64,000 nucleotides of DNA from positions 2,646 through 66,645 of the forward strand of contig JAZNDN010000026.1 of assembly GCA_045588085.1 (NCBI GenBank), written 5' to 3'. Shown here one piece after another: positions 1-64,000 of this stretch. The notes under the pieces were generated by a model. That model saw only the letters and a list, made by a program, of their open reading frames with translations, did no database searches and had not been told where the DNA came from. Source of the stretch: Eubacteriales bacterium (GTDB lineage Bacteria > Bacillota > Clostridia > Oscillospirales > CAG-272). A program made the position numbers and the translations under genes. Position 1 is the stretch's first letter. Each line of letters starts with the position of its first letter.

Positions 1-174
1 TCTAAAAAATTTATAAACGAAAATCAGAAAAAAGGAAAAATTGAATATAAGGATACGGATTTACCAAGAGCTTTTATTATAACAGAGGAAGAAAAAAATA
101 TAAAAATAAATCTTTCAAGAATATCATCGACAGCCTTGGTAGCAAGATGTGAAAATCCTGATTACAACGATTAA
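1..174 (+). CDS. 3' end of a DUF370 / RemB(YaaB)-like small protein gene (partial; the start lies upstream of the window)
   Basis: Frame +1 is open from nt 1 to the TAA at 172-174. It is absent from the ORF track because there is no start codon in the window. The tail ...LPRAFIITEEEKNIKINLSRISSTALVARCENPDYND resembles the C-terminus of B. subtilis YaaB/RemB (..SIVVTVQNIYYSPLSSSTLKKR.., from memory). It occupies the canonical recF-remB-gyrB position. Confidence 0.45.
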   Translation, partial: SKKFINENQKKGKIEYKDTDLPRAFIITEEEKNIKINLSRISSTALVARCENPDYND

Positions 175-205
175 AGAAGCGAGATAAATAGAAAGGAAAG
201 GTTAA

Positions 206-2131
<1,926 letters not shown>

Positions 2132-2143
2132 GGAGGATTTGAG

Positions 2144-4690
2144 ATGGACCACAATTACAAAAGCTCAGATATAGAATTCCCCTCTCAAAGAATAGAGCCT
2201 CGTGATATGAGAAAAGAGGTAGAAACCTCTTTCATAGAATATTCGATGAGTGTTATAACCTCCCGTGCTCTTCCCGACGTGCGCGACGGAATGAAGCCCG
2301 GTCAGAGAAGAATACTTTACGCTATGTACGAGGATAACCTCACCCATGACAAGCCGTTCAGAAAATCAGCAACGACGGTAGGTAACGTTCTCGGTAGATA
2401 TCATCCTCACGGTGACAGTGCCGTATACGGAACCATGGTAAGAATGGCTCAGGATTTCTCTCTCCGTTACACTCTTGTAGAGGGACACGGAAACTTCGGT
2501 AGCGTTGACGGAGACCCTCCGGCAGCATACCGTTATACCGAAGCAAGAATGAGCAGAATAGCAAGCTTCATGATGAGCGATATAGAGAAGAACGTCGTTC
2601 CGATGACGAGAAACTTCGACAATACCAGAGATGAGCCTACAGTTCTTCCCTCGCGCTTCCCTAACCTTCTTGTAAACGGCTCGGTCGGAATTGCCGTAGG
2701 TATGGCAACTAATATACCTCCGCACAATCTAACCGAGGTTATAGAGGGAACTATTTACAGAATAGACAATCCCGAATGCTCCGTTGATGACCTTATGAAT
2801 TACATAAAAGGTCCCGATTTTCCCACCGCCGCAATAATTTACGGCTCAAGAGGAATAAGAGAAGCATACGAAACCGGAAGAGGAAGAGTATATATTCGCG
2901 CGAGAGCTACTATTGAGGACGAGCACAAGAGAATTATATTCACCGAAATTCCCTACATGGTTAATAAGTCTATGCTTATCGAGAGCATGGCAACTCTTGT
3001 CAAGGATAAAAAGATAGAGGGTATAACCGGACTTCGTGACGAATCGGGACGCGAAGGTATGAGAATAGTCGTTGAGTACAGACGTGATGCTAACGGAGAG
3101 GTTATTCTCAATCAGCTTTATAAGTATACTCAGCTTCAGGATACCTGCTCGGTAAATATGCTTGTTATCGACGGCGGAGAGCCTAAGGTTCTTTCCCTGC
3201 CTCAGATTCTTGACAGATATATAGATTTCCAGAAGAGCGTTATAATAAACAGAACTCAGTTCGATTTGGATAAGGCTCTCAAGGAGATGCATATTCTTGA
3301 GGGATACAAAATAGCTATAGATAATATAGACGAGGTTATAAAAACCATAAAGAGCAGCGAATCTATCCCCAACGCAAAGGAAAAACTTATTGAAAAATTC
3401 GGTCTTACCGACGTTCAGGCTCAGGCAATAGTTGAGATGACACTCGGAAAGCTTTCCGGTCTTGAAAGAAAGAAGGTAGAGGACAGACTTGCAAAGCTTG
3501 CTGTTATAGTTGATGAGCTTCGCGGTATTCTTGCCGATGAAAACAAGGTAAAGGATATTATAAAGAAGGAGCTTACCGAGATTAACGACAGGTTTGGAGA
3601 TGAAAGACGCTCCGAGCTTTGCGAGGCTACCGAGGAAATAGACCTCGAGGACCTTATCGAAAGACACACCTGCGTTATAACCATGAGCCATACCGGATAC
3701 ATAAAGCGTCAGCATGCCGACACCTATTCATCTCAGAACAGAGGCGGTAAGGGTATTATAGCTATGACTACCAAGGAGGACGACTACGTTGAAAGAGTCC
3801 TCGTTGCAAACAGCCACTCTCATATAATGTTCTTCACCAACAAAGGAAGAGTTTACTGTAAGAAGGCATACAGAATTCCCGAGGCATCAAGAACGGCAAA
3901 GGGCACAAACCTTGTAAATATTCTTGAGCTCCAGGAGGGAGAGAAGGTAACTTCACTTATCTCTATTAACGAGTTTGCTTCCGGTGAATATCTGACTATG
4001 GTAACTAAGAACGGAGTAATAAAGAGAACTTATCTTACCGAGTTTGAGTATCAGCGCAAGGGAGGAAAGATTGCGATTTCTCTTGACGAGGGAGACGAGC
4101 TTATATTCGTCCGTCACACCAAGGGCGACGAAAACCTCATTATTGCAACCAGATGCGGTATGGCAGTAAGATTTGAGGAAGGCAACGTACGCTGCATGGG
4201 CAGAGGAGCAAGAGGTGTGCGCGGTATAACGCTTGCCGAGGACGATTACGTAGTAGGCGTAGCCGTTGTAGACGAAGAAAGAAAGCTTCTCACCATAACC
4301 GAAAAGGGACTCGGAAAGCGTACTCTGTTTGAGGACTTCCGCGAAATGAAGCACAGAGGCGGTAAGGGTGTTGCTTGTCATAAGATTTCCGATAAGAGCG
4401 GAAAGCTTGCTGCAATAGCAACAGTCAGCGATGACGACGATATCATGCTTATTACCGATTCGGGAACTATTATAAGAATGAGCGTTTCGGACGTTAACGT
4501 ATATTCCAGAACCGCATCCGGCGTTATAGTAATGCGTCTTGCCGAGGAGAGCTCCATAGTCACCGTTTCAAGACTTGAAAAGAGTGAGGAAATAGAGGAG
4601 GAGAGCCGCAAGCTTGAGGAGGAATTGCCTCCTGCTCCTTCAAATCCCGCCGGTGAAAAAGCACCTCTTGATGAGGAGGAGAGCTTTTAA
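2144..4690 (+). CDS. gyrA: DNA gyrase subunit A
   Basis: 848-aa ORF with [16 protein letters not shown], the [21 protein letters not shown], the catalytic Tyr block [10 protein letters not shown], a C-terminal repeat domain and an acidic tail. The RBS aaggagg lies 6 nt upstream. Confidence 0.97.
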
Positions 4691-5376
4691 TGAAAACTAG
4701 AATAACCAGCTTTTTGCTAACAGTTGTTATCATTTTGCTCTCTTTTTCGATGTTTTCATGTGCAAAAAACCGCGAATACGACGCAGCTGAAGTAGAGAAG
4801 GAGGCCGAAAGTCTTATAAAGGCCTCCATACTTCTCAATTACATTTACTACGGAGAAGGAATACCCGCAACGACGGATTCCACCAATGCGTCCGGATACT
4901 ACTATCCTGCTGATACTTCATTTGCAGCATCGTACGGTATACAGACAATAAACGACTTAAAAAAGAAAACCAAAGAGGTTTTCAGCTCGTCTATGTATAA
5001 CGTCATAATGGAAACCAAGCTTGGCGAGAGTGCATCCGAGAGCGGTGAATTTCTGGGATTTGCAAGATATTACCAGAAATATAATACCCTTACAGACGAG
5101 CCTGAATGTATAATGGTATACAAGAATGCCGACGTTATCCTTAAGGATACGCTAGAGTATGATTACGACAGCATTCGTGCCGTTGAATCAAAGCTTGAAA
5201 CGGTTTTTGTTGAAATTGACGTTGTTGTTACTACCTCTGCGGGAAAAAAGCAGGAAAAGACGTTGACTATAGGACTTATAGAGGAATCGGGTGGTTGGAG
5301 ACTTGCAACCACTACCTTTACTACCTATTTTGATTCGGATTATTATGACGAGCTCAAGGATGACGGTGTAAAATAA
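4690..5376 (+). CDS. Hypothetical lipoprotein (signal peptide plus Cys)
   Basis: 228 aa. The N-terminus [27 protein letters not shown] has a basic n-region, a hydrophobic h-region and a Cys, forming a lipobox-like SMFSC. Its ATG overlaps the gyrA stop (TAATG at 4688-4692). No recognisable catalytic motif. Confidence 0.7.
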   Translation: MKTRITSFLLTVVIILLSFSMFSCAKNREYDAAEVEKEAESLIKASILLNYIYYGEGIPATTDSTNASGYYYPADTSFAASYGIQTINDLKKKTKEVFSSSMYNVIMETKLGESASESGEFLGFARYYQKYNTLTDEPECIMVYKNADVILKDTLEYDYDSIRAVESKLETVFVEIDVVVTTSAGKKQEKTLTIGLIEESGGWRLATTTFTTYFDSDYYDELKDDGVK

Positions 5377-5411
5377 AAGGCAATGCTTTTAAAAGCGGAA
5401 AGGAAAATGAA

Positions 5412-5921
5412 ATGACTTTAGGAGAAAAACTCGTAATACTCAGAAAAAAGAATTCTTTATCCCAGGATGAGCTGGCAAGTGCAATCAGAGTTTCCCGCCA
5501 GTCTGTTTACAAGTGGGAATCCGGCAAGTCCGCGCCGGATGCTAACAACCTTATAGCACTTAAGGCAACCTTTGGTATTTCAATCGATAATCTTCTTGAC
5601 GAAAACTACGTTGAGCAAATGCCCGAAAAGAAGAAAAGAACAAGAATAAGCGCAGAGGAGAAAGCGAGAATAAGAGCTCGCATCCTTGCCGAAGAAGGAC
5701 TTTCTGAGGAAGAGGTAAGCGAAGATGAGGCAGAGGCTTCCGAGCCTGTGGCACTTGAGGCTGAGGCTGAAGAGCTCATTGAGCCTGCAGCGCAGGTAGA
5801 GCAAAATACCGAAGAGGAAGCTTTGCAGACTCCTGTCAAGGAAGAGCCTAAGGCGGAGGATTCTCAGGCGGTTGCAGATAAGAAAAAAGGCTTCTTCGGA
5901 AGAATTTTCGGCAAAAAATAA
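5412..5921 (+). CDS. XRE-family helix-turn-helix protein with an acidic linker and a C-terminal amphipathic basic tail
   Basis: 169 aa. The N-terminal LGEKLVILRKKNSLSQDELASAIRVSRQSVYKWESGKSAPD is a classic Cro/C1 HTH. The middle is Glu/Ala-rich and low complexity. It ends in KKKGFFGRIFGKK. Confidence 0.8.
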   Translation: MTLGEKLVILRKKNSLSQDELASAIRVSRQSVYKWESGKSAPDANNLIALKATFGISIDNLLDENYVEQMPEKKKRTRISAEEKARIRARILAEEGLSEEEVSEDEAEASEPVALEAEAEELIEPAAQVEQNTEEEALQTPVKEEPKAEDSQAVADKKKGFFGRIFGKK

Positions 5922-6034
5922 TTACCGAGCGGTGACGGCGGAAAGAGAGAATTTTCACGGCAGAGCTGTCGGAAACGTACTTTTCAAAGCCGGGTTAAAA
6001 GCCTGCCGACCGTGGACCGTGTAAAGTATACGGC

Positions 6035-6063
6035 AAGCCGCAGAGGTAAATCTTCTGCGGCTT
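6035..6063 (+). terminator. Hairpin downstream of the HTH gene (candidate intrinsic terminator)
   Basis: aagccgcaga-ggtaaatct-tctgcggctt gives a perfect 10-bp stem. The trailing sequence is only weakly T-rich (atataaaaa). Confidence 0.45.
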
Positions 6064-6148
6064 ATATAAAAACAAAACAAAAAGAATAAAACCTCCCGTA
6101 TGTGTCTATAATGTGCCGTGAGATGATAAGTGGCAAACGGAGAGAGGC

Positions 6149-6409
6149 ATGAGAGGTTATCAAAAAAGAGTAATTTACATGAAAAACACGGGGAGCGAGT
6201 TTTTTGAGGAGGCTTATTTCGTGGTTAACGAGGAAAGCACAGCGCTCCGTCCCGAAAATGAAATAGTAACCGAGGCAAACAGAATAATACGCGAGAATTT
6301 TAACACGGGTAAGGGTAAAAGAGGATTTTCAAGAATCGGATGGATTGGTGCTTTGCTGTTTGGCTCAGGTGCTTTACTGTCGGCGCTGGTTTTCCTTATA
6401 ATAGTATGA
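6149..6409 (+). CDS. Small hypothetical tail-anchored membrane protein
   Basis: 86 aa with a C-terminal hydrophobic segment IGWIGALLFGSGALLSALVFLIIV. The RBS ggagagagg lies just upstream and a TATAAT box sits near 6107. No family recognised. Confidence 0.5.
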   Translation: MRGYQKRVIYMKNTGSEFFEEAYFVVNEESTALRPENEIVTEANRIIRENFNTGKGKRGFSRIGWIGALLFGSGALLSALVFLIIV

Positions 6410-6491
6410 GGATTACAGATGTGTGTATTTCTTATAGCTGATAAGAGGTTCATACAAACACAATTAACGACTTAAAATATAAATATAATAT

Positions 6492-8543
6492 ATGAATGAG
6501 ATAAAAAAACACAAAAAAGAAATCAAGAAAAATATAAAGCGTGAGGTAGTCATTGGATTTAAAAAGAGCTCTTCCCAAGAGGTTCACGCAGATAGAAATT
6601 ATAAAAAGGCCGACGGAAATAAATCGGCACAAAGAAAAAACAATAAAGATTCTGCGAGCAAGGAATTGCGCAGACAGACGAAGGCACATGCTTCTGCTGA
6701 TAAAAATGTAAAAGGCGCAAAGGGTCTTCAAGACGGTATTCCTGCCAAAAAGACGGTATTGGCAAAAACAAAAACCGCGAGTGCCGCTGCGGTATTTTCC
6801 CGTGAGGAAAATCCTGTTTTGCAGAATAAAATTGCAAAAAAACACGACACGCACCGTGGGGTAAATGAAAGGAAGACTAAGGCTAAGGGAAAACTCAGGG
6901 TTATTTCCTTGGGAGGTCTTCAGGAAATCGGAAAGAACATGACGGTGTTCGAGTACGGCGATGATATTGTAGTTGTTGATGCGGGACTTGCCTTTCCCGA
7001 TGAGGATATGCCGGGCGTTGACCTTGTTATACCGGAGTTCTCCTATCTTACAAAAAATGCACACAAGGTCCGTGCGGTTCTTATCACTCACGGACACGAG
7101 GACCATATAGGAGGAGTTCCGTATCTGCTCTCAAGCATTGACGTTCCTATATACGGAACTCGTCTTTCGCTGGGAATTCTTGAGGGGAAGCTTGACGAAA
7201 ATCCTCCTCCAAATCATCCAAGACTCTACACGGTTGAGGCAGGAGACGTTATAAATCTGGGTGTTTTCAAGGCTGAATTTATCCACGTGAACCACTCTAT
7301 TGCCGATGCCTGCGCTATTGCGCTGAGGACGCCCGTTGGTACCGTTTTCCATTCCGGAGATTTCAAGCTTGACGTATCTCCAATCGACGGAAGAATAATG
7401 GATTTAACCCGAATAGGCGAAATCGGCAAGGAGGGCGTGGAGCTTCTTCTTTGCGAATCAACGAATGCTGAGCGTTCGGGATACACACCGTCTGAGAGAA
7501 CTGTTGGAAATTCGCTTGACAGAATTTTCATGCAGAACGAGCATTCGCGTCTTATAATTGCTACGTTTTCGTCTAACGTGCACCGAGTTCAGCAGATTAT
7601 AGATGCCAGCGCCAAATACGGCAGAAAGGTAGCCGTTCTCGGCCGAAGCATGATAAACGTAATAGGAGCTGCGGTAGAGCTTGGATATATGGAGCTTCCG
7701 GATGACGTTCTGATAGACGTTAACAACGTCAAGCGTTACAGGCCTGAGGAAATAACCCTCATAACTACGGGCAGCCAGGGAGAGCCTATGTCTGCTCTTT
7801 ACAGAATAGCCTTTTCCGAGCACGATAAAATAAAGCTTAATTCAAATGACGTCGTGGTTCTCAGCTCAAGCGCTATTCCCGGAAATGAAAAGCTGGTTGG
7901 AAAAATTATAAATGCACTCGTTAAAAACGGCGTTAAGGTTGTTAACGATTCGGTTGAGGACGTTCACGTTTCGGGGCATGCATGCCGCGAGGAGATAAAG
8001 CTTCTTATGGCGCTTACAAAGCCTAAGTATTTTATGCCTATTCACGGTGAGTACAGACACCTTTATGCGAACAAGGAAATAGCAGAATTTATGGGTATTC
8101 CATCCTATAACATTTTCGTATCCGAGCTTGGAAAGGTTCTTGAGATAGGTGCCGATACGGCTGCGTTTGCAGGCAGCGTAACCGCAGGAAGCGTTCTTGT
8201 TGACGGCTCCGGCGTCGGAGATATCGGCAGCGTAGTTCTTCGTGACAGAAAGCATCTTGCCGAGGACGGTCTTGTTGTAGTGGTTGCCAGCGTTGATATA
8301 CGCGAGGGGCTTATAATATCAGGCCCTGATATCGTGTCGCGCGGATTTGTTTACGTAAAGGAATCCACCGACCTTATGGACAAAACCAAGCGTATTGCAG
8401 AGGATGCATTAAACCGCGTGCTCGATGCTGGAATTTGGGATTTTTCGGGCATAAAAGCCGCTGTCAGAGACGACATAGCGAAGTTTATATTCAGAGAAAC
8501 CAAGAGAAAGCCTATGATTTTGCCCATAATAATGGATATATAA
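6492..8543 (+). CDS. rnj: Ribonuclease J (metallo-beta-lactamase / beta-CASP) with a ~133-aa Lys-rich N-terminal extension
   Basis: From residue ~134 it reads KLRVISLGGLQEIGKNMTVFEYGDDIVVVDAG, then ITHGHEDHIGG (the HxHxDH motif), and the beta-CASP and C-terminal domains are co-linear with RNase J1/J2. The start is uncertain: no clear RBS at 6492 and no in-frame ATG before the catalytic core. Confidence 0.9.
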   Translation: MNEIKKHKKEIKKNIKREVVIGFKKSSSQEVHADRNYKKADGNKSAQRKNNKDSASKELRRQTKAHASADKNVKGAKGLQDGIPAKKTVLAKTKTASAAAVFSREENPVLQNKIAKKHDTHRGVNERKTKAKGKLRVISLGGLQEIGKNMTVFEYGDDIVVVDAGLAFPDEDMPGVDLVIPEFSYLTKNAHKVRAVLITHGHEDHIGGVPYLLSSIDVPIYGTRLSLGILEGKLDENPPPNHPRLYTVEAGDVINLGVFKAEFIHVNHSIADACAIALRTPVGTVFHSGDFKLDVSPIDGRIMDLTRIGEIGKEGVELLLCESTNAERSGYTPSERTVGNSLDRIFMQNEHSRLIIATFSSNVHRVQQIIDASAKYGRKVAVLGRSMINVIGAAVELGYMELPDDVLIDVNNVKRYRPEEITLITTGSQGEPMSALYRIAFSEHDKIKLNSNDVVVLSSSAIPGNEKLVGKIINALVKNGVKVVNDSVEDVHVSGHACREEIKLLMALTKPKYFMPIHGEYRHLYANKEIAEFMGIPSYNIFVSELGKVLEIGADTAAFAGSVTAGSVLVDGSGVGDIGSVVLRDRKHLAEDGLVVVVASVDIREGLIISGPDIVSRGFVYVKESTDLMDKTKRIAEDALNRVLDAGIWDFSGIKAAVRDDIAKFIFRETKRKPMILPIIMDI

Positions 8544-8548
8544 ATAAA

Positions 8549-8586
8549 AATGGTGAGGAATTAACAGTTCCCCACCATTGTTTTTA
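8549..8586. terminator. Bidirectional intrinsic terminator between the convergent rnj and the 248-aa membrane protein gene
   Basis: aatggtgagg-aattaacagtt-ccccaccatt has one mismatch, is followed by gttttt on the + strand, and is preceded by aaaaa, which gives a T-run on the - strand. Confidence 0.6.
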
Positions 8587-8608
8587 AAGGTGATACCTCT
8601 CGCGTTGG

Positions 8609-9355
8609 TTATTTTGCCAGCATGGAATCAATACCGGAAAGAATCAGAGGCATCGTGAATATAAGAGCCGCGTAAAGTCCCACGATAAGACCTACCGTTA
8701 TAAGAAATTTAGGAAGCGAGGTTTCGCATGACGAGAGAAGATGCTCTGCAAAATCGCGTTTTTCCTCGGGAATATAAAGCTTGGCGTCAGGGCTGATGAG
8801 CCCGTCCTGAGCAACCGGTACAGCATAATATTTTGATTTTTCGGACGAGCTTGCGCTCTCGTCTTTGGTGTTGGCTTGAGCTTTGCCTTCGGTTTCCGAA
8901 TTGGTGCTGTCTGAAGGCGGCTTGTTTTCGATTGTCGTCACGGCTGCGCTTTCGGACGTTACGGATTTACTTTCTGCTTCGGCTTCCGAAGCTTCGTTTG
9001 CCCCCAAACCTTCCGCTGCTCCCATTGATGCGGTTTCATTGTCGTAGGCTATCATAAGGCATCTTCTGAGGGCGCCCTCGCGGTTTGTTGCCAGGCGGCG
9101 TACAGGCTTGTGAGAGGCAAGCTTGAGGTCACTGAGGCTTATTGCGCGAGATTCTCCGATAGCGTCGGTTCTTATAAGCTTTTTAAAGAGAAGGTATATG
9201 TTTGTTTGATGACGGTGTATTCCGAATGCGGCTATGATAAGGCCTATCGCCAAAAATGTTATCAGCTTGTTTATCTCAAAATTAAGCCCTATGTTTTCAT
9301 AACTCGAAAGGTTAAGACATATATAGTCATTATAAAATCTTTTTAGTATTTCCAT
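8609..9355 (-). CDS. Hypothetical membrane protein (N- and C-terminal TM helices, Ser/Glu/Ala-rich disordered middle), distal gene of the parAB operon
   Basis: 248 aa. TM candidates are LITFLAIGLIIAAFGI and FLITVGLIVGLYAALIFTMPLIL. It starts 39 nt after the parB stop on the same strand. Confidence 0.6.
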   Translation of the reverse strand: MEILKRFYNDYICLNLSSYENIGLNFEINKLITFLAIGLIIAAFGIHRHQTNIYLLFKKLIRTDAIGESRAISLSDLKLASHKPVRRLATNREGALRRCLMIAYDNETASMGAAEGLGANEASEAEAESKSVTSESAAVTTIENKPPSDSTNSETEGKAQANTKDESASSSEKSKYYAVPVAQDGLISPDAKLYIPEEKRDFAEHLLSSCETSLPKFLITVGLIVGLYAALIFTMPLILSGIDSMLAK

Positions 9356-9394
9356 TTGCTTTATCCCTGTTTTTGTAAATTATAGTTTGCAAAA

Positions 9395-10282
9395 TCAGTC
9401 TTCACTCAAAAAGTTATCTCCGCAAATGCTCTTGAGAAGCACGTCTAAATCCTCGTTGTCCTCGTAAAAAAGAGTAACGGATTTCTTTTTGCCTGAGCCT
9501 TTGATTTTGACGACTCTTCCCAGGTGCGACTGCATGCGCAGCTCCATCTCGCGATAGTAATCAACCAAAGGAGTGCTCTCTTCGTCCTCGGCGTCTTTAG
9601 GCTCGCGGTTGATTCTTTTTACCTCTTCTTCGAGCTGACGAACCGACAGGTCGTTTTCAACCACCTTGTTAGCCAGAAGGCGCATGTTTTCGCGGCGCTT
9701 TACGCCAAGCAGAGTTCTCGCATGGCCTGCGGAAATATCTCCTATTGCGACCATCTCCAAGACGTCCTCAGGTAAATCAAGTAGCCTCATTGCGTTGGCA
9801 ACGGCGCTTCTGCTCTTCCCTACTCTTTCGGCAAGCTCCTCTTGGGTGAGGCTGTAATCGTCAAGCAGCGCTTTATATGCCATTGCCTCTTCGATTGGAT
9901 TCAAATCCTCACGCTGAATATTCTCAATAAGCGATATTTCTGCGGTTTTGCGGTCATCTCTGTCAAGAACGATTGCGGGTATCACGTCGAGCTCTGCGAG
10001 CCTTGATGCGCGAAATCTGCGTTCCCCGGCAATTATCTGATATCTGCCGGAATCATCGTATTCACGAACGAGAATAGGCTGCAAAAGTCCGTTCTCCTTA
10101 ATGGAGGTAGCAAGCTCTTCCAGCGCTTCGCGGTCAAAATACTTTCTGGGCTGGTCTGCTTTCGGGTCGATTGATGAGAGCTTGAGAAGTGTAATTTCGT
10201 TCTCACCGGATTGTTTCTCCAGTGCATTGTCTAAAAATATGGCATCTAATCCTCTTCCGAGTCCGCTATGTCGTTTAGCCAT
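9395..10282 (-). CDS. parB: Chromosome partitioning protein ParB/Spo0J
   Basis: 295 aa with ParB boxes LLQPILVR and IIAGERRFRA and the HTH segment LTQEELAERVGKSRSAVANAMRLL. It lies directly downstream of parA. Confidence 0.93.
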   Translation of the reverse strand: MAKRHSGLGRGLDAIFLDNALEKQSGENEITLLKLSSIDPKADQPRKYFDREALEELATSIKENGLLQPILVREYDDSGRYQIIAGERRFRASRLAELDVIPAIVLDRDDRKTAEISLIENIQREDLNPIEEAMAYKALLDDYSLTQEELAERVGKSRSAVANAMRLLDLPEDVLEMVAIGDISAGHARTLLGVKRRENMRLLANKVVENDLSVRQLEEEVKRINREPKDAEDEESTPLVDYYREMELRMQSHLGRVVKIKGSGKKKSVTLFYEDNEDLDVLLKSICGDNFLSED

Positions 10283-10317
10283 GTCAAATCCCTTTCTTTT
10301 GTGGAAATAAATGGAAA

Positions 10318-11094
10318 TTATATTCTGAGCATAAGCTCTTTGGCGACTGCAGCATATTCCAGAGCGCCTTTACCGTATGGGTCGTGGTAGCATATAGGCT
10401 CTCCGTATCCGGGAGCCTCGGAAAGTCTGACGGTTCTGGAAATGGGAACCTTGAAAAGAGTGTCAGCATAATACTTTTTCAACTCTCCTACGACCTGATT
10501 CGTCAAGGTCAGTCTTCCGTTATACATAGTAAGAAGTATTCCGACCACTCGCAGCTCCGGATTGAAGAGCTGGCGTATTCGCTTTATGGTGTTATAAAGC
10601 TGAGACATACCCTCAAGCGAGTAAAATTCGCACTGCATAGGTATCACAACTCCGTCAGAAATAGACAAAGCCTTGACTGTGAGCATACCCAATGACGGCG
10701 GACAATCAATAAATATGTAGTCAAAATCTTCTTTTATAGATTCGATTGCTATTTTTGTGTAATTAAAACGCTCGTCTGCAGCGTCTTCCAGCTGATGCAG
10801 CTCAAGCTCGGCTCCCGCTAAGTCTATAGTTGCCGGTATTATGGAAAGATTTTTGAATCTGGTTTTAATTATAGCGTCATTTGCATTGCATTTTCCTATA
10901 ATTACGTCATAAATTGTCCTTTTTATCTTAGATTTAGGCAGTCCAAGACCGCTTGTGGCGTTACCCTGCGGGTCCATATCGATAATCAGAACCTTTTTAT
11001 TAGCTTTGTTGGCTATTTGGGCGGAAATATTAACGCAGGACGTTGTCTTCCCTACTCCGCCTTTTTGGTTGGAAAAAGAAATAATTTTTGCCAA
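10318..11094 (-). CDS. parA: Chromosome partitioning ATPase ParA/Soj
   Basis: 258 aa with the deviant Walker A NQKGGVGKTT and the Walker B-like block YIFIDCPPSLG. The RBS aaggagg lies upstream. Confidence 0.93.
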   Translation of the reverse strand: MAKIISFSNQKGGVGKTTSCVNISAQIANKANKKVLIIDMDPQGNATSGLGLPKSKIKRTIYDVIIGKCNANDAIIKTRFKNLSIIPATIDLAGAELELHQLEDAADERFNYTKIAIESIKEDFDYIFIDCPPSLGMLTVKALSISDGVVIPMQCEFYSLEGMSQLYNTIKRIRQLFNPELRVVGILLTMYNGRLTLTNQVVGELKKYYADTLFKVPISRTVRLSEAPGYGEPICYHDPYGKGALEYAAVAKELMLRI

Positions 11095-11176
11095 AGAATG
11101 CGCCTCCTTGCTGTCGCTGAAAGAATCGCATAAATATCATACCTGCGTTTTCAGCTGTTATATCGTAATCAACCGT

Positions 11177-11436
11177 GTATATTATACCATAACTAAAAAA
11201 TGCTTGCTCGCAAGGGCGTTTTACACCATGGTCCGAGGCATGCAGGATGCGAATGCATCGGGCGCATAGCGCCTAAGACTTGCTTTGCAAGGATTTCTGC
11301 GTATATTATATCATAAATAAAAATGCTTGCTCGCAAGGGCATTTTTCTGCCTTGATTCAAGGTGCGCAGGATGCGAATGCATCGGGCGCATAGCGCCTAA
11401 GACTTGCTTTGCAAGGATTTCTGCGTATATTATACC
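11177..11436. repeat. Tandem direct repeat, period 124 bp, 2 full copies plus about 12 bp of a third
   Basis: Units start with gtatattata at 11177, 11301 and 11425. A core of ~70 bp is identical in both copies (gcaggatgcgaatgcatcgggcgcatagcgcctaagacttgctttgcaaggatttctgcgtatattata). Each unit carries short palindromes: CTTGC-N2/3-GCAAG (11203-11214, 11279-11291, 11326-11337, 11403-11415), GATGCgaatGCATC and GGCGCataGCGCC. Confidence 0.85.
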
Positions 11437-11489
11437 ACAAAACGCTTCTGTTTTCAATAGAAACAAAAGAAAAAACACAATTTATCGAA

Positions 11490-11505
11490 TGTTTCACGTG
11501 AAACA
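11490..11505. other. parS centromere-like site (perfect palindrome TGTTTCACGTGAAACA)
   Basis: Exact match to the Firmicute parS consensus TGTTNCACGTGAAACA, about 400 bp upstream of the parA start. Confidence 0.85.
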
Positions 11506-11670
11506 ATGATTGATTTTGTTAAAAAGAGGATATATATTAATGCGGAGAATATGTGCGAAAAATATTAAATACCCTGTTTGGTTATATACAAACAAAGCTG
11601 ATTTTTATACAAAAACCGATTTTTATGGAAAATAGCAGAGCAAAAAAGGAAAATGACCGATTTAGCCCAA

Positions 11671-11686
11671 TGTTTCACGTGAAACA
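11671..11686. other. Second parS site (identical 16-mer TGTTTCACGTGAAACA)
   Basis: Identical 16-bp palindrome 181 bp from the first. Both copies share the extended context AATGTTTCACGTGAAACA. Confidence 0.85.
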
Positions 11687-12121
11687 TAAGCCAAAAACAA
11701 ACCAAAACAAAAACGCAGAAGAAACACCGCCATATACAAACCGTTGCTTTATTGCGAAGAATTGCGCTGCTTTTGCTTCAATTAAGCTCTTATTTGCGAA
11801 GCAACCGCGCCAAAATGAAGGAAATGCCGTATTGCGAGTATAATTTTGTTTCAGGCGTACAACCTCCAGCCTCAGTCCGCGTTGAACGGGCGGAACCCGA
11901 AAATTAATGCAATTTAATGGAAGAATATGGAAATAAATTCTGCTCCGTGGTTTTTATCGGATTTTTTCGCTGTGTTGCGCGCTTTTGCTGATTTTTTGAA
12001 AAAAATAGCAAAATATATCGTAAAAAATACGAAAAACGGCTTATGATTATTTTAAGAAATTTGTTAATTCTTTACTATAATTTTCCGTAATTTAAACGGT
12101 AAAACGGACTTGCCATGGGGG

Positions 12122-12150
12122 TTGACATGATAGGTTTTTTGTGCTATACT
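12122..12150 (+). promoter_or_regulatory. Near-consensus sigma-A-type promoter with no adjacent ORF
   Basis: TTGACA (12122-12127), a 17-nt spacer, then TATACT (12145-12150) with an extended -10 TG at 12142-12143. The next credible CDS begins about 600 nt downstream (12753). Confidence 0.6.
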
Positions 12151-12752
12151 ATTGACAAACCGCACAAGCCTTTGCGGAATTTGAGGTTTGCGGTAGAGCT
12201 CCCAAATTTGCGAGCTATGCGACGCATGCAAAGCTTCAGTTTCTGATGGAATGGCTTGTCAGCGCCCCGCGTTTTGCGTTGGCGTAATTAATGCTTAGTC
12301 GATTTGACGCAGCGATAATTGGCAGCATTCAATAAGGCTTTGCCACCTGCAAAACTGCGCACGGGTATGCTTCATTGCCGATTTTAATAAAGAGAACTCC
12401 AACCGGTATCTGACCTGATGCTTATTTTTACATTTGGTGTAAAATGCTTAGTTGGATTTTGCACGGTGGTGTTTATGCTCCGCGGTTCTGGAATACGTCT
12501 CATTGCTGCGCGTTGCAAACGAGGGCGTGCGAACCTATTTCGACGTTTTGCTCTTTGCCGCGATGCGCATGGTTCTGCCCGGCGTGCGTTGGATTTTTTT
12601 GGCGTGGCAGCTCGGTTTCGGCTAAAGTGTAAGGTCGTGGTTTTAAGCCGATACATATTACGAAAAATTACGAAAAAATAGTCTATAAATCCTGTAAGGG
12701 TGGACAAGAAAAACGGGGGAAAGAGAATAGTTTTTGCCTCGGGGAGTATAAA

Positions 12753-13535
12753 GTGACAATGGCTAACGAAAAAAAGCTTGAAGAAATTGCTGAAAAACTG
12801 CAAAAAATTAAAAAAGAGCCGGGCGCGACTGACGTTGGAACCGATGGACTGCCTCGTTTCCCCGAGAAAACGGCTCCGGATATGTCTCCCTTAAAGCTTT
12901 TGCCGAGCGAAGCAGGGAAGTGCCGTCTGCTTTTAGTAAGGCATGGCGAAAGCTTGGGAAATGCCGTCAGAGCTTTCCTTGGGCACACCGATTTGGATTT
13001 GTCCGAGCGTGGATACGAGCAGGCAAGACGCACGGCACAGCTTTTGAAAAGTGTCGATATTGATAAAATTTACTCAAGCGACCTTAAGAGAGCTTTTAGC
13101 ACCGGGTGTGAGATAGGGAAGGCGGTAGGACTTCCCGTAGAGCCTGACCGTAGGCTGCGTGAGCTTTTTGTAGGAGATTGGGAGGGACTTGCCATTTCCG
13201 AGTTGGAAACTCTTTACAAGGAGCAGTTTGACCTTTGGTGCGTGAGCTTTTCCACCTTTACGCCCCCCGGCGGCGAGGCTGTTCCGCATCTGCGAGAGCG
13301 TATATACGAAAGAATAGAGGAGATTGCCAGAGAGAATATGGGCCGAACTGTAGTCTTGGCGTTTCACGCAGCGGCGATGCGCGCTTTCTGGTCAAAAATT
13401 ACGGCAGAGGCAGGCGCTGAATTTAATCCGGATGTTCCATTCCCCTACAATGCATCAGTGAGTGTTCTTTATTTTGACGGCAATAGCTTTTTACCCGGCG
13501 AATTTTCACATATGGCGCATCTTACTGATATATAG
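12753..13535 (+). CDS. Histidine phosphatase superfamily protein (phosphoglycerate mutase / CobC-like)
   Basis: Has the catalytic RHG motif LLLVRHGESLGN, and the downstream blocks (SDLKRA, ...AFHAAAMRA) fit branch-1 histidine phosphatases. The start is uncertain: GTG 12753, ATG 12759, or an internal ATG giving MSPLKLL.. just before the RHG motif. Confidence 0.8.
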   Translation: MTMANEKKLEEIAEKLQKIKKEPGATDVGTDGLPRFPEKTAPDMSPLKLLPSEAGKCRLLLVRHGESLGNAVRAFLGHTDLDLSERGYEQARRTAQLLKSVDIDKIYSSDLKRAFSTGCEIGKAVGLPVEPDRRLRELFVGDWEGLAISELETLYKEQFDLWCVSFSTFTPPGGEAVPHLRERIYERIEEIARENMGRTVVLAFHAAAMRAFWSKITAEAGAEFNPDVPFPYNASVSVLYFDGNSFLPGEFSHMAHLTDI

Positions 13536-13537
13536 TA

Positions 13538-13581
13538 AAATCACACGCCCTCCTTGCTTAGCGGGGGGCGTGTGATTTTTT
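13538..13581 (+). terminator. Intrinsic terminator of the phosphatase gene
   Basis: tcacacgccc-tccttgcttagcgg-gggcgtgtga gives a 10-bp GC-rich stem, followed by tttttt. Confidence 0.75.
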
Positions 13582-13738
13582 GCGTTAGCAAAGCTATTTT
13601 GTAAATAACTGAATTTTTGCATAAGAAGTGCCGTTGCGTGTATAGGTTTATAATCGGATGCCTTGAGGCGTGCAGCATTAATTTTGCTCAAAATCTGTCC
13701 TTTCAAGGCGAAAATTTAGAATTGCACGTGAAAGCATA

Positions 13739-13775
13739 AAGCGAGCCGAAACTGCTTTTTGCAGGCGGCTCGCTT
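13739..13775 (-). terminator. Hairpin downstream of dnaJ (candidate terminator of the dnaK operon)
   Basis: aagcgagccg ... cggctcgctt gives a 10-bp stem. The flank on the minus strand is only moderately T-rich. Confidence 0.5.
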
Positions 13776-13801
13776 TGTATATAGAGGTTAAGAAAGACAT
13801 A

Positions 13802-14938
13802 TCAGCTTCTGCCAAATATCTTTTTGAAGAAGCTTTCCTTTGTCTTGGTGTTCGATTCGCCAAGAGATTTTGCAAACTCACTGAGAAGCCTTTTTTGCTC
13901 TGCGGAGAGGTTCTTGGGCGTTTCTACATTAACGGTAATGTAAAGGTCGCCGCGCCGTTTTGTATTAACGTCGGCAATGCCTTTGCCGCGAAGGGTAAAG
14001 GTGGTTCCTGACTGAGTGCCCTCGGGAATGCTGTACTTTTCCGTCTTACCGCCTAAAACAGGGATATCAATTTCTGCACCGAGCGTCGCTTCCGCAAATG
14101 AGATGGGCACCTCGCAGTAGAGATTGTTGCCATCTCTTGTGAATATGTCGTGCGGAGCAACCCTTACCTCAATAATTAGGTCACCGTTAACGCCGCCGTT
14201 TCGTCCTGCGGAGCCTTGGCCGCGCAGAATTATTCTCTGAGCCGTGTCAATTCCTGCGGGGATTGTGACATCGAGCTTCTTCTTGACCTTGATATATCCC
14301 TTGCCGTTGCAATTTTTGCAGGGGTTTTTGATGATTTTACCCGTGCCGCGACATTCGGGACAGGCGCGCTGAGTCTGAACGTATCCGAACATGGATTGTT
14401 GCTGTACCGTGACACGTCCCGTGCCCTTACAATGCGAGCAGGTTTCGGGCTTCGTCCCTTTTTCTGCTCCACTGGCACTGCATTCCGGACACGCCTCGAT
14501 TCTTGCAAAGCTTACCTCGCGCTTGCAGCCGAATGCAGCCTCGTCAAAGCTTATATTGACACGCGCCATAATATCGTCGCCATCTATTACGTTGCTTCTT
14601 GATGAACGGCTTGAGCCTCCGAAGAACGATGAGAATATGTCACCGAAATCAAAATCGGCGCTTCCGAATCCGCCAAATCCGCCAAAGCCTGCACCGCCTC
14701 CTGCCGCGGGGTCAAAGGCAGCGTGACCGTACTGGTCGTATTTCTGACGCTTTTCGGGAGTCGAAAGCACGTCGTATGCCTCATTTACCTCTTTGAATGC
14801 GGCTTCTGCCTTTGCATCACCGGGGTGAAGGTCGGGGTGATATTGCTTGGCGAGCTTTCGGTAAGCCTTTTTTATTTCGTCCTCTGTGGCAGTTTTGCTA
14901 ACACCGAGGACCTCATAATAATCTCTTTTATCTGCCAT
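13802..14938 (-). CDS. dnaJ: Molecular chaperone DnaJ
   Basis: J-domain MADKRDYYEVLGV...YHPDLHPGD (HPD), a G/F-rich region, and four CxxCxGxG zinc motifs (CPECSASG, CSHCKGTG, CPECRGTG, CKNCNGKG). The start is placed at the internal ATG at 14938, preceded by the RBS aggaga, rather than the ORF-track start at 14974. Confidence 0.95.
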   Translation of the reverse strand: MADKRDYYEVLGVSKTATEDEIKKAYRKLAKQYHPDLHPGDAKAEAAFKEVNEAYDVLSTPEKRQKYDQYGHAAFDPAAGGGAGFGGFGGFGSADFDFGDIFSSFFGGSSRSSRSNVIDGDDIMARVNISFDEAAFGCKREVSFARIEACPECSASGAEKGTKPETCSHCKGTGRVTVQQQSMFGYVQTQRACPECRGTGKIIKNPCKNCNGKGYIKVKKKLDVTIPAGIDTAQRIILRGQGSAGRNGGVNGDLIIEVRVAPHDIFTRDGNNLYCEVPISFAEATLGAEIDIPVLGGKTEKYSIPEGTQSGTTFTLRGKGIADVNTKRRGDLYITVNVETPKNLSAEQKRLLSEFAKSLGESNTKTKESFFKKIFGRS

Positions 14939-15015
14939 TGGATTCTCCTGCCGTGTGATGCCAAAATTCGACACGCCACGGCACGTATGTTGATTTTTGT
15001 GGTTTTATCAGTGCG

Positions 15016-15043
15016 CCCGAAGACAGCAGAGGCTGCCTTCGGG
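15016..15043 (-). other. Intercistronic hairpin between dnaK and dnaJ
   Basis: cccgaag-N14-cttcggg gives a 7-bp stem just after the dnaK stop. There is no T-run, so it is more likely an attenuator or processing/stability element than a full terminator. Confidence 0.4.
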
Positions 15044-15056
15044 ACTGTTTTGTTAA

Positions 15057-17490
<2,434 letters not shown>

Positions 17491-17559
17491 GTCAAATACC
17501 TTTCCTTAATATCATTTCGTGCGTACACGGGTGGCGTGTATGCATTCCGTTGCGTCGGA

Positions 17560-18630
17560 TTAATGTGTATCGCTGCCGTCACTGAGCCTCGGAGGCTCGT
17601 CGCTGAACATATTGTCAAGACTTCGCGTCAGCGAGTGTATCATGTGAATTACCTTTTCGTAGTCCATTCTGCGAGGACCGATAACGCCTATTGCAACTCG
17701 CTTCCCCCCGATAGTTACGTGCTTGAATATCACGGTCGTATTGCTCATGATATCCTCTCCGTCCTCGGTTCCGATGAATACGTTTATGCCGTCGTCGCTT
17801 CTGGTTCTCGATTCGATAACGTCGAGAAGCTTATCCTTTTCCTCAAGCACTCCGAGTAAGTCTCTGAGCTTGGAAACGTCTGAGTATTCGGGGAATTTCA
17901 AGAGCTTATTGACTCCCTCGACCTTTATATCGGCGGTGTCAAGCTCGCTCATAACCTCGTAGATTGCCTTGATTGCGGGGTGAACCAGCGCCGCCGAGCC
18001 GCCCATGATAGCTTCAAGCTTCATTATCAGAGGCATCGTTATCTCGTCACTTGTGAGATTTGCAAGATATATATTCGCCGCATCGGCAAATCTTGCAACG
18101 TCTTCCCTTGTGATATAGAATCCGGGGCTTACAGTTCTTGATTTTGCAATTTCGCCTGAGAAGGTCATGACGAGGTGGAAGCTTCTTTCCGACATATAAA
18201 CGGCATCGAATCTGCTGATGCGCACCTTGCCGCCTCCGGTTTTGAATGCAATGCCGGTGTAATCGGTGAAGGACGACGCAAGATGCGAGGCCTCCGCCAG
18301 AATCTGATCCATTTCGGTGAGCTTGTATTGGAGTCTTTCGTTTATTTCCTGAATTTCGTGCTTGGTTTCGTTGTAGGAGTGAACCAGCGCGTCAACGTAG
18401 AATCGGTATCCAAGCTCTGACGGAACTCTTCCTGCAGAGGTGTGGGGCTGAACGAGGTATCCCATAGCCTCAAGCTCTGCCATCTCGTTTCTGATAGTTG
18501 CGGGAGATGCGGATATTTTGGAGTTTTGCGACAGATACTTTGAGCCGACCGGCTCCCCGAGATTGATATGCGCGTTGACTATTGAGAGAAGTATTTGCTG
18601 CTTTCTCGGTGTAAGCTTGGAGCTGTCCAT
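17560..18630 (-). CDS. hrcA: Heat-inducible transcription repressor HrcA
   Basis: 356 aa with an N-terminal winged helix (LTPRKQQILLSIVNAHINLGEPVGSKYL, ..ATIRNEMAELE). It is the first gene of the hrcA-grpE-dnaK-dnaJ order, with CIRCE upstream. Confidence 0.93.
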   Translation of the reverse strand: MDSSKLTPRKQQILLSIVNAHINLGEPVGSKYLSQNSKISASPATIRNEMAELEAMGYLVQPHTSAGRVPSELGYRFYVDALVHSYNETKHEIQEINERLQYKLTEMDQILAEASHLASSFTDYTGIAFKTGGGKVRISRFDAVYMSERSFHLVMTFSGEIAKSRTVSPGFYITREDVARFADAANIYLANLTSDEITMPLIMKLEAIMGGSAALVHPAIKAIYEVMSELDTADIKVEGVNKLLKFPEYSDVSKLRDLLGVLEEKDKLLDVIESRTRSDDGINVFIGTEDGEDIMSNTTVIFKHVTIGGKRVAIGVIGPRRMDYEKVIHMIHSLTRSLDNMFSDEPPRLSDGSDTH

Positions 18631-18682
18631 AAATTCACACCCTTACCGTAAACCGCGGCGCCTTTCTATCATCTTAGTATTT

Positions 18683-18709
18683 TTAGCACTTTACGACACA
18701 GAGTGCTAA
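18683..18709 (-). promoter_or_regulatory. CIRCE operator (HrcA binding site)
   Basis: TTAGCACTT-N9-GAGTGCTAA against the consensus TTAGCACTC-N9-GAGTGCTAA (one mismatch). It lies between the predicted -10 box and the hrcA start. Confidence 0.9.
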
Positions 18710-18722
18710 CCTTACCGCTAAT

Positions 18723-18751
18723 AATATAATACATTATGCCACGAAAGTCAA
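18723..18751 (-). promoter_or_regulatory. Predicted sigma-A promoter of the hrcA-dnaK operon
   Basis: On the minus strand: TTGACT (18751-18746), a 17-nt spacer, then TATATT (18728-18723), immediately upstream of CIRCE. Confidence 0.65.
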
Positions 18752-18831
18752 GTGTTTTTACCTGAAATGTTATGAATTTTTTGTTAACAATAAGCAAAAG
18801 CGCACTTTGAGTGACAGAAAATACCGGAATT

Positions 18832-18868
18832 TAAAAAAGAAAGGGCTGCCGATTTTTAGGCAACCCTT
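18832..18868 (-). terminator. Intrinsic terminator of the 669-aa gene
   Basis: The minus strand reads aagggttgcc-taaaaatc-ggcagccctt (one mismatch) followed by tctttttt. Confidence 0.65.
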
Positions 18869-18989
18869 AATGAAATTTATCGTCGCAAGGCTTCAGTAAA
18901 AACCTTATAATATACTCATATTATCTCGAATTTTAACCTTACCTATCAAGTAAATCATAATCCGCCGCTTTTGGTGCGAATGAGCTTTG

Positions 18990-20999
18990 CTATATTTTGA
19001 TTTTCTTTATTCCGCCGAAGAATCCTGCGGCTATGAGGTATCCGTCCTGCATTGCCAAAGATGCTGTTATCGGCTCGCCGAGATGCATACATTTTTTAAG
19101 CTCTGCCGTGTTCTTGTCGTAATATCTGAGCGTTCCTGCGTTGTCGGCAAAAATCAGAGTGTCCCCAAAAATTATCGGGGTTCCTTCTACGGTTTCGAGG
19201 CTTTTGCCGGTTATGTACGGTGTAGAGAAAAGTGCATTTTTGCCTGCCGGGAAAACGAGCGTCTTTTTAAGAGTCGCCTTGTCGAGTGCGATAACGCCGG
19301 TGCTGCCGGTGGGGTAATACAACGTGTCTCCGTCGTCTGCGGGGGCACCTGACGAATCCATTCTTGAGCCACCCGTGCTGCAGGCTGCTATCATATTTCC
19401 GTCTTCGAGATTTATTTTCACTACCGAGTAAAGCCCGGATGTGTAAAGAGTGCCGTCGGATATTATGGGGGTGGAGGAGCAGAATGATGCGCCTCTGTCA
19501 CCGTTTTGAGTCCAGAGAAGCTCACCCGTGTCGCAGTTTAGAGCACACGTGTAGGACCAGTTGATGCCGGTTATGGCTATGTTGCGCTCAGGGTCGTATA
19601 AGACCTTCCCTGCCGTAATTGAATTTCTGGCGCCTGCCGCTGTCCATAAAACGTTTTTTAGATTTTTATCGGTTGCCACAATCGGCATTTGTCTTCCTGC
19701 AAGAATTTTATCACCTGCGGCGATAGGCGTGGTTGAGTTGAAATACGTAGGAGATTCGGACACCTGAATAGAGGCGACGAGCTCTCCGTCTGCGGCTCTG
19801 ATTTTCATGAGGGTTCCGTGCGTCGTTTGTGCGTAAAGGAATCCTTCGTCAAGAAGCAATCCGCCTTTTATGCCGTCAGCGAGCGGGATTTGCCACACGT
19901 TATTTCCGTTTTCAAAATCAAGAGCGTAAATGCCGCATTTCTTTGGATATCCGTCGTCGTTCGTCGCAACATATACGCGTCCGCTATCGATTATCGGCGC
20001 CCCGTATTCGACGGTTCCGTCAAGCTTTGCTTCCCATTCGAACTCGGCGTCGCATTCGGTGCTGTCACCGTAGTATATAAGCTCCGATGAAAGCTCCTGC
20101 TCGGTGAATGAAACCTTTCTGATAGCGGCAATCGAGGAGTCTATTCCTCCGCTGTCCGGACGCGAGGAGCAGATATAAAATATGCCGTCCTCCTCGTGAA
20201 GCAAATTCGTATGGTGATGCCCGAAAGCGCACCCCGTGTATCTATAATCCTTGAGATTGACTATGCTGTTTTTTGGTTCTTCGCCGCAATTCCACTCAAG
20301 GTAATCCTGCCAGCTGTGGCAGAATACGAATACGCGCTGACCTTTTGAGAGAAGCTCAAGGTCGGCTTTGAGCCAGGTCTGTTGGTCCTCTCTTGTATAA
20401 AGCCCGGGCTTATCTCCTTGTAAAAGGGAGAGAACTACAAAGTGAACTCCGCCGAGGTCAAAGGAGTAGAAGGTGGGACCGTAGTATTTCTCGTATACCG
20501 ATTCGCCCCAGTCGTCACCTCTGAAATCGTGATTGCCTATGCAATATCTGACGGGACAGCCTACGGTTTCGCGGTTCATTATGAGATAGCTTCTGCGTAG
20601 ACCCTCGTCTCTTTCAATGTCACCCCCGTGTATGTAAAATGCGGGCTTGTGAGATTTGACCTCTTTTCTCATAAAATCGTTGAAGGTAAGCTCTTCTCGG
20701 CCGCTGACCTCAATATCCGAGGAGTGAAAGAAGCTGAAATCGGAACCGCTTTGCTCGAATCTTGCTATGAAATTATATTCTTCGCGTCCCGACGAAAGAT
20801 TGAAATACCAGTCGTCATGACCGCGCGTGAGAGCGCACAGGTAAACGAGCTTTGCCTTTTCCCACGTTTCGATTGAATAGAAGCCCTCCTCGTCGGTAAG
20901 CGTGATGCTTCGTCCGTCGCTCACGGCTATACCGGCCATGGCACATTTGGTCTTTTCGTCAATAACTTTGCCGTAAATTTTCATCGCTTTTTTCCTCAT
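18990..20999 (-). CDS. Multidomain protein: CarboxypepD_reg-like N-terminus, calcineurin-like metallophosphoesterase, and a PQQ/BamB-like beta-propeller
   Basis: N-terminus: GKVIDEKTKCAMAGIAVSDGRSITLTDEEGFYSI. Phosphoesterase motifs: HSSDIE, GGDIERDEG, GNHDF, FCHS, GHHH. The C-terminal ~330 aa carries repeated G.VY/..DG.LY.. blocks typical of PQQ-like propeller blades. No signal peptide seen. The second ATG (20984, MKIYGKV) has the better RBS (gaggaa). Confidence 0.75.
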   Translation of the reverse strand: MRKKAMKIYGKVIDEKTKCAMAGIAVSDGRSITLTDEEGFYSIETWEKAKLVYLCALTRGHDDWYFNLSSGREEYNFIARFEQSGSDFSFFHSSDIEVSGREELTFNDFMRKEVKSHKPAFYIHGGDIERDEGLRRSYLIMNRETVGCPVRYCIGNHDFRGDDWGESVYEKYYGPTFYSFDLGGVHFVVLSLLQGDKPGLYTREDQQTWLKADLELLSKGQRVFVFCHSWQDYLEWNCGEEPKNSIVNLKDYRYTGCAFGHHHTNLLHEEDGIFYICSSRPDSGGIDSSIAAIRKVSFTEQELSSELIYYGDSTECDAEFEWEAKLDGTVEYGAPIIDSGRVYVATNDDGYPKKCGIYALDFENGNNVWQIPLADGIKGGLLLDEGFLYAQTTHGTLMKIRAADGELVASIQVSESPTYFNSTTPIAAGDKILAGRQMPIVATDKNLKNVLWTAAGARNSITAGKVLYDPERNIAITGINWSYTCALNCDTGELLWTQNGDRGASFCSSTPIISDGTLYTSGLYSVVKINLEDGNMIAACSTGGSRMDSSGAPADDGDTLYYPTGSTGVIALDKATLKKTLVFPAGKNALFSTPYITGKSLETVEGTPIIFGDTLIFADNAGTLRYYDKNTAELKKCMHLGEPITASLAMQDGYLIAAGFFGGIKKIKI

Positions 21000-21192
21000 A
21001 TGAACCGCGTTATGCGCGATACTTTATTTACGATTATAATCTGCGCAGAGTGTGTTGTCAATAGCAGTCGGCAACTTTTGGCAAAATGTTAATAAAAGTT
21101 TGCAAATTGCAGGATAAATTTGATTGATGGCCTTTATTTTTTGAATTATTGGTATTTTTCCTAACAATTCGGACGGGAGAGCTAAAAATATC

Positions 21193-21221
21193 TTGACTTT
21201 AGTAAAATTATATTTTATAAT
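21193..21221 (+). promoter_or_regulatory. Predicted sigma-A promoter of rny
   Basis: TTGACT (21193-21198), a 17-nt spacer, then TATAAT (21216-21221). Confidence 0.65.
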
Positions 21222-21345
21222 ATATGCATGAGCATTTTGACATTCGATGCATGTCCCCTTAACCTGTACCGTGTTGGTGTGCTCACCCGAAATTCAAATT
21301 ATAAATTAATATATGAGATTACCGAAAGTAATCGAGGAGGTGTAA

Positions 21346-22887
21346 ATGGATCCGTTATCATTGATAATCGGTATCTGCGGTGGCGTCGTCGTCGGCGGCA
21401 TCGTAGGTTTTATTTTGAGACGTTCAATCGCAGAAAAAAAGCTCGGCTCCGCTGAGGAGCAGTCCAGAAAAATTCTTGAAGACGCTATCAAAAATGCCGA
21501 AAGCGCAAAGAAGGAAGCTATCATTTCCGCTAAGGAAGAGATTTTCCAGATGAAGAAGGAGGCAGATTTTGACGTTAAGGAGCGTAGGAAAGAGGTTTCC
21601 AGACTTGAAAGACGCATAACGCAGAAGGAGGAAACTCTTGATGCCAAGCTTGACGGTCTTGAGAGAAAGGAGCAGGCGCTTGCAGACAAGCATGCGGCTT
21701 TGGATAAGTTAAAGGCAGAGACCGAGGGAGTACTTGAGAAGCAAACTCAGGTGCTTGAGAAAATGGCAGGCCTTACAAGAGAAGAGGCGAAGAGCGAGCT
21801 GGTTGCAAAGCTTGACAGCGAAATGCAGCACGAAACCGCTCTTAAGATAGCAGAGTACGAGGAAAAATTCCGTGACGAAGCAGAGGGCAAGGCAAAGGAC
21901 ATTCTCTCTCTTGCTATTCAGCGCTACGCGGCAGACCACGTAAGCGAAATTGCAATTTCCGTCGTTCAGATACCCGGTGACGAAATGAAGGGAAGAATCA
22001 TCGGCCGCGAGGGAAGAAACATACGTACTATGGAAAATCTCACGGGAGTTGAGCTTATAATCGACGATACTCCCGACGTAATAACCGTTTCGGGCTTTGA
22101 CCCTGTACGCCGTGAGATAGCTCGCCTTGCACTTGAAAAGCTCATTGCCGACGGAAGAATCCATCCGGCAAGAATTGAGGAGATGGTTGAAAAGGCAAAG
22201 CGCGACGTTGACAACGCTATAAAGCAGGCAGGAGAGCGCGCGGTATTTGAAACCGGTGTTCACGGCTTGCACCCCGAGCTTATAAAGCTTCTCGGCAGAA
22301 TGAAATACCGTACCTCTTACGGTCAGAACGCTCTTCGCCATTCGATAGAGGTTTCTATGCTTGCGGGCGTCATTGCCGACGAAATGGGTGTTGACGTTAC
22401 TATGGCAAAGAGAGCGGGACTTCTTCACGACATAGGTAAGGCGGTTACTGCAGAGGCAGAGGGTTCGCATATTCAGCTCGGTGTTGAAATTGCAACCAAG
22501 TACCGCGAAAACAAGACTATAATTCATGCCATTGAAGCACACCATAACGACGTTGAGCCTGCCGGAGTTCTTGATTTCATAATTCAGGCAGCCGACGCCA
22601 TCAGTGCTGCCCGTCCCGGTGCACGTCGCGAGGACGTAGAGAATTACATTAAGCGTCTTCAGAAGCTTGAAGAGGTAGCGGGCGACTTCGAGGGAGTTGA
22701 AAAAACCTTTGCTATTCAGGCGGGACGCGAGGTCAGAATTATGGTTAAGCCTGAGGTTGTCAGCGACGATAAGATGAAGCTTCTTGCGCGTGATATTGCC
22801 AAGAAGATAGAAAACGAGCTTGATTATCCCGGTCAGATAAAGGTCAGTGTTATACGTGAGAGCAGAACCGTAGACTACGCAAAGTAA
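21346..22887 (+). CDS. rny: Ribonuclease Y
   Basis: 513 aa with an N-terminal TM helix ([21 protein letters not shown]), a coiled coil, a KH domain ([12 protein letters not shown]) and an HD domain ([10 protein letters not shown]). The RBS gaggagg lies upstream. Confidence 0.95.
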
Positions 22888-22943
22888 GGTGCTGTTTTAA
22901 CAATTTAAAAACGGGGGTTTGCCTCGTGAAACCCAGATAAATA

Positions 22944-22979
22944 AAAGCTCACTGTGTAATTGACTGCGGTGGGCTTTTA
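22944..22979 (+). terminator. Candidate intrinsic terminator after rny
   Basis: aaagctcac-N15-gtgggcttt forms a stem with one G-U pair, followed by tt(ag). Confidence 0.5.
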
Positions 22980-23052
22980 GATACTATTCGGTACAATTAT
23001 CCTATCGGCGAAGCGAGAGAGCTTCGTGCAGTATTGAAAAGGAGATTTTTTG

Positions 23053-26000
23053 ATGAAAGACAAAAAAGGAAAGCCTCAGGGACGCGGAATTGACGCCTTT
23101 TCCGATATATCGCTTAGCGGTATGGGAAAATACAACGAAAGAAATGCAGAGGCGCATAAGCTTAAAAGAATAGCCGAACTTGACGAAAGAATCAGAAAGT
23201 TCGCGCAAAGAGAGAAGGATGCTGAGTGGATAAAGGAAGCAGCCGAATTTTGCGACCGTGAAACTCTTGCAAACAAGGATATACTTTCCGAATCGCACGA
23301 AGCGTACAGACTTCCTCTCATAAAGGCAGAGGCGGAAAAACTTGAGGCTTTGGCTGCTGAGGCGGCTGCAGAGGCTGAGCGTGAAAGGCTTGCAAAAATA
23401 GAGGCAGACGGAAAGGCACGCTTGGCAAAGATACAGTCCGAAAACAAGGCGCGTATGGCTCAGATGGCAGCGGATGCTGCAAGACAGGCGGAGGCAGACA
23501 GGCTTGCAAACGAGGCAAGGATAGCCAAGGCAAAAGCCGATGCCGAGGCAACCCGACTTCTCAGAGAAAAGGAAGCTGAGGACGCAAGACTTGCCGATGA
23601 AAGACGCGACAGGGAAGAAAAGAAGAGACTGGCTAAAATTGCCGCAGATGCAGAGGAAAAGGCTCTTCTTGAGAAGATAGAACGCGAACGTGCCGCAGAA
23701 AAGAAAAAGCGTGATGCCCAGGCTCAAAGGGAACAGATAACAGAGCTTGCGGCAAAGGGTGACGAGCTCGTTGCAATGCTCGTTTCATCTCCGAGAAGCA
23801 AATTCTGGTGCGGTGAGGTAGAGCGCGCAAACGAGGAGATAAACGCATATCCCAGAGAAGCTCTCATTCTGATGAAGACGCTCCCCGAGCTTGAGAGAAT
23901 AGCGGAGGAGGCAAAGGCTCTTCAGCGCGGAATCGTTCTGGACAAGAAGATAGAAAAGCTTGCTGCGGTTAAGAAAAGAGATTCCGCATGGGCTGAGGAG
24001 GTTCTTTGGTGCGAATCTGAGCTTTCTCTAGTCGGTGAGGATAGTACCAAGAGTGAAAATGCGCTTTACTCGCTGATTAAAGAAGCAAGGAGAATAAAGT
24101 ACAGTGAATACATAGCTCCCTACGAAAAGCTCGTAAGGGATTTGCGCGCGATGAGTGCAAAAACCGTGACCGATGCTCATTGCGAAAGATACAACAAGCT
24201 TAACGACCAGCTTTCCTCGCTTGAGTTCGATATTTGTGAGTTCATTGATGAGTTCGAGATTGAATGGGAGAGCATAAGAGCAAAGATTCTCCAATATCTC
24301 AGCAATAAGGCGGATGCAGAAAGACAAACAAAAATAGACCGCGAACGCCGCGAGAGAGAAGCTCTTGCAGAAGCCGAGAGGGAAAAGGCTAAAAAGCGTG
24401 CAGAGGCAGAGGAAAACGCGCGCCGCAAGATATCCGAGGAATACAGAATCCTGCTTCAAACCATTGAAAGCGGAAGCTTTGACGATTCATTGGCTTCGTT
24501 TGAGGCATACGACAAGAAGCGTTCCTCTCTTGATTTCTCACTTTCCGACAGAATTGAAAACTTTGAAAATCGTATGGTAGCGGCAAGACTTGCCGTTGAT
24601 AAGCGCAATGCCGAGATTGAAGCAGCCGAGAAGCACCGCGCGGAAGAAGCAAAGCGTGCAAAGGCTGCAGCTGCAAAAAAGGCTGCCGACGAAAAGAGGC
24701 GCCGTGCAAGGCTTGCCGCAATCCGTCAGAATTTAGGAACTATAATATCAGTCAGCATAGTGGTGCTGCTTTGTGCCGCATGCGCTGTCGGAGCGATTCT
24801 TCTTGCAGATAGCAGAATGCTGTTTATTGCCGCTGCAATATTCGTTGCCGTCGGCTTCTCGGTTATGCTTATGAAGCCGATAATCTTCAAGAGCGTATCC
24901 GATATGGTAGTAACTCTGATTTCCAGAGCGGCTCTTTTCATCGGTGCGATAATTCTCGTTTTCATACCCCAGACGCGCCTCATAGGCATTGCCTTGGGTG
25001 CTGTGCTGGTGCTTTCGGCAGTTGAGCTTGTTCTTGACGTTATGATATCCAACCGTATGCTCAGCGCGAAGAGCTGGTATCGCTCAAAGGGTGACGCCGA
25101 AGCAGCGTTTTATATCAATATGGTAGCGGTAGCCTGCGGAATTTGCGCGTCATGCATCGGACTTGGATTTATCGTCGGAGCATCGAATTTCGTTATCGGC
25201 GTTTTGATTGCCGTCGGCGGAAGCGCTGCTGCATATCTGGCGCTTGCCATTGCGGTATACATCTTAACCGACTTACAGCACGAGTGTTATTACGTATTCT
25301 TCGCGGTTGATGCCGCTCTCATGGTTCTTTCGGTAGTTCTTACCTTTGTTTCCAGAGCCGGCGTGCAGATAGCGCTTGCAATAGGCATAGCAACGGCAAT
25401 TCATATACTCGTTTGTGCTATTATGAGTACGTACGCAGAGTATGACGATGCGCTTATGTGCTTGCTCTGGGTAACCTTTGCAGTTCAGGTTATTGCAGTA
25501 ATTCTTTCTCTCCTTATCTTCTTAAAATTCTGGGGAACTAAGGACTTTGTCGTAAGCCCCGACGGAGAGCTTGTCGGAGTGTTCGTTCATAACGGAGAAG
25601 ATGTTCTTGAAATCCCGGAGGTTATTGACGGGGTAACCGTAACCTCAATAGCCGACAGCTGCTTTGACAGAATTTCCGTAAGCGGCAGACGCAGTTACGA
25701 CAAAATTGTTCTGCCCGATACCGTGACAAGTATAGACGATAGCGGTCTTGCCTGGTGCTCAGTTCCCACCGTAGTGCTTAGCGAGAATATAAAAACCATA
25801 GGTGACGGAGCGTTTGCTTATTCGCACATTACCGAGCTGGTAGCTCCCGATGGCGTTGAATTTGACACGGACAAGGGCCATTACATTCCCGCCGGCGTTA
25901 CCTCTATTGGTAAAGGCGCATTTGCCGAAAGCAGACTTGCCGGAAAGCTCACGCTTCCCGACGGCATAACCTCAATCAAAGCGAGCACCTTTGAGGCGTC

Positions 26001-26418
26001 TGCAATAGAGGAGGTTGTGGCAAACAACGTCAAAACGGTTGAAGAAAACGCTTTTAAGAATGCTGTAAGTCTTCACACCGTAAGCTTTGGCGACGGTCTT
26101 GAGCGTATTGGTGACAGTGCATTCAGAAACTGCGAAAAGCTCACCGAGGTAAATCTTCCCCAATCGCTCAAATACGTTGGTGACGTTTCATTCGGCGGTT
26201 GTAAAATACTTGCGGAGATTGACCTTTCAATGGTAAAGGAAATCGGTGCCGAAGCTTTCAAGAATTCCTATGCGAGTATTAACGTCCACCTCGGCAAAAA
26301 CCTTACAAGACTGGGTGACAATGCATTCGCGGGCGCAGCCTCTGCGGTCGTTCATTACAGCGGAACCGAGTCCGAATGGAACAAGGTGAAGGGTAACAAC
26401 AGCCCCACACTTAAATAA
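23053..26418 (+). CDS. Giant membrane protein: ~560-aa cytoplasmic Ala/Glu/Lys/Arg coiled coil, ~9 TM helices, and a C-terminal extracellular BspA-type leucine-rich-repeat domain
   Basis: The RBS ggaga lies 7 nt before the ATG at 23053 (the ORF track starts at the TTG at 23050). The coiled coil has repeats such as ERERLAKIEADGKARLAKIQ...KRLAKIAADAEEK. Nine hydrophobic segments fall between about nt 24735 and 25535. The C-terminal ~290 aa has the repeated pattern ..VTSIg..AF..c..L..v.LP..l..IGd.AF (LRR_5/BspA-like). Confidence 0.8.
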   Translation: MKDKKGKPQGRGIDAFSDISLSGMGKYNERNAEAHKLKRIAELDERIRKFAQREKDAEWIKEAAEFCDRETLANKDILSESHEAYRLPLIKAEAEKLEALAAEAAAEAERERLAKIEADGKARLAKIQSENKARMAQMAADAARQAEADRLANEARIAKAKADAEATRLLREKEAEDARLADERRDREEKKRLAKIAADAEEKALLEKIERERAAEKKKRDAQAQREQITELAAKGDELVAMLVSSPRSKFWCGEVERANEEINAYPREALILMKTLPELERIAEEAKALQRGIVLDKKIEKLAAVKKRDSAWAEEVLWCESELSLVGEDSTKSENALYSLIKEARRIKYSEYIAPYEKLVRDLRAMSAKTVTDAHCERYNKLNDQLSSLEFDICEFIDEFEIEWESIRAKILQYLSNKADAERQTKIDRERREREALAEAEREKAKKRAEAEENARRKISEEYRILLQTIESGSFDDSLASFEAYDKKRSSLDFSLSDRIENFENRMVAARLAVDKRNAEIEAAEKHRAEEAKRAKAAAAKKAADEKRRRARLAAIRQNLGTIISVSIVVLLCAACAVGAILLADSRMLFIAAAIFVAVGFSVMLMKPIIFKSVSDMVVTLISRAALFIGAIILVFIPQTRLIGIALGAVLVLSAVELVLDVMISNRMLSAKSWYRSKGDAEAAFYINMVAVACGICASCIGLGFIVGASNFVIGVLIAVGGSAAAYLALAIAVYILTDLQHECYYVFFAVDAALMVLSVVLTFVSRAGVQIALAIGIATAIHILVCAIMSTYAEYDDALMCLLWVTFAVQVIAVILSLLIFLKFWGTKDFVVSPDGELVGVFVHNGEDVLEIPEVIDGVTVTSIADSCFDRISVSGRRSYDKIVLPDTVTSIDDSGLAWCSVPTVVLSENIKTIGDGAFAYSHITELVAPDGVEFDTDKGHYIPAGVTSIGKGAFAESRLAGKLTLPDGITSIKASTFEASAIEEVVANNVKTVEENAFKNAVSLHTVSFGDGLERIGDSAFRNCEKLTEVNLPQSLKYVGDVSFGGCKILAEIDLSMVKEIGAEAFKNSYASINVHLGKNLTRLGDNAFAGAASAVVHYSGTESEWNKVKGNNSPTLK

Positions 26419-26459
26419 ACGCAATCCTAAAAACTAATTTTGGAGAAAAAGTCCTTACG

Positions 26460-29400
26460 ATGAGTACTCTTAGCGAACGCATAAGGACGGCGAGAGAGCG
26501 CTATGAGCGTGAGTGCGCCGCGATAAAAGAAAAATATACGGAGCTTATATCCGAGAAGCGAAACGAGATAAAAGAACTTAAGGCAACGGATTTTTATGCA
26601 GGATACATAGAAAGCTATGCTGCATCTTTAGACACGCTTGAGGGCATATACCGCGAAATCGAGGATATTCAGGACAAAACTCTCGGCATTGAGTTCAGGG
26701 TGAGAAGGTACATTTCCACTCTGAAGCCGAGGGCATGCACTAACGGTGCGCTTGAATATTTCTCAAGGCTAGTTGCCGAATGCCGCGAGGCTATAATGCT
26801 CGTGCGCACAAGCTCCTCAATTGAAAACGACGTAGCACCGCTTAAGCGCTTCTGCCAGGGTCTTGTAGATTTGCGCCATCTTAACGAGTGTGCCGCAGAA
26901 TATCTTAAGAACGACGGAACCCCCGACCGCGAGAAGAAAGAGGCGGTAGCCGAGGCGGAGCGTGAGCTTAAGGCTCTTAACGAGGAGTACGACAAGGCTT
27001 GCAGATTTGAAAATATGGCCTGCTTCGCTGAGTGCAGCGCCTTGAAGAGCAGCATTAATTCCGATGCCGCAAGGCTCGATAGCATGCGTCTCGGAACCGA
27101 GCCCGCAGGAGAGACGGACGCTTCGAATGGATATAATTTCCTTATAGGATTTTCGAAAACCAACCTTGCCGAAGCAGACAGAATATTTGCCGAGAAAATA
27201 CTCGGAGTTGACCCCAGAGGGCTTTCTGTGGCACCTGTGTATTTCAATTACCGCTCCGGGCACAGCACTCTTATAATAAGAGCGAGCGAGAAAAAGCTCT
27301 TTGACAGAGGCTGCCTTGCGCTTATGCGTGACTTATATTTCTCAATAGCAGGAAGCATTTACTCGGGCGGCATGCAGTATTTTTGCGCCGAATGTAATCC
27401 TAAGGGGACTACGATAGTCGGAAAAATAGCGAGCAAGATAAACTCAAAGATAGGAAAGAATTTCCTTATCGGCTCGGCAGACAATATACAGGATATGTTG
27501 AAAGGCTTTGACGGACTTCACGAGATATGGTCAGAGCATTCGAACGCTTATCTTGATTATGCTGATATTTTCGAGTACAACTCTAAAAACCCCGACGGCA
27601 AGCACACCTTTGTTCTTGCTAATATCTACGGATATCCGGAATGTATCAATACGGACAACTCCGGTAAATCCTATGAGCTTCTCGCGAAGATGGCGGGCGA
27701 ATGGGGAGACGAAGGCTTTATCACCGTTATCGCAGAGCGTAGCGACGGTAAATTTAACGCCAACGCACCTAAGCTCAGCCCGGAGGCTCTCGGAGCAGAC
27801 CTGCTCGAGATTGACGATAACGGGAATGCTTATTTTAACGGACAGATTATAGATACGAAAATACAGGGCAACGGATTTGATGCCGAAACCTATTGGAATT
27901 CACTTAGCAGATATTCCGAAATAACCGTATCCACCGCGCTTTCGGATACTATTGCTCAGCTTGCTATTGACAGAAAGAACGGTGTCAAGAAGACTGCTCC
28001 TTACTACGATAAATTCATTATACCCATGGGTGCAAACGAGGATACCACCGGATTTGACGTGGAAATCTCGTTCAGCACTAACCAGTGCTTCGGTATAATT
28101 CTCGGAGGAACGAGGTCGGGTAAGTCCTCGTTCATGCACTCCTTTATTCTTTCTGCCTGCTCCCATTACTCGCCCGACGAGGTACAGTTTTATCTTGCTG
28201 ACTTCAAGGCGGCGGGCAAGGAGGCTCCGGAATTTTCAAATTACCAGAAGCTTGACGGGCTTAAAAACTTAGCTGTTCCGCACGTCCGTTATCTGCTTCT
28301 TCAGAGCAGCGCGGAAAATGCGATAGACCTTCTTAATAAAATCACCTCGCTTATGAAAGAGCGAACCGTGTTCTTCCGTACGAAAGGAAAACGTCCTTAT
28401 ACCTCTTGCAGCGAGTACAACGCCAGCGAGGAGGTAAGAACAGGTAAAGCGCCGAAGCTGCCGTTTATATTCTTCCTTATTGACGAGGCGAACAATATGC
28501 TCACCGGTGGACTCAAGAACATAAGCAATGGAAATACCGATGCCGCCGGTAATGCAAGGCTGCTCGGACAGATAAAGAACAGCCTTGAGAATATACTTAA
28601 GCAAGCAGCATCAGCCGGTGTGGGAATAATCTTTGCCGGTCAGGACACAAAGGGACTGAGCAGCGGCCACCTTGCGCAAATCGGTACGAGAATATGCCTT
28701 AAGGTTGACGACGAGCAGATTTTCAGAAATATATTCAATATTCCGTACAGCGACGTTTCCAAGATGATAATGCGCTTGGAAAAGGGAAAGGCTTACTATA
28801 CCAATAAGGGTATGCGAGAGGCTCCCAAATTCGTCAGAACGGCGTATGCGGGGAAAACCTCGGGGGAGCAGGCGCTCGGAATTGCTGAAAATATCAGAAA
28901 CGCCTACCTGAGTGATGAGCGTTATGCGAAAATGCTGGATATGCAGACTCTTGCAGGCAGCGAGGACTTCGTAAGTGTTGGCTATGCAAGGAGTGCCGAG
29001 GCTGAAGCTAAGGCTAACGAGGAGGCGCTTCCGGCCGACAAAAAGAGATTTGCCAATTACCACAGAATACTTATGGGTATCAGCGGTGCCTGCGGTTTCC
29101 CGTCTTACCTCGAGTATGATACGAACGTAGGCTCAAGAGGATATTACGTCGTGGCGCCTGAGGAGAGGCTTCTCAGCATTGAGCGCTGCGCTATGCTTTC
29201 CTTCCTTGATGGGCACAGAAAGGCCGACGGCTCATTGCCCGAGCTTCATTATTATGCTTTGCCGAATATAATGGAGGTCGGAATGGACGAGATGCTGAGG
29301 GCGGCTCCCGAGCTTGACGGAATGATTGACGTAATAAGGGAGCAGAGCAAATTTGCTATTAAGGTTATGGAGCTCGGTGACGCTTTCAGAGAAAGGCATA

Positions 29401-29996
29401 AGCAGTTTGTCGGGGGGCGTAGCAAAGCCTTTGACCCGGTGCTCTTCGTCGTGCATAACCCCGATTTTGTGTACGATAAAACCTTTACCCAGTGGCTACC
29501 GGACTTTAACGATGCTGAGCAGGTAAGCGACTGTGACGAGGAAAGCTTTGAGCAGAGTGAAGAGTTCGACGATATAGACGCGCTTCTTGATGCGGTTTCC
29601 GAGGAGAGTGACGAGGATATCATAAGCGTATTCGAATCCTTTGAAGACCCTAAGACCGAGCCTAAGAAGAAAAAGGAACCGTTTGCGAAGAAAACCGACT
29701 CGTTCACCCTCAAGGACGTCAGAGACACCTTTACTATGCTCTTTGAGAAGGGCAACAGATATTCGATATACGTCATGGTGCTTGCAACAACCGAGAATAC
29801 TGTAAGCATGATAAAATCGGGTCTTGGTGCAAGCCACGATTTCTGTATCTATCCGTCCTTGGCTGAAATGCGGCATGAGGAGGGGGCGACAAGCGGTGTC
29901 GGCTGTGCCTACATAATTCCCTCGGGAGTTAAGACCAGAATTATAGAATATACGGACGATGATATCCGAAGGATAGCAAAAGGCTCCGAACGATAA
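26460..29996 (+). CDS. Soluble FtsK/SpoIIIE/EssC-family P-loop ATPase with one intact and two apparently degenerate ATPase repeats
   Basis: Walker A GIILGGTRSGKSSF (nt 28104-28127). Walker B LPFIFFLIDEANNM (D675/E676 at nt 28482-28487). The blocks PDEVQFYLADFK, AASAGVGIIFAGQDTKG and IGTRICLKVDDEQ are co-linear with the FtsK motor core. No TM-length hydrophobic segment. Coiled-coil N-terminus and acidic C-proximal stretch. Confidence 0.85.
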   Translation: MSTLSERIRTARERYERECAAIKEKYTELISEKRNEIKELKATDFYAGYIESYAASLDTLEGIYREIEDIQDKTLGIEFRVRRYISTLKPRACTNGALEYFSRLVAECREAIMLVRTSSSIENDVAPLKRFCQGLVDLRHLNECAAEYLKNDGTPDREKKEAVAEAERELKALNEEYDKACRFENMACFAECSALKSSINSDAARLDSMRLGTEPAGETDASNGYNFLIGFSKTNLAEADRIFAEKILGVDPRGLSVAPVYFNYRSGHSTLIIRASEKKLFDRGCLALMRDLYFSIAGSIYSGGMQYFCAECNPKGTTIVGKIASKINSKIGKNFLIGSADNIQDMLKGFDGLHEIWSEHSNAYLDYADIFEYNSKNPDGKHTFVLANIYGYPECINTDNSGKSYELLAKMAGEWGDEGFITVIAERSDGKFNANAPKLSPEALGADLLEIDDNGNAYFNGQIIDTKIQGNGFDAETYWNSLSRYSEITVSTALSDTIAQLAIDRKNGVKKTAPYYDKFIIPMGANEDTTGFDVEISFSTNQCFGIILGGTRSGKSSFMHSFILSACSHYSPDEVQFYLADFKAAGKEAPEFSNYQKLDGLKNLAVPHVRYLLLQSSAENAIDLLNKITSLMKERTVFFRTKGKRPYTSCSEYNASEEVRTGKAPKLPFIFFLIDEANNMLTGGLKNISNGNTDAAGNARLLGQIKNSLENILKQAASAGVGIIFAGQDTKGLSSGHLAQIGTRICLKVDDEQIFRNIFNIPYSDVSKMIMRLEKGKAYYTNKGMREAPKFVRTAYAGKTSGEQALGIAENIRNAYLSDERYAKMLDMQTLAGSEDFVSVGYARSAEAEAKANEEALPADKKRFANYHRILMGISGACGFPSYLEYDTNVGSRGYYVVAPEERLLSIERCAMLSFLDGHRKADGSLPELHYYALPNIMEVGMDEMLRAAPELDGMIDVIREQSKFAIKVMELGDAFRERHKQFVGGRSKAFDPVLFVVHNPDFVYDKTFTQWLPDFNDAEQVSDCDEESFEQSEEFDDIDALLDAVSEESDEDIISVFESFEDPKTEPKKKKEPFAKKTDSFTLKDVRDTFTMLFEKGNRYSIYVMVLATTENTVSMIKSGLGASHDFCIYPSLAEMRHEEGATSGVGCAYIIPSGVKTRIIEYTDDDIRRIAKGSER

Positions 29997-30034
29997 AACG
30001 TTACAAAATCAAAACCGAAAGGAAAAAAACGACG

Positions 30035-30325
30035 TTGAACGACATATACAGCTACGAGGATATGATAGCAGCGTGCGACGACTGCGGCAGAGTCCTTGAG
30101 AAAATGAAGAGTAGCGTTGCAAGCTTCGAAACGGCAACCGGAATTTACTCGGTGTCGATAAAGGACAAGATTTCAGCAGCTGCAAATAAGCTCGTAGACG
30201 AGCTTAACGCGATTATTGCAAGCTCCCAAATCATCATAACCAAGATGAACCAAATGATCGGACAGAGCGGCGAGGAGTTCGCGGAGCTTGAAGACCAGGG
30301 TGAAGGAGAGATTAACGATATATGA
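30035..30325 (+). CDS. Small (96 aa) predicted helical-hairpin protein, candidate EsxB-like partner of the WXG protein
   Basis: TTG start with aaagga upstream. Size, predicted all-helical composition, an acidic C-terminal tail (EEFAELEDQGEGEINDI), and a 4-nt ATGA overlap with the next ORF. Confidence 0.55.
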   Translation: MNDIYSYEDMIAACDDCGRVLEKMKSSVASFETATGIYSVSIKDKISAAANKLVDELNAIIASSQIIITKMNQMIGQSGEEFAELEDQGEGEINDI

Positions 30326-30642
30326 GCATGGATAATAAAATCATTTCCAAGGGTGCAAATGCGGACAAATTCGTTGCGGAATATGCCTCTGAGGTTAAGA
30401 ACTTCGAGAGCGAGATGAGAGAAGAAATCAGTAATATGTACTCGATTTTGGACGGACTTTTCGATGCATGGACGGGTGAAATAGCCGACCTTTACAGAGG
30501 TAAAATACATCAAAATCTCGAGATGCTCCTGCTTTCCTGCGAAAAAACCGAAAAGCTCGCTGCTGTGCTTGATAAGCGCGCAGCACAGATGAGGGCGGTT
30601 CTTGAAAAGCTGAAAAGAGGCTCTGAGGCAGACGATAACTGA
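30322..30642 (+). CDS. WXG100-like small protein (106 aa)
   Basis: W50-T51-G52 (nt 30469-30477) sits mid-protein in the context LFDAWTGEIADLY, flanked by two helical halves. Compare the EsxA-type ..W.G.a...f hairpin turn. It is translationally coupled to the preceding ORF. Confidence 0.6.
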   Translation: MSMDNKIISKGANADKFVAEYASEVKNFESEMREEISNMYSILDGLFDAWTGEIADLYRGKIHQNLEMLLLSCEKTEKLAAVLDKRAAQMRAVLEKLKRGSEADDN

Positions 30643-30764
30643 TGAGAAAATCCTAATCAGCACGGAAAAGGGTATCTGTGCTTTCGGTTCTCGCGTCTTT
30701 GGCGAAGAGTACAAGCTCAGGCTTGCTGACTTTGAAATGCATTAAACGATTGTACGAGGGATTT

Positions 30765-31055
30765 ATGGGACAAAATTACACGGTTAAAAAATTCAAGGCT
30801 GACTGGGGATTTTTCAATCTCGATACGAGCTTCTCGCACGAGCACGTGTCGGTTCCTCCCGGGGCGCACCGCTGGAATGATACGGTTGGCAGAAGCCTTA
30901 CGGGCTGTCTTGACACCGTTGCAAGACGCTTTAATTCCTTTTCCGACGGTGCTTGGCGTTCTATTGAAAGAAGCCAGGATATCGGAGTTGAGGAAATGGA
31001 CCCTTACGAGAGCTGCTCGCAACAAATAGCACAGCTCCGTATCGACGTGGATTAA
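30765..31055 (+). CDS. Hypothetical small protein (96 aa from ATG 30765; the ORF track extends to GTG 30678)
   Basis: The ATG at 30765 is preceded by gaggga. No family recognised. Same strand and tight spacing within the operon. Confidence 0.45.
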   Translation: MGQNYTVKKFKADWGFFNLDTSFSHEHVSVPPGAHRWNDTVGRSLTGCLDTVARRFNSFSDGAWRSIERSQDIGVEEMDPYESCSQQIAQLRIDVD

Positions 31056-31064
31056 GGAGGCGTT

Positions 31065-31946
31065 ATGGCAAGCGTTTCCTTTACGATTTATGAGCTTATG
31101 AGCTTTTGCTCCGCATGCGCAGAGATGAGCGATGCAATAGAATCAGAAAAGAACAGCTTTGTTTCCGCTGCCGAAACGGCTATCGGCAAATACGAGTCGG
31201 CAAGAGAGATATATTCGCAGTCAATAGAAGCTATGAGGTGGGATGAGAACGAGGCGAGCCTCGTGTACGAGCAAAACCTTCGCGCTATTGATTCTCTGGA
31301 GGGAAAGCTTAGAGATGCGAAATCCGCATTGTCAAGCGCCGCCGAGGGCGCCAAGACGAGTGCGCAGAATGAGGTTAATAATCTGGAAACCGCACTTAGC
31401 AAGGCGGAAAATATAAACAGCCAGCTTGATTCTCTTCGCCGGAAGCTTACCAGAAGAATGGACGAATATCGGAATGCAATGAGAATATGCGACGATAATA
31501 TCAGCTCTTTGCGTGCTGATATCGGCAACATGGAGCGCTCTGCAGCAAATGCCATAGACGTTATCGGAGAGCTTGAGGATGCCGGCGAGACGGCTCAGGA
31601 ATACGGCGATAGGGTGCTTGAGCTTCTCGGAGGCAGTGAGCTTTCGGGTGACCGCCGCGGAATAAGAATTAAATTTTCGGACGTTTCAGTTCTTGAGGTG
31701 TTCGCCTCGGAGCTTGTGCGTATGTCCGAGGATATTGCGAAAGGCACTGCTGTTGCCGAGGAGGCAAACGGCAACGTGCAAAGCTCAATGCGCGACAAAA
31801 TAACCAGAGCGGCAATAGCAAAGCTCAGGGAAATAGAGAGTGAGATGTTGAGCGGCGCAGGCGCACTCGCGAAGCTCGGCAAAAATGCCGCGAGAGCATA
31901 TGATTATCTATGCGAATATCTGTCGTTGGCAAGAACGGTAAGCTGA
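31065..31946 (+). CDS. Hypothetical 293-aa all-helical / coiled-coil protein
   Basis: The strong RBS aaggagg lies 5 nt upstream. The composition is Ala/Glu/Ser/Leu-rich with heptad-like periodicity and no TM helix. It is the last gene of the inserted operon. Confidence 0.7.
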   Translation: MASVSFTIYELMSFCSACAEMSDAIESEKNSFVSAAETAIGKYESAREIYSQSIEAMRWDENEASLVYEQNLRAIDSLEGKLRDAKSALSSAAEGAKTSAQNEVNNLETALSKAENINSQLDSLRRKLTRRMDEYRNAMRICDDNISSLRADIGNMERSAANAIDVIGELEDAGETAQEYGDRVLELLGGSELSGDRRGIRIKFSDVSVLEVFASELVRMSEDIAKGTAVAEEANGNVQSSMRDKITRAAIAKLREIESEMLSGAGALAKLGKNAARAYDYLCEYLSLARTVS

Positions 31947-32008
31947 CACCGATTTAATTTGTAAATTACGCACGGGGTAATACCTCGGCATAGAAAGAGA
32001 CTAAAAAG

Positions 32009-32782
32009 TTGAAAATACTCGCAATAGGTGACGTAACCAGCCCCTCGGGCGTGCGCCACCTTGAACAGAACCTGTGGGCTTTCCGTAAGGCTCACAGCGT
32101 AGACCTTTGCATTGTAAACGCCGAAAACGCATCATTTGTAAACGGCGTTAACGAAGCTCTGGCGGAGGTTTTGCTCCGCTCGGGTGCGGACGTTCTTACG
32201 GGAGGCAATCACACGATGAAGCCCGGCGGCTCGACGAGCTTCTTGGATGAAAACAGCCTTGTTCTCCGTCCCATAAATTACGGCAATGCCGTTGCCGGAA
32301 GGGGATATACGGTTGTCGATTTAGGGCATACGCGTGTCTTGGTTATAAACGCTATGGGAAACTATCACATGGACCCGGTGCTTGACGCTCCTTATTCCTA
32401 TATTGACAGAGCGCTTGCCGAGTGCGAGGGAGAATACGATATAGCCATTTTGGATATTCACGCGGAGGCAACCGGAGAGAAGCTTGCGATTGCATTTAAC
32501 TACGACGGAAAAATTCAGGTTATATTCGGCACGCATACCCACGTTCCGACGGCAGACGGAAGAATATTGCCTATGGGAACGGGATATATCAGCGACCTCG
32601 GAATGTGCGGTGAGAGCGGCGGGATTATGGGAATGGAACCCGAAAGCGTCATCTACAAGCTGAAAAATCACCTGCCGGGCGCGTTCCGCGTGGCAAAGGG
32701 TGCTCCTGTGGCGGACGGCGTGTTATTCACCGTAGACCTTAAAACACGCAGGGTCAGCTCGGTTGAAAGAGTTACAATATAA
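32009..32782 (+). CDS. ymdB: YmdB-family metallophosphoesterase (2',3'-cyclic-nucleotide phosphodiesterase-like)
   Basis: TTG start. MKILAIGDVTSPSGV, NAENA, GGNHT, DIHAEATGEKLA and GTHTHVPTAD are co-linear with B. subtilis YmdB. Confidence 0.88.
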   Translation: MKILAIGDVTSPSGVRHLEQNLWAFRKAHSVDLCIVNAENASFVNGVNEALAEVLLRSGADVLTGGNHTMKPGGSTSFLDENSLVLRPINYGNAVAGRGYTVVDLGHTRVLVINAMGNYHMDPVLDAPYSYIDRALAECEGEYDIAILDIHAEATGEKLAIAFNYDGKIQVIFGTHTHVPTADGRILPMGTGYISDLGMCGESGGIMGMEPESVIYKLKNHLPGAFRVAKGAPVADGVLFTVDLKTRRVSSVERVTI

Positions 32783-32825
32783 ATCAGAAAGCATCACTTA
32801 TTATATATAAAAGACGGAAAAGAAA

Positions 32826-34703
32826 ATGAAGGATTTAGTTTGTTCTGTTGCCGTAATAGGTGCAGGCCATGCAGGTATTGAAGCTGCCCTTGCAGCCTCA
32901 AGAATGGGTGTAGACACAATACTTTTCACCATAAACCTCGATGCCGTGGGAAATATGCCCTGCAATCCGTCGATAGGCGGAAGTGCCAAGGGGCATCTCG
33001 TTTTCGAGCTTGATGCACTTGGCGGTGAGATGGGATATGCCGCGGACTGTGTCACTTTACAGTCGCGGACCCTCAATCTCGGCAAAGGTTCTGCAGTTCA
33101 TTCAAAAAGAACACAGGCGGACCGCGCGCAGTACCGCGCATTGATGAAAAAAACTATTGAAAAACAGGAAAATCTGCGTCTTATCCAAGCCGAAATAGTG
33201 GATATCATAGTGGAAAATGCCGACGGCGGAAAGCGTGTGTGCGGAGTTGTCACTCATCTTGACGAGAGAATATACGCCGAGCGCGTCATAATTGCTACGG
33301 GTACGTTCCTTGAAAGCTGTATCTTCGTGGGGGAAAGAGTCTATTCTGCCGGCCCTGACGGAATGACCTCCGCTAAGGGACTGTCTGCCGCGCTTATCAG
33401 GGAGGGGTTGCCCTTGCGCAGATTCAAGACCGGTACCCCTGCCAGAGTCCACAGACGCTCTATCGACTTTGCAAGACTTGAGTGTCAGTACGGGGAGGAA
33501 AAAATAATACCGTTCTCCGCAAGAACTGAGGACGGCTCGCTTGACGGAAAATGCGACACGCCCTGCCATATAGTCTATACAAATTCGGAAACTCACAGGA
33601 TTATAAACGAAAATATCGGAAGAAGCGCTATGTATTCGGGCAATATAGTGGGTCCGGGACCGAGATATTGTCCGTCAATTGAAACCAAGCTTGTCAGGTT
33701 TGCGGGCAAGGACAGGCATCAGCTTTTCGTTGAGCCTTGCGGTTTTGACACCGATGAAATGTATATAGGCGGATTTTCCACCTCTATGCCGACAGACGTT
33801 CAGTACGATATGCTCCGCTCGCTTGACGGATTTGAAAATGCGGAAATAATGAGATATGCCTACGCCATAGAATACGACGTTGTAGACCCTACCGAAATGG
33901 TAGCAACGCTTGAGTTTAAAAGGATAAAGGGTCTTTACGGCGCAGGTCAGTTTAACGGAACCTCAGGATACGAGGAGGCAGCGGTGCAGGGCCTGGTTGC
34001 AGGCATAAACGCCGCCCTTGCCGTAAAAGGTGAGGAGCCTATGATATTGCCGCGCTCATCATCTTATATAGGAACTCTTATCGACGACCTCGTCACCAAA
34101 GGAGCCGAGGAGCCATACAGAATGATGACCTCAAGAAGCGAATACCGTCTTATGTTAAGACAGGATAATGCCGATATTCGCCTCACGGATATAGGAAACA
34201 GGGTAGGGCTTGTCGTCGGTGAGCGTTACGAGGCGTTTGTCAAAAAACGCGAAATGATTGAAAACGAGGTTGCCCGTGTAAAGAAAACCGTAATCGCGCC
34301 CTCGGATGAGGTCAACGAACTGCTCGCCCTTTTCGGCTCAACGCCTATAACCACCGGGGTAAAGCTGGCAGAGCTTATACGCCGTCCCGAGCTCAGCTAT
34401 GAGGCACTTGAAAAAATAGACACGGGTCGTCCCCCACTTCCACGCTCGGTTGCTTTAACCGCGGAAATCGACGTAAAGTACGAGGGGTATATAAAGCGCG
34501 AGCTTGCCGAGGCAAACCGCCAGCGTTCGCTTGAAAACGTAAAGCTTCCCGAGGATATACGCTACTCGGAAATAAGTGGGCTTCGCACGGAGGCGGTGGA
34601 AAAGCTGGAGGCTATACGACCCGTCAATCTCGGGCAGGCGTCACGTATAAGCGGAGTGAATCCTGCCGATATAAGCGTACTGCTTATTAAACTGAAGCAC
34701 TGA
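32826..34703 (+). CDS. mnmG: tRNA uridine 5-carboxymethylaminomethyl modification enzyme MnmG (GidA)
   Basis: 625 aa. FAD-binding VIGAGHAGIEAA, ...PSIGG.AKGHL..E.DALGG, GPRYCPSIE and GQFNGTSGYEEAA. Confidence 0.96.
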   Translation: MKDLVCSVAVIGAGHAGIEAALAASRMGVDTILFTINLDAVGNMPCNPSIGGSAKGHLVFELDALGGEMGYAADCVTLQSRTLNLGKGSAVHSKRTQADRAQYRALMKKTIEKQENLRLIQAEIVDIIVENADGGKRVCGVVTHLDERIYAERVIIATGTFLESCIFVGERVYSAGPDGMTSAKGLSAALIREGLPLRRFKTGTPARVHRRSIDFARLECQYGEEKIIPFSARTEDGSLDGKCDTPCHIVYTNSETHRIINENIGRSAMYSGNIVGPGPRYCPSIETKLVRFAGKDRHQLFVEPCGFDTDEMYIGGFSTSMPTDVQYDMLRSLDGFENAEIMRYAYAIEYDVVDPTEMVATLEFKRIKGLYGAGQFNGTSGYEEAAVQGLVAGINAALAVKGEEPMILPRSSSYIGTLIDDLVTKGAEEPYRMMTSRSEYRLMLRQDNADIRLTDIGNRVGLVVGERYEAFVKKREMIENEVARVKKTVIAPSDEVNELLALFGSTPITTGVKLAELIRRPELSYEALEKIDTGRPPLPRSVALTAEIDVKYEGYIKRELAEANRQRSLENVKLPEDIRYSEISGLRTEAVEKLEAIRPVNLGQASRISGVNPADISVLLIKLKH

Positions 34704-34782
34704 TATATAAATAATAAAAAGACTCAGTCATTGCTCTGCGCCGTAAGGACGCAAGGCTTTGCGCTGAGCCTTTTCATTTCTG

Positions 34783-35712
34783 TCACAGTATGAAAAGCAG
34801 GGTTACAGCTGCAACTATTCCCGAGATGCAGACAAGCGTTTTCACGGCACCCGTGTGAGAAAAACCGCGATTTAACATCAGGTGATGAAGATGCCCCTTG
34901 TCAGCGGAAAACGGACTTTTGCCGCTTAAAATTCTTCTTATAGCCGAAAACCACGTGTCTGCGAGCGGTATGCTGAGGAAAAAAACCGTTTCGACGGCGA
35001 AATTTCCGTCGCCGCGCGCCGCAAGCGCAAGAATAGCTATCGCATATCCCAGGAATTGAGAACCGCAGTCACCCATGTATATTTTCGCTGGGTGACGGTT
35101 GTACGGAAGAAATCCCAGAAGCGCAAAAACCAGAATTATCGCGGTTAAGGCGACGTTTGTTCTCCCCGCGCTCGCGGCAAGGCATGCGATAGAAACGAGT
35201 GCTACCAAGGAAAGTCCTGTGGCAAGTCCGTCAAGACCGTCGCAGAAGTTTACGGCATTTATGGAAAAGACAATACGCGTAATGGCAAAAACCAATCCGA
35301 GCGGAGCCGCCAGAGGTATTCTGAGAATTCCTAGAAATGAAAATTCCGTAGGTATTCCCATAGATGCAACTCCCACCAGCGCTGCCGCAATCTGAAGAAT
35401 CAGCTTTGCAAACGGATTCAGGGAGTGCGTGTCGTCAAGCACACCGCCCGCTACTATAACGGCACCGCCGGTCAGAAGCGCCGCCGGATATCCGTAAAGG
35501 GTGCGCGAGGAAAAAAGCACGGACAAAAGGAAGGCGGTAAAAAATCCCAGACCTCCAAGTCTTGCCGTGGGGGTTGAATGAAGCTTTCTCTTTCCGTCGG
35601 GCAGGTCGATTGAGCCTGTTATTCCCGCCAGCCGTATCGTCGCCGGCGTCAGCAGAGTCGAGAGTAAAAGCGCTAGTACTGCAGGTATCAGCAGACCTGG
35701 GGTGAATTGCAT
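34783..35712 (-). CDS. Glycosyltransferase family 4 (MraY/WecA/TagO-like polyprenyl-phosphate sugar-1-phosphate transferase)
   Basis: 309 aa and polytopic, with DDTHSLNP and NAVNFCDGLDGLA motifs. The RBS ggagaa lies upstream. Confidence 0.85.
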   Translation of the reverse strand: MQFTPGLLIPAVLALLLSTLLTPATIRLAGITGSIDLPDGKRKLHSTPTARLGGLGFFTAFLLSVLFSSRTLYGYPAALLTGGAVIVAGGVLDDTHSLNPFAKLILQIAAALVGVASMGIPTEFSFLGILRIPLAAPLGLVFAITRIVFSINAVNFCDGLDGLATGLSLVALVSIACLAASAGRTNVALTAIILVFALLGFLPYNRHPAKIYMGDCGSQFLGYAIAILALAARGDGNFAVETVFFLSIPLADTWFSAIRRILSGKSPFSADKGHLHHLMLNRGFSHTGAVKTLVCISGIVAAVTLLFIL

Positions 35713-35903
35713 ATATTTTTCTCCGGGTGTTTTGGTATGTATCGCAGATGCTAATGCAGGGGGCGTGTCTAATTATGCCTTTGTTGTTAGTATTACCCAC
35801 CGGGTGCCTATTATTCGGATTGCATCATACAGCTGATAGCTTTGACGCGGCGGATTATAGAAAACTATGTCGGATTAAGGTGTGCTGAGGTATGCGTGCA
35901 ATG

Positions 35904-35963
35904 TAAATATAAAATAAATATAAAATAAATATAAATATAAATATAAAATAAATATAAATATAA
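35904..35963. repeat. AT-only microsatellite built of AAATAT and AAAAT units (combined period ~11 bp)
   Basis: aaatat aaaat aaatat aaaat aaatat aaatat aaatat aaaat aaatat aaatat. It is intergenic, about 200-250 bp upstream of the GT4 transferase gene. Confidence 0.8.
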
Positions 35964-36210
35964 TGTAATTTGACGCAATGCAGAAAAAGCCGCTGACGCG
36001 GAGCGGGAAAACGGAAAAGAGTATGAGAGAAGACGGTATGTTTGGTGTTGATAAGATATGGTATATCCGAATAGAGCCGAGTAATTTGGAATAATGCAAA
36101 ACCCGATAAATCTTCATAAAAGCAAAAACAAAGCCCCGCAAAAGCGTCGGTTCTACGATGTCCGATTCTTCTGTGGGGTTGTTTTGCGACTAAACGCATG
36201 CTTGTATTAA

Positions 36211-37206
36211 TTATATAACAAATCCTATCTTTTTCTTTACCTTGCTAAGAATTTTACGGGCACAGTATCTTGCCTCGTCGGCACCTGCCTTCATAACCGA
36301 TTCGATGTGCGCTTTGTCAGCGATAAGTCTTGAAAACTCGTCACGTATCGGGGCTAAACCGTCTGCGCATGCCTCTCCGACTGCAAGCTTGAAATCTCCG
36401 TAGCCCTTGCCGTCAAACTCTTTTTCTATCTCGGCGTAGTCCTTTCCGGTAAACGCCTTGTAAATCGACATCAGGTTGGATATACCGGGCTTATCCTCGG
36501 AATATCTGATGCAGCTGTCGGAGTCGGTAACGGCTCTGCGGAACTTTCTGATTATATCGTCCTTGGAATCGAGAATGTAAACCGAGGCGTTGGGATTTTC
36601 GTCGGATTTGGACATTTTTGCCGTGGGCTCGGCGAGCGACATTATTCTCATCGTGTCCTTGGGGATATAGCAGTCGGGAACGGTGAAGGTGTCGCTGTAC
36701 GACTGGTTGAAGCGTATGGCAATATCACGTGCCAGCTCAAGATGCTGCTTCTGGTCTGCACCGACGGGTACGAGGTCGGTACCGTAGAGAAGAATGTCCG
36801 CTGCCATAAGCACGGGGTAGGTGAAAAGGCCTGCATTTATATTCTGGGCGTGCTTGGCGCTTTTGTCCTTGAATTGAGTCATTCGCGAAAGCTCTCCGAA
36901 CATTGTATAGCAGTTCAGAAGCCAAGCCAGCTCGGCATGCTCCGGGACGTGAGACTGAACGAAAAGAGTATTCTTCGTTTCGTCAAGACCGCAGGCGAGA
37001 TAAAGAGCCAGCGTTTCGTAGGTTCTGCGGCGAAGCTCTGCCGGAACCTGACGGACGGTTATGGCGTGCAAATCCACCACGCAGTAAAAGGTTTTATAGT
37101 CGTCTGAGAAGCGAGAAAAGTTCTTGATTGCACCAAGATAATTTCCGATTGTCAGATTTCCTGAGGGCTGAATACCCGAAAAAACGATTTTCTTATCGCC
37201 GAGCAT
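36211..37206 (-). CDS. trpS: Tryptophan--tRNA ligase
   Basis: 331 aa. FSGIQPSGNLTIGNYLGA (HIGH-type), GADQKQHLELARD and the KMSKSD motif. Co-linear with B. subtilis TrpS. Confidence 0.95.
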   Translation of the reverse strand: MLGDKKIVFSGIQPSGNLTIGNYLGAIKNFSRFSDDYKTFYCVVDLHAITVRQVPAELRRRTYETLALYLACGLDETKNTLFVQSHVPEHAELAWLLNCYTMFGELSRMTQFKDKSAKHAQNINAGLFTYPVLMAADILLYGTDLVPVGADQKQHLELARDIAIRFNQSYSDTFTVPDCYIPKDTMRIMSLAEPTAKMSKSDENPNASVYILDSKDDIIRKFRRAVTDSDSCIRYSEDKPGISNLMSIYKAFTGKDYAEIEKEFDGKGYGDFKLAVGEACADGLAPIRDEFSRLIADKAHIESVMKAGADEARYCARKILSKVKKKIGFVI

Positions 37207-37287
37207 AGTTGTTTCCTTCTTTTTGGTTGAATAAAAAATTTATTGTGTGCCGGTCGGAATTTCGGATTGACCGTTACCGACTAAACG

Positions 37288-37316
37288 ATTGTACTACAAA
37301 AATAAGCTTTTGTCAA
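37288..37316 (-). promoter_or_regulatory. Predicted sigma-A promoter of trpS
   Basis: On the minus strand: TTGACA (37316-37311), a 17-nt spacer, then TACAAT (37293-37288). This leaves a leader of only ~75-80 nt. Confidence 0.6.
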
Positions 37317-37597
37317 GAGCCGAGTCTGCCGCCGCGCTCAAGGCGTTAATTTTAATTAAGCGGTGCCGTGGGTCTGCCTATGATACCGCTCTTGCTTGCT
37401 CCGTCTGCGGCTAAGGCGGTAAAGCAGCACTCTCTATATAAAAAGTATTTAATAATTCACATATATGCACGCGTTGTTAAAACTTTGTTTACATTTGTAT
37501 GTTATACTTAGTGGGTGAAAATATTTAACTTTGCCGTCGGAGCACATAATTGAGTGAATTTTAAGCTTCGGCATCGGCAGGATTACAGGAGAACAAA

Positions 37598-38581
37598 ATG
37601 GTAAAGGTTGAAAATCTGGTAAAACGCTTCGGCTCAAACTACGCGCTTAACGACATCAGCTTTGAGATTGGCGAGGGCGAGGTCGTAGGTCTTCTTGGAC
37701 CGAACGGTGCCGGAAAAAGTACTACGATGAATATTCTGACCGGATATCTTTCATCAACGTCCGGACGAGCCTACATAAACGGTGTGGATATTCTTGAAAA
37801 TCCCATAGAAGCAAAAAGAATGATAGGATTTTTGCCCGAGCAGCCTCCGGTTTACGGGGATATGACGGTAGAGGAGTATCTCAATTTCGTATACGACCTC
37901 AAGGGGTGCAAATTCGACAAAGACGCGCATCTTGCCGAGATTATCTCGGTAGTTAAGATAGCCGACGTAAAGCATAGGCTTATCAGAAATCTCTCAAAGG
38001 GATATAAGCAGAGAGTCGGAATTGCCGAGGCACTTGTCGGTGACCCGAAGCTCATAGTCTTTGACGAACCCACCGTAGGTCTTGACCCGAAGCAGATTCT
38101 TGAGGTAAGAAACCTTATAAGGACTCTTTCCAAAAACCATACGGTAATTCTCTCGACACACATTCTTGCCGAGGTTCAGGCGGTGTGCGAAAGAGTTATT
38201 ATCATAAACCAGGGTAAAATCATAGCTGATGAAAAAACCGAATCGCTTACCAGAGCTATTGAGGAGGGCTATGCATACGAGATAAAAATCTGCGGTCCTC
38301 AAAAAGACGTCGTTTCCGCCGTATCGAAGCTCAGCGGCGTGAGAAGCATAACGCCTACCGGTCTTAAGGATAGCGACGCATACGTTTACAATATCGAAAG
38401 CGACCGAGGGGTAGACATCAGAAAGGCAATATTCAATCTGTGCGCGTCTAAGTCCTGGGCAATTCTCGGGCTTATGCCGATAGGCACGGACCTTGAGAGC
38501 ATATTCATACGCCTCGTGGACCGCTCGAATGGAGTTGAGCCCTCACGCAAGGACGACAGAAGACGCTCAAGGGCACACTGA
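37598..38581 (+). CDS. ABC transporter ATP-binding protein (GldA/ABC-2 exporter type)
   Basis: Walker A GPNGAGKST, signature LSKGYKQRV, Walker B LIVFDEPTVGLD, H-loop STHIL, plus a C-terminal accessory domain. Confidence 0.92.
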   Translation: MVKVENLVKRFGSNYALNDISFEIGEGEVVGLLGPNGAGKSTTMNILTGYLSSTSGRAYINGVDILENPIEAKRMIGFLPEQPPVYGDMTVEEYLNFVYDLKGCKFDKDAHLAEIISVVKIADVKHRLIRNLSKGYKQRVGIAEALVGDPKLIVFDEPTVGLDPKQILEVRNLIRTLSKNHTVILSTHILAEVQAVCERVIIINQGKIIADEKTESLTRAIEEGYAYEIKICGPQKDVVSAVSKLSGVRSITPTGLKDSDAYVYNIESDRGVDIRKAIFNLCASKSWAILGLMPIGTDLESIFIRLVDRSNGVEPSRKDDRRRSRAH

Positions 38582-38661
38582 CCGACAGCAAAGAGCAGAG
38601 GCTCTGCAATCAGAAATTTTAACAGCTCCGAGGCAAAGCTCTCGGCAAGAAAGGCATAAAA

Positions 38662-39369
38662 ATGAAAGCAATTTACAAAAGAGAAATGCACGCTTATTTC
38701 ACGGGAATTATAGGATACGTATTCCTGGTTCTTTTCCTTGCGGTAGGCGGTGCGATATTCTGTCTGACAACGCTGTTTGCAATGTCGGCGAGCGTTACAA
38801 ACTATTTCCTTTATATGATGATATTCTCGGCTGTCATTCTACCGCTTCTGACTATGAAATCCTTTAGCGACGAGAGAAGAAGTAAGACTGAGCAGCTTCT
38901 TCTTACTGCTCCGGTGTCTATCACAGGTATGGTTATCGGTAAGTTTCTTGCCGCACTCACCATGTTTGCCGGTGCGCTGGTAACCAACACGCTTTATTTC
39001 CTTATACTTTACCGCTACGCAGAGGTTAAAACCGCGGTGCTGATAGGAAACTTCACCGCACTTCTTCTGGTGGGAACGGTATTTATCGCTATCGGAGTTT
39101 TCGTTTCCTCGCTGACGGAAAACCAGCTTACCGCTGCTGTCGGAACCATGGCTATCATTCTCGTGTTCTTGGCAATCGGTGTTGTGAATAGCCTGCTCCC
39201 CTCGGCATTCTGGCTCAGATACGTGTTCAACTGCATATCAATATTCTCAAGATTCCAGGCGTTCGTAAACGGATATTTTGATATTTCCTCGCTCATTTAC
39301 TACGTATCAATAGCGGCAGTATTCGTATATCTGACTGTAAGAGTCTACGACCGCCGCCGTTACAACTGA
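38662..39369 (+). CDS. ABC-2 family permease (GldF-like)
   Basis: 235 aa with about 6 TM helices and an N-terminus MKAIYKREMHAYFTGIIGYVF typical of ABC-2/GldF permeases. Confidence 0.8.
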   Translation: MKAIYKREMHAYFTGIIGYVFLVLFLAVGGAIFCLTTLFAMSASVTNYFLYMMIFSAVILPLLTMKSFSDERRSKTEQLLLTAPVSITGMVIGKFLAALTMFAGALVTNTLYFLILYRYAEVKTAVLIGNFTALLLVGTVFIAIGVFVSSLTENQLTAAVGTMAIILVFLAIGVVNSLLPSAFWLRYVFNCISIFSRFQAFVNGYFDISSLIYYVSIAAVFVYLTVRVYDRRRYN

Positions 39370-39395
39370 TATCGAGGAAGCTTGAGGAATAAAAA

Positions 39396-40925
39396 ATGAG
39401 TAAATTAAAATCAGTGCTTGGAGTGCTGCGAAAGAAGGAAGAGAGAATTTCCTCAGCGCTCATTACGGCAATAGTTTTGGGTCTTGCCGTCGCGCTAAAC
39501 GTTATAGTCTTTGTCCTTGGCTCGTATTTTGGCTGGTATCTTTTCACGCCTCCCGCGCAGGATTTCACCATATCGGATTCTACCGAAGAGTATTTTGCCG
39601 ATGCCATAGAAGAGGGCAAAAAGGTAAAAATCATGTTCTGCCGAGCAAAAGACGAAATAGAAACCAACAATGCGGGCAGATACGTTATGCAAACCGCGCT
39701 TCAGTTTGAGGAGAAATATCCCGATTTCATCGAGGTTGATTTTCTTAATATAGTCACCAGAAAAAACTCAAAGGGCGAGTACGTGGACCTTTCAAAGTAT
39801 CAGATGGAAAATGACGAGGGTCAGAAGAGCAATCTTTTGAAATCCTCCGTAATTTTCGAATGCGGAGATAACGTAAAGGTTGTCGTCGATGCAAAATCCT
39901 CCACCGGTTATGCCGATTTCTTCACCGTTGATACGGCAGGAAGCGCGCATTCATATAACGGTGAGGAGGTTATTGCCTCTATGGTTATGTGGGTGCTCCA
40001 TAGCGAGCATAAGACCGCTTATTTCACCACGCGTCACGGAGAGACCGCTGACGTCGGATTCAGAACCATGCTGAGTAATGCGGGTTACAACGTCGAGCTT
40101 ATCGACTTGAAAACCGATGAAATCAGGACTCTTCCCGAGGATTCCTTGGTGGTTATCTCAAATCCCAGAAAGGATTTTGAGGAGGGCTCGAACGTAAGAG
40201 CGGAAATTGAAAAGCTTGAGGAGTTTATGAAAAGCGGAGGCAACGTGTACGTTGCTCTTGACCCGTACGCCGATGAGCTGCCCGCGCTTGAGAGCTTCGT
40301 GGCAGAGTTCGGAATAAGCATTTCAACCGTCAAGCAGGACGGACAGACTCTCAGAAATATAGTCAGGGACAGCAATAATGCAATAACCTCGGATTTCTAT
40401 ACCCTGGTTGCAGACAATGCGGATAATGCCATATCAAAGGCTATTCTCGAAAAAACCGAAAAATATAACGATGCTAAGGTTATCGTAAGAGAAAGTGCCG
40501 TTCTTGAGCTTGACAGCGAGCTTGGGGCAGTCTCTCTCCTTTCATCCTCATCAACCTCGGCACTCTACGCCGGCGGTAAAAAAACCGACTCGGCAGGCGA
40601 ATACTGCGTGGCAGCCATGTCTACCTATGAAAGCAAGGGCGGAAAAGTAGGCTCTATGGTTGTTGTTCCCGGCGTTTATCTTACCGCTACCGACGTTCTC
40701 ACCTCAGGCGGATATTCAAACAGAGAGTTCGTATATGCGCTTTTGGAGGAGGTTTACGGTGTGGAAAATCTGCCTTACGGCTGTAAAACGGTGTACTACA
40801 CCGAGGACGTGCTCGAAAATCTTACGATGGGCACCGCCAGGGCTTATGCCGTTGCTCTGTTCGCCATTCCCGCGGCGATTGCTTGCGTGGGCGCAGTCGT
40901 GATAATAAAGAGAAAGAATCGCTGA
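39396..40925 (+). CDS. GldG-like ABC-transport auxiliary protein (N- and C-terminal TM anchors)
   Basis: 509 aa with TM helices at both ends. The post-anchor block DFTISDSTEEYFADAIEEGKKVKIMF matches the 'D.T....ytLs..t...l..l...v.i..f' start of the ABC_transp_aux/GldG family (from memory). Confidence 0.7.
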   Translation: MSKLKSVLGVLRKKEERISSALITAIVLGLAVALNVIVFVLGSYFGWYLFTPPAQDFTISDSTEEYFADAIEEGKKVKIMFCRAKDEIETNNAGRYVMQTALQFEEKYPDFIEVDFLNIVTRKNSKGEYVDLSKYQMENDEGQKSNLLKSSVIFECGDNVKVVVDAKSSTGYADFFTVDTAGSAHSYNGEEVIASMVMWVLHSEHKTAYFTTRHGETADVGFRTMLSNAGYNVELIDLKTDEIRTLPEDSLVVISNPRKDFEEGSNVRAEIEKLEEFMKSGGNVYVALDPYADELPALESFVAEFGISISTVKQDGQTLRNIVRDSNNAITSDFYTLVADNADNAISKAILEKTEKYNDAKVIVRESAVLELDSELGAVSLLSSSSTSALYAGGKKTDSAGEYCVAAMSTYESKGGKVGSMVVVPGVYLTATDVLTSGGYSNREFVYALLEEVYGVENLPYGCKTVYYTEDVLENLTMGTARAYAVALFAIPAAIACVGAVVIIKRKNR

Positions 40926-40953
40926 CGAAAAATAAAAAACAAGTGGTAAATAT

Positions 40954-42696
40954 ATGAAAAGTAAACTGTTTTCGGGTAAAAGCACCCGAACCAAAATATT
41001 CACTTTGATTACGCTTCTCGGTATAGTGCTTATTCTGGCGTTGAACCTTTTTGCATACGGCTTCAGCGTGTTTAGCACGGGATACGTGGACATGACTCCC
41101 GAGGGACTTTACACCCTCAGACCCCAAATGTCAGACTTTTGCCGCAGTATATTCGTAAACGAGGACGGAAGCCTCAAGGAGCAGGGGATAAAGATGACCT
41201 TCTGCGACGACCCGGACAATCTCATAGACGACACTATAACCAGATCGGTATACTTCATGGCGCTGGCAATATCGCAGGAATATGAGAATTTTGAGGTAGA
41301 AACGGTTAATATCAAGTATAACCCTACCGCCGTTTCTATGTATAAAACGACCTCGCTTACCGAGATTACCTCAAAGGACGTTATAATTTCCTACGGCTCA
41401 AGATACAGAATAACCGGCGCGGACACGTTCTGGAGAATCCTTGAGGATAATACTGTATATTCCTATGACGGTGAGTATAAGCTTGCCTCTATTATGATGT
41501 CGCTGACCGCTATAAATAAGCCGAGCGCGTATTTCATAACCGACCACGGCACAAGTTACTACGACCCCAAAAAGCCGAACTCGGCAATGAGCGCGGAAAA
41601 CGGATATTTTGCGGACCTCCTCTCCGAAAAGGGCTTCGAGATAAAGAATCTCAGCCTTGCGGATATAATTGAGGAAGCCGAGGAAAACGGAAAGACTCCC
41701 GAAATCCCCGACGATTGCCTTCTTCTCATACTTAATAATCCCCGCGAGGATTTCACGTCGAAAAAGGACGCTTATTCCGACTTTTCATTCGTATCCGAGC
41801 TTGAGATGCTCGATAGATACATTACCGAGGGAAAAGGCTCGCTTATGGTTGCCAAGGATTACCGCTGCGAGCTTCCCGAGCTTGAGGACTTCCTTGCCGA
41901 GTGGGGATTTGATTTCAGCAATACTCTCGTTAAGGACGAGAAAAACTGTATAATTACCGACGGTACCGAGCTGGGTACCAATATCGTCGGAGTTTACGAT
42001 ACTGACGAGAGCAGCTATGCCAACGGTATTTACAGCGAGTACGCGGCACTTACAACGGCTCCGAGTATGCTTATCACCGATACCGGACATATAACGTGCT
42101 CCTACGACGACGCTACTGCTGTGACCGAATCCGGAACTCACAGTGTGAGCAGAATTTTCGTTCCGTTCATATATTCATCCGACGGAGCGTGGGATTATGC
42201 AAAGGATTCCGATACCGAAAAGTATATCCGTCCCGCTTCGGACAGAGCTCAGAAGCGTACTCTTGCAGCTCTTACTACCAGAAAGACGCTGGATTCGGTA
42301 ACCGGCGATTCGACGTATTCGTATATTTTCGCTGCGGCTTCTGCCGAGTTCTTCTCCGGAGAGCTTCTCGGTAACGCCTCCTATGCAAATTATGACGTAA
42401 CTGCGGCGCTTATTCAGGATATCACAAGGCTTGATACCTATGCGGATATGTCGCTTGGCGGTGTTTCGGCAAATAACTATACCGGCTTTGGCGGAAAGCC
42501 CTTGGTTCAGGTTTCGATGACCGAGGAAAACCGAGACGTTTACCGTCACCTTGAGGACGGAAAAACCGAGCTTATCAGAACCGTTTACGGTCTGCATAGC
42601 AATATGAAAATCGTTTATACCGTGATTATTGCCGTAATTCCTCTTGCCTGCGCTGCGGTCGGAATCGTCGTGTGCATAAAGCGTAAGTATAAGTAA
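40954..42696 (+). CDS. Second GldG-like auxiliary protein (paralogue)
   Basis: 580 aa with the same architecture: N-terminal TM, YVDMTPEGLYTLRPQMSDFCRSI...IKMTF, and a C-terminal TM (IVYTVIIAVIPLACAAVGIVVCI). Confidence 0.7.
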   Translation: MKSKLFSGKSTRTKIFTLITLLGIVLILALNLFAYGFSVFSTGYVDMTPEGLYTLRPQMSDFCRSIFVNEDGSLKEQGIKMTFCDDPDNLIDDTITRSVYFMALAISQEYENFEVETVNIKYNPTAVSMYKTTSLTEITSKDVIISYGSRYRITGADTFWRILEDNTVYSYDGEYKLASIMMSLTAINKPSAYFITDHGTSYYDPKKPNSAMSAENGYFADLLSEKGFEIKNLSLADIIEEAEENGKTPEIPDDCLLLILNNPREDFTSKKDAYSDFSFVSELEMLDRYITEGKGSLMVAKDYRCELPELEDFLAEWGFDFSNTLVKDEKNCIITDGTELGTNIVGVYDTDESSYANGIYSEYAALTTAPSMLITDTGHITCSYDDATAVTESGTHSVSRIFVPFIYSSDGAWDYAKDSDTEKYIRPASDRAQKRTLAALTTRKTLDSVTGDSTYSYIFAAASAEFFSGELLGNASYANYDVTAALIQDITRLDTYADMSLGGVSANNYTGFGGKPLVQVSMTEENRDVYRHLEDGKTELIRTVYGLHSNMKIVYTVIIAVIPLACAAVGIVVCIKRKYK

Positions 42697-42713
42697 AGGA
42701 GGGCTTGATTTTT

Positions 42714-45632
42714 ATGAAGATTGTAAGAAAAAAGAAGAAAAAAGCACTCCTGATTTTGATTCTGGCAGTATCCCTCGTGCTTCTAACCGTGGGTGCGGTG
42801 CTTCTCAACACTTTTTTGAAAAAAGACCCAGAGACACCTAAGCCGGAGCCACCCGAAATTATAGAGGGCGAGGCAATACGTAACAATTCCGCAATTGCAT
42901 ATCCGTATATTGATGAAAAGGATATAACGACGATAAGCGTTGTCGGAAAGGACAACACATATTCGCTTGCAAGACAGGAGTTCAAAAATGACGACGGGAA
43001 AACCACGTACGGCGATTTCGTCTTGTTTTACTACGATGCAAACGGTGAATTGCGCGAATACAGACCGCCAATTCTTGATGCCGACCCAACGGTTAGCTAC
43101 GGAGATATATACGCCATAGAAGCCAATGACAGCTTTGGCATTATTCCCAAGCTATCCTATCTTTGCTCTGCTCTCGGAACGCCTTATTTCAAGGAAAGAA
43201 TAGCGATTCCCGAGGATGAAGATGAAAAGAATGAAATGTACCGCCGCTTCGGTCTTGACCAGAAAAACGGAGTATATGTGTATTTTGAGTATATAGACGA
43301 GGACGGAGAGCTTCAGAATCGTACCGTTATAATCGGAGCCCCTATGATTACCGGTGTCGGCCATTACTTCAGGGTCGAGGGAAGACCCTACGTGTACTCG
43401 GTTGAAATCAACAACTACTACGATTACGCATTAGCCGATTTTACCTCCTTTATCAAGCCGGTTATTACCGCTGCGGGACTGAAAATGGACGGAGCATTCG
43501 AGCCGTACCTTACCACAGGCTTCGGACAGTGGAAGAACGTTTTGTATGAAAATACAGTGACGGATAAAACCGAAGGCTTTGATACCGTTGCGGAGGGCGC
43601 CACCGTTACTGTAACAGCAGCAACTCTGACACCGTCAGGGGTTGAGGGACATATAGACGGCTATCTTAAAGGCAAGTTCATAGACGAGAGCTTCGACCTT
43701 ACCAAGACCGACGGTGACGACCTTTATAAGTATAGCATTGCGGCGCTAGAGGGCATGCCGCTTGACGAGCTTGACAGCAATATATTTATCAGCGGCCTGG
43801 ATTATATCAATGCAAAGCTCATTGATGCCGATGCGATTTCCGACGGAGTAGTCTATGAGTACACGGTAACCGCCATAGAATCGGTTATAACCGAGAGCGG
43901 TGAAATCGCGGCAATCGGTACGGCTGTCGGTGACGAAAAATACGTAAAGGTTAAATATACCGTTAAAATAGACGGCAAATCCACCTCGGACGTACCGCAG
44001 CACGCAGTTATAAATCTTGACGACGGACTCGTTGGCGACACCGCTGAGGAACAGATAAGAGCCGCCACGGTAGGAGAGCTTTCCTCTCCCATAGTTTTCG
44101 AGGTTGAGTACACAGAGGAAAACTGTGTAAAGCGCAATATGCTTATCACCGAGATAATTACCATTCGCGATAAGAACGATAAAACGCTTAAGATTGCAGA
44201 GCCCGGCTCGACGGTTATGTACCGCTTCCGCTACGTAGTAAACGGTGTTATGCTGGATAAATACGGAACGGGTACGGTTGTTATAAGCGACGAAAACGAG
44301 GGACAGGATGCCGAGATATCCGATGCCCTTGAAGGAAAGAAGCAGGCAAAGGAGCTCAATATCGAGATATCCGACGGAAGCTACGAGCTTATGCACGCAT
44401 TCGTTGCCTACGAGATTTCCGCGATTAAGTATTTTACCCTGAGTGAGAATATCGTTTCATTCAGATTCCAGCAGGCATCGGCCAGAGACCCCTACTACGG
44501 TGAATCTCTTTATGAGAATACCATGGAGGGCAAGTATCAGATGTATGCTCTTAATGCTACTGCATGCGAGTCTGTCGTTAAGATGCTTGGCGGAATAGGC
44601 GAGGATAGCTCTGCGTCAACCGGAATGACGGGACTTGAAACCGTTGCCATTGGCTTGACGCCGAAAAATATGTATGATTACGATTTGTACGATTACACCG
44701 TGTATTTCGAGCTTCCGCGAGGCATAACAGCCGTGAATAACGATTCTGCCGACAGCGACGCGCTTGACGATTACACCTATTACAGTACTCTTGGCTTCAC
44801 GCTTTACGTCAGCGAGGTTAAGGTGGAAAAGGGCGTCAGATACAGATACGTCGGCTCGGATATGTACGACGTTGTAGCCAAGGTTCCCGCAGACGATTTT
44901 CTGTTCCTTGAGTACGGATTTGCAGATTTTTACGCGAGAAGAAATCTTATGCTTACTAATATATCGAATATTGCCAACATTAAGTTCGACTTTTTGATGG
45001 AAGATATAAAAGGAAGCTACAACAACGAGCTAATCCATCAGAATCTGTATACTTACAACGGTGCCGTGTATCACAAATCCGAGCTTAACGAGTCTCAGCT
45101 CAGTCAGGCAACCCAGTACGACGCTATTACCGTAAGCATTACTCAAAAGGGCGATTGTACCGAAACCGCGTTTTCCAAATATCTGGACGCAAAGGGACGC
45201 AATACCGCCAGTCTTTACGAATTCTTTGACAAAAAGACGGATAAATTTGACCAGCTCGGAACCGCTGTGTTCAAGGAGCTGACGGAGATGATATTCTACA
45301 CATATTACGAGGGATACATTTCTGAGGACGATACGAGATATTCCTGGAAAGACGGAGTGCACCTTATGACGATGAGCGTCACTCTTTGCGACGAGAGGGA
45401 GAGCGATAAGTTCGAGATTTATTCGCCGTACGACTACGTGTATGAGTTTTACCGTGTGTCCGACAGACGCGTCGTGGTAAGACTTTATCAGCAAAACCGT
45501 GTAACAGGTGAGGTTGTGAACGAGGTTTCCGATTTCTATTTATCCACATTTGCCTTCAAAAAGATAGTGAACGGATATATCGGAATACTCAACAAGGAGC
45601 GTATTGACAACGATATCCCCTACTCACAGTAG
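42714..45632 (+). CDS. Large N-terminally anchored extracytoplasmic protein, possibly DUF4340-like (the usual partner of GldG-type ABC systems)
   Basis: The RBS aaaggaggg lies 10 nt before the ATG at 42714 (the ORF track starts at the TTG at 42705). MKIVRKKKKKALLILILAVSLVLLTVGAVLL is a signal anchor. The beta-rich body begins DITTISVVGKDNTYSLARQE. The family assignment comes from gene order and weak motif recall only. Confidence 0.55.
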   Translation: MKIVRKKKKKALLILILAVSLVLLTVGAVLLNTFLKKDPETPKPEPPEIIEGEAIRNNSAIAYPYIDEKDITTISVVGKDNTYSLARQEFKNDDGKTTYGDFVLFYYDANGELREYRPPILDADPTVSYGDIYAIEANDSFGIIPKLSYLCSALGTPYFKERIAIPEDEDEKNEMYRRFGLDQKNGVYVYFEYIDEDGELQNRTVIIGAPMITGVGHYFRVEGRPYVYSVEINNYYDYALADFTSFIKPVITAAGLKMDGAFEPYLTTGFGQWKNVLYENTVTDKTEGFDTVAEGATVTVTAATLTPSGVEGHIDGYLKGKFIDESFDLTKTDGDDLYKYSIAALEGMPLDELDSNIFISGLDYINAKLIDADAISDGVVYEYTVTAIESVITESGEIAAIGTAVGDEKYVKVKYTVKIDGKSTSDVPQHAVINLDDGLVGDTAEEQIRAATVGELSSPIVFEVEYTEENCVKRNMLITEIITIRDKNDKTLKIAEPGSTVMYRFRYVVNGVMLDKYGTGTVVISDENEGQDAEISDALEGKKQAKELNIEISDGSYELMHAFVAYEISAIKYFTLSENIVSFRFQQASARDPYYGESLYENTMEGKYQMYALNATACESVVKMLGGIGEDSSASTGMTGLETVAIGLTPKNMYDYDLYDYTVYFELPRGITAVNNDSADSDALDDYTYYSTLGFTLYVSEVKVEKGVRYRYVGSDMYDVVAKVPADDFLFLEYGFADFYARRNLMLTNISNIANIKFDFLMEDIKGSYNNELIHQNLYTYNGAVYHKSELNESQLSQATQYDAITVSITQKGDCTETAFSKYLDAKGRNTASLYEFFDKKTDKFDQLGTAVFKELTEMIFYTYYEGYISEDDTRYSWKDGVHLMTMSVTLCDERESDKFEIYSPYDYVYEFYRVSDRRVVVRLYQQNRVTGEVVNEVSDFYLSTFAFKKIVNGYIGILNKERIDNDIPYSQ

Positions 45633-45722
45633 TGATTAGTGACGGGGCGTGTCGAGTTTTGCGGAAAAACCGGAAAAAATCTCCTGAAATTTACTGTTTT
45701 TATATATTTTTTTAAAAAACAT

Positions 45723-45751
45723 TTGCATTTTTGCCTTTTATATGCTATAAT
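45723..45751 (+). promoter_or_regulatory. Predicted sigma-A promoter of the 620-aa lipoprotein gene
   Basis: TTGCAT (45723-45728), a 17-nt spacer, then TATAAT (45746-45751) with an extended -10 TG (atGcTATAAT). Confidence 0.65.
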
Positions 45752-45824
45752 TATCTGTGCATTAATTTAAAGAGGTATTTTCCTCTAAACAAAATCAGTT
45801 AAGATATCAGAAAGTGAAAAGAAC

Positions 45825-47687
45825 ATGAAGAGAAGAATTATCGGAATGCTTCTTGTTGTGGTTATGCTCGTTTCCGCTCTCGTCAGCTGCGGATACAGCT
45901 ACTCCAAGGAAGACGTTTCAAAGTACGTGAAATTCGAGAAGAAGGCCTTTAGCGACTTTATAGCGGAAATAGAAATCGTAGACGGTGACTTCACCGCAGA
46001 CGAGGAAACCCGCGAGAAGAAGGTATGGGATTCCATTTATACCTCACTCGCAACCTTTAGCGACGGAGAGAAGAAGACTGAAGGCGCAGCCGGTGCTCAC
46101 GACGTTATTTTCTACTGCTATTATGCAACTCTCACAGAGGGCGGAGAAGGCGGAAAAACCCACGTGTTCTTTGCTGACCAGATGAGCCAGAGTGCAGCAG
46201 ATAAGAATAAGTTCCAGCTCGGGCTTTCCACTACAGAGGACCTCAACAAGCTTATAGAGGAAAAAATCGGAGAGTTTAATTTCACCGATAGTGCATATTC
46301 CACCAAGACCGCAGGCAAGTCTGCAAAGGACGACGTAGCTTATATCTCCTACACCGTTACTCCCAAGGCTGCAGAGGGTGAAGAAGCGAAGCCTGTCAGC
46401 TACAAGTACGAGAAGGTGATTCTCGGCGCCGAGGATAACGCTCTTGCAAAGGTGCTTGCAGGCGCAAATATAGGCGAGGCCTTCAAGTATAAGGCTGAGG
46501 GTGAGGAAGAGGCAAAGGCTGAGTTTGTGCTTGGCGACAAGACTTACTCCAACGTAAAAATTAACTGGGTAGTTGAGGGCGGCGAGCCTATCACCGTTAA
46601 GTATACTCCTTACGATTCCGACACCTCTAAAGACGACGTTTCCGGTACCTCCGTGCAGCTTGAAGACAAGGAGCTTACCTACTACGTATATCCCGTTTAC
46701 TACAACGAGGTTGCGGATTACTCGGGTGATGAGGTTCTTAAGAATCTTATCAGCAGCATAACCGTTGACAGCCTTCCCTCATTCAAGGACAAGGAAGAAG
46801 GAATAAAGGCATTGAACGACCTTAAGACTGCTCTTAAAACTGCAGAAACCGAGCTTGAGACTGCAGAAAAGGCTGTAACCGATGCGCAGAACACTCTTAA
46901 GGACGTTCAGAAGGAAGACCCCTCCGACGCAGAGCAGGAGTCTATTGACGCAGCAGAGGAAATTCTTGAAGAGAAAGAAAAAGCTCGCGACCAGAGAATA
47001 AAGGACAGAGATGCCGCACAGAAAAATCTTAATGACGGTATTGAGGACTTCTATGAGGACGTTGCAAGCAAGAAAACCGTAGAAGAAGAATATGAAGAGA
47101 GCGTTTACGACGGGCTCCTTGAAAAGTATCACACCGATATAAAGGAAAAGCTTGCCAAGGCAATCTGGGAAGAAATGCTCATAATTGCCGATATGTCAAA
47201 TCATCCCTCTGACAAGGCAATCAAGCCTGTTTACGATATGATGATGGAGGCGCTTGAATACGACTTCTATGAGGGCAAGAACTCTGCCGGCCAGAGCAAT
47301 TACAGCGTTTACGGCAGCTTTGCAAGATACCTTAATGCAAAGAAGATTGACAATCCCGACGGAAACGTACAAGACGCTAAGGATAAGGTTTGGGGTGAGG
47401 CAGAGCAGTACGTATACGAAATATTCGTAGTATACTACGTTGCAGAGCTTTACGGTCAGAAGATAACCAAGGAAGATATGGAAGCATATAAGCAGGAGCT
47501 GGATGACCAGTATTCCGGATACTATGAAGATATGGTTGAGTATTACGGCAAGGGCAACGTAGAGGCTTCTGTTCAGTTTGACAAGCTTATGGACTACCTT
47601 CTCGATTGGGAAACCGATGACGACGAGGTCGTATATAAAGACGGCAAAATCAAATTCAAGAACATAGGCTACAAGATAGCTGAATAA
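45825..47687 (+). CDS. Lipoprotein, distantly trigger-factor/FKBP-like (degenerate PPIase region, Glu/Lys/Tyr-rich helical C-terminal half)
   Basis: Signal peptide plus lipobox MKRRIIGMLLVVVMLVSALVSC. The overall layout parallels the 580-aa ORF at 48323 (see findings). Confidence 0.7.
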   Translation: MKRRIIGMLLVVVMLVSALVSCGYSYSKEDVSKYVKFEKKAFSDFIAEIEIVDGDFTADEETREKKVWDSIYTSLATFSDGEKKTEGAAGAHDVIFYCYYATLTEGGEGGKTHVFFADQMSQSAADKNKFQLGLSTTEDLNKLIEEKIGEFNFTDSAYSTKTAGKSAKDDVAYISYTVTPKAAEGEEAKPVSYKYEKVILGAEDNALAKVLAGANIGEAFKYKAEGEEEAKAEFVLGDKTYSNVKINWVVEGGEPITVKYTPYDSDTSKDDVSGTSVQLEDKELTYYVYPVYYNEVADYSGDEVLKNLISSITVDSLPSFKDKEEGIKALNDLKTALKTAETELETAEKAVTDAQNTLKDVQKEDPSDAEQESIDAAEEILEEKEKARDQRIKDRDAAQKNLNDGIEDFYEDVASKKTVEEEYEESVYDGLLEKYHTDIKEKLAKAIWEEMLIIADMSNHPSDKAIKPVYDMMMEALEYDFYEGKNSAGQSNYSVYGSFARYLNAKKIDNPDGNVQDAKDKVWGEAEQYVYEIFVVYYVAELYGQKITKEDMEAYKQELDDQYSGYYEDMVEYYGKGNVEASVQFDKLMDYLLDWETDDDEVVYKDGKIKFKNIGYKIAE

Positions 47688-47715
47688 TATTATTCTCGCA
47701 AGAGAACTGCAATCG

Positions 47716-47754
47716 GGAGCCTGCCCTGCAAATTTATGCAAGGGGGCTCCTTTT
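47716..47754 (+). terminator. Intrinsic terminator after the lipoprotein gene
   Basis: ggagcctgccctgca-aattta-tgcaagggggctcc is a long imperfect hairpin followed by tttt. It overlaps the ORF-track start (47736) of the rnhA ORF, which argues for the later ATG. Confidence 0.6.
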
Positions 47755-47846
47755 GCCTAGTAAGAGCCTGTAATACGGCGAAAACCTTGAGAAAAGGGCG
47801 GTTTGCGAAAGCACGTAGCATATTCGTTAAAATCGCGTATGAATTA

Positions 47847-48284
47847 ATGAAACAGGTAAAGCTTTATACCGACGGTGCCTGCCGGGGAAATCCCGGTGTC
47901 GGAGGCTGGGGTGCGATATTGGTTTACGGAGAGTACGAAAAAGAGCTTTCCGGAGGAGAGAGAGAAACGACGAATAACAGAATGGAGCTTACCGCTGCTA
48001 TCGAGGGGCTTGCCGCTCTTAAAGAGCAGTGCGAGGTTATTCTTTATTCCGATTCCAAATATCTGACAGACGCCTACCTTGAGGGCTGGATATATAACTG
48101 GGAAAAGCAGGGCTGGAGAGGCGGAAAGGTGAAAAATCCTGACCTGTGGCAAAGGCTGCTCTCGCTCACGAAATATCACAGAGTCAGCTTTGTGTGGGTT
48201 AAAGGGCATAACGGATTTGAGTATAATGAGCGATGCGACAGGCTTGCAACGGCTTATGCCGACTCGCTTCTTGAAAATAAATAG
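47847..48284 (+). CDS. rnhA: Ribonuclease HI
   Basis: [22 protein letters not shown]..., [13 protein letters not shown] and [14 protein letters not shown] match the RNase H type-1 DEDD catalytic blocks. The start is placed at the ATG at 47847. Confidence 0.88.
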
Positions 48285-48322
48285 AATAACCGAGCTGCAA
48301 GGCTCGGTCAGGTAATTGAAAT

Positions 48323-50065
48323 ATGAAGAAAAAGAAACCGCAGGGAAAAGTGACTCCCACGGGTGTTTCGACTAAAAGCTACAAGCCTCCCGTACCGTCG
48401 GCAAAGACTAAATCCGAGATTTTGCCGCAGTCAAAGAAGCTTACTCCGCGTGCGAAACGGCTGATTATAATAATTACAGCGGTGGTGCTGGTGCTTGCGA
48501 TTGCCGGCGGAATTGTTGCCATAGTGGTGTATAATATAAACAATAACCGCAGAATTGATTTTCTGAATGACGACCTCTCCGAGTACGTAACGCTTACCAG
48601 AGGCGATTATATAGGTGCTGATATTAACGTTTCGGTCCCACCGGTGTCAGACGATGAGGTGTATACCGAGGTGCTTAAGGCATTGGCGAGCAAAAAGGGC
48701 AATATGCTTTATCACGGTGACTATATGTATACCGAGCCGCTCGGCGCGGGTGATAAGGCGTATATATACTACCGCGGCTATGAGCTTGACGAGCATGGGA
48801 ACAAGATTGACCTTTTGGGCACCTGCAATATGTTTAAAAACGAGTCGGAGGAGCTGGTTATCGGCTCTGGCAGTATGGTTCCGGGGTTTGAGCTTCAGCT
48901 CTTGTCACGTATTCCGAATCTTCCGGATAAGCCGGACGATGAAGATGCGACCGACGGACTTCAGAAGCGCACCGAGGGTGAAATAAATGATACCGACCTT
49001 GTGTTCGTAAAGGCTACCTACGCTGAAGAGAGCGGAGATTTTCACGAGGATGCTCAGCTGGTTATTGATTTTTCGAGTGCCGCGCTTGATGATACGTGGG
49101 GTACGGACGAAAACGGCAAGGGAATAAGAGATTATATCCGTAAAATAGGTTTGGGCAACGTAGGCGATGCTTTAGCTGACCAAAGGTGGTTCGGAGAGTT
49201 TGAGACCCCCGACGGCGACAGCGTTACCGTAATTAAAATGGAGGTAATGGCAGCTGCCGAGATTGCGGCGGAGCCTGTCAAAGTAGAGGTTACGTTCCCT
49301 TACGATTACAAAGACGAGAGCTTTAGAAATAAAAAGGTATATTTCGACGTTTATATAACCCGCGCAATACATTATGAAAGTGCCGAATGGGGCGACCAGT
49401 TTATCACGGACGTTCTTGAAGAGGACCCCGAAAGCTTCGATAAATACGAGGGTGATACCCTGGCAGACAGATATATAAACGGTATGAGGCAGAGCATGAC
49501 TGACGACCGAAGGAACGGAGAGGGCGGGCTTGAAGAGCAAAAGATTGATGCGTTCTGGGAGCACGTTAAAAGCCGTGCCACATTTGCCAAAATTCCTGAG
49601 GCGGAAATAAATGCGGGATTTGACAGATACTACAATATGTACCTTTTGCTGTATATAAATCAGTATAAGGATGCCTATGATACGATTGACGCGTATATAG
49701 CTTCGGTATACAACCTTGCCGACGTGACGCAGTGGCGTGACCACTTGAGGTCCGTCGTTGAGGATGAGGTTAAGGAAAAAATTATATTCTTCTACATTGT
49801 GAGAAACGAGGATATGGTACCTACCGATGAGGAATTCCGCGATGAGTACAGAAGCATTCTCGAGACGGAATATTATACCCTTCACGGTAAAACCAGAGAG
49901 GATTACCCGAGCGACGAGGTGTACGATAAGATTATCGCAGACTACGAGGAGGACGCATTAAACGATTACGGATACGACGTCTATTTCCAGAAGACCTATT
50001 ACAATCTCAGGCTTGAGGATATAATAAACCTTACGGACGTACACAACGAATTTGAATTTAAATAA
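48323..50065 (+). CDS. Membrane-anchored trigger-factor-like protein with an FKBP-type PPIase domain
   Basis: N-terminal signal anchor (LIIIITAVVLVLAIAGGIVAIVV). GDKAYIYYRGYELDEHG...ELVIGSGSMVPGFELQLL and VEVTFPYDYKDESFRNKKVYFDVYI match the trigger-factor PPIase blocks (G..v.idf.G..dG...l.lGsG.fIPGFE.ql.G ... v.vtFPe.Y). The C-terminal helical arm-like region contains ..EKIIFFYIV... Confidence 0.7.
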   Translation: MKKKKPQGKVTPTGVSTKSYKPPVPSAKTKSEILPQSKKLTPRAKRLIIIITAVVLVLAIAGGIVAIVVYNINNNRRIDFLNDDLSEYVTLTRGDYIGADINVSVPPVSDDEVYTEVLKALASKKGNMLYHGDYMYTEPLGAGDKAYIYYRGYELDEHGNKIDLLGTCNMFKNESEELVIGSGSMVPGFELQLLSRIPNLPDKPDDEDATDGLQKRTEGEINDTDLVFVKATYAEESGDFHEDAQLVIDFSSAALDDTWGTDENGKGIRDYIRKIGLGNVGDALADQRWFGEFETPDGDSVTVIKMEVMAAAEIAAEPVKVEVTFPYDYKDESFRNKKVYFDVYITRAIHYESAEWGDQFITDVLEEDPESFDKYEGDTLADRYINGMRQSMTDDRRNGEGGLEEQKIDAFWEHVKSRATFAKIPEAEINAGFDRYYNMYLLLYINQYKDAYDTIDAYIASVYNLADVTQWRDHLRSVVEDEVKEKIIFFYIVRNEDMVPTDEEFRDEYRSILETEYYTLHGKTREDYPSDEVYDKIIADYEEDALNDYGYDVYFQKTYYNLRLEDIINLTDVHNEFEFK

Positions 50066-50153
50066 GACGGTACGCATGCGGCATTTGTTTAGCACATAGT
50101 CGCTGAAGCGTATAGAATACATCTGAGTCCGAGTTTTTGGACGGGAGGGAAAA

Positions 50154-50645
50154 ATGGATTTAATCGACAGAAAAATATTGAAGCTTCTTGACAAGGATGC
50201 GAGAGTTACCTACGAGGACATTGCCGCCGTTGCGGAAATAAGCGAGGACGAGGCTGCGAGCCGCGTCAGAAAACTCGAAAAGGACGGAATAATCAGAGGC
50301 TATAAGGGCGTTATTGCTTGGGATAGCGTAGACCCTGACAGAGTCAGCGCTATAATCGAGCTTAAGGTTACGCCTAAGGCGGGCTTTGGCTTTGAGGAGG
50401 TTGCCGAAAGAGTTGCAAAGTATCCTCAGGTTGAGTCGGTATATCTTATGTCCGGAGCTTACGACCTCAACGTTGTGGTAAAGGGAAAGACCTTCCACGA
50501 GGTTACGAATTTCGTATCGCGCGAGCTTGCTATGATAGATTCCGTAACTGCTACGGCAACTCAGTTCGTTATGAGAAGATACAAGGAATACGACGTGGAG
50601 CTGCTTGACAGTGAAAAGGATAGCAGAGGGAAAATTTCGTTATGA
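50154..50645 (+). CDS. Lrp/AsnC-family transcriptional regulator (AlaR-like by context)
   Basis: MDLIDRKILKLLDKDARVTYEDIA is the HTH, followed by a C-terminal RAM/AsnC_trans_reg-like domain. Its stop overlaps the next gene's ATG (ATGA at 50642-50645). Confidence 0.9.
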   Translation: MDLIDRKILKLLDKDARVTYEDIAAVAEISEDEAASRVRKLEKDGIIRGYKGVIAWDSVDPDRVSAIIELKVTPKAGFGFEEVAERVAKYPQVESVYLMSGAYDLNVVVKGKTFHEVTNFVSRELAMIDSVTATATQFVMRRYKEYDVELLDSEKDSRGKISL

Positions 50646-51823
50646 TAAATTACGATAAGATTTTATCGCGTACCGTCAAGGGCATGAAGCCGTCGGGAAT
50701 AAGAAAATTCTTTGACATTGCCAACACTATGGAGGACGTAATTTCTCTCGGTGTAGGCGAGCCGGATTTCAGGACGCCCTGGCAGGTTCGCGCAGCCGGA
50801 ATACGCTCGCTTGAGCACGGTCAAACCCGATATACCTCTAATAGCGGTCTTGAAGATTTGAGGGCTGAAATCGGGCGTTACGTCAAGCGTAAATACAACA
50901 CGGTATACCGTGCCGAAGATGAAATTCTCGTCACGGTCGGCGGCAGCGAGGCAATAGACGCTGCAATAAGAGCCATTACCAATCCGGGTGATGAAATTAT
51001 AATTCCGCAGCCGAGCTACGTCTGCTATGAGCCAATAGTTGCTCTTGCGGGCGGCGTTCCGGTAATTCTTGAAACTGTTGCCGAGAGCGATTTCAAGGTA
51101 ACCCCCGAGCAGCTTCGCGAAAAGATTACCGATAAAACCAAGGCGCTCATTCTTCCTTATCCGTGCAACCCCACAGGCGCGGTTATGGAAAAGGCAGACC
51201 TTGAAGCAATAGCAGAGCTTCTTCGTGATACCGACATATTCGTCATTTCCGACGAGATATATGCCGAGCTTACCTTTGGTAAGGACAGACACGTTTCAAT
51301 AGCATCTGTTGAGGGAATGAGGGAGAGAACCGTTATGATAAACGGCTTCTCAAAGACCTTCGCCATGACAGGCTGGCGTCTTGGCTACGCCTGCGGCCCT
51401 GCGGAAATAATGAGCCAGATAAGAAAGATACACCAGTATGCTATTATGTGCGCGCCGACAACCTCTCAGTACGCCGCAGTCGAGGCTCTCGCCAATTGCG
51501 ATGCCGAGGTAGAGCGTATGCGCGAGGAATACGATTCTCGCCGTAAGATAATAGTAAACGGCTTCAACAAGCTCGGTCTAACCTGCCGCGAGCCTAAGGG
51601 CGCGTTCTATGCCTTCCCCTGCATCAAGAGCACGGGAATGACCTCGGAGCAGTTTTGCGAGAGGCTTCTTGAGGCAAAGCACGTTGCAGTAGTGCCGGGA
51701 ACGGCATTCGGTGAAAGCGGCGAGGGCTTTGTAAGAGCTTCGTATTGCTATTCAGTCGAGCATATTAAGGAAGCTTTACGCAGAATAGGCGAATTTCTTG
51801 ACGAGTTGAAATTGTCAAAATAA
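50642..51823 (+). CDS. Class I/II pyridoxal-phosphate aminotransferase (AlaT/AspC-like)
   Basis: 393 aa with YPCNPTG and SKTFAMTGWRLGY (the PLP-lysine block). Translationally coupled to the Lrp-type regulator, as in B. subtilis alaR-alaT. Confidence 0.9.
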   Translation: MINYDKILSRTVKGMKPSGIRKFFDIANTMEDVISLGVGEPDFRTPWQVRAAGIRSLEHGQTRYTSNSGLEDLRAEIGRYVKRKYNTVYRAEDEILVTVGGSEAIDAAIRAITNPGDEIIIPQPSYVCYEPIVALAGGVPVILETVAESDFKVTPEQLREKITDKTKALILPYPCNPTGAVMEKADLEAIAELLRDTDIFVISDEIYAELTFGKDRHVSIASVEGMRERTVMINGFSKTFAMTGWRLGYACGPAEIMSQIRKIHQYAIMCAPTTSQYAAVEALANCDAEVERMREEYDSRRKIIVNGFNKLGLTCREPKGAFYAFPCIKSTGMTSEQFCERLLEAKHVAVVPGTAFGESGEGFVRASYCYSVEHIKEALRRIGEFLDELKLSK

Positions 51824-51844
51824 AATACAGAACACTCAAAAAAG

Positions 51845-51878
51845 AAAAGGAAGAGGCGTGAAAACCTCTTCCTTTTTG
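51845..51878. terminator. Bidirectional intrinsic terminator between the convergent aminotransferase gene and alaS
   Basis: aaaaggaagagg-cgtgaaaa-cctcttcctttt gives a perfect 10-12 bp stem with A/T runs on both sides. Confidence 0.8.
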
Positions 51879-51906
51879 CATTGATATAGAACTTAAAGAA
51901 ACCGAT

Positions 51907-54525
51907 TTATGCAAGCAGCGATTCCACGCGGGCAAGAGCCTCGTCGATTTTCGAGAGGTCTGAGCCACCGCTCATTGCGCTGTCGGGACGTCCGCCGCCC
52001 TTACCGCCGCATATTGCCGAGATATCCTTGAGGATATTTCCGGCGTGAGCGCCTGCCGCAACGGCGTCGGGGCCTGCGCAAGCGATGAAGTTGAGCTTTC
52101 CGTCGTTGACGAGGGCAAATACTGCAACGGCATCGGGGTATTTTGCTTTTACGGTATCGCAAAGGCTTCTTGCCGAATCAGGCTTCATACCGTCAAGCTT
52201 TGCAGTGAGAAGCTTGAAGGAGCCAACCGTTCTGACCGAGTCTATCAGCGACGCGGTTTTTATTTCGGAGAGCTTGGAATTTGCGCTGTCAAGCTCGCGC
52301 TTCATATCGCGAAGCTGTGCCTGAAGACCGGACGCCTTGGAGGCGATAGTGTGCACGTTCTGAACCTTAAGCTCGCGAGCCGTGTCAAGTATCAGGCTGT
52401 CACGCTCTGCCAGAAGCTCAAGGACTCCGAGTCCGGTAGTGCCTTCAATACGTCTGGTTCCTGCCGCAACACCGGTTTCGGATATGATTTTGAAAAGACC
52501 TATATTTCCGGTGGAGCTAACGTGAGTTCCTCCGCAAAGCTCGGTGGAGGACGAGCCTATTTTAACCACGCGGACGGTATCTCCGTATTTCTCACCGAAC
52601 AGAGCCATAGCGCCCATCTGCCTTGCGGATTTGATATCCGTTTGGGTGGTGGAGCATTCCTCTGCCAAAAGAATGTTTGCATTAACGATTTGCTCAACCT
52701 TTGCAATTTCCTCTGCGGTCATTGCGGCGAGGTGAGTGAAGTCGAAGCGCACGCGCTTCTCGTCAACGTAGGAGCCTGCCTGCTCAACGTGAGTGCCGAG
52801 CGTTGCACGGAGTGCTGCCTGAAGAAGATGGCAAGCAGAGTGATTACGTCTTATAGCGTTGCGTCTTGCGGTGTCGATTTTAAGGGTGAGTGTATCACCT
52901 ACCGATATCATACCGCCGTCGACGGTTACCTCGTGAAGATATATGCCGTCGGTTTTCTTGGTGTCGGTAACGGTGAGTGATACTCCGTCTGCCGTGATAG
53001 AGCCGGTGTCACCTACCTGACCGCCGCCCTCGCCGTAAAATACGGTTCTGTCGAAGACGAGAGTTGCCTCGCCCTCGCTTATCGCGCTGACGGATTCGTT
53101 ATCGGTTATTATAGCAAGAAGCTTAGCGGTGCATTCGTCGTCGGAATATCCGAGGAACTCGGTTGCGCTAAGTCCTGCAAGGAGGGTATCTTTGCTATCT
53201 GCCCAGCCGGAGATATTTCCTCTGGCTTCTCTTGCACGGATTTTCTGTTCCTGCATGAGTGAGGAGAATTCCGCCTCGTTTACAGAGAGTCCCTTTTCCT
53301 CCGAGATTTCTCTGGTGAGGTCATAGGGGAAGCCGAACGTGTCGTAAAGCTTGAAGGCATCGGCACCCGAAAGCTCGGTTTTGTTCTCTGCCTTCGCCTT
53401 GTCAATTATCGAGGAAAGGATAGCAAGACCTGCATCAATGGTGGTATTGAATCTGTCTTCCTCAAGAGATATTACCTTAAGTATATAGTCGCGCTTGGTA
53501 ACAAGCTCCGGGTATGCACCGTCGTTCTGAGATATAACGACCTCGCAAAGTCCGACGAGGAATTTGCCGTCTATACCGAGAAGCTTTCCGTGACGGCAGG
53601 CTCTTCTGAGGATTCTGCGTAAAACGTAGCCTCTGCCCTCGTTTGAGGGAATAACTCCGTCGCATATCATAAAGGTAGCGCTTCTTATGTGGTCGGTGAT
53701 AACGCGTATGGAAACGTCGTCATCTTTATCAGCGCCGTAGGTTTTGCCGGCAATCGTGCAAACCGTGTCGAGAATTTTTCTGACTGTGTCAACCTCAAAA
53801 AGATTGTCCACGCCCTGCATAACGCAGGCAAGACGCTCAAGTCCCATGCCCGTGTCTATGTTTTTCTGTACGAGCTCGGTGTAATTACCCTGACCGTCAT
53901 TGTTGAACTGAGAGAACACGTTGTTCCAGATTTCCATGAATCTGTCGCAATCGCAGCCGGGCTTGCAGTCGGCAGAGCCGCAGCCGTATTTTTCGCCTCT
54001 GTCAAAGTATATCTCGGAGCAGGGGCCGCAGGGACCTTGTCCGTGCTCCCAGAAGTTATCTGCCTTTCCGAGCTTTACGATATGAGCTTCGGGAACCTTT
54101 ATAACGTCGCGCCACAGAGCGTACGCCTCGTCGTCCTCCTCGTATACCGAGGGCCACAGAAGCTCTTGGGGAATTTCAAGAGTTTTCGTGAGAAACTCCC
54201 ATGCCCACGGAATAGCCTCGGATTTGAAATAATCTCCGAATGAGAAGTTTCCGAGCATTTCAAAATAAGTGCCGTGGCGTGCGGTATGTCCAACGCGCTC
54301 AAGGTCGGGCGTTCTTATACATTTCTGGCAGGTACAAACCCTCGTACGAGGCGGCTCTTCTTCACCCGTGAAGAACTTCTTCATAGGCGCCATACCTGAA
54401 TTTATCAAGAGAAGAGATTTATCGTTGTTCGGAATGAGAGGGAAGCTGGGTAAGCGAAGATGCCCTTTGCTTTCGAAGAACGAAAGGAAGCTCTCGCGGA
54501 GCTCGTTGAGTGAGGTCCATTTCAT
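51907..54525 (-). CDS. alaS: Alanine--tRNA ligase
   Basis: 872 aa with FFESKGHLRLPS, the class II core, editing-domain motifs HSACHLL and CGGTHV, and a C-terminal DHHA1-like domain (GGKGGGRPD). Confidence 0.97.
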   Translation of the reverse strand: MKWTSLNELRESFLSFFESKGHLRLPSFPLIPNNDKSLLLINSGMAPMKKFFTGEEEPPRTRVCTCQKCIRTPDLERVGHTARHGTYFEMLGNFSFGDYFKSEAIPWAWEFLTKTLEIPQELLWPSVYEEDDEAYALWRDVIKVPEAHIVKLGKADNFWEHGQGPCGPCSEIYFDRGEKYGCGSADCKPGCDCDRFMEIWNNVFSQFNNDGQGNYTELVQKNIDTGMGLERLACVMQGVDNLFEVDTVRKILDTVCTIAGKTYGADKDDDVSIRVITDHIRSATFMICDGVIPSNEGRGYVLRRILRRACRHGKLLGIDGKFLVGLCEVVISQNDGAYPELVTKRDYILKVISLEEDRFNTTIDAGLAILSSIIDKAKAENKTELSGADAFKLYDTFGFPYDLTREISEEKGLSVNEAEFSSLMQEQKIRAREARGNISGWADSKDTLLAGLSATEFLGYSDDECTAKLLAIITDNESVSAISEGEATLVFDRTVFYGEGGGQVGDTGSITADGVSLTVTDTKKTDGIYLHEVTVDGGMISVGDTLTLKIDTARRNAIRRNHSACHLLQAALRATLGTHVEQAGSYVDEKRVRFDFTHLAAMTAEEIAKVEQIVNANILLAEECSTTQTDIKSARQMGAMALFGEKYGDTVRVVKIGSSSTELCGGTHVSSTGNIGLFKIISETGVAAGTRRIEGTTGLGVLELLAERDSLILDTARELKVQNVHTIASKASGLQAQLRDMKRELDSANSKLSEIKTASLIDSVRTVGSFKLLTAKLDGMKPDSARSLCDTVKAKYPDAVAVFALVNDGKLNFIACAGPDAVAAGAHAGNILKDISAICGGKGGGRPDSAMSGGSDLSKIDEALARVESLLA

Positions 54526-54602
54526 ATTTTATATCCTCCTTGGCACAGACGTGCCCTGTTGCCGATAGGCTTTTGCCTTGGCAGATGCTTTATAACTTAG
54601 TC

Positions 54603-54632
54603 ATTATAGCATAAATTTTACACTAAAGTCAA
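54603..54632 (-). promoter_or_regulatory. Predicted sigma-A promoter of alaS
   Basis: On the minus strand: TTGACT (54632-54627), an 18-nt spacer, then TATAAT (54608-54603) with an extended -10 TG. The leader is ~70 nt and contains the hairpin ggcac-gtct-gtgcc just before the RBS aaggagga. Confidence 0.6.
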
Positions 54633-54667
54633 TATATTTAAAGATAATAATACTACCTCGGCAGGTA

Positions 54668-57600
54668 TTAATTTGTACTCCGCTCGGCATAAAGCGGTAT
54701 CTCTGTGCCCATGTGCAGAGAATATATTCCGATTTTCTCGGGCAACCTTCCAAAAAGAATTTCCACAGCCTTTGCGTAGTATGAAAGCTGCAGGGAATGC
54801 GCCGCGCGCAAACGGCTTTGTGCAAGCTCGGGGTTGTTAAGCTCTTGCGTAGTAAGTCTGTCGGTTTTGTAATCTACCAGATGCAGCGAGCCGTCGGGCG
54901 CTTCTATGATGCAGTCGATAACACCTTGAACTAAAATTTCTTCACCCTCAAGCGCCGATTTGAGCTCCTCGCTTTGCGTAAACTCAGATGCAGGCAGCTT
55001 GACGTTGAATCGCAGCTCTCGGTGAAGAGATTTTGCCTCCGTCATTTCGCTGAACAGACGTGATTTTGTAAAGGCGTCAATTTCCTTAATACGTACACGC
55101 GCTCCGTCTTCTTCGGAAATGTACGCCTTTTTTACAAGACGGTCAAGCTCTGCCTTGGCTCCGCTTTCCATTAGCTTACCGAAATCGCAGAATTGCAGGA
55201 ATGTGTGAGTTGCGATACCGCGCTTTGCGCTTTCGTCGGCAGATTTTCCGCTTATGAAGCTTGGCAGGTACGGCTTGAAATCATCTTCACCGCTGTCACG
55301 GTGTGCCAAATCAAGCTCGTCAAGGGTCAGAGCATCCTTGTCCGCACCGTCCAGAACGTCGGGGTAGAGCTTTGATACCGAGAGCTTTTCCGGAAGCGTC
55401 TGGAGGTGTTTATACGGATATTCGTAAAGAAATCTTGAAACAAGCTCTCTTGCATCATCCTCGGCAGAGCCGTCGATTTGCGATACGGCTTCGGCGTCGT
55501 TATCGGAGATTTGCTCGATGCAGGGGGCGTCGCAGCCGTTTTCCGCAGTTTCCACGATAAGCTCACCGCTTTTGCGGTTCGCGACTATTATCTCAAACAT
55601 AGAGGAGTATTTTTTTGCTGTGTAGGAGTCGGCAAGCTCGCCGGAGAGCTTTATTGTGTCGAGCTTTTTGTCGAGGTATTTCGTACCCGACGTGGCGTAG
55701 ACGTAAAGCGCCTCTCTTGCGCGAGTGAGGATAACGTAGAGAATTCTGAGCTCCTCCTCGTATTCCTTGTCGCTCTTATATCGGTTTATTACGTTTTGCA
55801 CGGGGTTTTCAACCAATGCCGTGCCGGAGGGGTCCTTGACGAGCATTGAAATTCCGAAATCCTCAGCGTAGGCTATTCTGTCACTTGAGCTTTTGCGTAT
55901 ACCTGTTCCGGACTCAACGAAGAAGCAGGCGGGGAATTCAAGTCCTTTGGACTTGTGAGCCGTGAGAATTTTCACCGTATCCCCGTCCTCGTCGGAGGTC
56001 ATACCGGTTTCGAAGGTTTTGCCTTCCTCTATTATGCTGTTAATGTAGCTTATAAAGCTGTAAAGCCCCTTGTATGAGCTTTGCTCGTAGGAGCGGGCAA
56101 GATTGTGAAGAAGAATAAGATTATCCTTCCCGCCGTTCTTCTCTGCCAGAGCAAGAAGCCCGGTTCTTCGGAAAAGAATAGACAGGAGCTTGTCTATGCT
56201 TATACCCTCGGAAAGCGACCTGTATTCCGCGAGCTCCGAAAGAAACGTGTGTCCTTTGATAAAATCGGGATTCGCGTCGCAGTATTCAACCAGTGCCTCG
56301 TAAAGTGTCTCCGAACGCGAGGCAAGCCGTATGGCAACGAGCTCGTCGGGGGTGAAGCTATATATCGGAGACAGAAGCAGTCCGGTGAGGTATATTTCCT
56401 TTCTGGGATTGTCTATGGTGTTGAGCAGAGAAAGGGTAAGCAGAATTTCCTCATTCATCAGGAATTCTCCGTTATCGGCAACGCTGGCGCGGATTCCCTG
56501 CGCGGCAAGCGCCTGTCTGTAACTTTCCGCGCGCCCCTTTGCCGAGCGCATGATAATTGCAACGTCGGACGGACGGTAAGGCTCTCCGTCAGCCTTCCTG
56601 CCGTGCTCCAGCAGCTCGCGAACCTTGCGCGCGACACCTGCCGCCGCCGCGGAGATTTCCTTTTCCTCCTCGTCGGAGATTTGGTCTGTCAGAGCGGCAT
56701 CGTCGGATAAGTCGTACCCCGTGTCAGCACCTAGCTTCTCGAAAACGTGAATTTGTGGGATATTTGAGCATGGCGAGCTCCCCTCGGGATAAACCTTGGC
56801 AAATTTCAGGCGGTCGCCCTCCTCGTAGCCTATGCTGTCGCCGAGCAGTGAGAACATACTGTCAAAAATTCCATTGACGAAATCTACTATATTCGCGTCG
56901 CATCTGAAATTAGAGGACATAAACAGGCAAGCGCAGGGGGAGTCTGCATCTTCCGAAAGCTTCGGATATTCAGCCTTCATTTTTGCGAATATTTCGGGCT
57001 TTGCCGAGCGGAAGCCGTATATGCTTTGCTTGATATCGCCAACCATAAAGCGATTGTCCTTTTGCGACACCGCCTCGAAAATTCTGTTTTGAAGACTGTT
57101 GACGTCCTGATATTCGTCAATGTAGACTGCCTTGAACGAGGCGGAAATTTCTTTGGCGAGGTCGGTTCTCTCGCCGTTCTTTATAAGAGCCGCGCAGGCG
57201 TATCTTTCTATATCCGAATAGGAGCATATACCCTTGGATTTTTTCTCGTTGGTGAATACCGTGTCGAATTTTCTGAGGAATCGGTAAACCAAAGAAAGCT
57301 TTGAATAAAGCTCGGAATAAAGCTCTTTCCATTCTGCCGCAGAATAGGTGAAATACTTGGATTTGAAACGGGCAAAATCCGTTTTCATTATCTCCCTTGC
57401 CCATTCGATTTTCAGATATTCCTCGCTTTTGTCACCGCGGATACCGCGGAGCGAGGCAAACGGAAAGTCCAGAACGAGCCTTTGGAGTGTCGAAAAATCG
57501 GCAGCCTCGGCTATTGCCGAAAGCGCACCGCGCTCGACGAGAAATCTATCGTATACCGCGCCGTCTCTGCCGCCTCTGCCCGCCATAGAGTCAAGGCAGG

Positions 57601-58315
57601 AGAAGACCTTAAGGCAGGATTTTGCGCAGGCTTTGACCTCGTCGGCTATGTATTTGCCGTATACGGTTGCTCCGGGGTCGGTGAATTGCGCGGGATTAAA
57701 TTCCTCAACGAGCGGCAAAAGTGCTTCGACGCCGTTTTCGGCGCTTTCGGTTTTTTCGTATAGCTCAAGGAAGCACTCGTTGAGTCTGCCCGAGCCGCGA
57801 GCGGTGGTCAGACATTCCGCCAAAAGAGAAAATTCGCGGGGCGTGCATATTTCGGGAAGCTCTCCCTCATAAGCCGCTTCAATAAGCCCCTCCATTACCG
57901 AGCTTGAAAGCAGCGCAAGCTCCGCCGTATCGCCTATTCTGTAATTCGGAGGCAGACCGACCGAGGCGGCGCAGGACCTGAGTATGCTGTTGCAGAATGC
58001 GTCGATAGTCATAATTTTCGCATCTCTTACCGTGAGCAGCTCTTCTTCAAGGCGCGCGTTGTCCGGGTGCAGCTTTGCTGCCGCCTTTATGGCGGCACCG
58101 ATTCTCTCCCGCAGCTCGCCGACTGCCGCGTTTGTAAACGTAACTATGAGCATATCTTTTATGCTTATAGGGCTTTGCTCGTCCAGAACCGAGCGTATAA
58201 TTCTCTCGGTCAGCGTGGCGGTTTTTCCCGAGCCTGCCGCAGCCGAAACGAGAAGAGTTTTATCACGTGTATTTATGGCGAGCAGCTGCTCGTCCGTCCA
58301 TTTTCTTTCAGACAT
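54668..58315 (-). CDS. addA: ATP-dependent helicase/nuclease subunit A (AddA; UvrD/PcrA-type helicase plus RecB-family nuclease)
   Basis: 1215 aa. WTDEQLLAI...VSAAAGSGKTATLTERI (Walker A), VYIDEYQDVN, and the C-terminal nuclease block VQGVIDCIIE...LVDYKTD. The RBS aggagga lies upstream. Confidence 0.9.
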   Translation of the reverse strand: MSERKWTDEQLLAINTRDKTLLVSAAAGSGKTATLTERIIRSVLDEQSPISIKDMLIVTFTNAAVGELRERIGAAIKAAAKLHPDNARLEEELLTVRDAKIMTIDAFCNSILRSCAASVGLPPNYRIGDTAELALLSSSVMEGLIEAAYEGELPEICTPREFSLLAECLTTARGSGRLNECFLELYEKTESAENGVEALLPLVEEFNPAQFTDPGATVYGKYIADEVKACAKSCLKVFSCLDSMAGRGGRDGAVYDRFLVERGALSAIAEAADFSTLQRLVLDFPFASLRGIRGDKSEEYLKIEWAREIMKTDFARFKSKYFTYSAAEWKELYSELYSKLSLVYRFLRKFDTVFTNEKKSKGICSYSDIERYACAALIKNGERTDLAKEISASFKAVYIDEYQDVNSLQNRIFEAVSQKDNRFMVGDIKQSIYGFRSAKPEIFAKMKAEYPKLSEDADSPCACLFMSSNFRCDANIVDFVNGIFDSMFSLLGDSIGYEEGDRLKFAKVYPEGSSPCSNIPQIHVFEKLGADTGYDLSDDAALTDQISDEEEKEISAAAAGVARKVRELLEHGRKADGEPYRPSDVAIIMRSAKGRAESYRQALAAQGIRASVADNGEFLMNEEILLTLSLLNTIDNPRKEIYLTGLLLSPIYSFTPDELVAIRLASRSETLYEALVEYCDANPDFIKGHTFLSELAEYRSLSEGISIDKLLSILFRRTGLLALAEKNGGKDNLILLHNLARSYEQSSYKGLYSFISYINSIIEEGKTFETGMTSDEDGDTVKILTAHKSKGLEFPACFFVESGTGIRKSSSDRIAYAEDFGISMLVKDPSGTALVENPVQNVINRYKSDKEYEEELRILYVILTRAREALYVYATSGTKYLDKKLDTIKLSGELADSYTAKKYSSMFEIIVANRKSGELIVETAENGCDAPCIEQISDNDAEAVSQIDGSAEDDARELVSRFLYEYPYKHLQTLPEKLSVSKLYPDVLDGADKDALTLDELDLAHRDSGEDDFKPYLPSFISGKSADESAKRGIATHTFLQFCDFGKLMESGAKAELDRLVKKAYISEEDGARVRIKEIDAFTKSRLFSEMTEAKSLHRELRFNVKLPASEFTQSEELKSALEGEEILVQGVIDCIIEAPDGSLHLVDYKTDRLTTQELNNPELAQSRLRAAHSLQLSYYAKAVEILFGRLPEKIGIYSLHMGTEIPLYAERSTN

Positions 58316-58372
58316 AAGGTATCCTCCTGCGCGGCAATATACGTACCGCGTGTTTTATGGGATTGCACAAAT

Positions 58373-59266
58373 TCAGTCCGCGAACTGCTTGATAGGTTTT
58401 ACGGCAAGCCCCTCTTCGAAGGCTCTTACCTCTCCGAGTGCAAAAAATCCGGATTTGCCGCAAAGGCGAACGCGTTGCCCGACCTCTGCCGAGAAGCCGA
58501 TTTTGCTAAGATATATTTCCGCGCCGCAGGTGGCAAGGCGTGTATAGAAATCCGGTAGCTCTACGCGAGGCAGATTCTCGAAAATGCATTCTACCGGAAG
58601 AATTTTGCTCTCGCGCTCCTCCGCGCTCATCTTTTCGAGCTCATCAAGGGTATATGCGTCGTCAAGGCTGAAAATTGAGGCCTGAGTTCTTACAAGCGCA
58701 TTCATCAGTCCGCCACAGCCGAGTGCCTTGCCTATATCTGCGCACAGAGTTCTTATATAAGTGCCCTTAGAGCAGTGAACGTCGAGAGAATAAAGCGTGT
58801 CGCAGATTTTCTTCGCCTCGATAGAGTGCACGGTTATCTCCCTCGGCTCTCGCTCAACCGATATGCCGCTTCTTGCAAGGTCGCAAAGCTTTTTGCCTCC
58901 GACCTTCAATGCCGAATACATAGGGGGCGTCTGCATTATCTTGCCAACGAAGCTGTCTATGACCTCGCGAACGCGGCTCTCCTCGGGGACTTTACAGGAT
59001 TCGGAAAGAATATTTCCGGTTATATCCTCGGTGTCACTAGTTTTGCCAAGAAGAAGCTCGGCACGGTAGTGCTTGTCCGAGGTGAGCATATACTCGCTTG
59101 CCTTGACGGCTCTGCCTATCAGAACGGGCAGAGCTCCCGTAGCCAGAGGGTCCAGAGTACCGGTATGCCCTGCCTTATCGGCACCGAGCAGACGCTTGAC
59201 ACGGCTGACCACTCCTTGAGAGCTTATGTCACGGCCTTTATTTATAACTATTATTCCGCTTCTCAT
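58373..59266 (-). CDS. truB: tRNA pseudouridine(55) synthase TruB
   Basis: GIIVINKGRDISS, the catalytic GHTGTLDPLATG block, and a C-terminal PUA-like domain. The start is placed at the third in-frame ATG (MRSG..), which has the best spacing to ggagaa. The ORF-track start is 59290. Confidence 0.93.
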   Translation of the reverse strand: MRSGIIVINKGRDISSQGVVSRVKRLLGADKAGHTGTLDPLATGALPVLIGRAVKASEYMLTSDKHYRAELLLGKTSDTEDITGNILSESCKVPEESRVREVIDSFVGKIMQTPPMYSALKVGGKKLCDLARSGISVEREPREITVHSIEAKKICDTLYSLDVHCSKGTYIRTLCADIGKALGCGGLMNALVRTQASIFSLDDAYTLDELEKMSAEERESKILPVECIFENLPRVELPDFYTRLATCGAEIYLSKIGFSAEVGQRVRLCGKSGFFALGEVRAFEEGLAVKPIKQFAD

Positions 59267-59360
59267 CGGCATTTTCTCCAAACAATACATAAAACTTAGC
59301 AGTGTGAGTAGTATATAGTGTTATTTTATCACATTCGGAGCTGAAATTCAATAAAAACTC

Positions 59361-59389
59361 TTGCCAAAACTATATATTTGTAGTAAAAT
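59361..59389 (+). promoter_or_regulatory. Predicted sigma-A promoter of the ACT/UPF0210 operon
   Basis: TTGCCA (59361-59366), a 17-nt spacer, then TAAAAT (59384-59389). Confidence 0.55.
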
Positions 59390-59456
59390 AATATTAATGT
59401 GGCATACAGCACGCTCAAAAGGCGAAGCTTGCCGCAAACAGAAATGAGGTACAGTG

Positions 59457-59726
59457 ATGAAGGCAGTTATAACCGTAATTGGTATGGACAAGGTAGGCAT
59501 TATAGCTATGACCAGCGCGGAGTGCGCTAAGTACGGAGCTAATATTATCGATATAAGCCAGACTGTTATGAAGGATTATTTCGCAATGATAATGCTCGTT
59601 GAGCTTGACGGACTTGAAACCAGCTTCAGTGAGTTCTCTGAGGGCATGAGCCGGCTCGGCAAGGAAAACGGAACCGATATCCGAGTTATGCACGAGGATA
59701 TTTTCAATTCAATGCACCGTATTTAA
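59457..59726 (+). CDS. ACT domain protein (UPF0237 family)
   Basis: 89 aa. MKAVITVIGMDKVGIIA... is typical of the small ACT protein that precedes UPF0210/DUF711 genes. The ATG at 59457 has GAGG 7 nt upstream. Confidence 0.85.
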   Translation: MKAVITVIGMDKVGIIAMTSAECAKYGANIIDISQTVMKDYFAMIMLVELDGLETSFSEFSEGMSRLGKENGTDIRVMHEDIFNSMHRI

Positions 59727-59740
59727 TCGAGGATTTGTAA

Positions 59741-61099
59741 ATGCTTAATACACAGGATATACTTGAAACAATCAGAATGATAAGAGAGGAAAACCTGGAT
59801 ATAAGAACCGTTACCATGGGTATTTCTCTTTTTGACTGCATTTCCGACGACCCTGCGCGTCTGGAGCAGAAAATATACGATAAAATAACGAGGTCGGCAA
59901 AAAATCTCGTATCGGTCTGCTGTCAGCTTGAAAAGACCTACGGCATTCCGATTGTCAATAAAAGAATAAGCGTAACCCCGATATCCTACGTCGGTGCAGG
60001 GCTCTGTCCCGAGGGATTCGTCAGGCTCGCGAAGACGCTTGAGCGCGCAGCGCTTGAGCTTGGCGTAAACTTTATAGGCGGTTATTCCGCGCACGTTCAG
60101 AAGGGCGCTATCATAGGTGCCTCAAACCTTATAGAGTCAATTCCGCAGGCAATGGCAGAGACCACCCGCGTATGCTCCTCGGTAAACGTGGCAACCACCA
60201 AGGCGGGAATAAATATGGACGCCATTCGCAGAATGGGTGAAATAATCAAGGAAACCGCGTATATAACCCGTGATAACGACTCTATCGGCTGTGCAAAGCT
60301 TGTGGTGTTCGCAAATATGCCGGAGGACAATCCCTTTATGGCGGGAGCCGTGCACGGAATAGGTGAGCCGGATACTGTTATCAACGTTGGTGTAAGCGGA
60401 CCGGGTGTCGTTGCGGCGGCAATAAGAGAGGTTGGCTCATGCGATTTCTCGGTGCTTGCCGAAACCATTAAGAAAATAGCCTTCAAGATAACCAGAGTAG
60501 GTCAGCTGATTGCCGCAGAGGCGGCAGGCAGGCTCGGCGCACCTTACGGAATAGTGGACCTCTCTCTTGCTCCCACACCTGCGGCAGGGGACTCGGTTGC
60601 CGAGATACTTGAGAATATGGGACTTGAAACCGCAGGAACGCACGGAACTACCGCTGCGCTGGCTTTGCTTAACGATGCGGTTAAAAAGGGCGGAGTTATG
60701 GCGACTAACCACGTCGGAGGACTTTCGGGTGCATTTATTCCCGTATCTGAGGACAAGGGAATGATAGAGGCGGCAGAGCGCGGAGTGCTCACCATAGAGA
60801 AGCTTGAGGCAATGACGGCGGTTTGCTCGGTTGGACTTGATATGTTTGCCGTTCCCGGAGATACCTCGGCAGCAACTATATCCGGAATTATAGCCGATGA
60901 GATATCCATAGGCGTCGTAAATAACAAGACTACGGCAGTAAGAGTCATACCCGTGTATAACAAGGGCGTTGGCGATTCGGCAGAGTTCGGAGGGCTGCTC
61001 GGCTATGCACCCATAATGCGCGTGCACGGCGAATCCTGCGAGAAATTTATCGCAAGAGGCGGCAGAATACCCGCTCCTATCCATTCGCTGCGAAATTGA
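59741..61099 (+). CDS. UPF0210 / DUF711 (PFL4705-like) family protein
   Basis: 452 aa. [24 protein letters not shown]... and [14 protein letters not shown] are characteristic of UPF0210, and the protein is the conserved partner of the ACT protein. Confidence 0.88.
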
Positions 61100-61160
61100 T
61101 TCGCTGCTTATTCACAGAACACGAAAAATATTCGTAAATATACCGCAAAATAAAACAAAT

Positions 61161-61213
61161 AAGAACGGTCAGAGGCACGGTTGTGCAAAAATCTCTGTCC
61201 GTTCTTTATTTTT
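61161..61213 (+). terminator. Intrinsic terminator after the UPF0210 gene
   Basis: aagaacggtcagag-N18-ctctgtccgttctt gives a 14-bp stem with one mismatch, followed by tattttt. Confidence 0.75.
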
Positions 61214-61368
61214 CGGCAAAAGAAGTGCCGTGCCGACCTTCGCGAACCGACAGGTTTCGGGCAGTCTGATGCTTATAATAAGAACCGAGCAAGAAAACCA
61301 AAAGGAGCGCAGCCGCAAGCATATGAGCTGAGGCCGTTTGCAGCGTACGCTCGGGAAGGTATGGGGTT

Positions 61369-63627
61369 ATGAGCAAAGACGGTAATACAAAAGACGGAAA
61401 GCGCGGATTCCTTTTCCGAGCTTTCGGCAAATCAAATGCTTCGGGTGAAGAAAGGTCTGACCGGCAGGGCGTGAGAACGCTGAGGGATTTGTGCTGTGTG
61501 GCGCTCGGATTTCTTTTCGGCGGTTGCCATTTCGTATTCGGTGCATATCCCTTGGGAATAGCCTTGGTATCGGTTTTGCCGCGCGGGATTCTGGCGGCGC
61601 TCTTGGGCGTGGTCGTAGGCTCGCTCACACTAGGCAGAATAGGAATTATCTACGCGCTGATAGCAATTCTGGCGGTTCTTTTGAGAATAGTTATTTCGGG
61701 CGGCAAGGGAGCCGTCGGCAAAGGAGCTGATGATTCGGAAGCTTCAGGGCAGGTAGGCTCGCCGCTTGACCTGCTTGAAATATTCGCTCTTTCGGAGCAA
61801 ACGCTCATAGTCAGAATATCCTGTTCGGTTATCAGCGGATTTGTAATAGCAATGTATGAAATTCTGCTAAGCGGCATAAGTGCTGCATCGGTACTCTTCG
61901 GTATCACCATGATATTGACACCGGCTGTGTCGGTTTTTCTCTTGTGCGGCTTTTTTGACTCGGGTATCGGATACCGCGAGCTTTTATTTGGCGGCAAGAG
62001 CCTTATCTTTCCACCGCTTATCAGAGGAAAAAACAGAACCGCGCAGCTGCTTGACGGAATACATTTTCGCATCTCGGTTGCCCTTATACTGTTTATAATA
62101 TCCGTCTCGCTCAAGAAATACAGTCTTTTCGGAATAGATGCCTCGCTCGTCTTTTCGGGCGGTATAACTTTGCTCGCTGCGAAGAGATTTGGAGCTATAT
62201 ATGGGGGCGTGTGCGGTTTTATAACCTCGTTTGGTGTTTTGCCGCTTTATTCGGTGTCATTTATGCTGGCAGGTGTCAGCGCAGGCGTGCTTTTTCCGCT
62301 GGGGGTGGGATATGCACTTTTCGGCGGATGTATAATGCTCGGAGCATGGGGCGCGTATGCCGGCGGTGTCGCAGGATTCCTTTCGGTTCTTATTGAGTAT
62401 TCGCTAAGTGCCGTTTGTTTACTTCCGGTATTCAGGTTCTTCGAAAGAGAAAGCGCCGAGCCGCCCGATCCCGATTCGTCAAGGCGTGCGCTCGATATGG
62501 TGGGAACGATGGCACTGGCGTATCGCAACAAAACCTACGGCGGTACAGAAAGTCTTGAAAAGGCTTTGCACACTCTGTCACCGATGATAAAGAGGTTTCT
62601 GACAAAGGACAGGCAGAGGTCTGCGGGCGCACCTCATTCGCACCCTGATTCCAAGAGCGCTCCGGAGGACTACTATGAGCTTTTTGTCAGGATTTTTGAG
62701 CAGGCGAGGAAAAACGACGAGGAAAATCGCGAGATGGATGAGGCGCTTACCGAAAAGGCAGAGGCACTGTTCTCGGAATGCGGATTTGGCGACGGAGTTA
62801 TAAGAGTTTTCGGCAAGCGCCGAAAATACGTAATATGTGCCGGAGAGGATAAAACGGGAGAGCTGATAACCTCACAAAAACTTCTTTCGGGTCTTGAGGA
62901 GTGCTTGGGATACCGATTGTCCGCGCCCGACTATTTCAGGCGTCAGAATATGGTTCTTATGGAATGCTCTGCGGTTCCGAAGCTCAGGCTTGAGGCAGAA
63001 TATGCCGCCAGCGCAGGCACGGGCGGTGAGGTATCGGGTGACAGTCTGCGCTTTTTTGAAACGGCAAGCCACGAAAGCTATATTCTTATTTCAGACGGCA
63101 TGGGCAGCGGCAACGAGGCACTTGAAACCTCAAGCTTTGTGTGTGGTTTTTTGTCGAAAATACTCAGCACGGGGGTAGGCGCAGCACTTTCATTCCATGC
63201 GCTGAACGGAATAATCAGGGAGAGAAATACCGAGTGCTCGGCAACGGTGGATTTAATGCGCCTTGACCTGCTTACAGGCACAGCCGCCTTCGTAAAAAGC
63301 GCCGCACCGCCCTCGTATATAAAAAGAGGCAGCTCGCTGTTCCGCATAAAGAGTGAAACTATGCCGCTTGGGCTTCTTAAGCGCGTTGACGCAGAGAGCA
63401 TAACAGCTAATTTATGCGAGGGGGACTTATTGATAATGCTCTCCGACGGAATAAGTGAGAACGGTGATGATGCTCCTTGGTTGCTTGAGCTGCTTAACGA
63501 GCCGCTCGCAGAGGACGTTTGCCTTAAGCATTACGCTCAGAGGATAATACGCGCGGCGACCGAAAGGAAAAACCGGCGCGACGATATGACGGTTGTGGTT
63601 GCCAGAGTTTGCGCTGCAAAAAAGTGA
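61369..63627 (+). CDS. spoIIE: Stage II sporulation protein E (polytopic membrane PP2C phosphatase)
   Basis: 752 aa. The N-terminal ~330 aa carries about 10 TM helices. The C-terminal PP2C domain has GEVSGDS and ILISDGMGSGNEA, then ...LIMLSDGI.., in the order seen in SpoIIE. Confidence 0.88.
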   Translation: MSKDGNTKDGKRGFLFRAFGKSNASGEERSDRQGVRTLRDLCCVALGFLFGGCHFVFGAYPLGIALVSVLPRGILAALLGVVVGSLTLGRIGIIYALIAILAVLLRIVISGGKGAVGKGADDSEASGQVGSPLDLLEIFALSEQTLIVRISCSVISGFVIAMYEILLSGISAASVLFGITMILTPAVSVFLLCGFFDSGIGYRELLFGGKSLIFPPLIRGKNRTAQLLDGIHFRISVALILFIISVSLKKYSLFGIDASLVFSGGITLLAAKRFGAIYGGVCGFITSFGVLPLYSVSFMLAGVSAGVLFPLGVGYALFGGCIMLGAWGAYAGGVAGFLSVLIEYSLSAVCLLPVFRFFERESAEPPDPDSSRRALDMVGTMALAYRNKTYGGTESLEKALHTLSPMIKRFLTKDRQRSAGAPHSHPDSKSAPEDYYELFVRIFEQARKNDEENREMDEALTEKAEALFSECGFGDGVIRVFGKRRKYVICAGEDKTGELITSQKLLSGLEECLGYRLSAPDYFRRQNMVLMECSAVPKLRLEAEYAASAGTGGEVSGDSLRFFETASHESYILISDGMGSGNEALETSSFVCGFLSKILSTGVGAALSFHALNGIIRERNTECSATVDLMRLDLLTGTAAFVKSAAPPSYIKRGSSLFRIKSETMPLGLLKRVDAESITANLCEGDLLIMLSDGISENGDDAPWLLELLNEPLAEDVCLKHYAQRIIRAATERKNRRDDMTVVVARVCAAKK

Positions 63628-63656
63628 CACGCCCACGCGGGTTGGACTATAATATC

Positions 63657-63708
63657 GAAATAAAACAGAGCCGAGGTACAAGCTTGAATCAAAGCTATTC
63701 CCTCGGCT
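63657..63708 (-). terminator. Intrinsic terminator downstream of spoVM (between the convergent spoIIE and spoVM)
   Basis: agccgagg...cctcggct is the outer stem, with the inner pairing agctt/aagct. On the minus strand it is followed by ctgttttattt. Confidence 0.7.
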
Positions 63709-63731
63709 CATCACATTCACCTCACGGTGAA

Positions 63732-63800
63732 TCACATTCCGAATATTCTCTTAAGTATTGCCGATACGAAACGCGGCGAACGGATAATTACGACTTTCAT
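63732..63800 (-). CDS. spoVM: Stage V sporulation protein M-like 22-aa amphipathic peptide (below the ORF-track size cutoff)
   Basis: The minus strand reads aaaggtgagtcctt ATG AAA GTC GTA ATT ATC CGT TCG CCG CGT TTC GTA TCG GCA ATA CTT AAG AGA ATA TTC GGA ATG TGA, giving MKVVIIRSPRFVSAILKRIFGM. This fits the SpoVM pattern MK....[KR].P[KR]F[LV]..I[VL][KR]..[FL]G (B. subtilis MKFYTIKLPKFLGGIVRAMLGSFRKD, from memory). An RBS and its own terminator are present. Confidence 0.6.
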   Translation of the reverse strand: MKVVIIRSPRFVSAILKRIFGM

Positions 63801-63878
63801 AAGGACTCACCTTTACCTTTTATCTTTTTACGTCCTGTTACAGTATATGAAAGCTGCAAAAATATGACACCACACGAT

Positions 63879-64000
63879 TTACAGCGCGGCAAGCCGCTGC
63901 CTTATCGCGTTTATAACCTCGCTCTTTTTTGTGTTCCAAATTGGAGCTACCAAGAGCTCTTTTGGGCAGTCGCCGGTTATTCTGTGAACTACTATGTCCT
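63879..64000 (-). CDS. 3' end of a radical SAM TIGR01212 (YtqA/YhcC)-like gene (partial, continues beyond the window)
   Basis: The minus-strand frame is open from the window edge to the TAA at 63881-63879. It reads ...DIVVHRITGDCPKELLVAPIWNTKKSEVINAIRQRLAAL, which resembles the conserved C-terminus hRlTGD.p.dlLiaP.W...K.evl.aI of that family (from memory). Confidence 0.5.
   Translation of the reverse strand, partial: DIVVHRITGDCPKELLVAPIWNTKKSEVINAIRQRLAAL

Follow-up and report, generated by a model that had tools for sequence, protein, structure and literature searches.

Type VII secretion systems of the Bacillota (T7SSb) are built from EssC/YukB, EsxA, EssA, EssB, EsaA and EsaB/YukD. Their ATPase, an FtsK/SpoIIIE-family member from the EssC/EccC lineage, is encoded next to a WXG100 gene. 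In T7SSa the ATPase is EccC, which is membrane-anchored, has nucleotide-binding D2 and D3 domains and works alongside EccB/D/E and MycP. Alternative Bacillota gene sets around an EssC-like ATPase and WXG100 proteins have been classified as T7SSc-T7SSj; in that scheme all TsxC ATPases are described as membrane-bound, a YukD-like TsxB occurs in most of T7SSc-j and almost every one of T7SSb-j has a YukD-like fold (Garrett, Higginson & Palmer 2024, PMC11217815). Finally, Table 1, footnote 6, of Zhang, Aravind et al. (2012, Biol Direct 7:18) mentions 'mobile versions of T7SS' whose YueA-like ATPase is distinct. Here we describe a chromosomal cassette from a gut-type Clostridia genome, found within a 64-kb stretch of DNA (the window), in which six genes at 23050-31946 form one unit around a soluble ATPase of this lineage. 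Its features, all on the forward strand, are as follows.

23050-26418, forward strand: UPN, the 1122-aa upstream protein (Pfam LRR_5; hydropathy)
26460-29996, forward strand: 1178-aa ATPase, EssC/EccC-like and soluble, with one active P-loop (Pfam PF01580)
26460-27101, forward strand: clade-specific N-terminal helical domain of the ATPase, aa 1-214 (AF2 helices)
27102-27989, forward strand: d0, degenerate FtsK-like domain without a P-loop, aa 215-510 (hhalign to d1)
27990-28949, forward strand: d1, active ATPase domain, aa 511-830 (Walker A/B, invariant catalytic residues)
29052-29993, forward strand: d2, C-terminal alpha/beta region, aa 865-1178 (low-confidence model, weak repeat signal)
30035-30325, forward strand: S1, 96 aa, helical hairpin with acidic tail, start codon TTG (AF2 model)
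30322-30642, forward strand: WX, 106-aa divergent WXG100 protein (PF06013, orthologue and PDB profile matches)
30765-31055, forward strand: S3, 96 aa, small and conserved, motif W-x-D-x-V-G ... FN (orthologues; no Pfam match)
31065-31946, forward strand: P2, 293-aa all-helical protein (orthologues; hhalign to S1)

The 1178-aa ORF carries the FtsK/SpoIIIE core assigned to it in the preliminary description: PF01580 is matched over aa 527-656 (6.5e-15), Walker A (GGTRSGKS) occupies aa 549-556 (nt 28104-28127), Walker B (LPFIFFLIDEANNM) occupies aa 667-680 (nt 28458-28499), and K555, D675 and E676 are invariant in the 45 family members compared. The protein was also said to lack both TM segments and an FHA domain, and this holds, with a highest Kyte-Doolittle 19-residue mean of 1.01, no FHA match in profile searches and an N-terminus that is helical over aa 2-210. 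As had been proposed, the ATPase is closer to EssC/EccC than to FtsK/TcpA, since EccC/EssC rank ahead of FtsK/TcpA both when the family profile is compared with the PDB (EccC 1.9e-17, EccC5 1.2e-11, YukB 6.7e-10, FtsK 0.022) and when the model is searched with Foldseek, where EccC of T. curvata (4nh0) comes first at 5.7e-15, followed by EssC D2-D3 (4.3e-13), the FtsK motor (4.5e-10) and TcpA (1e-7). The match to TIGR03928 EssC (1.5e-14, score 52.7) falls far below the cutoff of 778. Three tandem repeats with one catalytic had been suggested; the layout is that of an EccC-like tandem with one catalytic site retained. The d0 domain aligns in register with d1 (hhalign probability 96.4, E 1.2e-9), which indicates an internal duplication, and its position is analogous to that of the domain before EccC D1. 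The d2 region, which contains an acidic disordered insert at aa ~1018-1078, is probably a second degenerate ATPase-like domain; its sequence repeat signal is weak (hhalign probability 12-36), and an ATPase-like fold is consistent with the 1046 columns over which Foldseek aligns the ATPase with the cytoplasmic part of T. curvata EccC (three ATPases), in a model of moderate quality (mean pLDDT 64.8, pTM 0.37) whose C-terminal domain is poorly modelled.

Independent gene callers return the same lengths (96, 106, 96 and 293 aa) for the four genes 3' of the ATPase. The S1 and WX ORFs share the ATGA overlap noted previously, which implies translational coupling, and the W-T-G of WX lies at nt 30469-30477; the W is invariant and the G is retained in 9 of 10 distinct orthologues. 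By sequence, WX is a divergent WXG100 protein, as the preliminary description had it. Its own match to PF06013 (2.9e-4, 21.5 bits) lies under the gathering threshold of 27.3, and under NCBIfam curated cutoffs as well, while all four orthologues compared match PF06013 (best 9.2e-6), the WX profile matches B. anthracis EsxB (4j41) at 1.7e-4 with the WxG aligned, and an enlarged profile built from class I orthologues matches an NCBI-annotated WXG100 protein of Caballeronia at 1.4e-8. The reading of S1 as its WXG100 partner stands only in part: the AF2 model (pLDDT 79.4) is a helical hairpin (helices 7-42 and 45-93, turn at the invariant D44), whereas by sequence WXG100 membership is not demonstrable (E 0.35) and none of the fold matches is significant. 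S1 is always the first gene 3' of the ATPase, with orthologues in loci L001-L005, L009-L012 and L018/19. To speak of a minimal pair undercounts the cassette, as S3 and P2 are conserved equally well. S3, which most likely starts at ATG 30765 (96 aa) rather than GTG 30678, has orthologues of 70-96 aa in the same position in L001, L002, L004, L009, L010 and L011, and no significant match in Pfam. L001, L002, L004, L009, L011 and L019 have P2 orthologues, 271-356 aa long; searches of Pfam and the PDB gave coiled-coil matches only, with no significant family assignment and no recognisable toxin domain in the window protein, and its C-terminal ~80 aa are S1-like (P2 aa 212-292 against S1, hhalign probability 80, E 1.4e-5).

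In UPN, W-x-x-E modules recur along a cytoplasmic N-terminal coiled coil (aa ~1-555); some 9 TM helices follow (aa ~566-831, by hydropathy and manual parsing), and the C-terminal part is a BspA-type LRR_5 domain (1.6e-38). This domain is predicted to lie outside the cell, because the TM helices that precede it are odd in number and their N-flank is positively charged. BLAST and phmmer find the N-terminal region again in the proteins encoded before the ATPase in L001, L002, L004, L009 and L011, and it is this cytoplasmic module that is conserved while C-terminal parts differ. The role of membrane platform that had been given to UPN is not universal, as the TM region is absent from the three soluble DUF6273 paralogues of L009, the 750-aa protein of L010 and the 298-aa protein of L014-17, and the LRR is likewise missing in some lineages. 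The N-domain profile of the ATPase matches only ATPases from loci with an upstream UPN-module protein; the two occur together in all lineages that have the N-domain and never where it is lacking. Co-occurrence of the whole cassette, mapped as had been suggested, extends to at least 6 lineages and 4 distinct chromosomal neighbourhoods (rny/ymdB; glyS/MR_MLE; a BcrAD-type gene; a GTPase gene), and the cassette moves as a block among genomic contexts. The order ATPase-S1-WX-S3-P2 is common to the window, L001, L002/3, L004/5, L009, L010 and L011, and gene order is kept at ATPase identity as low as 25%, which is more than chance.

The wider ATPase family has 131 representatives at E<=1e-30 among 1.84 billion proteins; those inspected have one Walker A, no TM segment and mostly ~1100-1200 aa. 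A WXG-clan small gene lies within 4 kb 3' of such ATPases in 32 of 43 loci (fetched loci, not de-duplicated), usually following a first gene of ~93 aa, and an S1-like 93-aa 'SYEEMI' protein comes after class II ATPases. In sister clades the soluble ATPase precedes EspC/WXG100-clan proteins, of which the class II ~97-aa protein passes the Pfam T7SS_ESX_EspC gathering score of 23.5 (6.7e-7, 30.1 bits). Other proteins of these clades join an EspC-type N-terminal domain to an ADPrib_exo_Tox (1.6e-26, 2.3e-31), Colicin-DNase/WHH or Gln_amidase domain, giving polymorphic toxins of the ADP-ribosyltransferase, DNase and deamidase types with the clan domain at the N-terminus. That relatives of the ATPase adjoin polymorphic toxins argues for export. 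No report of secretion by a soluble-ATPase family member was found in the literature searched.

We propose that the cassette encodes a system for protein export or assembly that is type VII-like and centred on its soluble, EssC/EccC-derived ATPase. This is a prediction from sequence that we consider probable and that is the best reading in the light of the EspC/WXG100 proteins and toxins of the sister clades and the WXG100 and HNH/SMI1 neighbours of the Gram-negative plasmid relatives. The ATPase would oligomerise and would dock, through its N-terminal helical domain, onto the W-x-x-E/coiled-coil module on the cytoplasmic side of the upstream protein, a step suggested by the strict co-occurrence of domain and module. 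In the window genome the platform would be UPN, which is predicted to span the membrane 9 times and to expose its LRR domain outside. The ATPase may bind a pre-formed bundle of S1 and WX, and probably also S3 and P2, and ATP hydrolysis at the single site would then drive the small proteins to or through the membrane, P2 (293 aa) being the likeliest main cargo, or else a surface or structural product. Against export speak the lack of an evident conserved channel, the absence of the UPN TM region in L009, L010 and L014-17, the lack of an obvious upstream partner in L019, a cassette without a toxin/immunity pair, the sub-cutoff score of WX, the absence of a significant family for S1, S3 and P2, the moderate ATPase model and the lack of a YukD-like fold.

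It is rather unlikely, although credible, that the cassette products stay inside the cell as a complex for conflict or signalling and take no part in secretion, with the WXG-like proteins as adaptors instead of exported substrates; an FtsK/HerA-type ATPase with coiled-coil or helical adaptors and a repeat-domain sensor (LRR, Sel1, DUF6273) would recall NTPase-centred defence systems. Several lineages do have LRR_5, DUF6273 or Sel1 partners without signal peptide or TM segment, no conserved membrane channel protein is evident in the cassette, class III relatives lie within Ter/TerY-kinase-PP2C clusters and a Caballeronia locus holds CARF, VWA, PP2C and kinase genes. The kinase/VWA/PP2C trio, however, is also found in bona fide T7SSc (PMC11217815). 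The PADLOC models mad8 (4.4e-20) and SspH (3.7e-7) both match the ATPase, yet the mad8 match is limited to the generic ATPase domain, and defence-component matches of the other five cassette proteins are weak and coiled-coil/SMC-like only. EccC/EssC are nearer to the ATPase than FtsK/HerA in sequence and fold, the LRR domain of the window is predicted to be extracellular, and N-terminally tagged polymorphic toxins with small genes 3' are a hallmark of exported toxins. Improbable, to a greater degree, is a machine for assembly or quality control that folds, inserts or extracts UPN with the small proteins as chaperones. The strict pairing of N-domain and upstream module, the doubled or tripled upstream paralogues in L001, L004 and L009 and the absence of toxins from the window's class would suit it, but L019 retains ATPase-S1-WX-P2 with no recognisable upstream partner, and sister-clade ATPases are paired with unrelated upstream proteins and toxins.

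WXG100 and LXG accessory modules are frequently scattered in Bacillota genomes, and the part of this genome examined is 64 kb, so the genes might be strays of a canonical T7SSb elsewhere, the small proteins being exported by a membrane-bound EssC. We regard this as very unlikely because the cassette includes a conserved ATPase of its own whose catalytic residues are invariant, travels as a block and keeps strict ATPase/small-gene synteny across many loci, and because no EssA, EssB, EsaA or YukD, in agreement with the preliminary description, is recognisable in the cassette or the rest of the 64-kb window. The conjugative or DNA-translocase alternative that had been raised earlier, a coupling protein like FtsK, SftA, TcpA or TraB with unrelated small ORFs, deserves hardly any credence. 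The Pfam family of the window ATPase is FtsK_SpoIIIE, the FtsK motor and TcpA do appear among the Foldseek matches, and SftA is an example of a soluble FtsK-like translocase; set against these are the PDB profile ranking, the degenerate flanking ATPase domains in an EccC-like layout, the absence of full-length relatives from 72,556 plasmids and 50,697 phage records, and the lack of relaxase, replication or integrase genes in the class I loci examined.

The type VII-like reading of the cassette invites comparison with several known systems. FtsK, SftA and TcpA share the RecA-like FtsK motor fold and Walker A/B with the ATPase, but their similarity is much weaker, they have a single motor domain in place of a tandem and they belong to DNA-handling contexts that are absent here. 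The best match in sequence and fold is T7SSa EccC (T. curvata 4nh0; ESX-5 EccC5), which likewise has a degenerate ATPase-like domain before the main catalytic D1; unlike EccC, the window ATPase is soluble with one nucleotide site, and EccB/D/E and MycP were not seen at the cassette. With T7SSb it shares an ATPase adjoining WXG100 and small helical-hairpin partners, and the polymorphic toxins of its relatives are predicted, like LXG toxins, to be tagged for export by a helical domain at the N-terminus; it differs in an ATPase without FHA, TM helices or further P-loops and in lacking EssA/EssB/EsaA/YukD. The T7SSc trio flanks class III relatives too. The soluble-ATPase family is absent from the T7SSc-T7SSj classification. 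The term 'undescribed' proved too strong: as examples of 'mobile versions of T7SS' we found Caballeronia pSBC2-5 and Helicobacter pNHP190012_1, where a solo WXG100 gene adjoins the ATPase. The family HMM derived from the window ATPase and related proteins detects these Gram-negative plasmid ATPases at 1e-57 to 1e-60 (2.8e-60 and 1e-57 over d0 and d1), and their WXG proteins match the WX profile (1.4e-8, 8.3e-8). The plasmid ATPases are shorter (823-927 aa), without the N-terminal helical domain, and lie 3' of the WXG gene among VWA/PP2C/kinase/CARF genes or HNH-SMI1 pairs (on the Helicobacter plasmid a WXG-like gene, HNH and SMI1/KNR4 adjoin the 823-aa ATPase), and S1, S3, P2 and the W-x-x-E/TM/LRR protein are undetectable at these loci, whereas the window cassette is chromosomal and clostridial. 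The soluble-ATPase system is not wholly undescribed, though its branch is barely described, and it falls outside the T7SSa-j scheme.

The cassette comprises six co-directional genes separated by short gaps (23050-31946) and flanked by rny (21346-22887) and ymdB (32009-32782; PF13277, 2.7e-81):

23050-26418, co-directional, UPN, the 1122-aa upstream protein
26460-29996, co-directional, ATPase, 1178 aa
30035-30325, co-directional, S1, 96 aa
30322-30642, co-directional, WX, 106 aa, with W-T-G at nt 30469-30477
30765-31055, co-directional, S3, 96 aa
31065-31946, co-directional, P2, 293 aa

S1 and WX are joined by an ATGA overlap and WX begins 326 nt 3' of the ATPase stop, a solo WXG protein being found beside the ATPase in all loci of the cassette type (class I). 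The start of S3 is placed at the ATG used by its homologues and by two independent gene callers, the mechanical ORF beginning at GTG 30678. Promoter and terminator counts across 22.7-32.9 kb did not rise above those of shuffled sequence, so the operon limits rest on gene spacing alone. Every sequence statement of the preliminary description was reproduced.

The cassette is a conserved, relocatable block, as gene order is kept across loci whose flanks differ. The order ATPase-S1-WX-S3-P2 is repeated in L001, L002/3, L004/5, L009, L010 and L011 (loci fetched for their ATPase relatives), with ATPase identities to the window protein of 33% in L001, 28% in L009 and 25% in L010, and L019 retains ATPase-S1-WX-P2. 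Four differing chromosomal contexts are represented: the window, L002 and L004 share rny/ymdB as flanks, L001 has glyS and an MR_MLE gene there, L009 a BcrAD-type gene and L011 a GTPase gene. The genes rny and ymdB are neighbours in many Bacillota; here the cassette splits them, as it also does in L002-L005 but not in L001, L009 and L011, where it occupies other sites. In L011 an additional 557-aa ORF (6670-8343), matched by the ATPase family profile at 1.4e-28, separates S1 from the main ATPase.

A word-indexed search for full-length ATPase relatives gave 6 matches, and scanning 185,579 species-representative genomes for the class I profile pattern gave 3 loci. An exhaustive search recovered 131 family representatives (clusters at 50% identity) at E<=1e-30; those inspected are mostly 1100-1200 aa, with a single Walker A and no transmembrane (TM) segment. 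The nearest named relatives come from uncultured Clostridia and Lachnospiraceae MAGs, those with the cassette being GCA_017461945.1, CAZEXL01 and JAGBBQ01, and no full-length relative was found among 72,556 plasmids and 50,697 phage records, the plasmid relatives being partial. The family is thus sizeable in metagenomes and nearly absent from isolate genomes, which accounts for its absence from current classifications.

The ATPase belongs to the EssC/EccC lineage, as the preliminary description had suggested from its tandem-repeat layout. Pfam detects a single FtsK_SpoIIIE domain (aa 527-656, 6.5e-15), and the top NCBIfam models are EssC and EccC, at 52.7 bits against an equivalog cutoff of 778, the TIGR03928/03924/03925 scores all falling far under their equivalog cutoffs. 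A profile of six orthologues ranked T. curvata EccC (1.9e-17), ESX-5 EccC5 (1.2e-11) and B. subtilis YukB (6.7e-10) above E. coli FtsK (0.022) among PDB sequences, the match falling on the first catalytic domain, D1. In an AlphaFold2 model from 20 sequences (mean pLDDT 64.8, pTM 0.37), aa 2-210 form a helical N-domain, 225-465 an alpha/beta domain and 519-775 the P-loop domain; the C-terminal region, also alpha/beta, is poorly modelled and includes a disordered acidic insert. The top Foldseek match was 4nh0, the cytoplasmic part of EccC with its three ATPases (5.7e-15, 1046 aligned columns), followed by EssC and EccC D2-D3 (about 580 columns) and, lower, a single-domain FtsK motor (4.5e-10) and TcpA (1e-7). 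A DNA translocase or coupling protein of FtsK/TcpA type is very unlikely on both rankings, and the class I loci examined have housekeeping flanks only, with no relaxase or replication context seen around the ATPase relatives.

Hydropathy gives no TM segment in the ATPase (maximum 1.01), in agreement with the earlier reading of a soluble protein. K555 and D675/E676 are invariant throughout the family, and the one Walker A lies in the central domain, the P-loop being absent from both flanking domains. The proposal of three tandem repeats with one catalytic holds well for the first repeat, d0 (aa 215-510), a degenerate copy of the P-loop domain that aligns in register when the 45-sequence family alignment is sliced (probability 96.4, E 1.2e-9), matching 'STLIIRAS' to the Walker A strand and 'HTFVLANIYGYP' to Walker B. 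The third repeat, d2 (aa 865-1178), is only plausible, its ATPase-like fold being suggested by the 1046-column Foldseek alignment and a weak hhalign signal (probability 12-36).

We accept WX, on sequence matches, as a divergent WXG100 protein, as first described. WX itself scores under the gathering threshold of PF06013 (2.9e-4, 21.5 bits against 27.3), all of its orthologues match the family (best 9.2e-6), and B. anthracis EsxB (4j41) is recovered by their profile at 1.7e-4, the WxG motifs aligning. This motif lies at residue ~50, with W invariant and G present in 9/10 distinct orthologues, and an enlarged profile reaches a Caballeronia plasmid protein annotated by NCBI as 'WXG100 family type VII secretion target' (1.4e-8). 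The suggestion that S1 is the EsxB-type partner fares less evenly. Its model is a two-helix hairpin (pLDDT 79.4) turning at the invariant D44, and its Foldseek list consists mostly of WXG100 and PE structures (TM up to 0.74) with E-values of 0.6-2, which such a simple fold would be expected to give; the model is thus compatible with S1 as a WXG100-like partner. By sequence and profile S1 has no WxG and no significant relatives outside its own family. Profile-profile comparisons of S1 with WX, of S3 with WX and of S1 with the 'YAIS' domain of the sister clades (classes II and III) were insignificant (probability <25), and we do not assign S1 or S3 to WXG100 by sequence. No relatives of S3 were detectable; its conserved motif is W-x-D-x-V-G...FN. 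P2 is all-helical and its final ~80 residues are S1-like (probability 80, E 1.4e-5); searches of PDB and Pfam returned generic coiled-coil matches only, leaving an LXG-like assignment unsupported, and no similarity was found to the proteins 3' of WXG in the Gram-negative plasmid loci.

In UPN a long coiled coil, in which W-x-x-E modules are repeated, is combined with nine hydrophobic helices and an LRR_5 region of BspA type (1.6e-38). Manual parsing predicts a cytoplasmic coiled coil and, because the N-flank is strongly basic, an extracellular LRR. Across lineages the N-terminal module is the sole conserved part, and its profile matched nothing at E<=1e-3 in a set of 5.8 billion proteins. The C-terminal part is polytopic TM plus LRR_5 in the window, L002 and L004, while L001 and L011 have only the polytopic TM. 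In L009 (4297-9990) there are three tandem paralogues of the module without TM, each ending in DUF6273 in place of TM and LRR, and L010 encodes a soluble Sel1 protein and a separate 3-TM protein. The DUF6273 paralogues may be cytoplasmic partners or exported cargo. The earlier idea of UPN as the membrane platform fits the window genome but is not general in the family. As the helical N-terminal domain of the ATPase is confined to loci that also encode a UPN-module protein, this co-occurrence suggests that the two would bind each other.

The sister clades bear on the function of the cassette. Class II ATPases (~1160-1190 aa) lie 3' of three conserved genes, which encode a protein of ~800-1100 aa (Tubulin_2, PF13809, 9.4e-36 in L023), one of ~650 aa with 2 TM and one of ~1440 aa with 4-5 TM, the two TM proteins having no Pfam family; the loci with this trio are L021-L023, L025, L028, L029, L041, L068 and L075. 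Class III is a ~1112-aa clade whose homology covers aa 354-1113 (hhalign probability 99.5); in L006 and L007 it lies inside a tellurite-resistance-type Ter cluster (TerD x3, kinase, VWA, PP2C, ATP-grasp_Ter, PRTase_2, C-C_Bond_Lyase), after the kinase/VWA/PP2C trio and an LRR_5 protein without TM or signal peptide. The genes 3' of the ATPase come in the same order in classes II and III: first an S1-like ~93-aa gene ('SYEEMI'), then one for a ~97-aa protein that exceeds the Pfam gathering score for T7SS_ESX_EspC (6.7e-7) with a weak WXG100 match, and further 3' those for proteins whose first ~100 residues share the EspC/WXG-clan family. The C-termini of these tagged proteins are ADP-ribosyltransferase (1.6e-26, 2.3e-31), Colicin-DNase/WHH, glutamine deamidase and, in one protein, an unclassified HExxH domain, and small downstream genes accompany them. 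This combination of EspC-clan N-terminus, toxin C-terminus and small 3' genes is the signature of predicted exported polymorphic toxins. A small helical gene of this kind lies <=4 kb 3' of a soluble ATPase in 32/43 fetched loci; the 43, not de-duplicated, all have a soluble ATPase of 1050-1250 aa and sufficient sequence on its 3' side.

Among the partial plasmid relatives are those at loci of Caballeronia (VWA-WXG100-...-927-aa ATPase-CARF-VWA-PP2C-kinase) and Helicobacter (WXG-like gene, HNH, SMI1/KNR4, 823-aa ATPase). Each of these two ATPases has a single Walker A and lacks TM, and our family HMM A10 matches them over d0 and the P-loop domain d1 only (2.8e-60 and 1e-57). In L047, L071, L072, L080, L081 and L086 there are 1340-1400-aa ATPases with two N-terminal TM segments and one strict Walker A match, with WXG-like genes ~5 kb upstream; they are possibly relatives of the single-active-site lineage that have a membrane anchor.

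Elsewhere in the window, TGTTTCACGTGAAACA, which we take to be the parS consensus, occurs twice (11489-11505 and 11670-11686) in an ORF-poor 1.6-kb gap adjoining soj/parA (10318-11094, minus strand) and parB (9395-10282, minus strand). Tandem copies of a ~124-bp unit occupy 11177-11441 (families D1/D3/D4, 88-96% identical); the unit contains the GC-rich palindrome GCGCATAGCGC. An Rfam scan of 1-64000 at gathering thresholds matched no RNA family, including no T-box 5' of the tRNA-synthetase genes at 36211-37206 and 51907-54525 (both minus strand). Downstream of ABC transporter and ABC_transp_aux genes sit three large ORFs without a Pfam match at 1e-5 (42705-45632, 45825-47687 and 48323-50065; 975, 620 and 580 aa).

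We propose that the cassette is type VII-like, the best-supported and probably the correct reading given the homology of its components and the gene neighbourhoods of their relatives; a channel, a cargo and secretion itself are what we infer for it. ATPase-dependent export of the WXG100 proteins is a prediction for which the toxin-bearing relatives give only indirect support. The main rival, an intracellular conflict or signalling complex, draws on the soluble LRR, DUF6273 and Sel1 partners and on the Ter, CARF and kinase contexts, and we regard it as unlikely. PADLOC gave no evidence of membership in an anti-phage defence system, returning only a generic ATPase-domain match to mad8/SspH and coiled-coil matches of P2 to JetC/LmuB/BrxC.

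The type VII-like reading can be extended, tentatively and with some doubt, to a complete and self-sufficient export system of gut Clostridia in which the motor is wholly cytosolic and the translocon is unrelated to known T7SS components. The translocon would then be the W-x-x-E/9-TM/LRR protein in the window and the pair of ~650-aa 2-TM and ~1440-aa 4-TM proteins in sister clades. If so, the transmembrane helices of EssC/EccC would be dispensable for type VII-type transport, and a large unstudied toxin-delivery system of the gut microbiota, carrying ADP-ribosyltransferases and nucleases, would exist. The identity of the type VII channel and the coupling of the ATPase to it are still debated in the field, and the family offers a natural 'minimal' system for separating the motor parts used in substrate recognition from those used in translocation. 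Confirmed export would make the toxin-bearing clades a new route of interbacterial antagonism for gut Clostridia.

Compared with canonical T7SSa and T7SSb, the likeness consists of an EssC/EccC-lineage ATPase and an adjacent WXG100 protein; the canonical ATPase, however, is membrane-anchored (2 TM) with three nucleotide-binding domains, whereas the window ATPase has no TM and one Walker A. No EssA/EssB/EsaA or YukD/EsaB, as initially noted, and no EccB/EccD/EccE/MycP was matched by Pfam or NCBIfam in the cassette or the scanned large window ORFs. The cassette fits none of the ten named subtypes, T7SSa-j, in all of which the ATPase is membrane-bound and in most of which a YukD-like protein is present (Garrett, Higginson and Palmer 2024, PMC11217815); here the same motor lineage is soluble with a single active site, yet WXG100-clan proteins continue to accompany it, joined in the sister clades by N-terminally tagged toxins. 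Our literature search on soluble-ATPase T7SS found no experimental study and nothing beyond a footnote in Zhang et al. 2012, which mentions a WXG-linked 'distinct YueA-like ATPase' with three HerA/FtsK domains, only the middle one active, and a solo WXG protein. The window ATPase has this same architecture with a solo WXG protein adjacent, and is homologous to the Caballeronia and Helicobacter plasmid ATPases, whose loci are presumably those meant, the paper giving no accessions; the kind is thus known in outline. The preliminary term 'undescribed' is accordingly too strong. The novelty lies in the Clostridial chromosomal form, whose ATPase has gained an N-terminal domain and which brings a module protein of its own as partner, together with three further conserved helical proteins.
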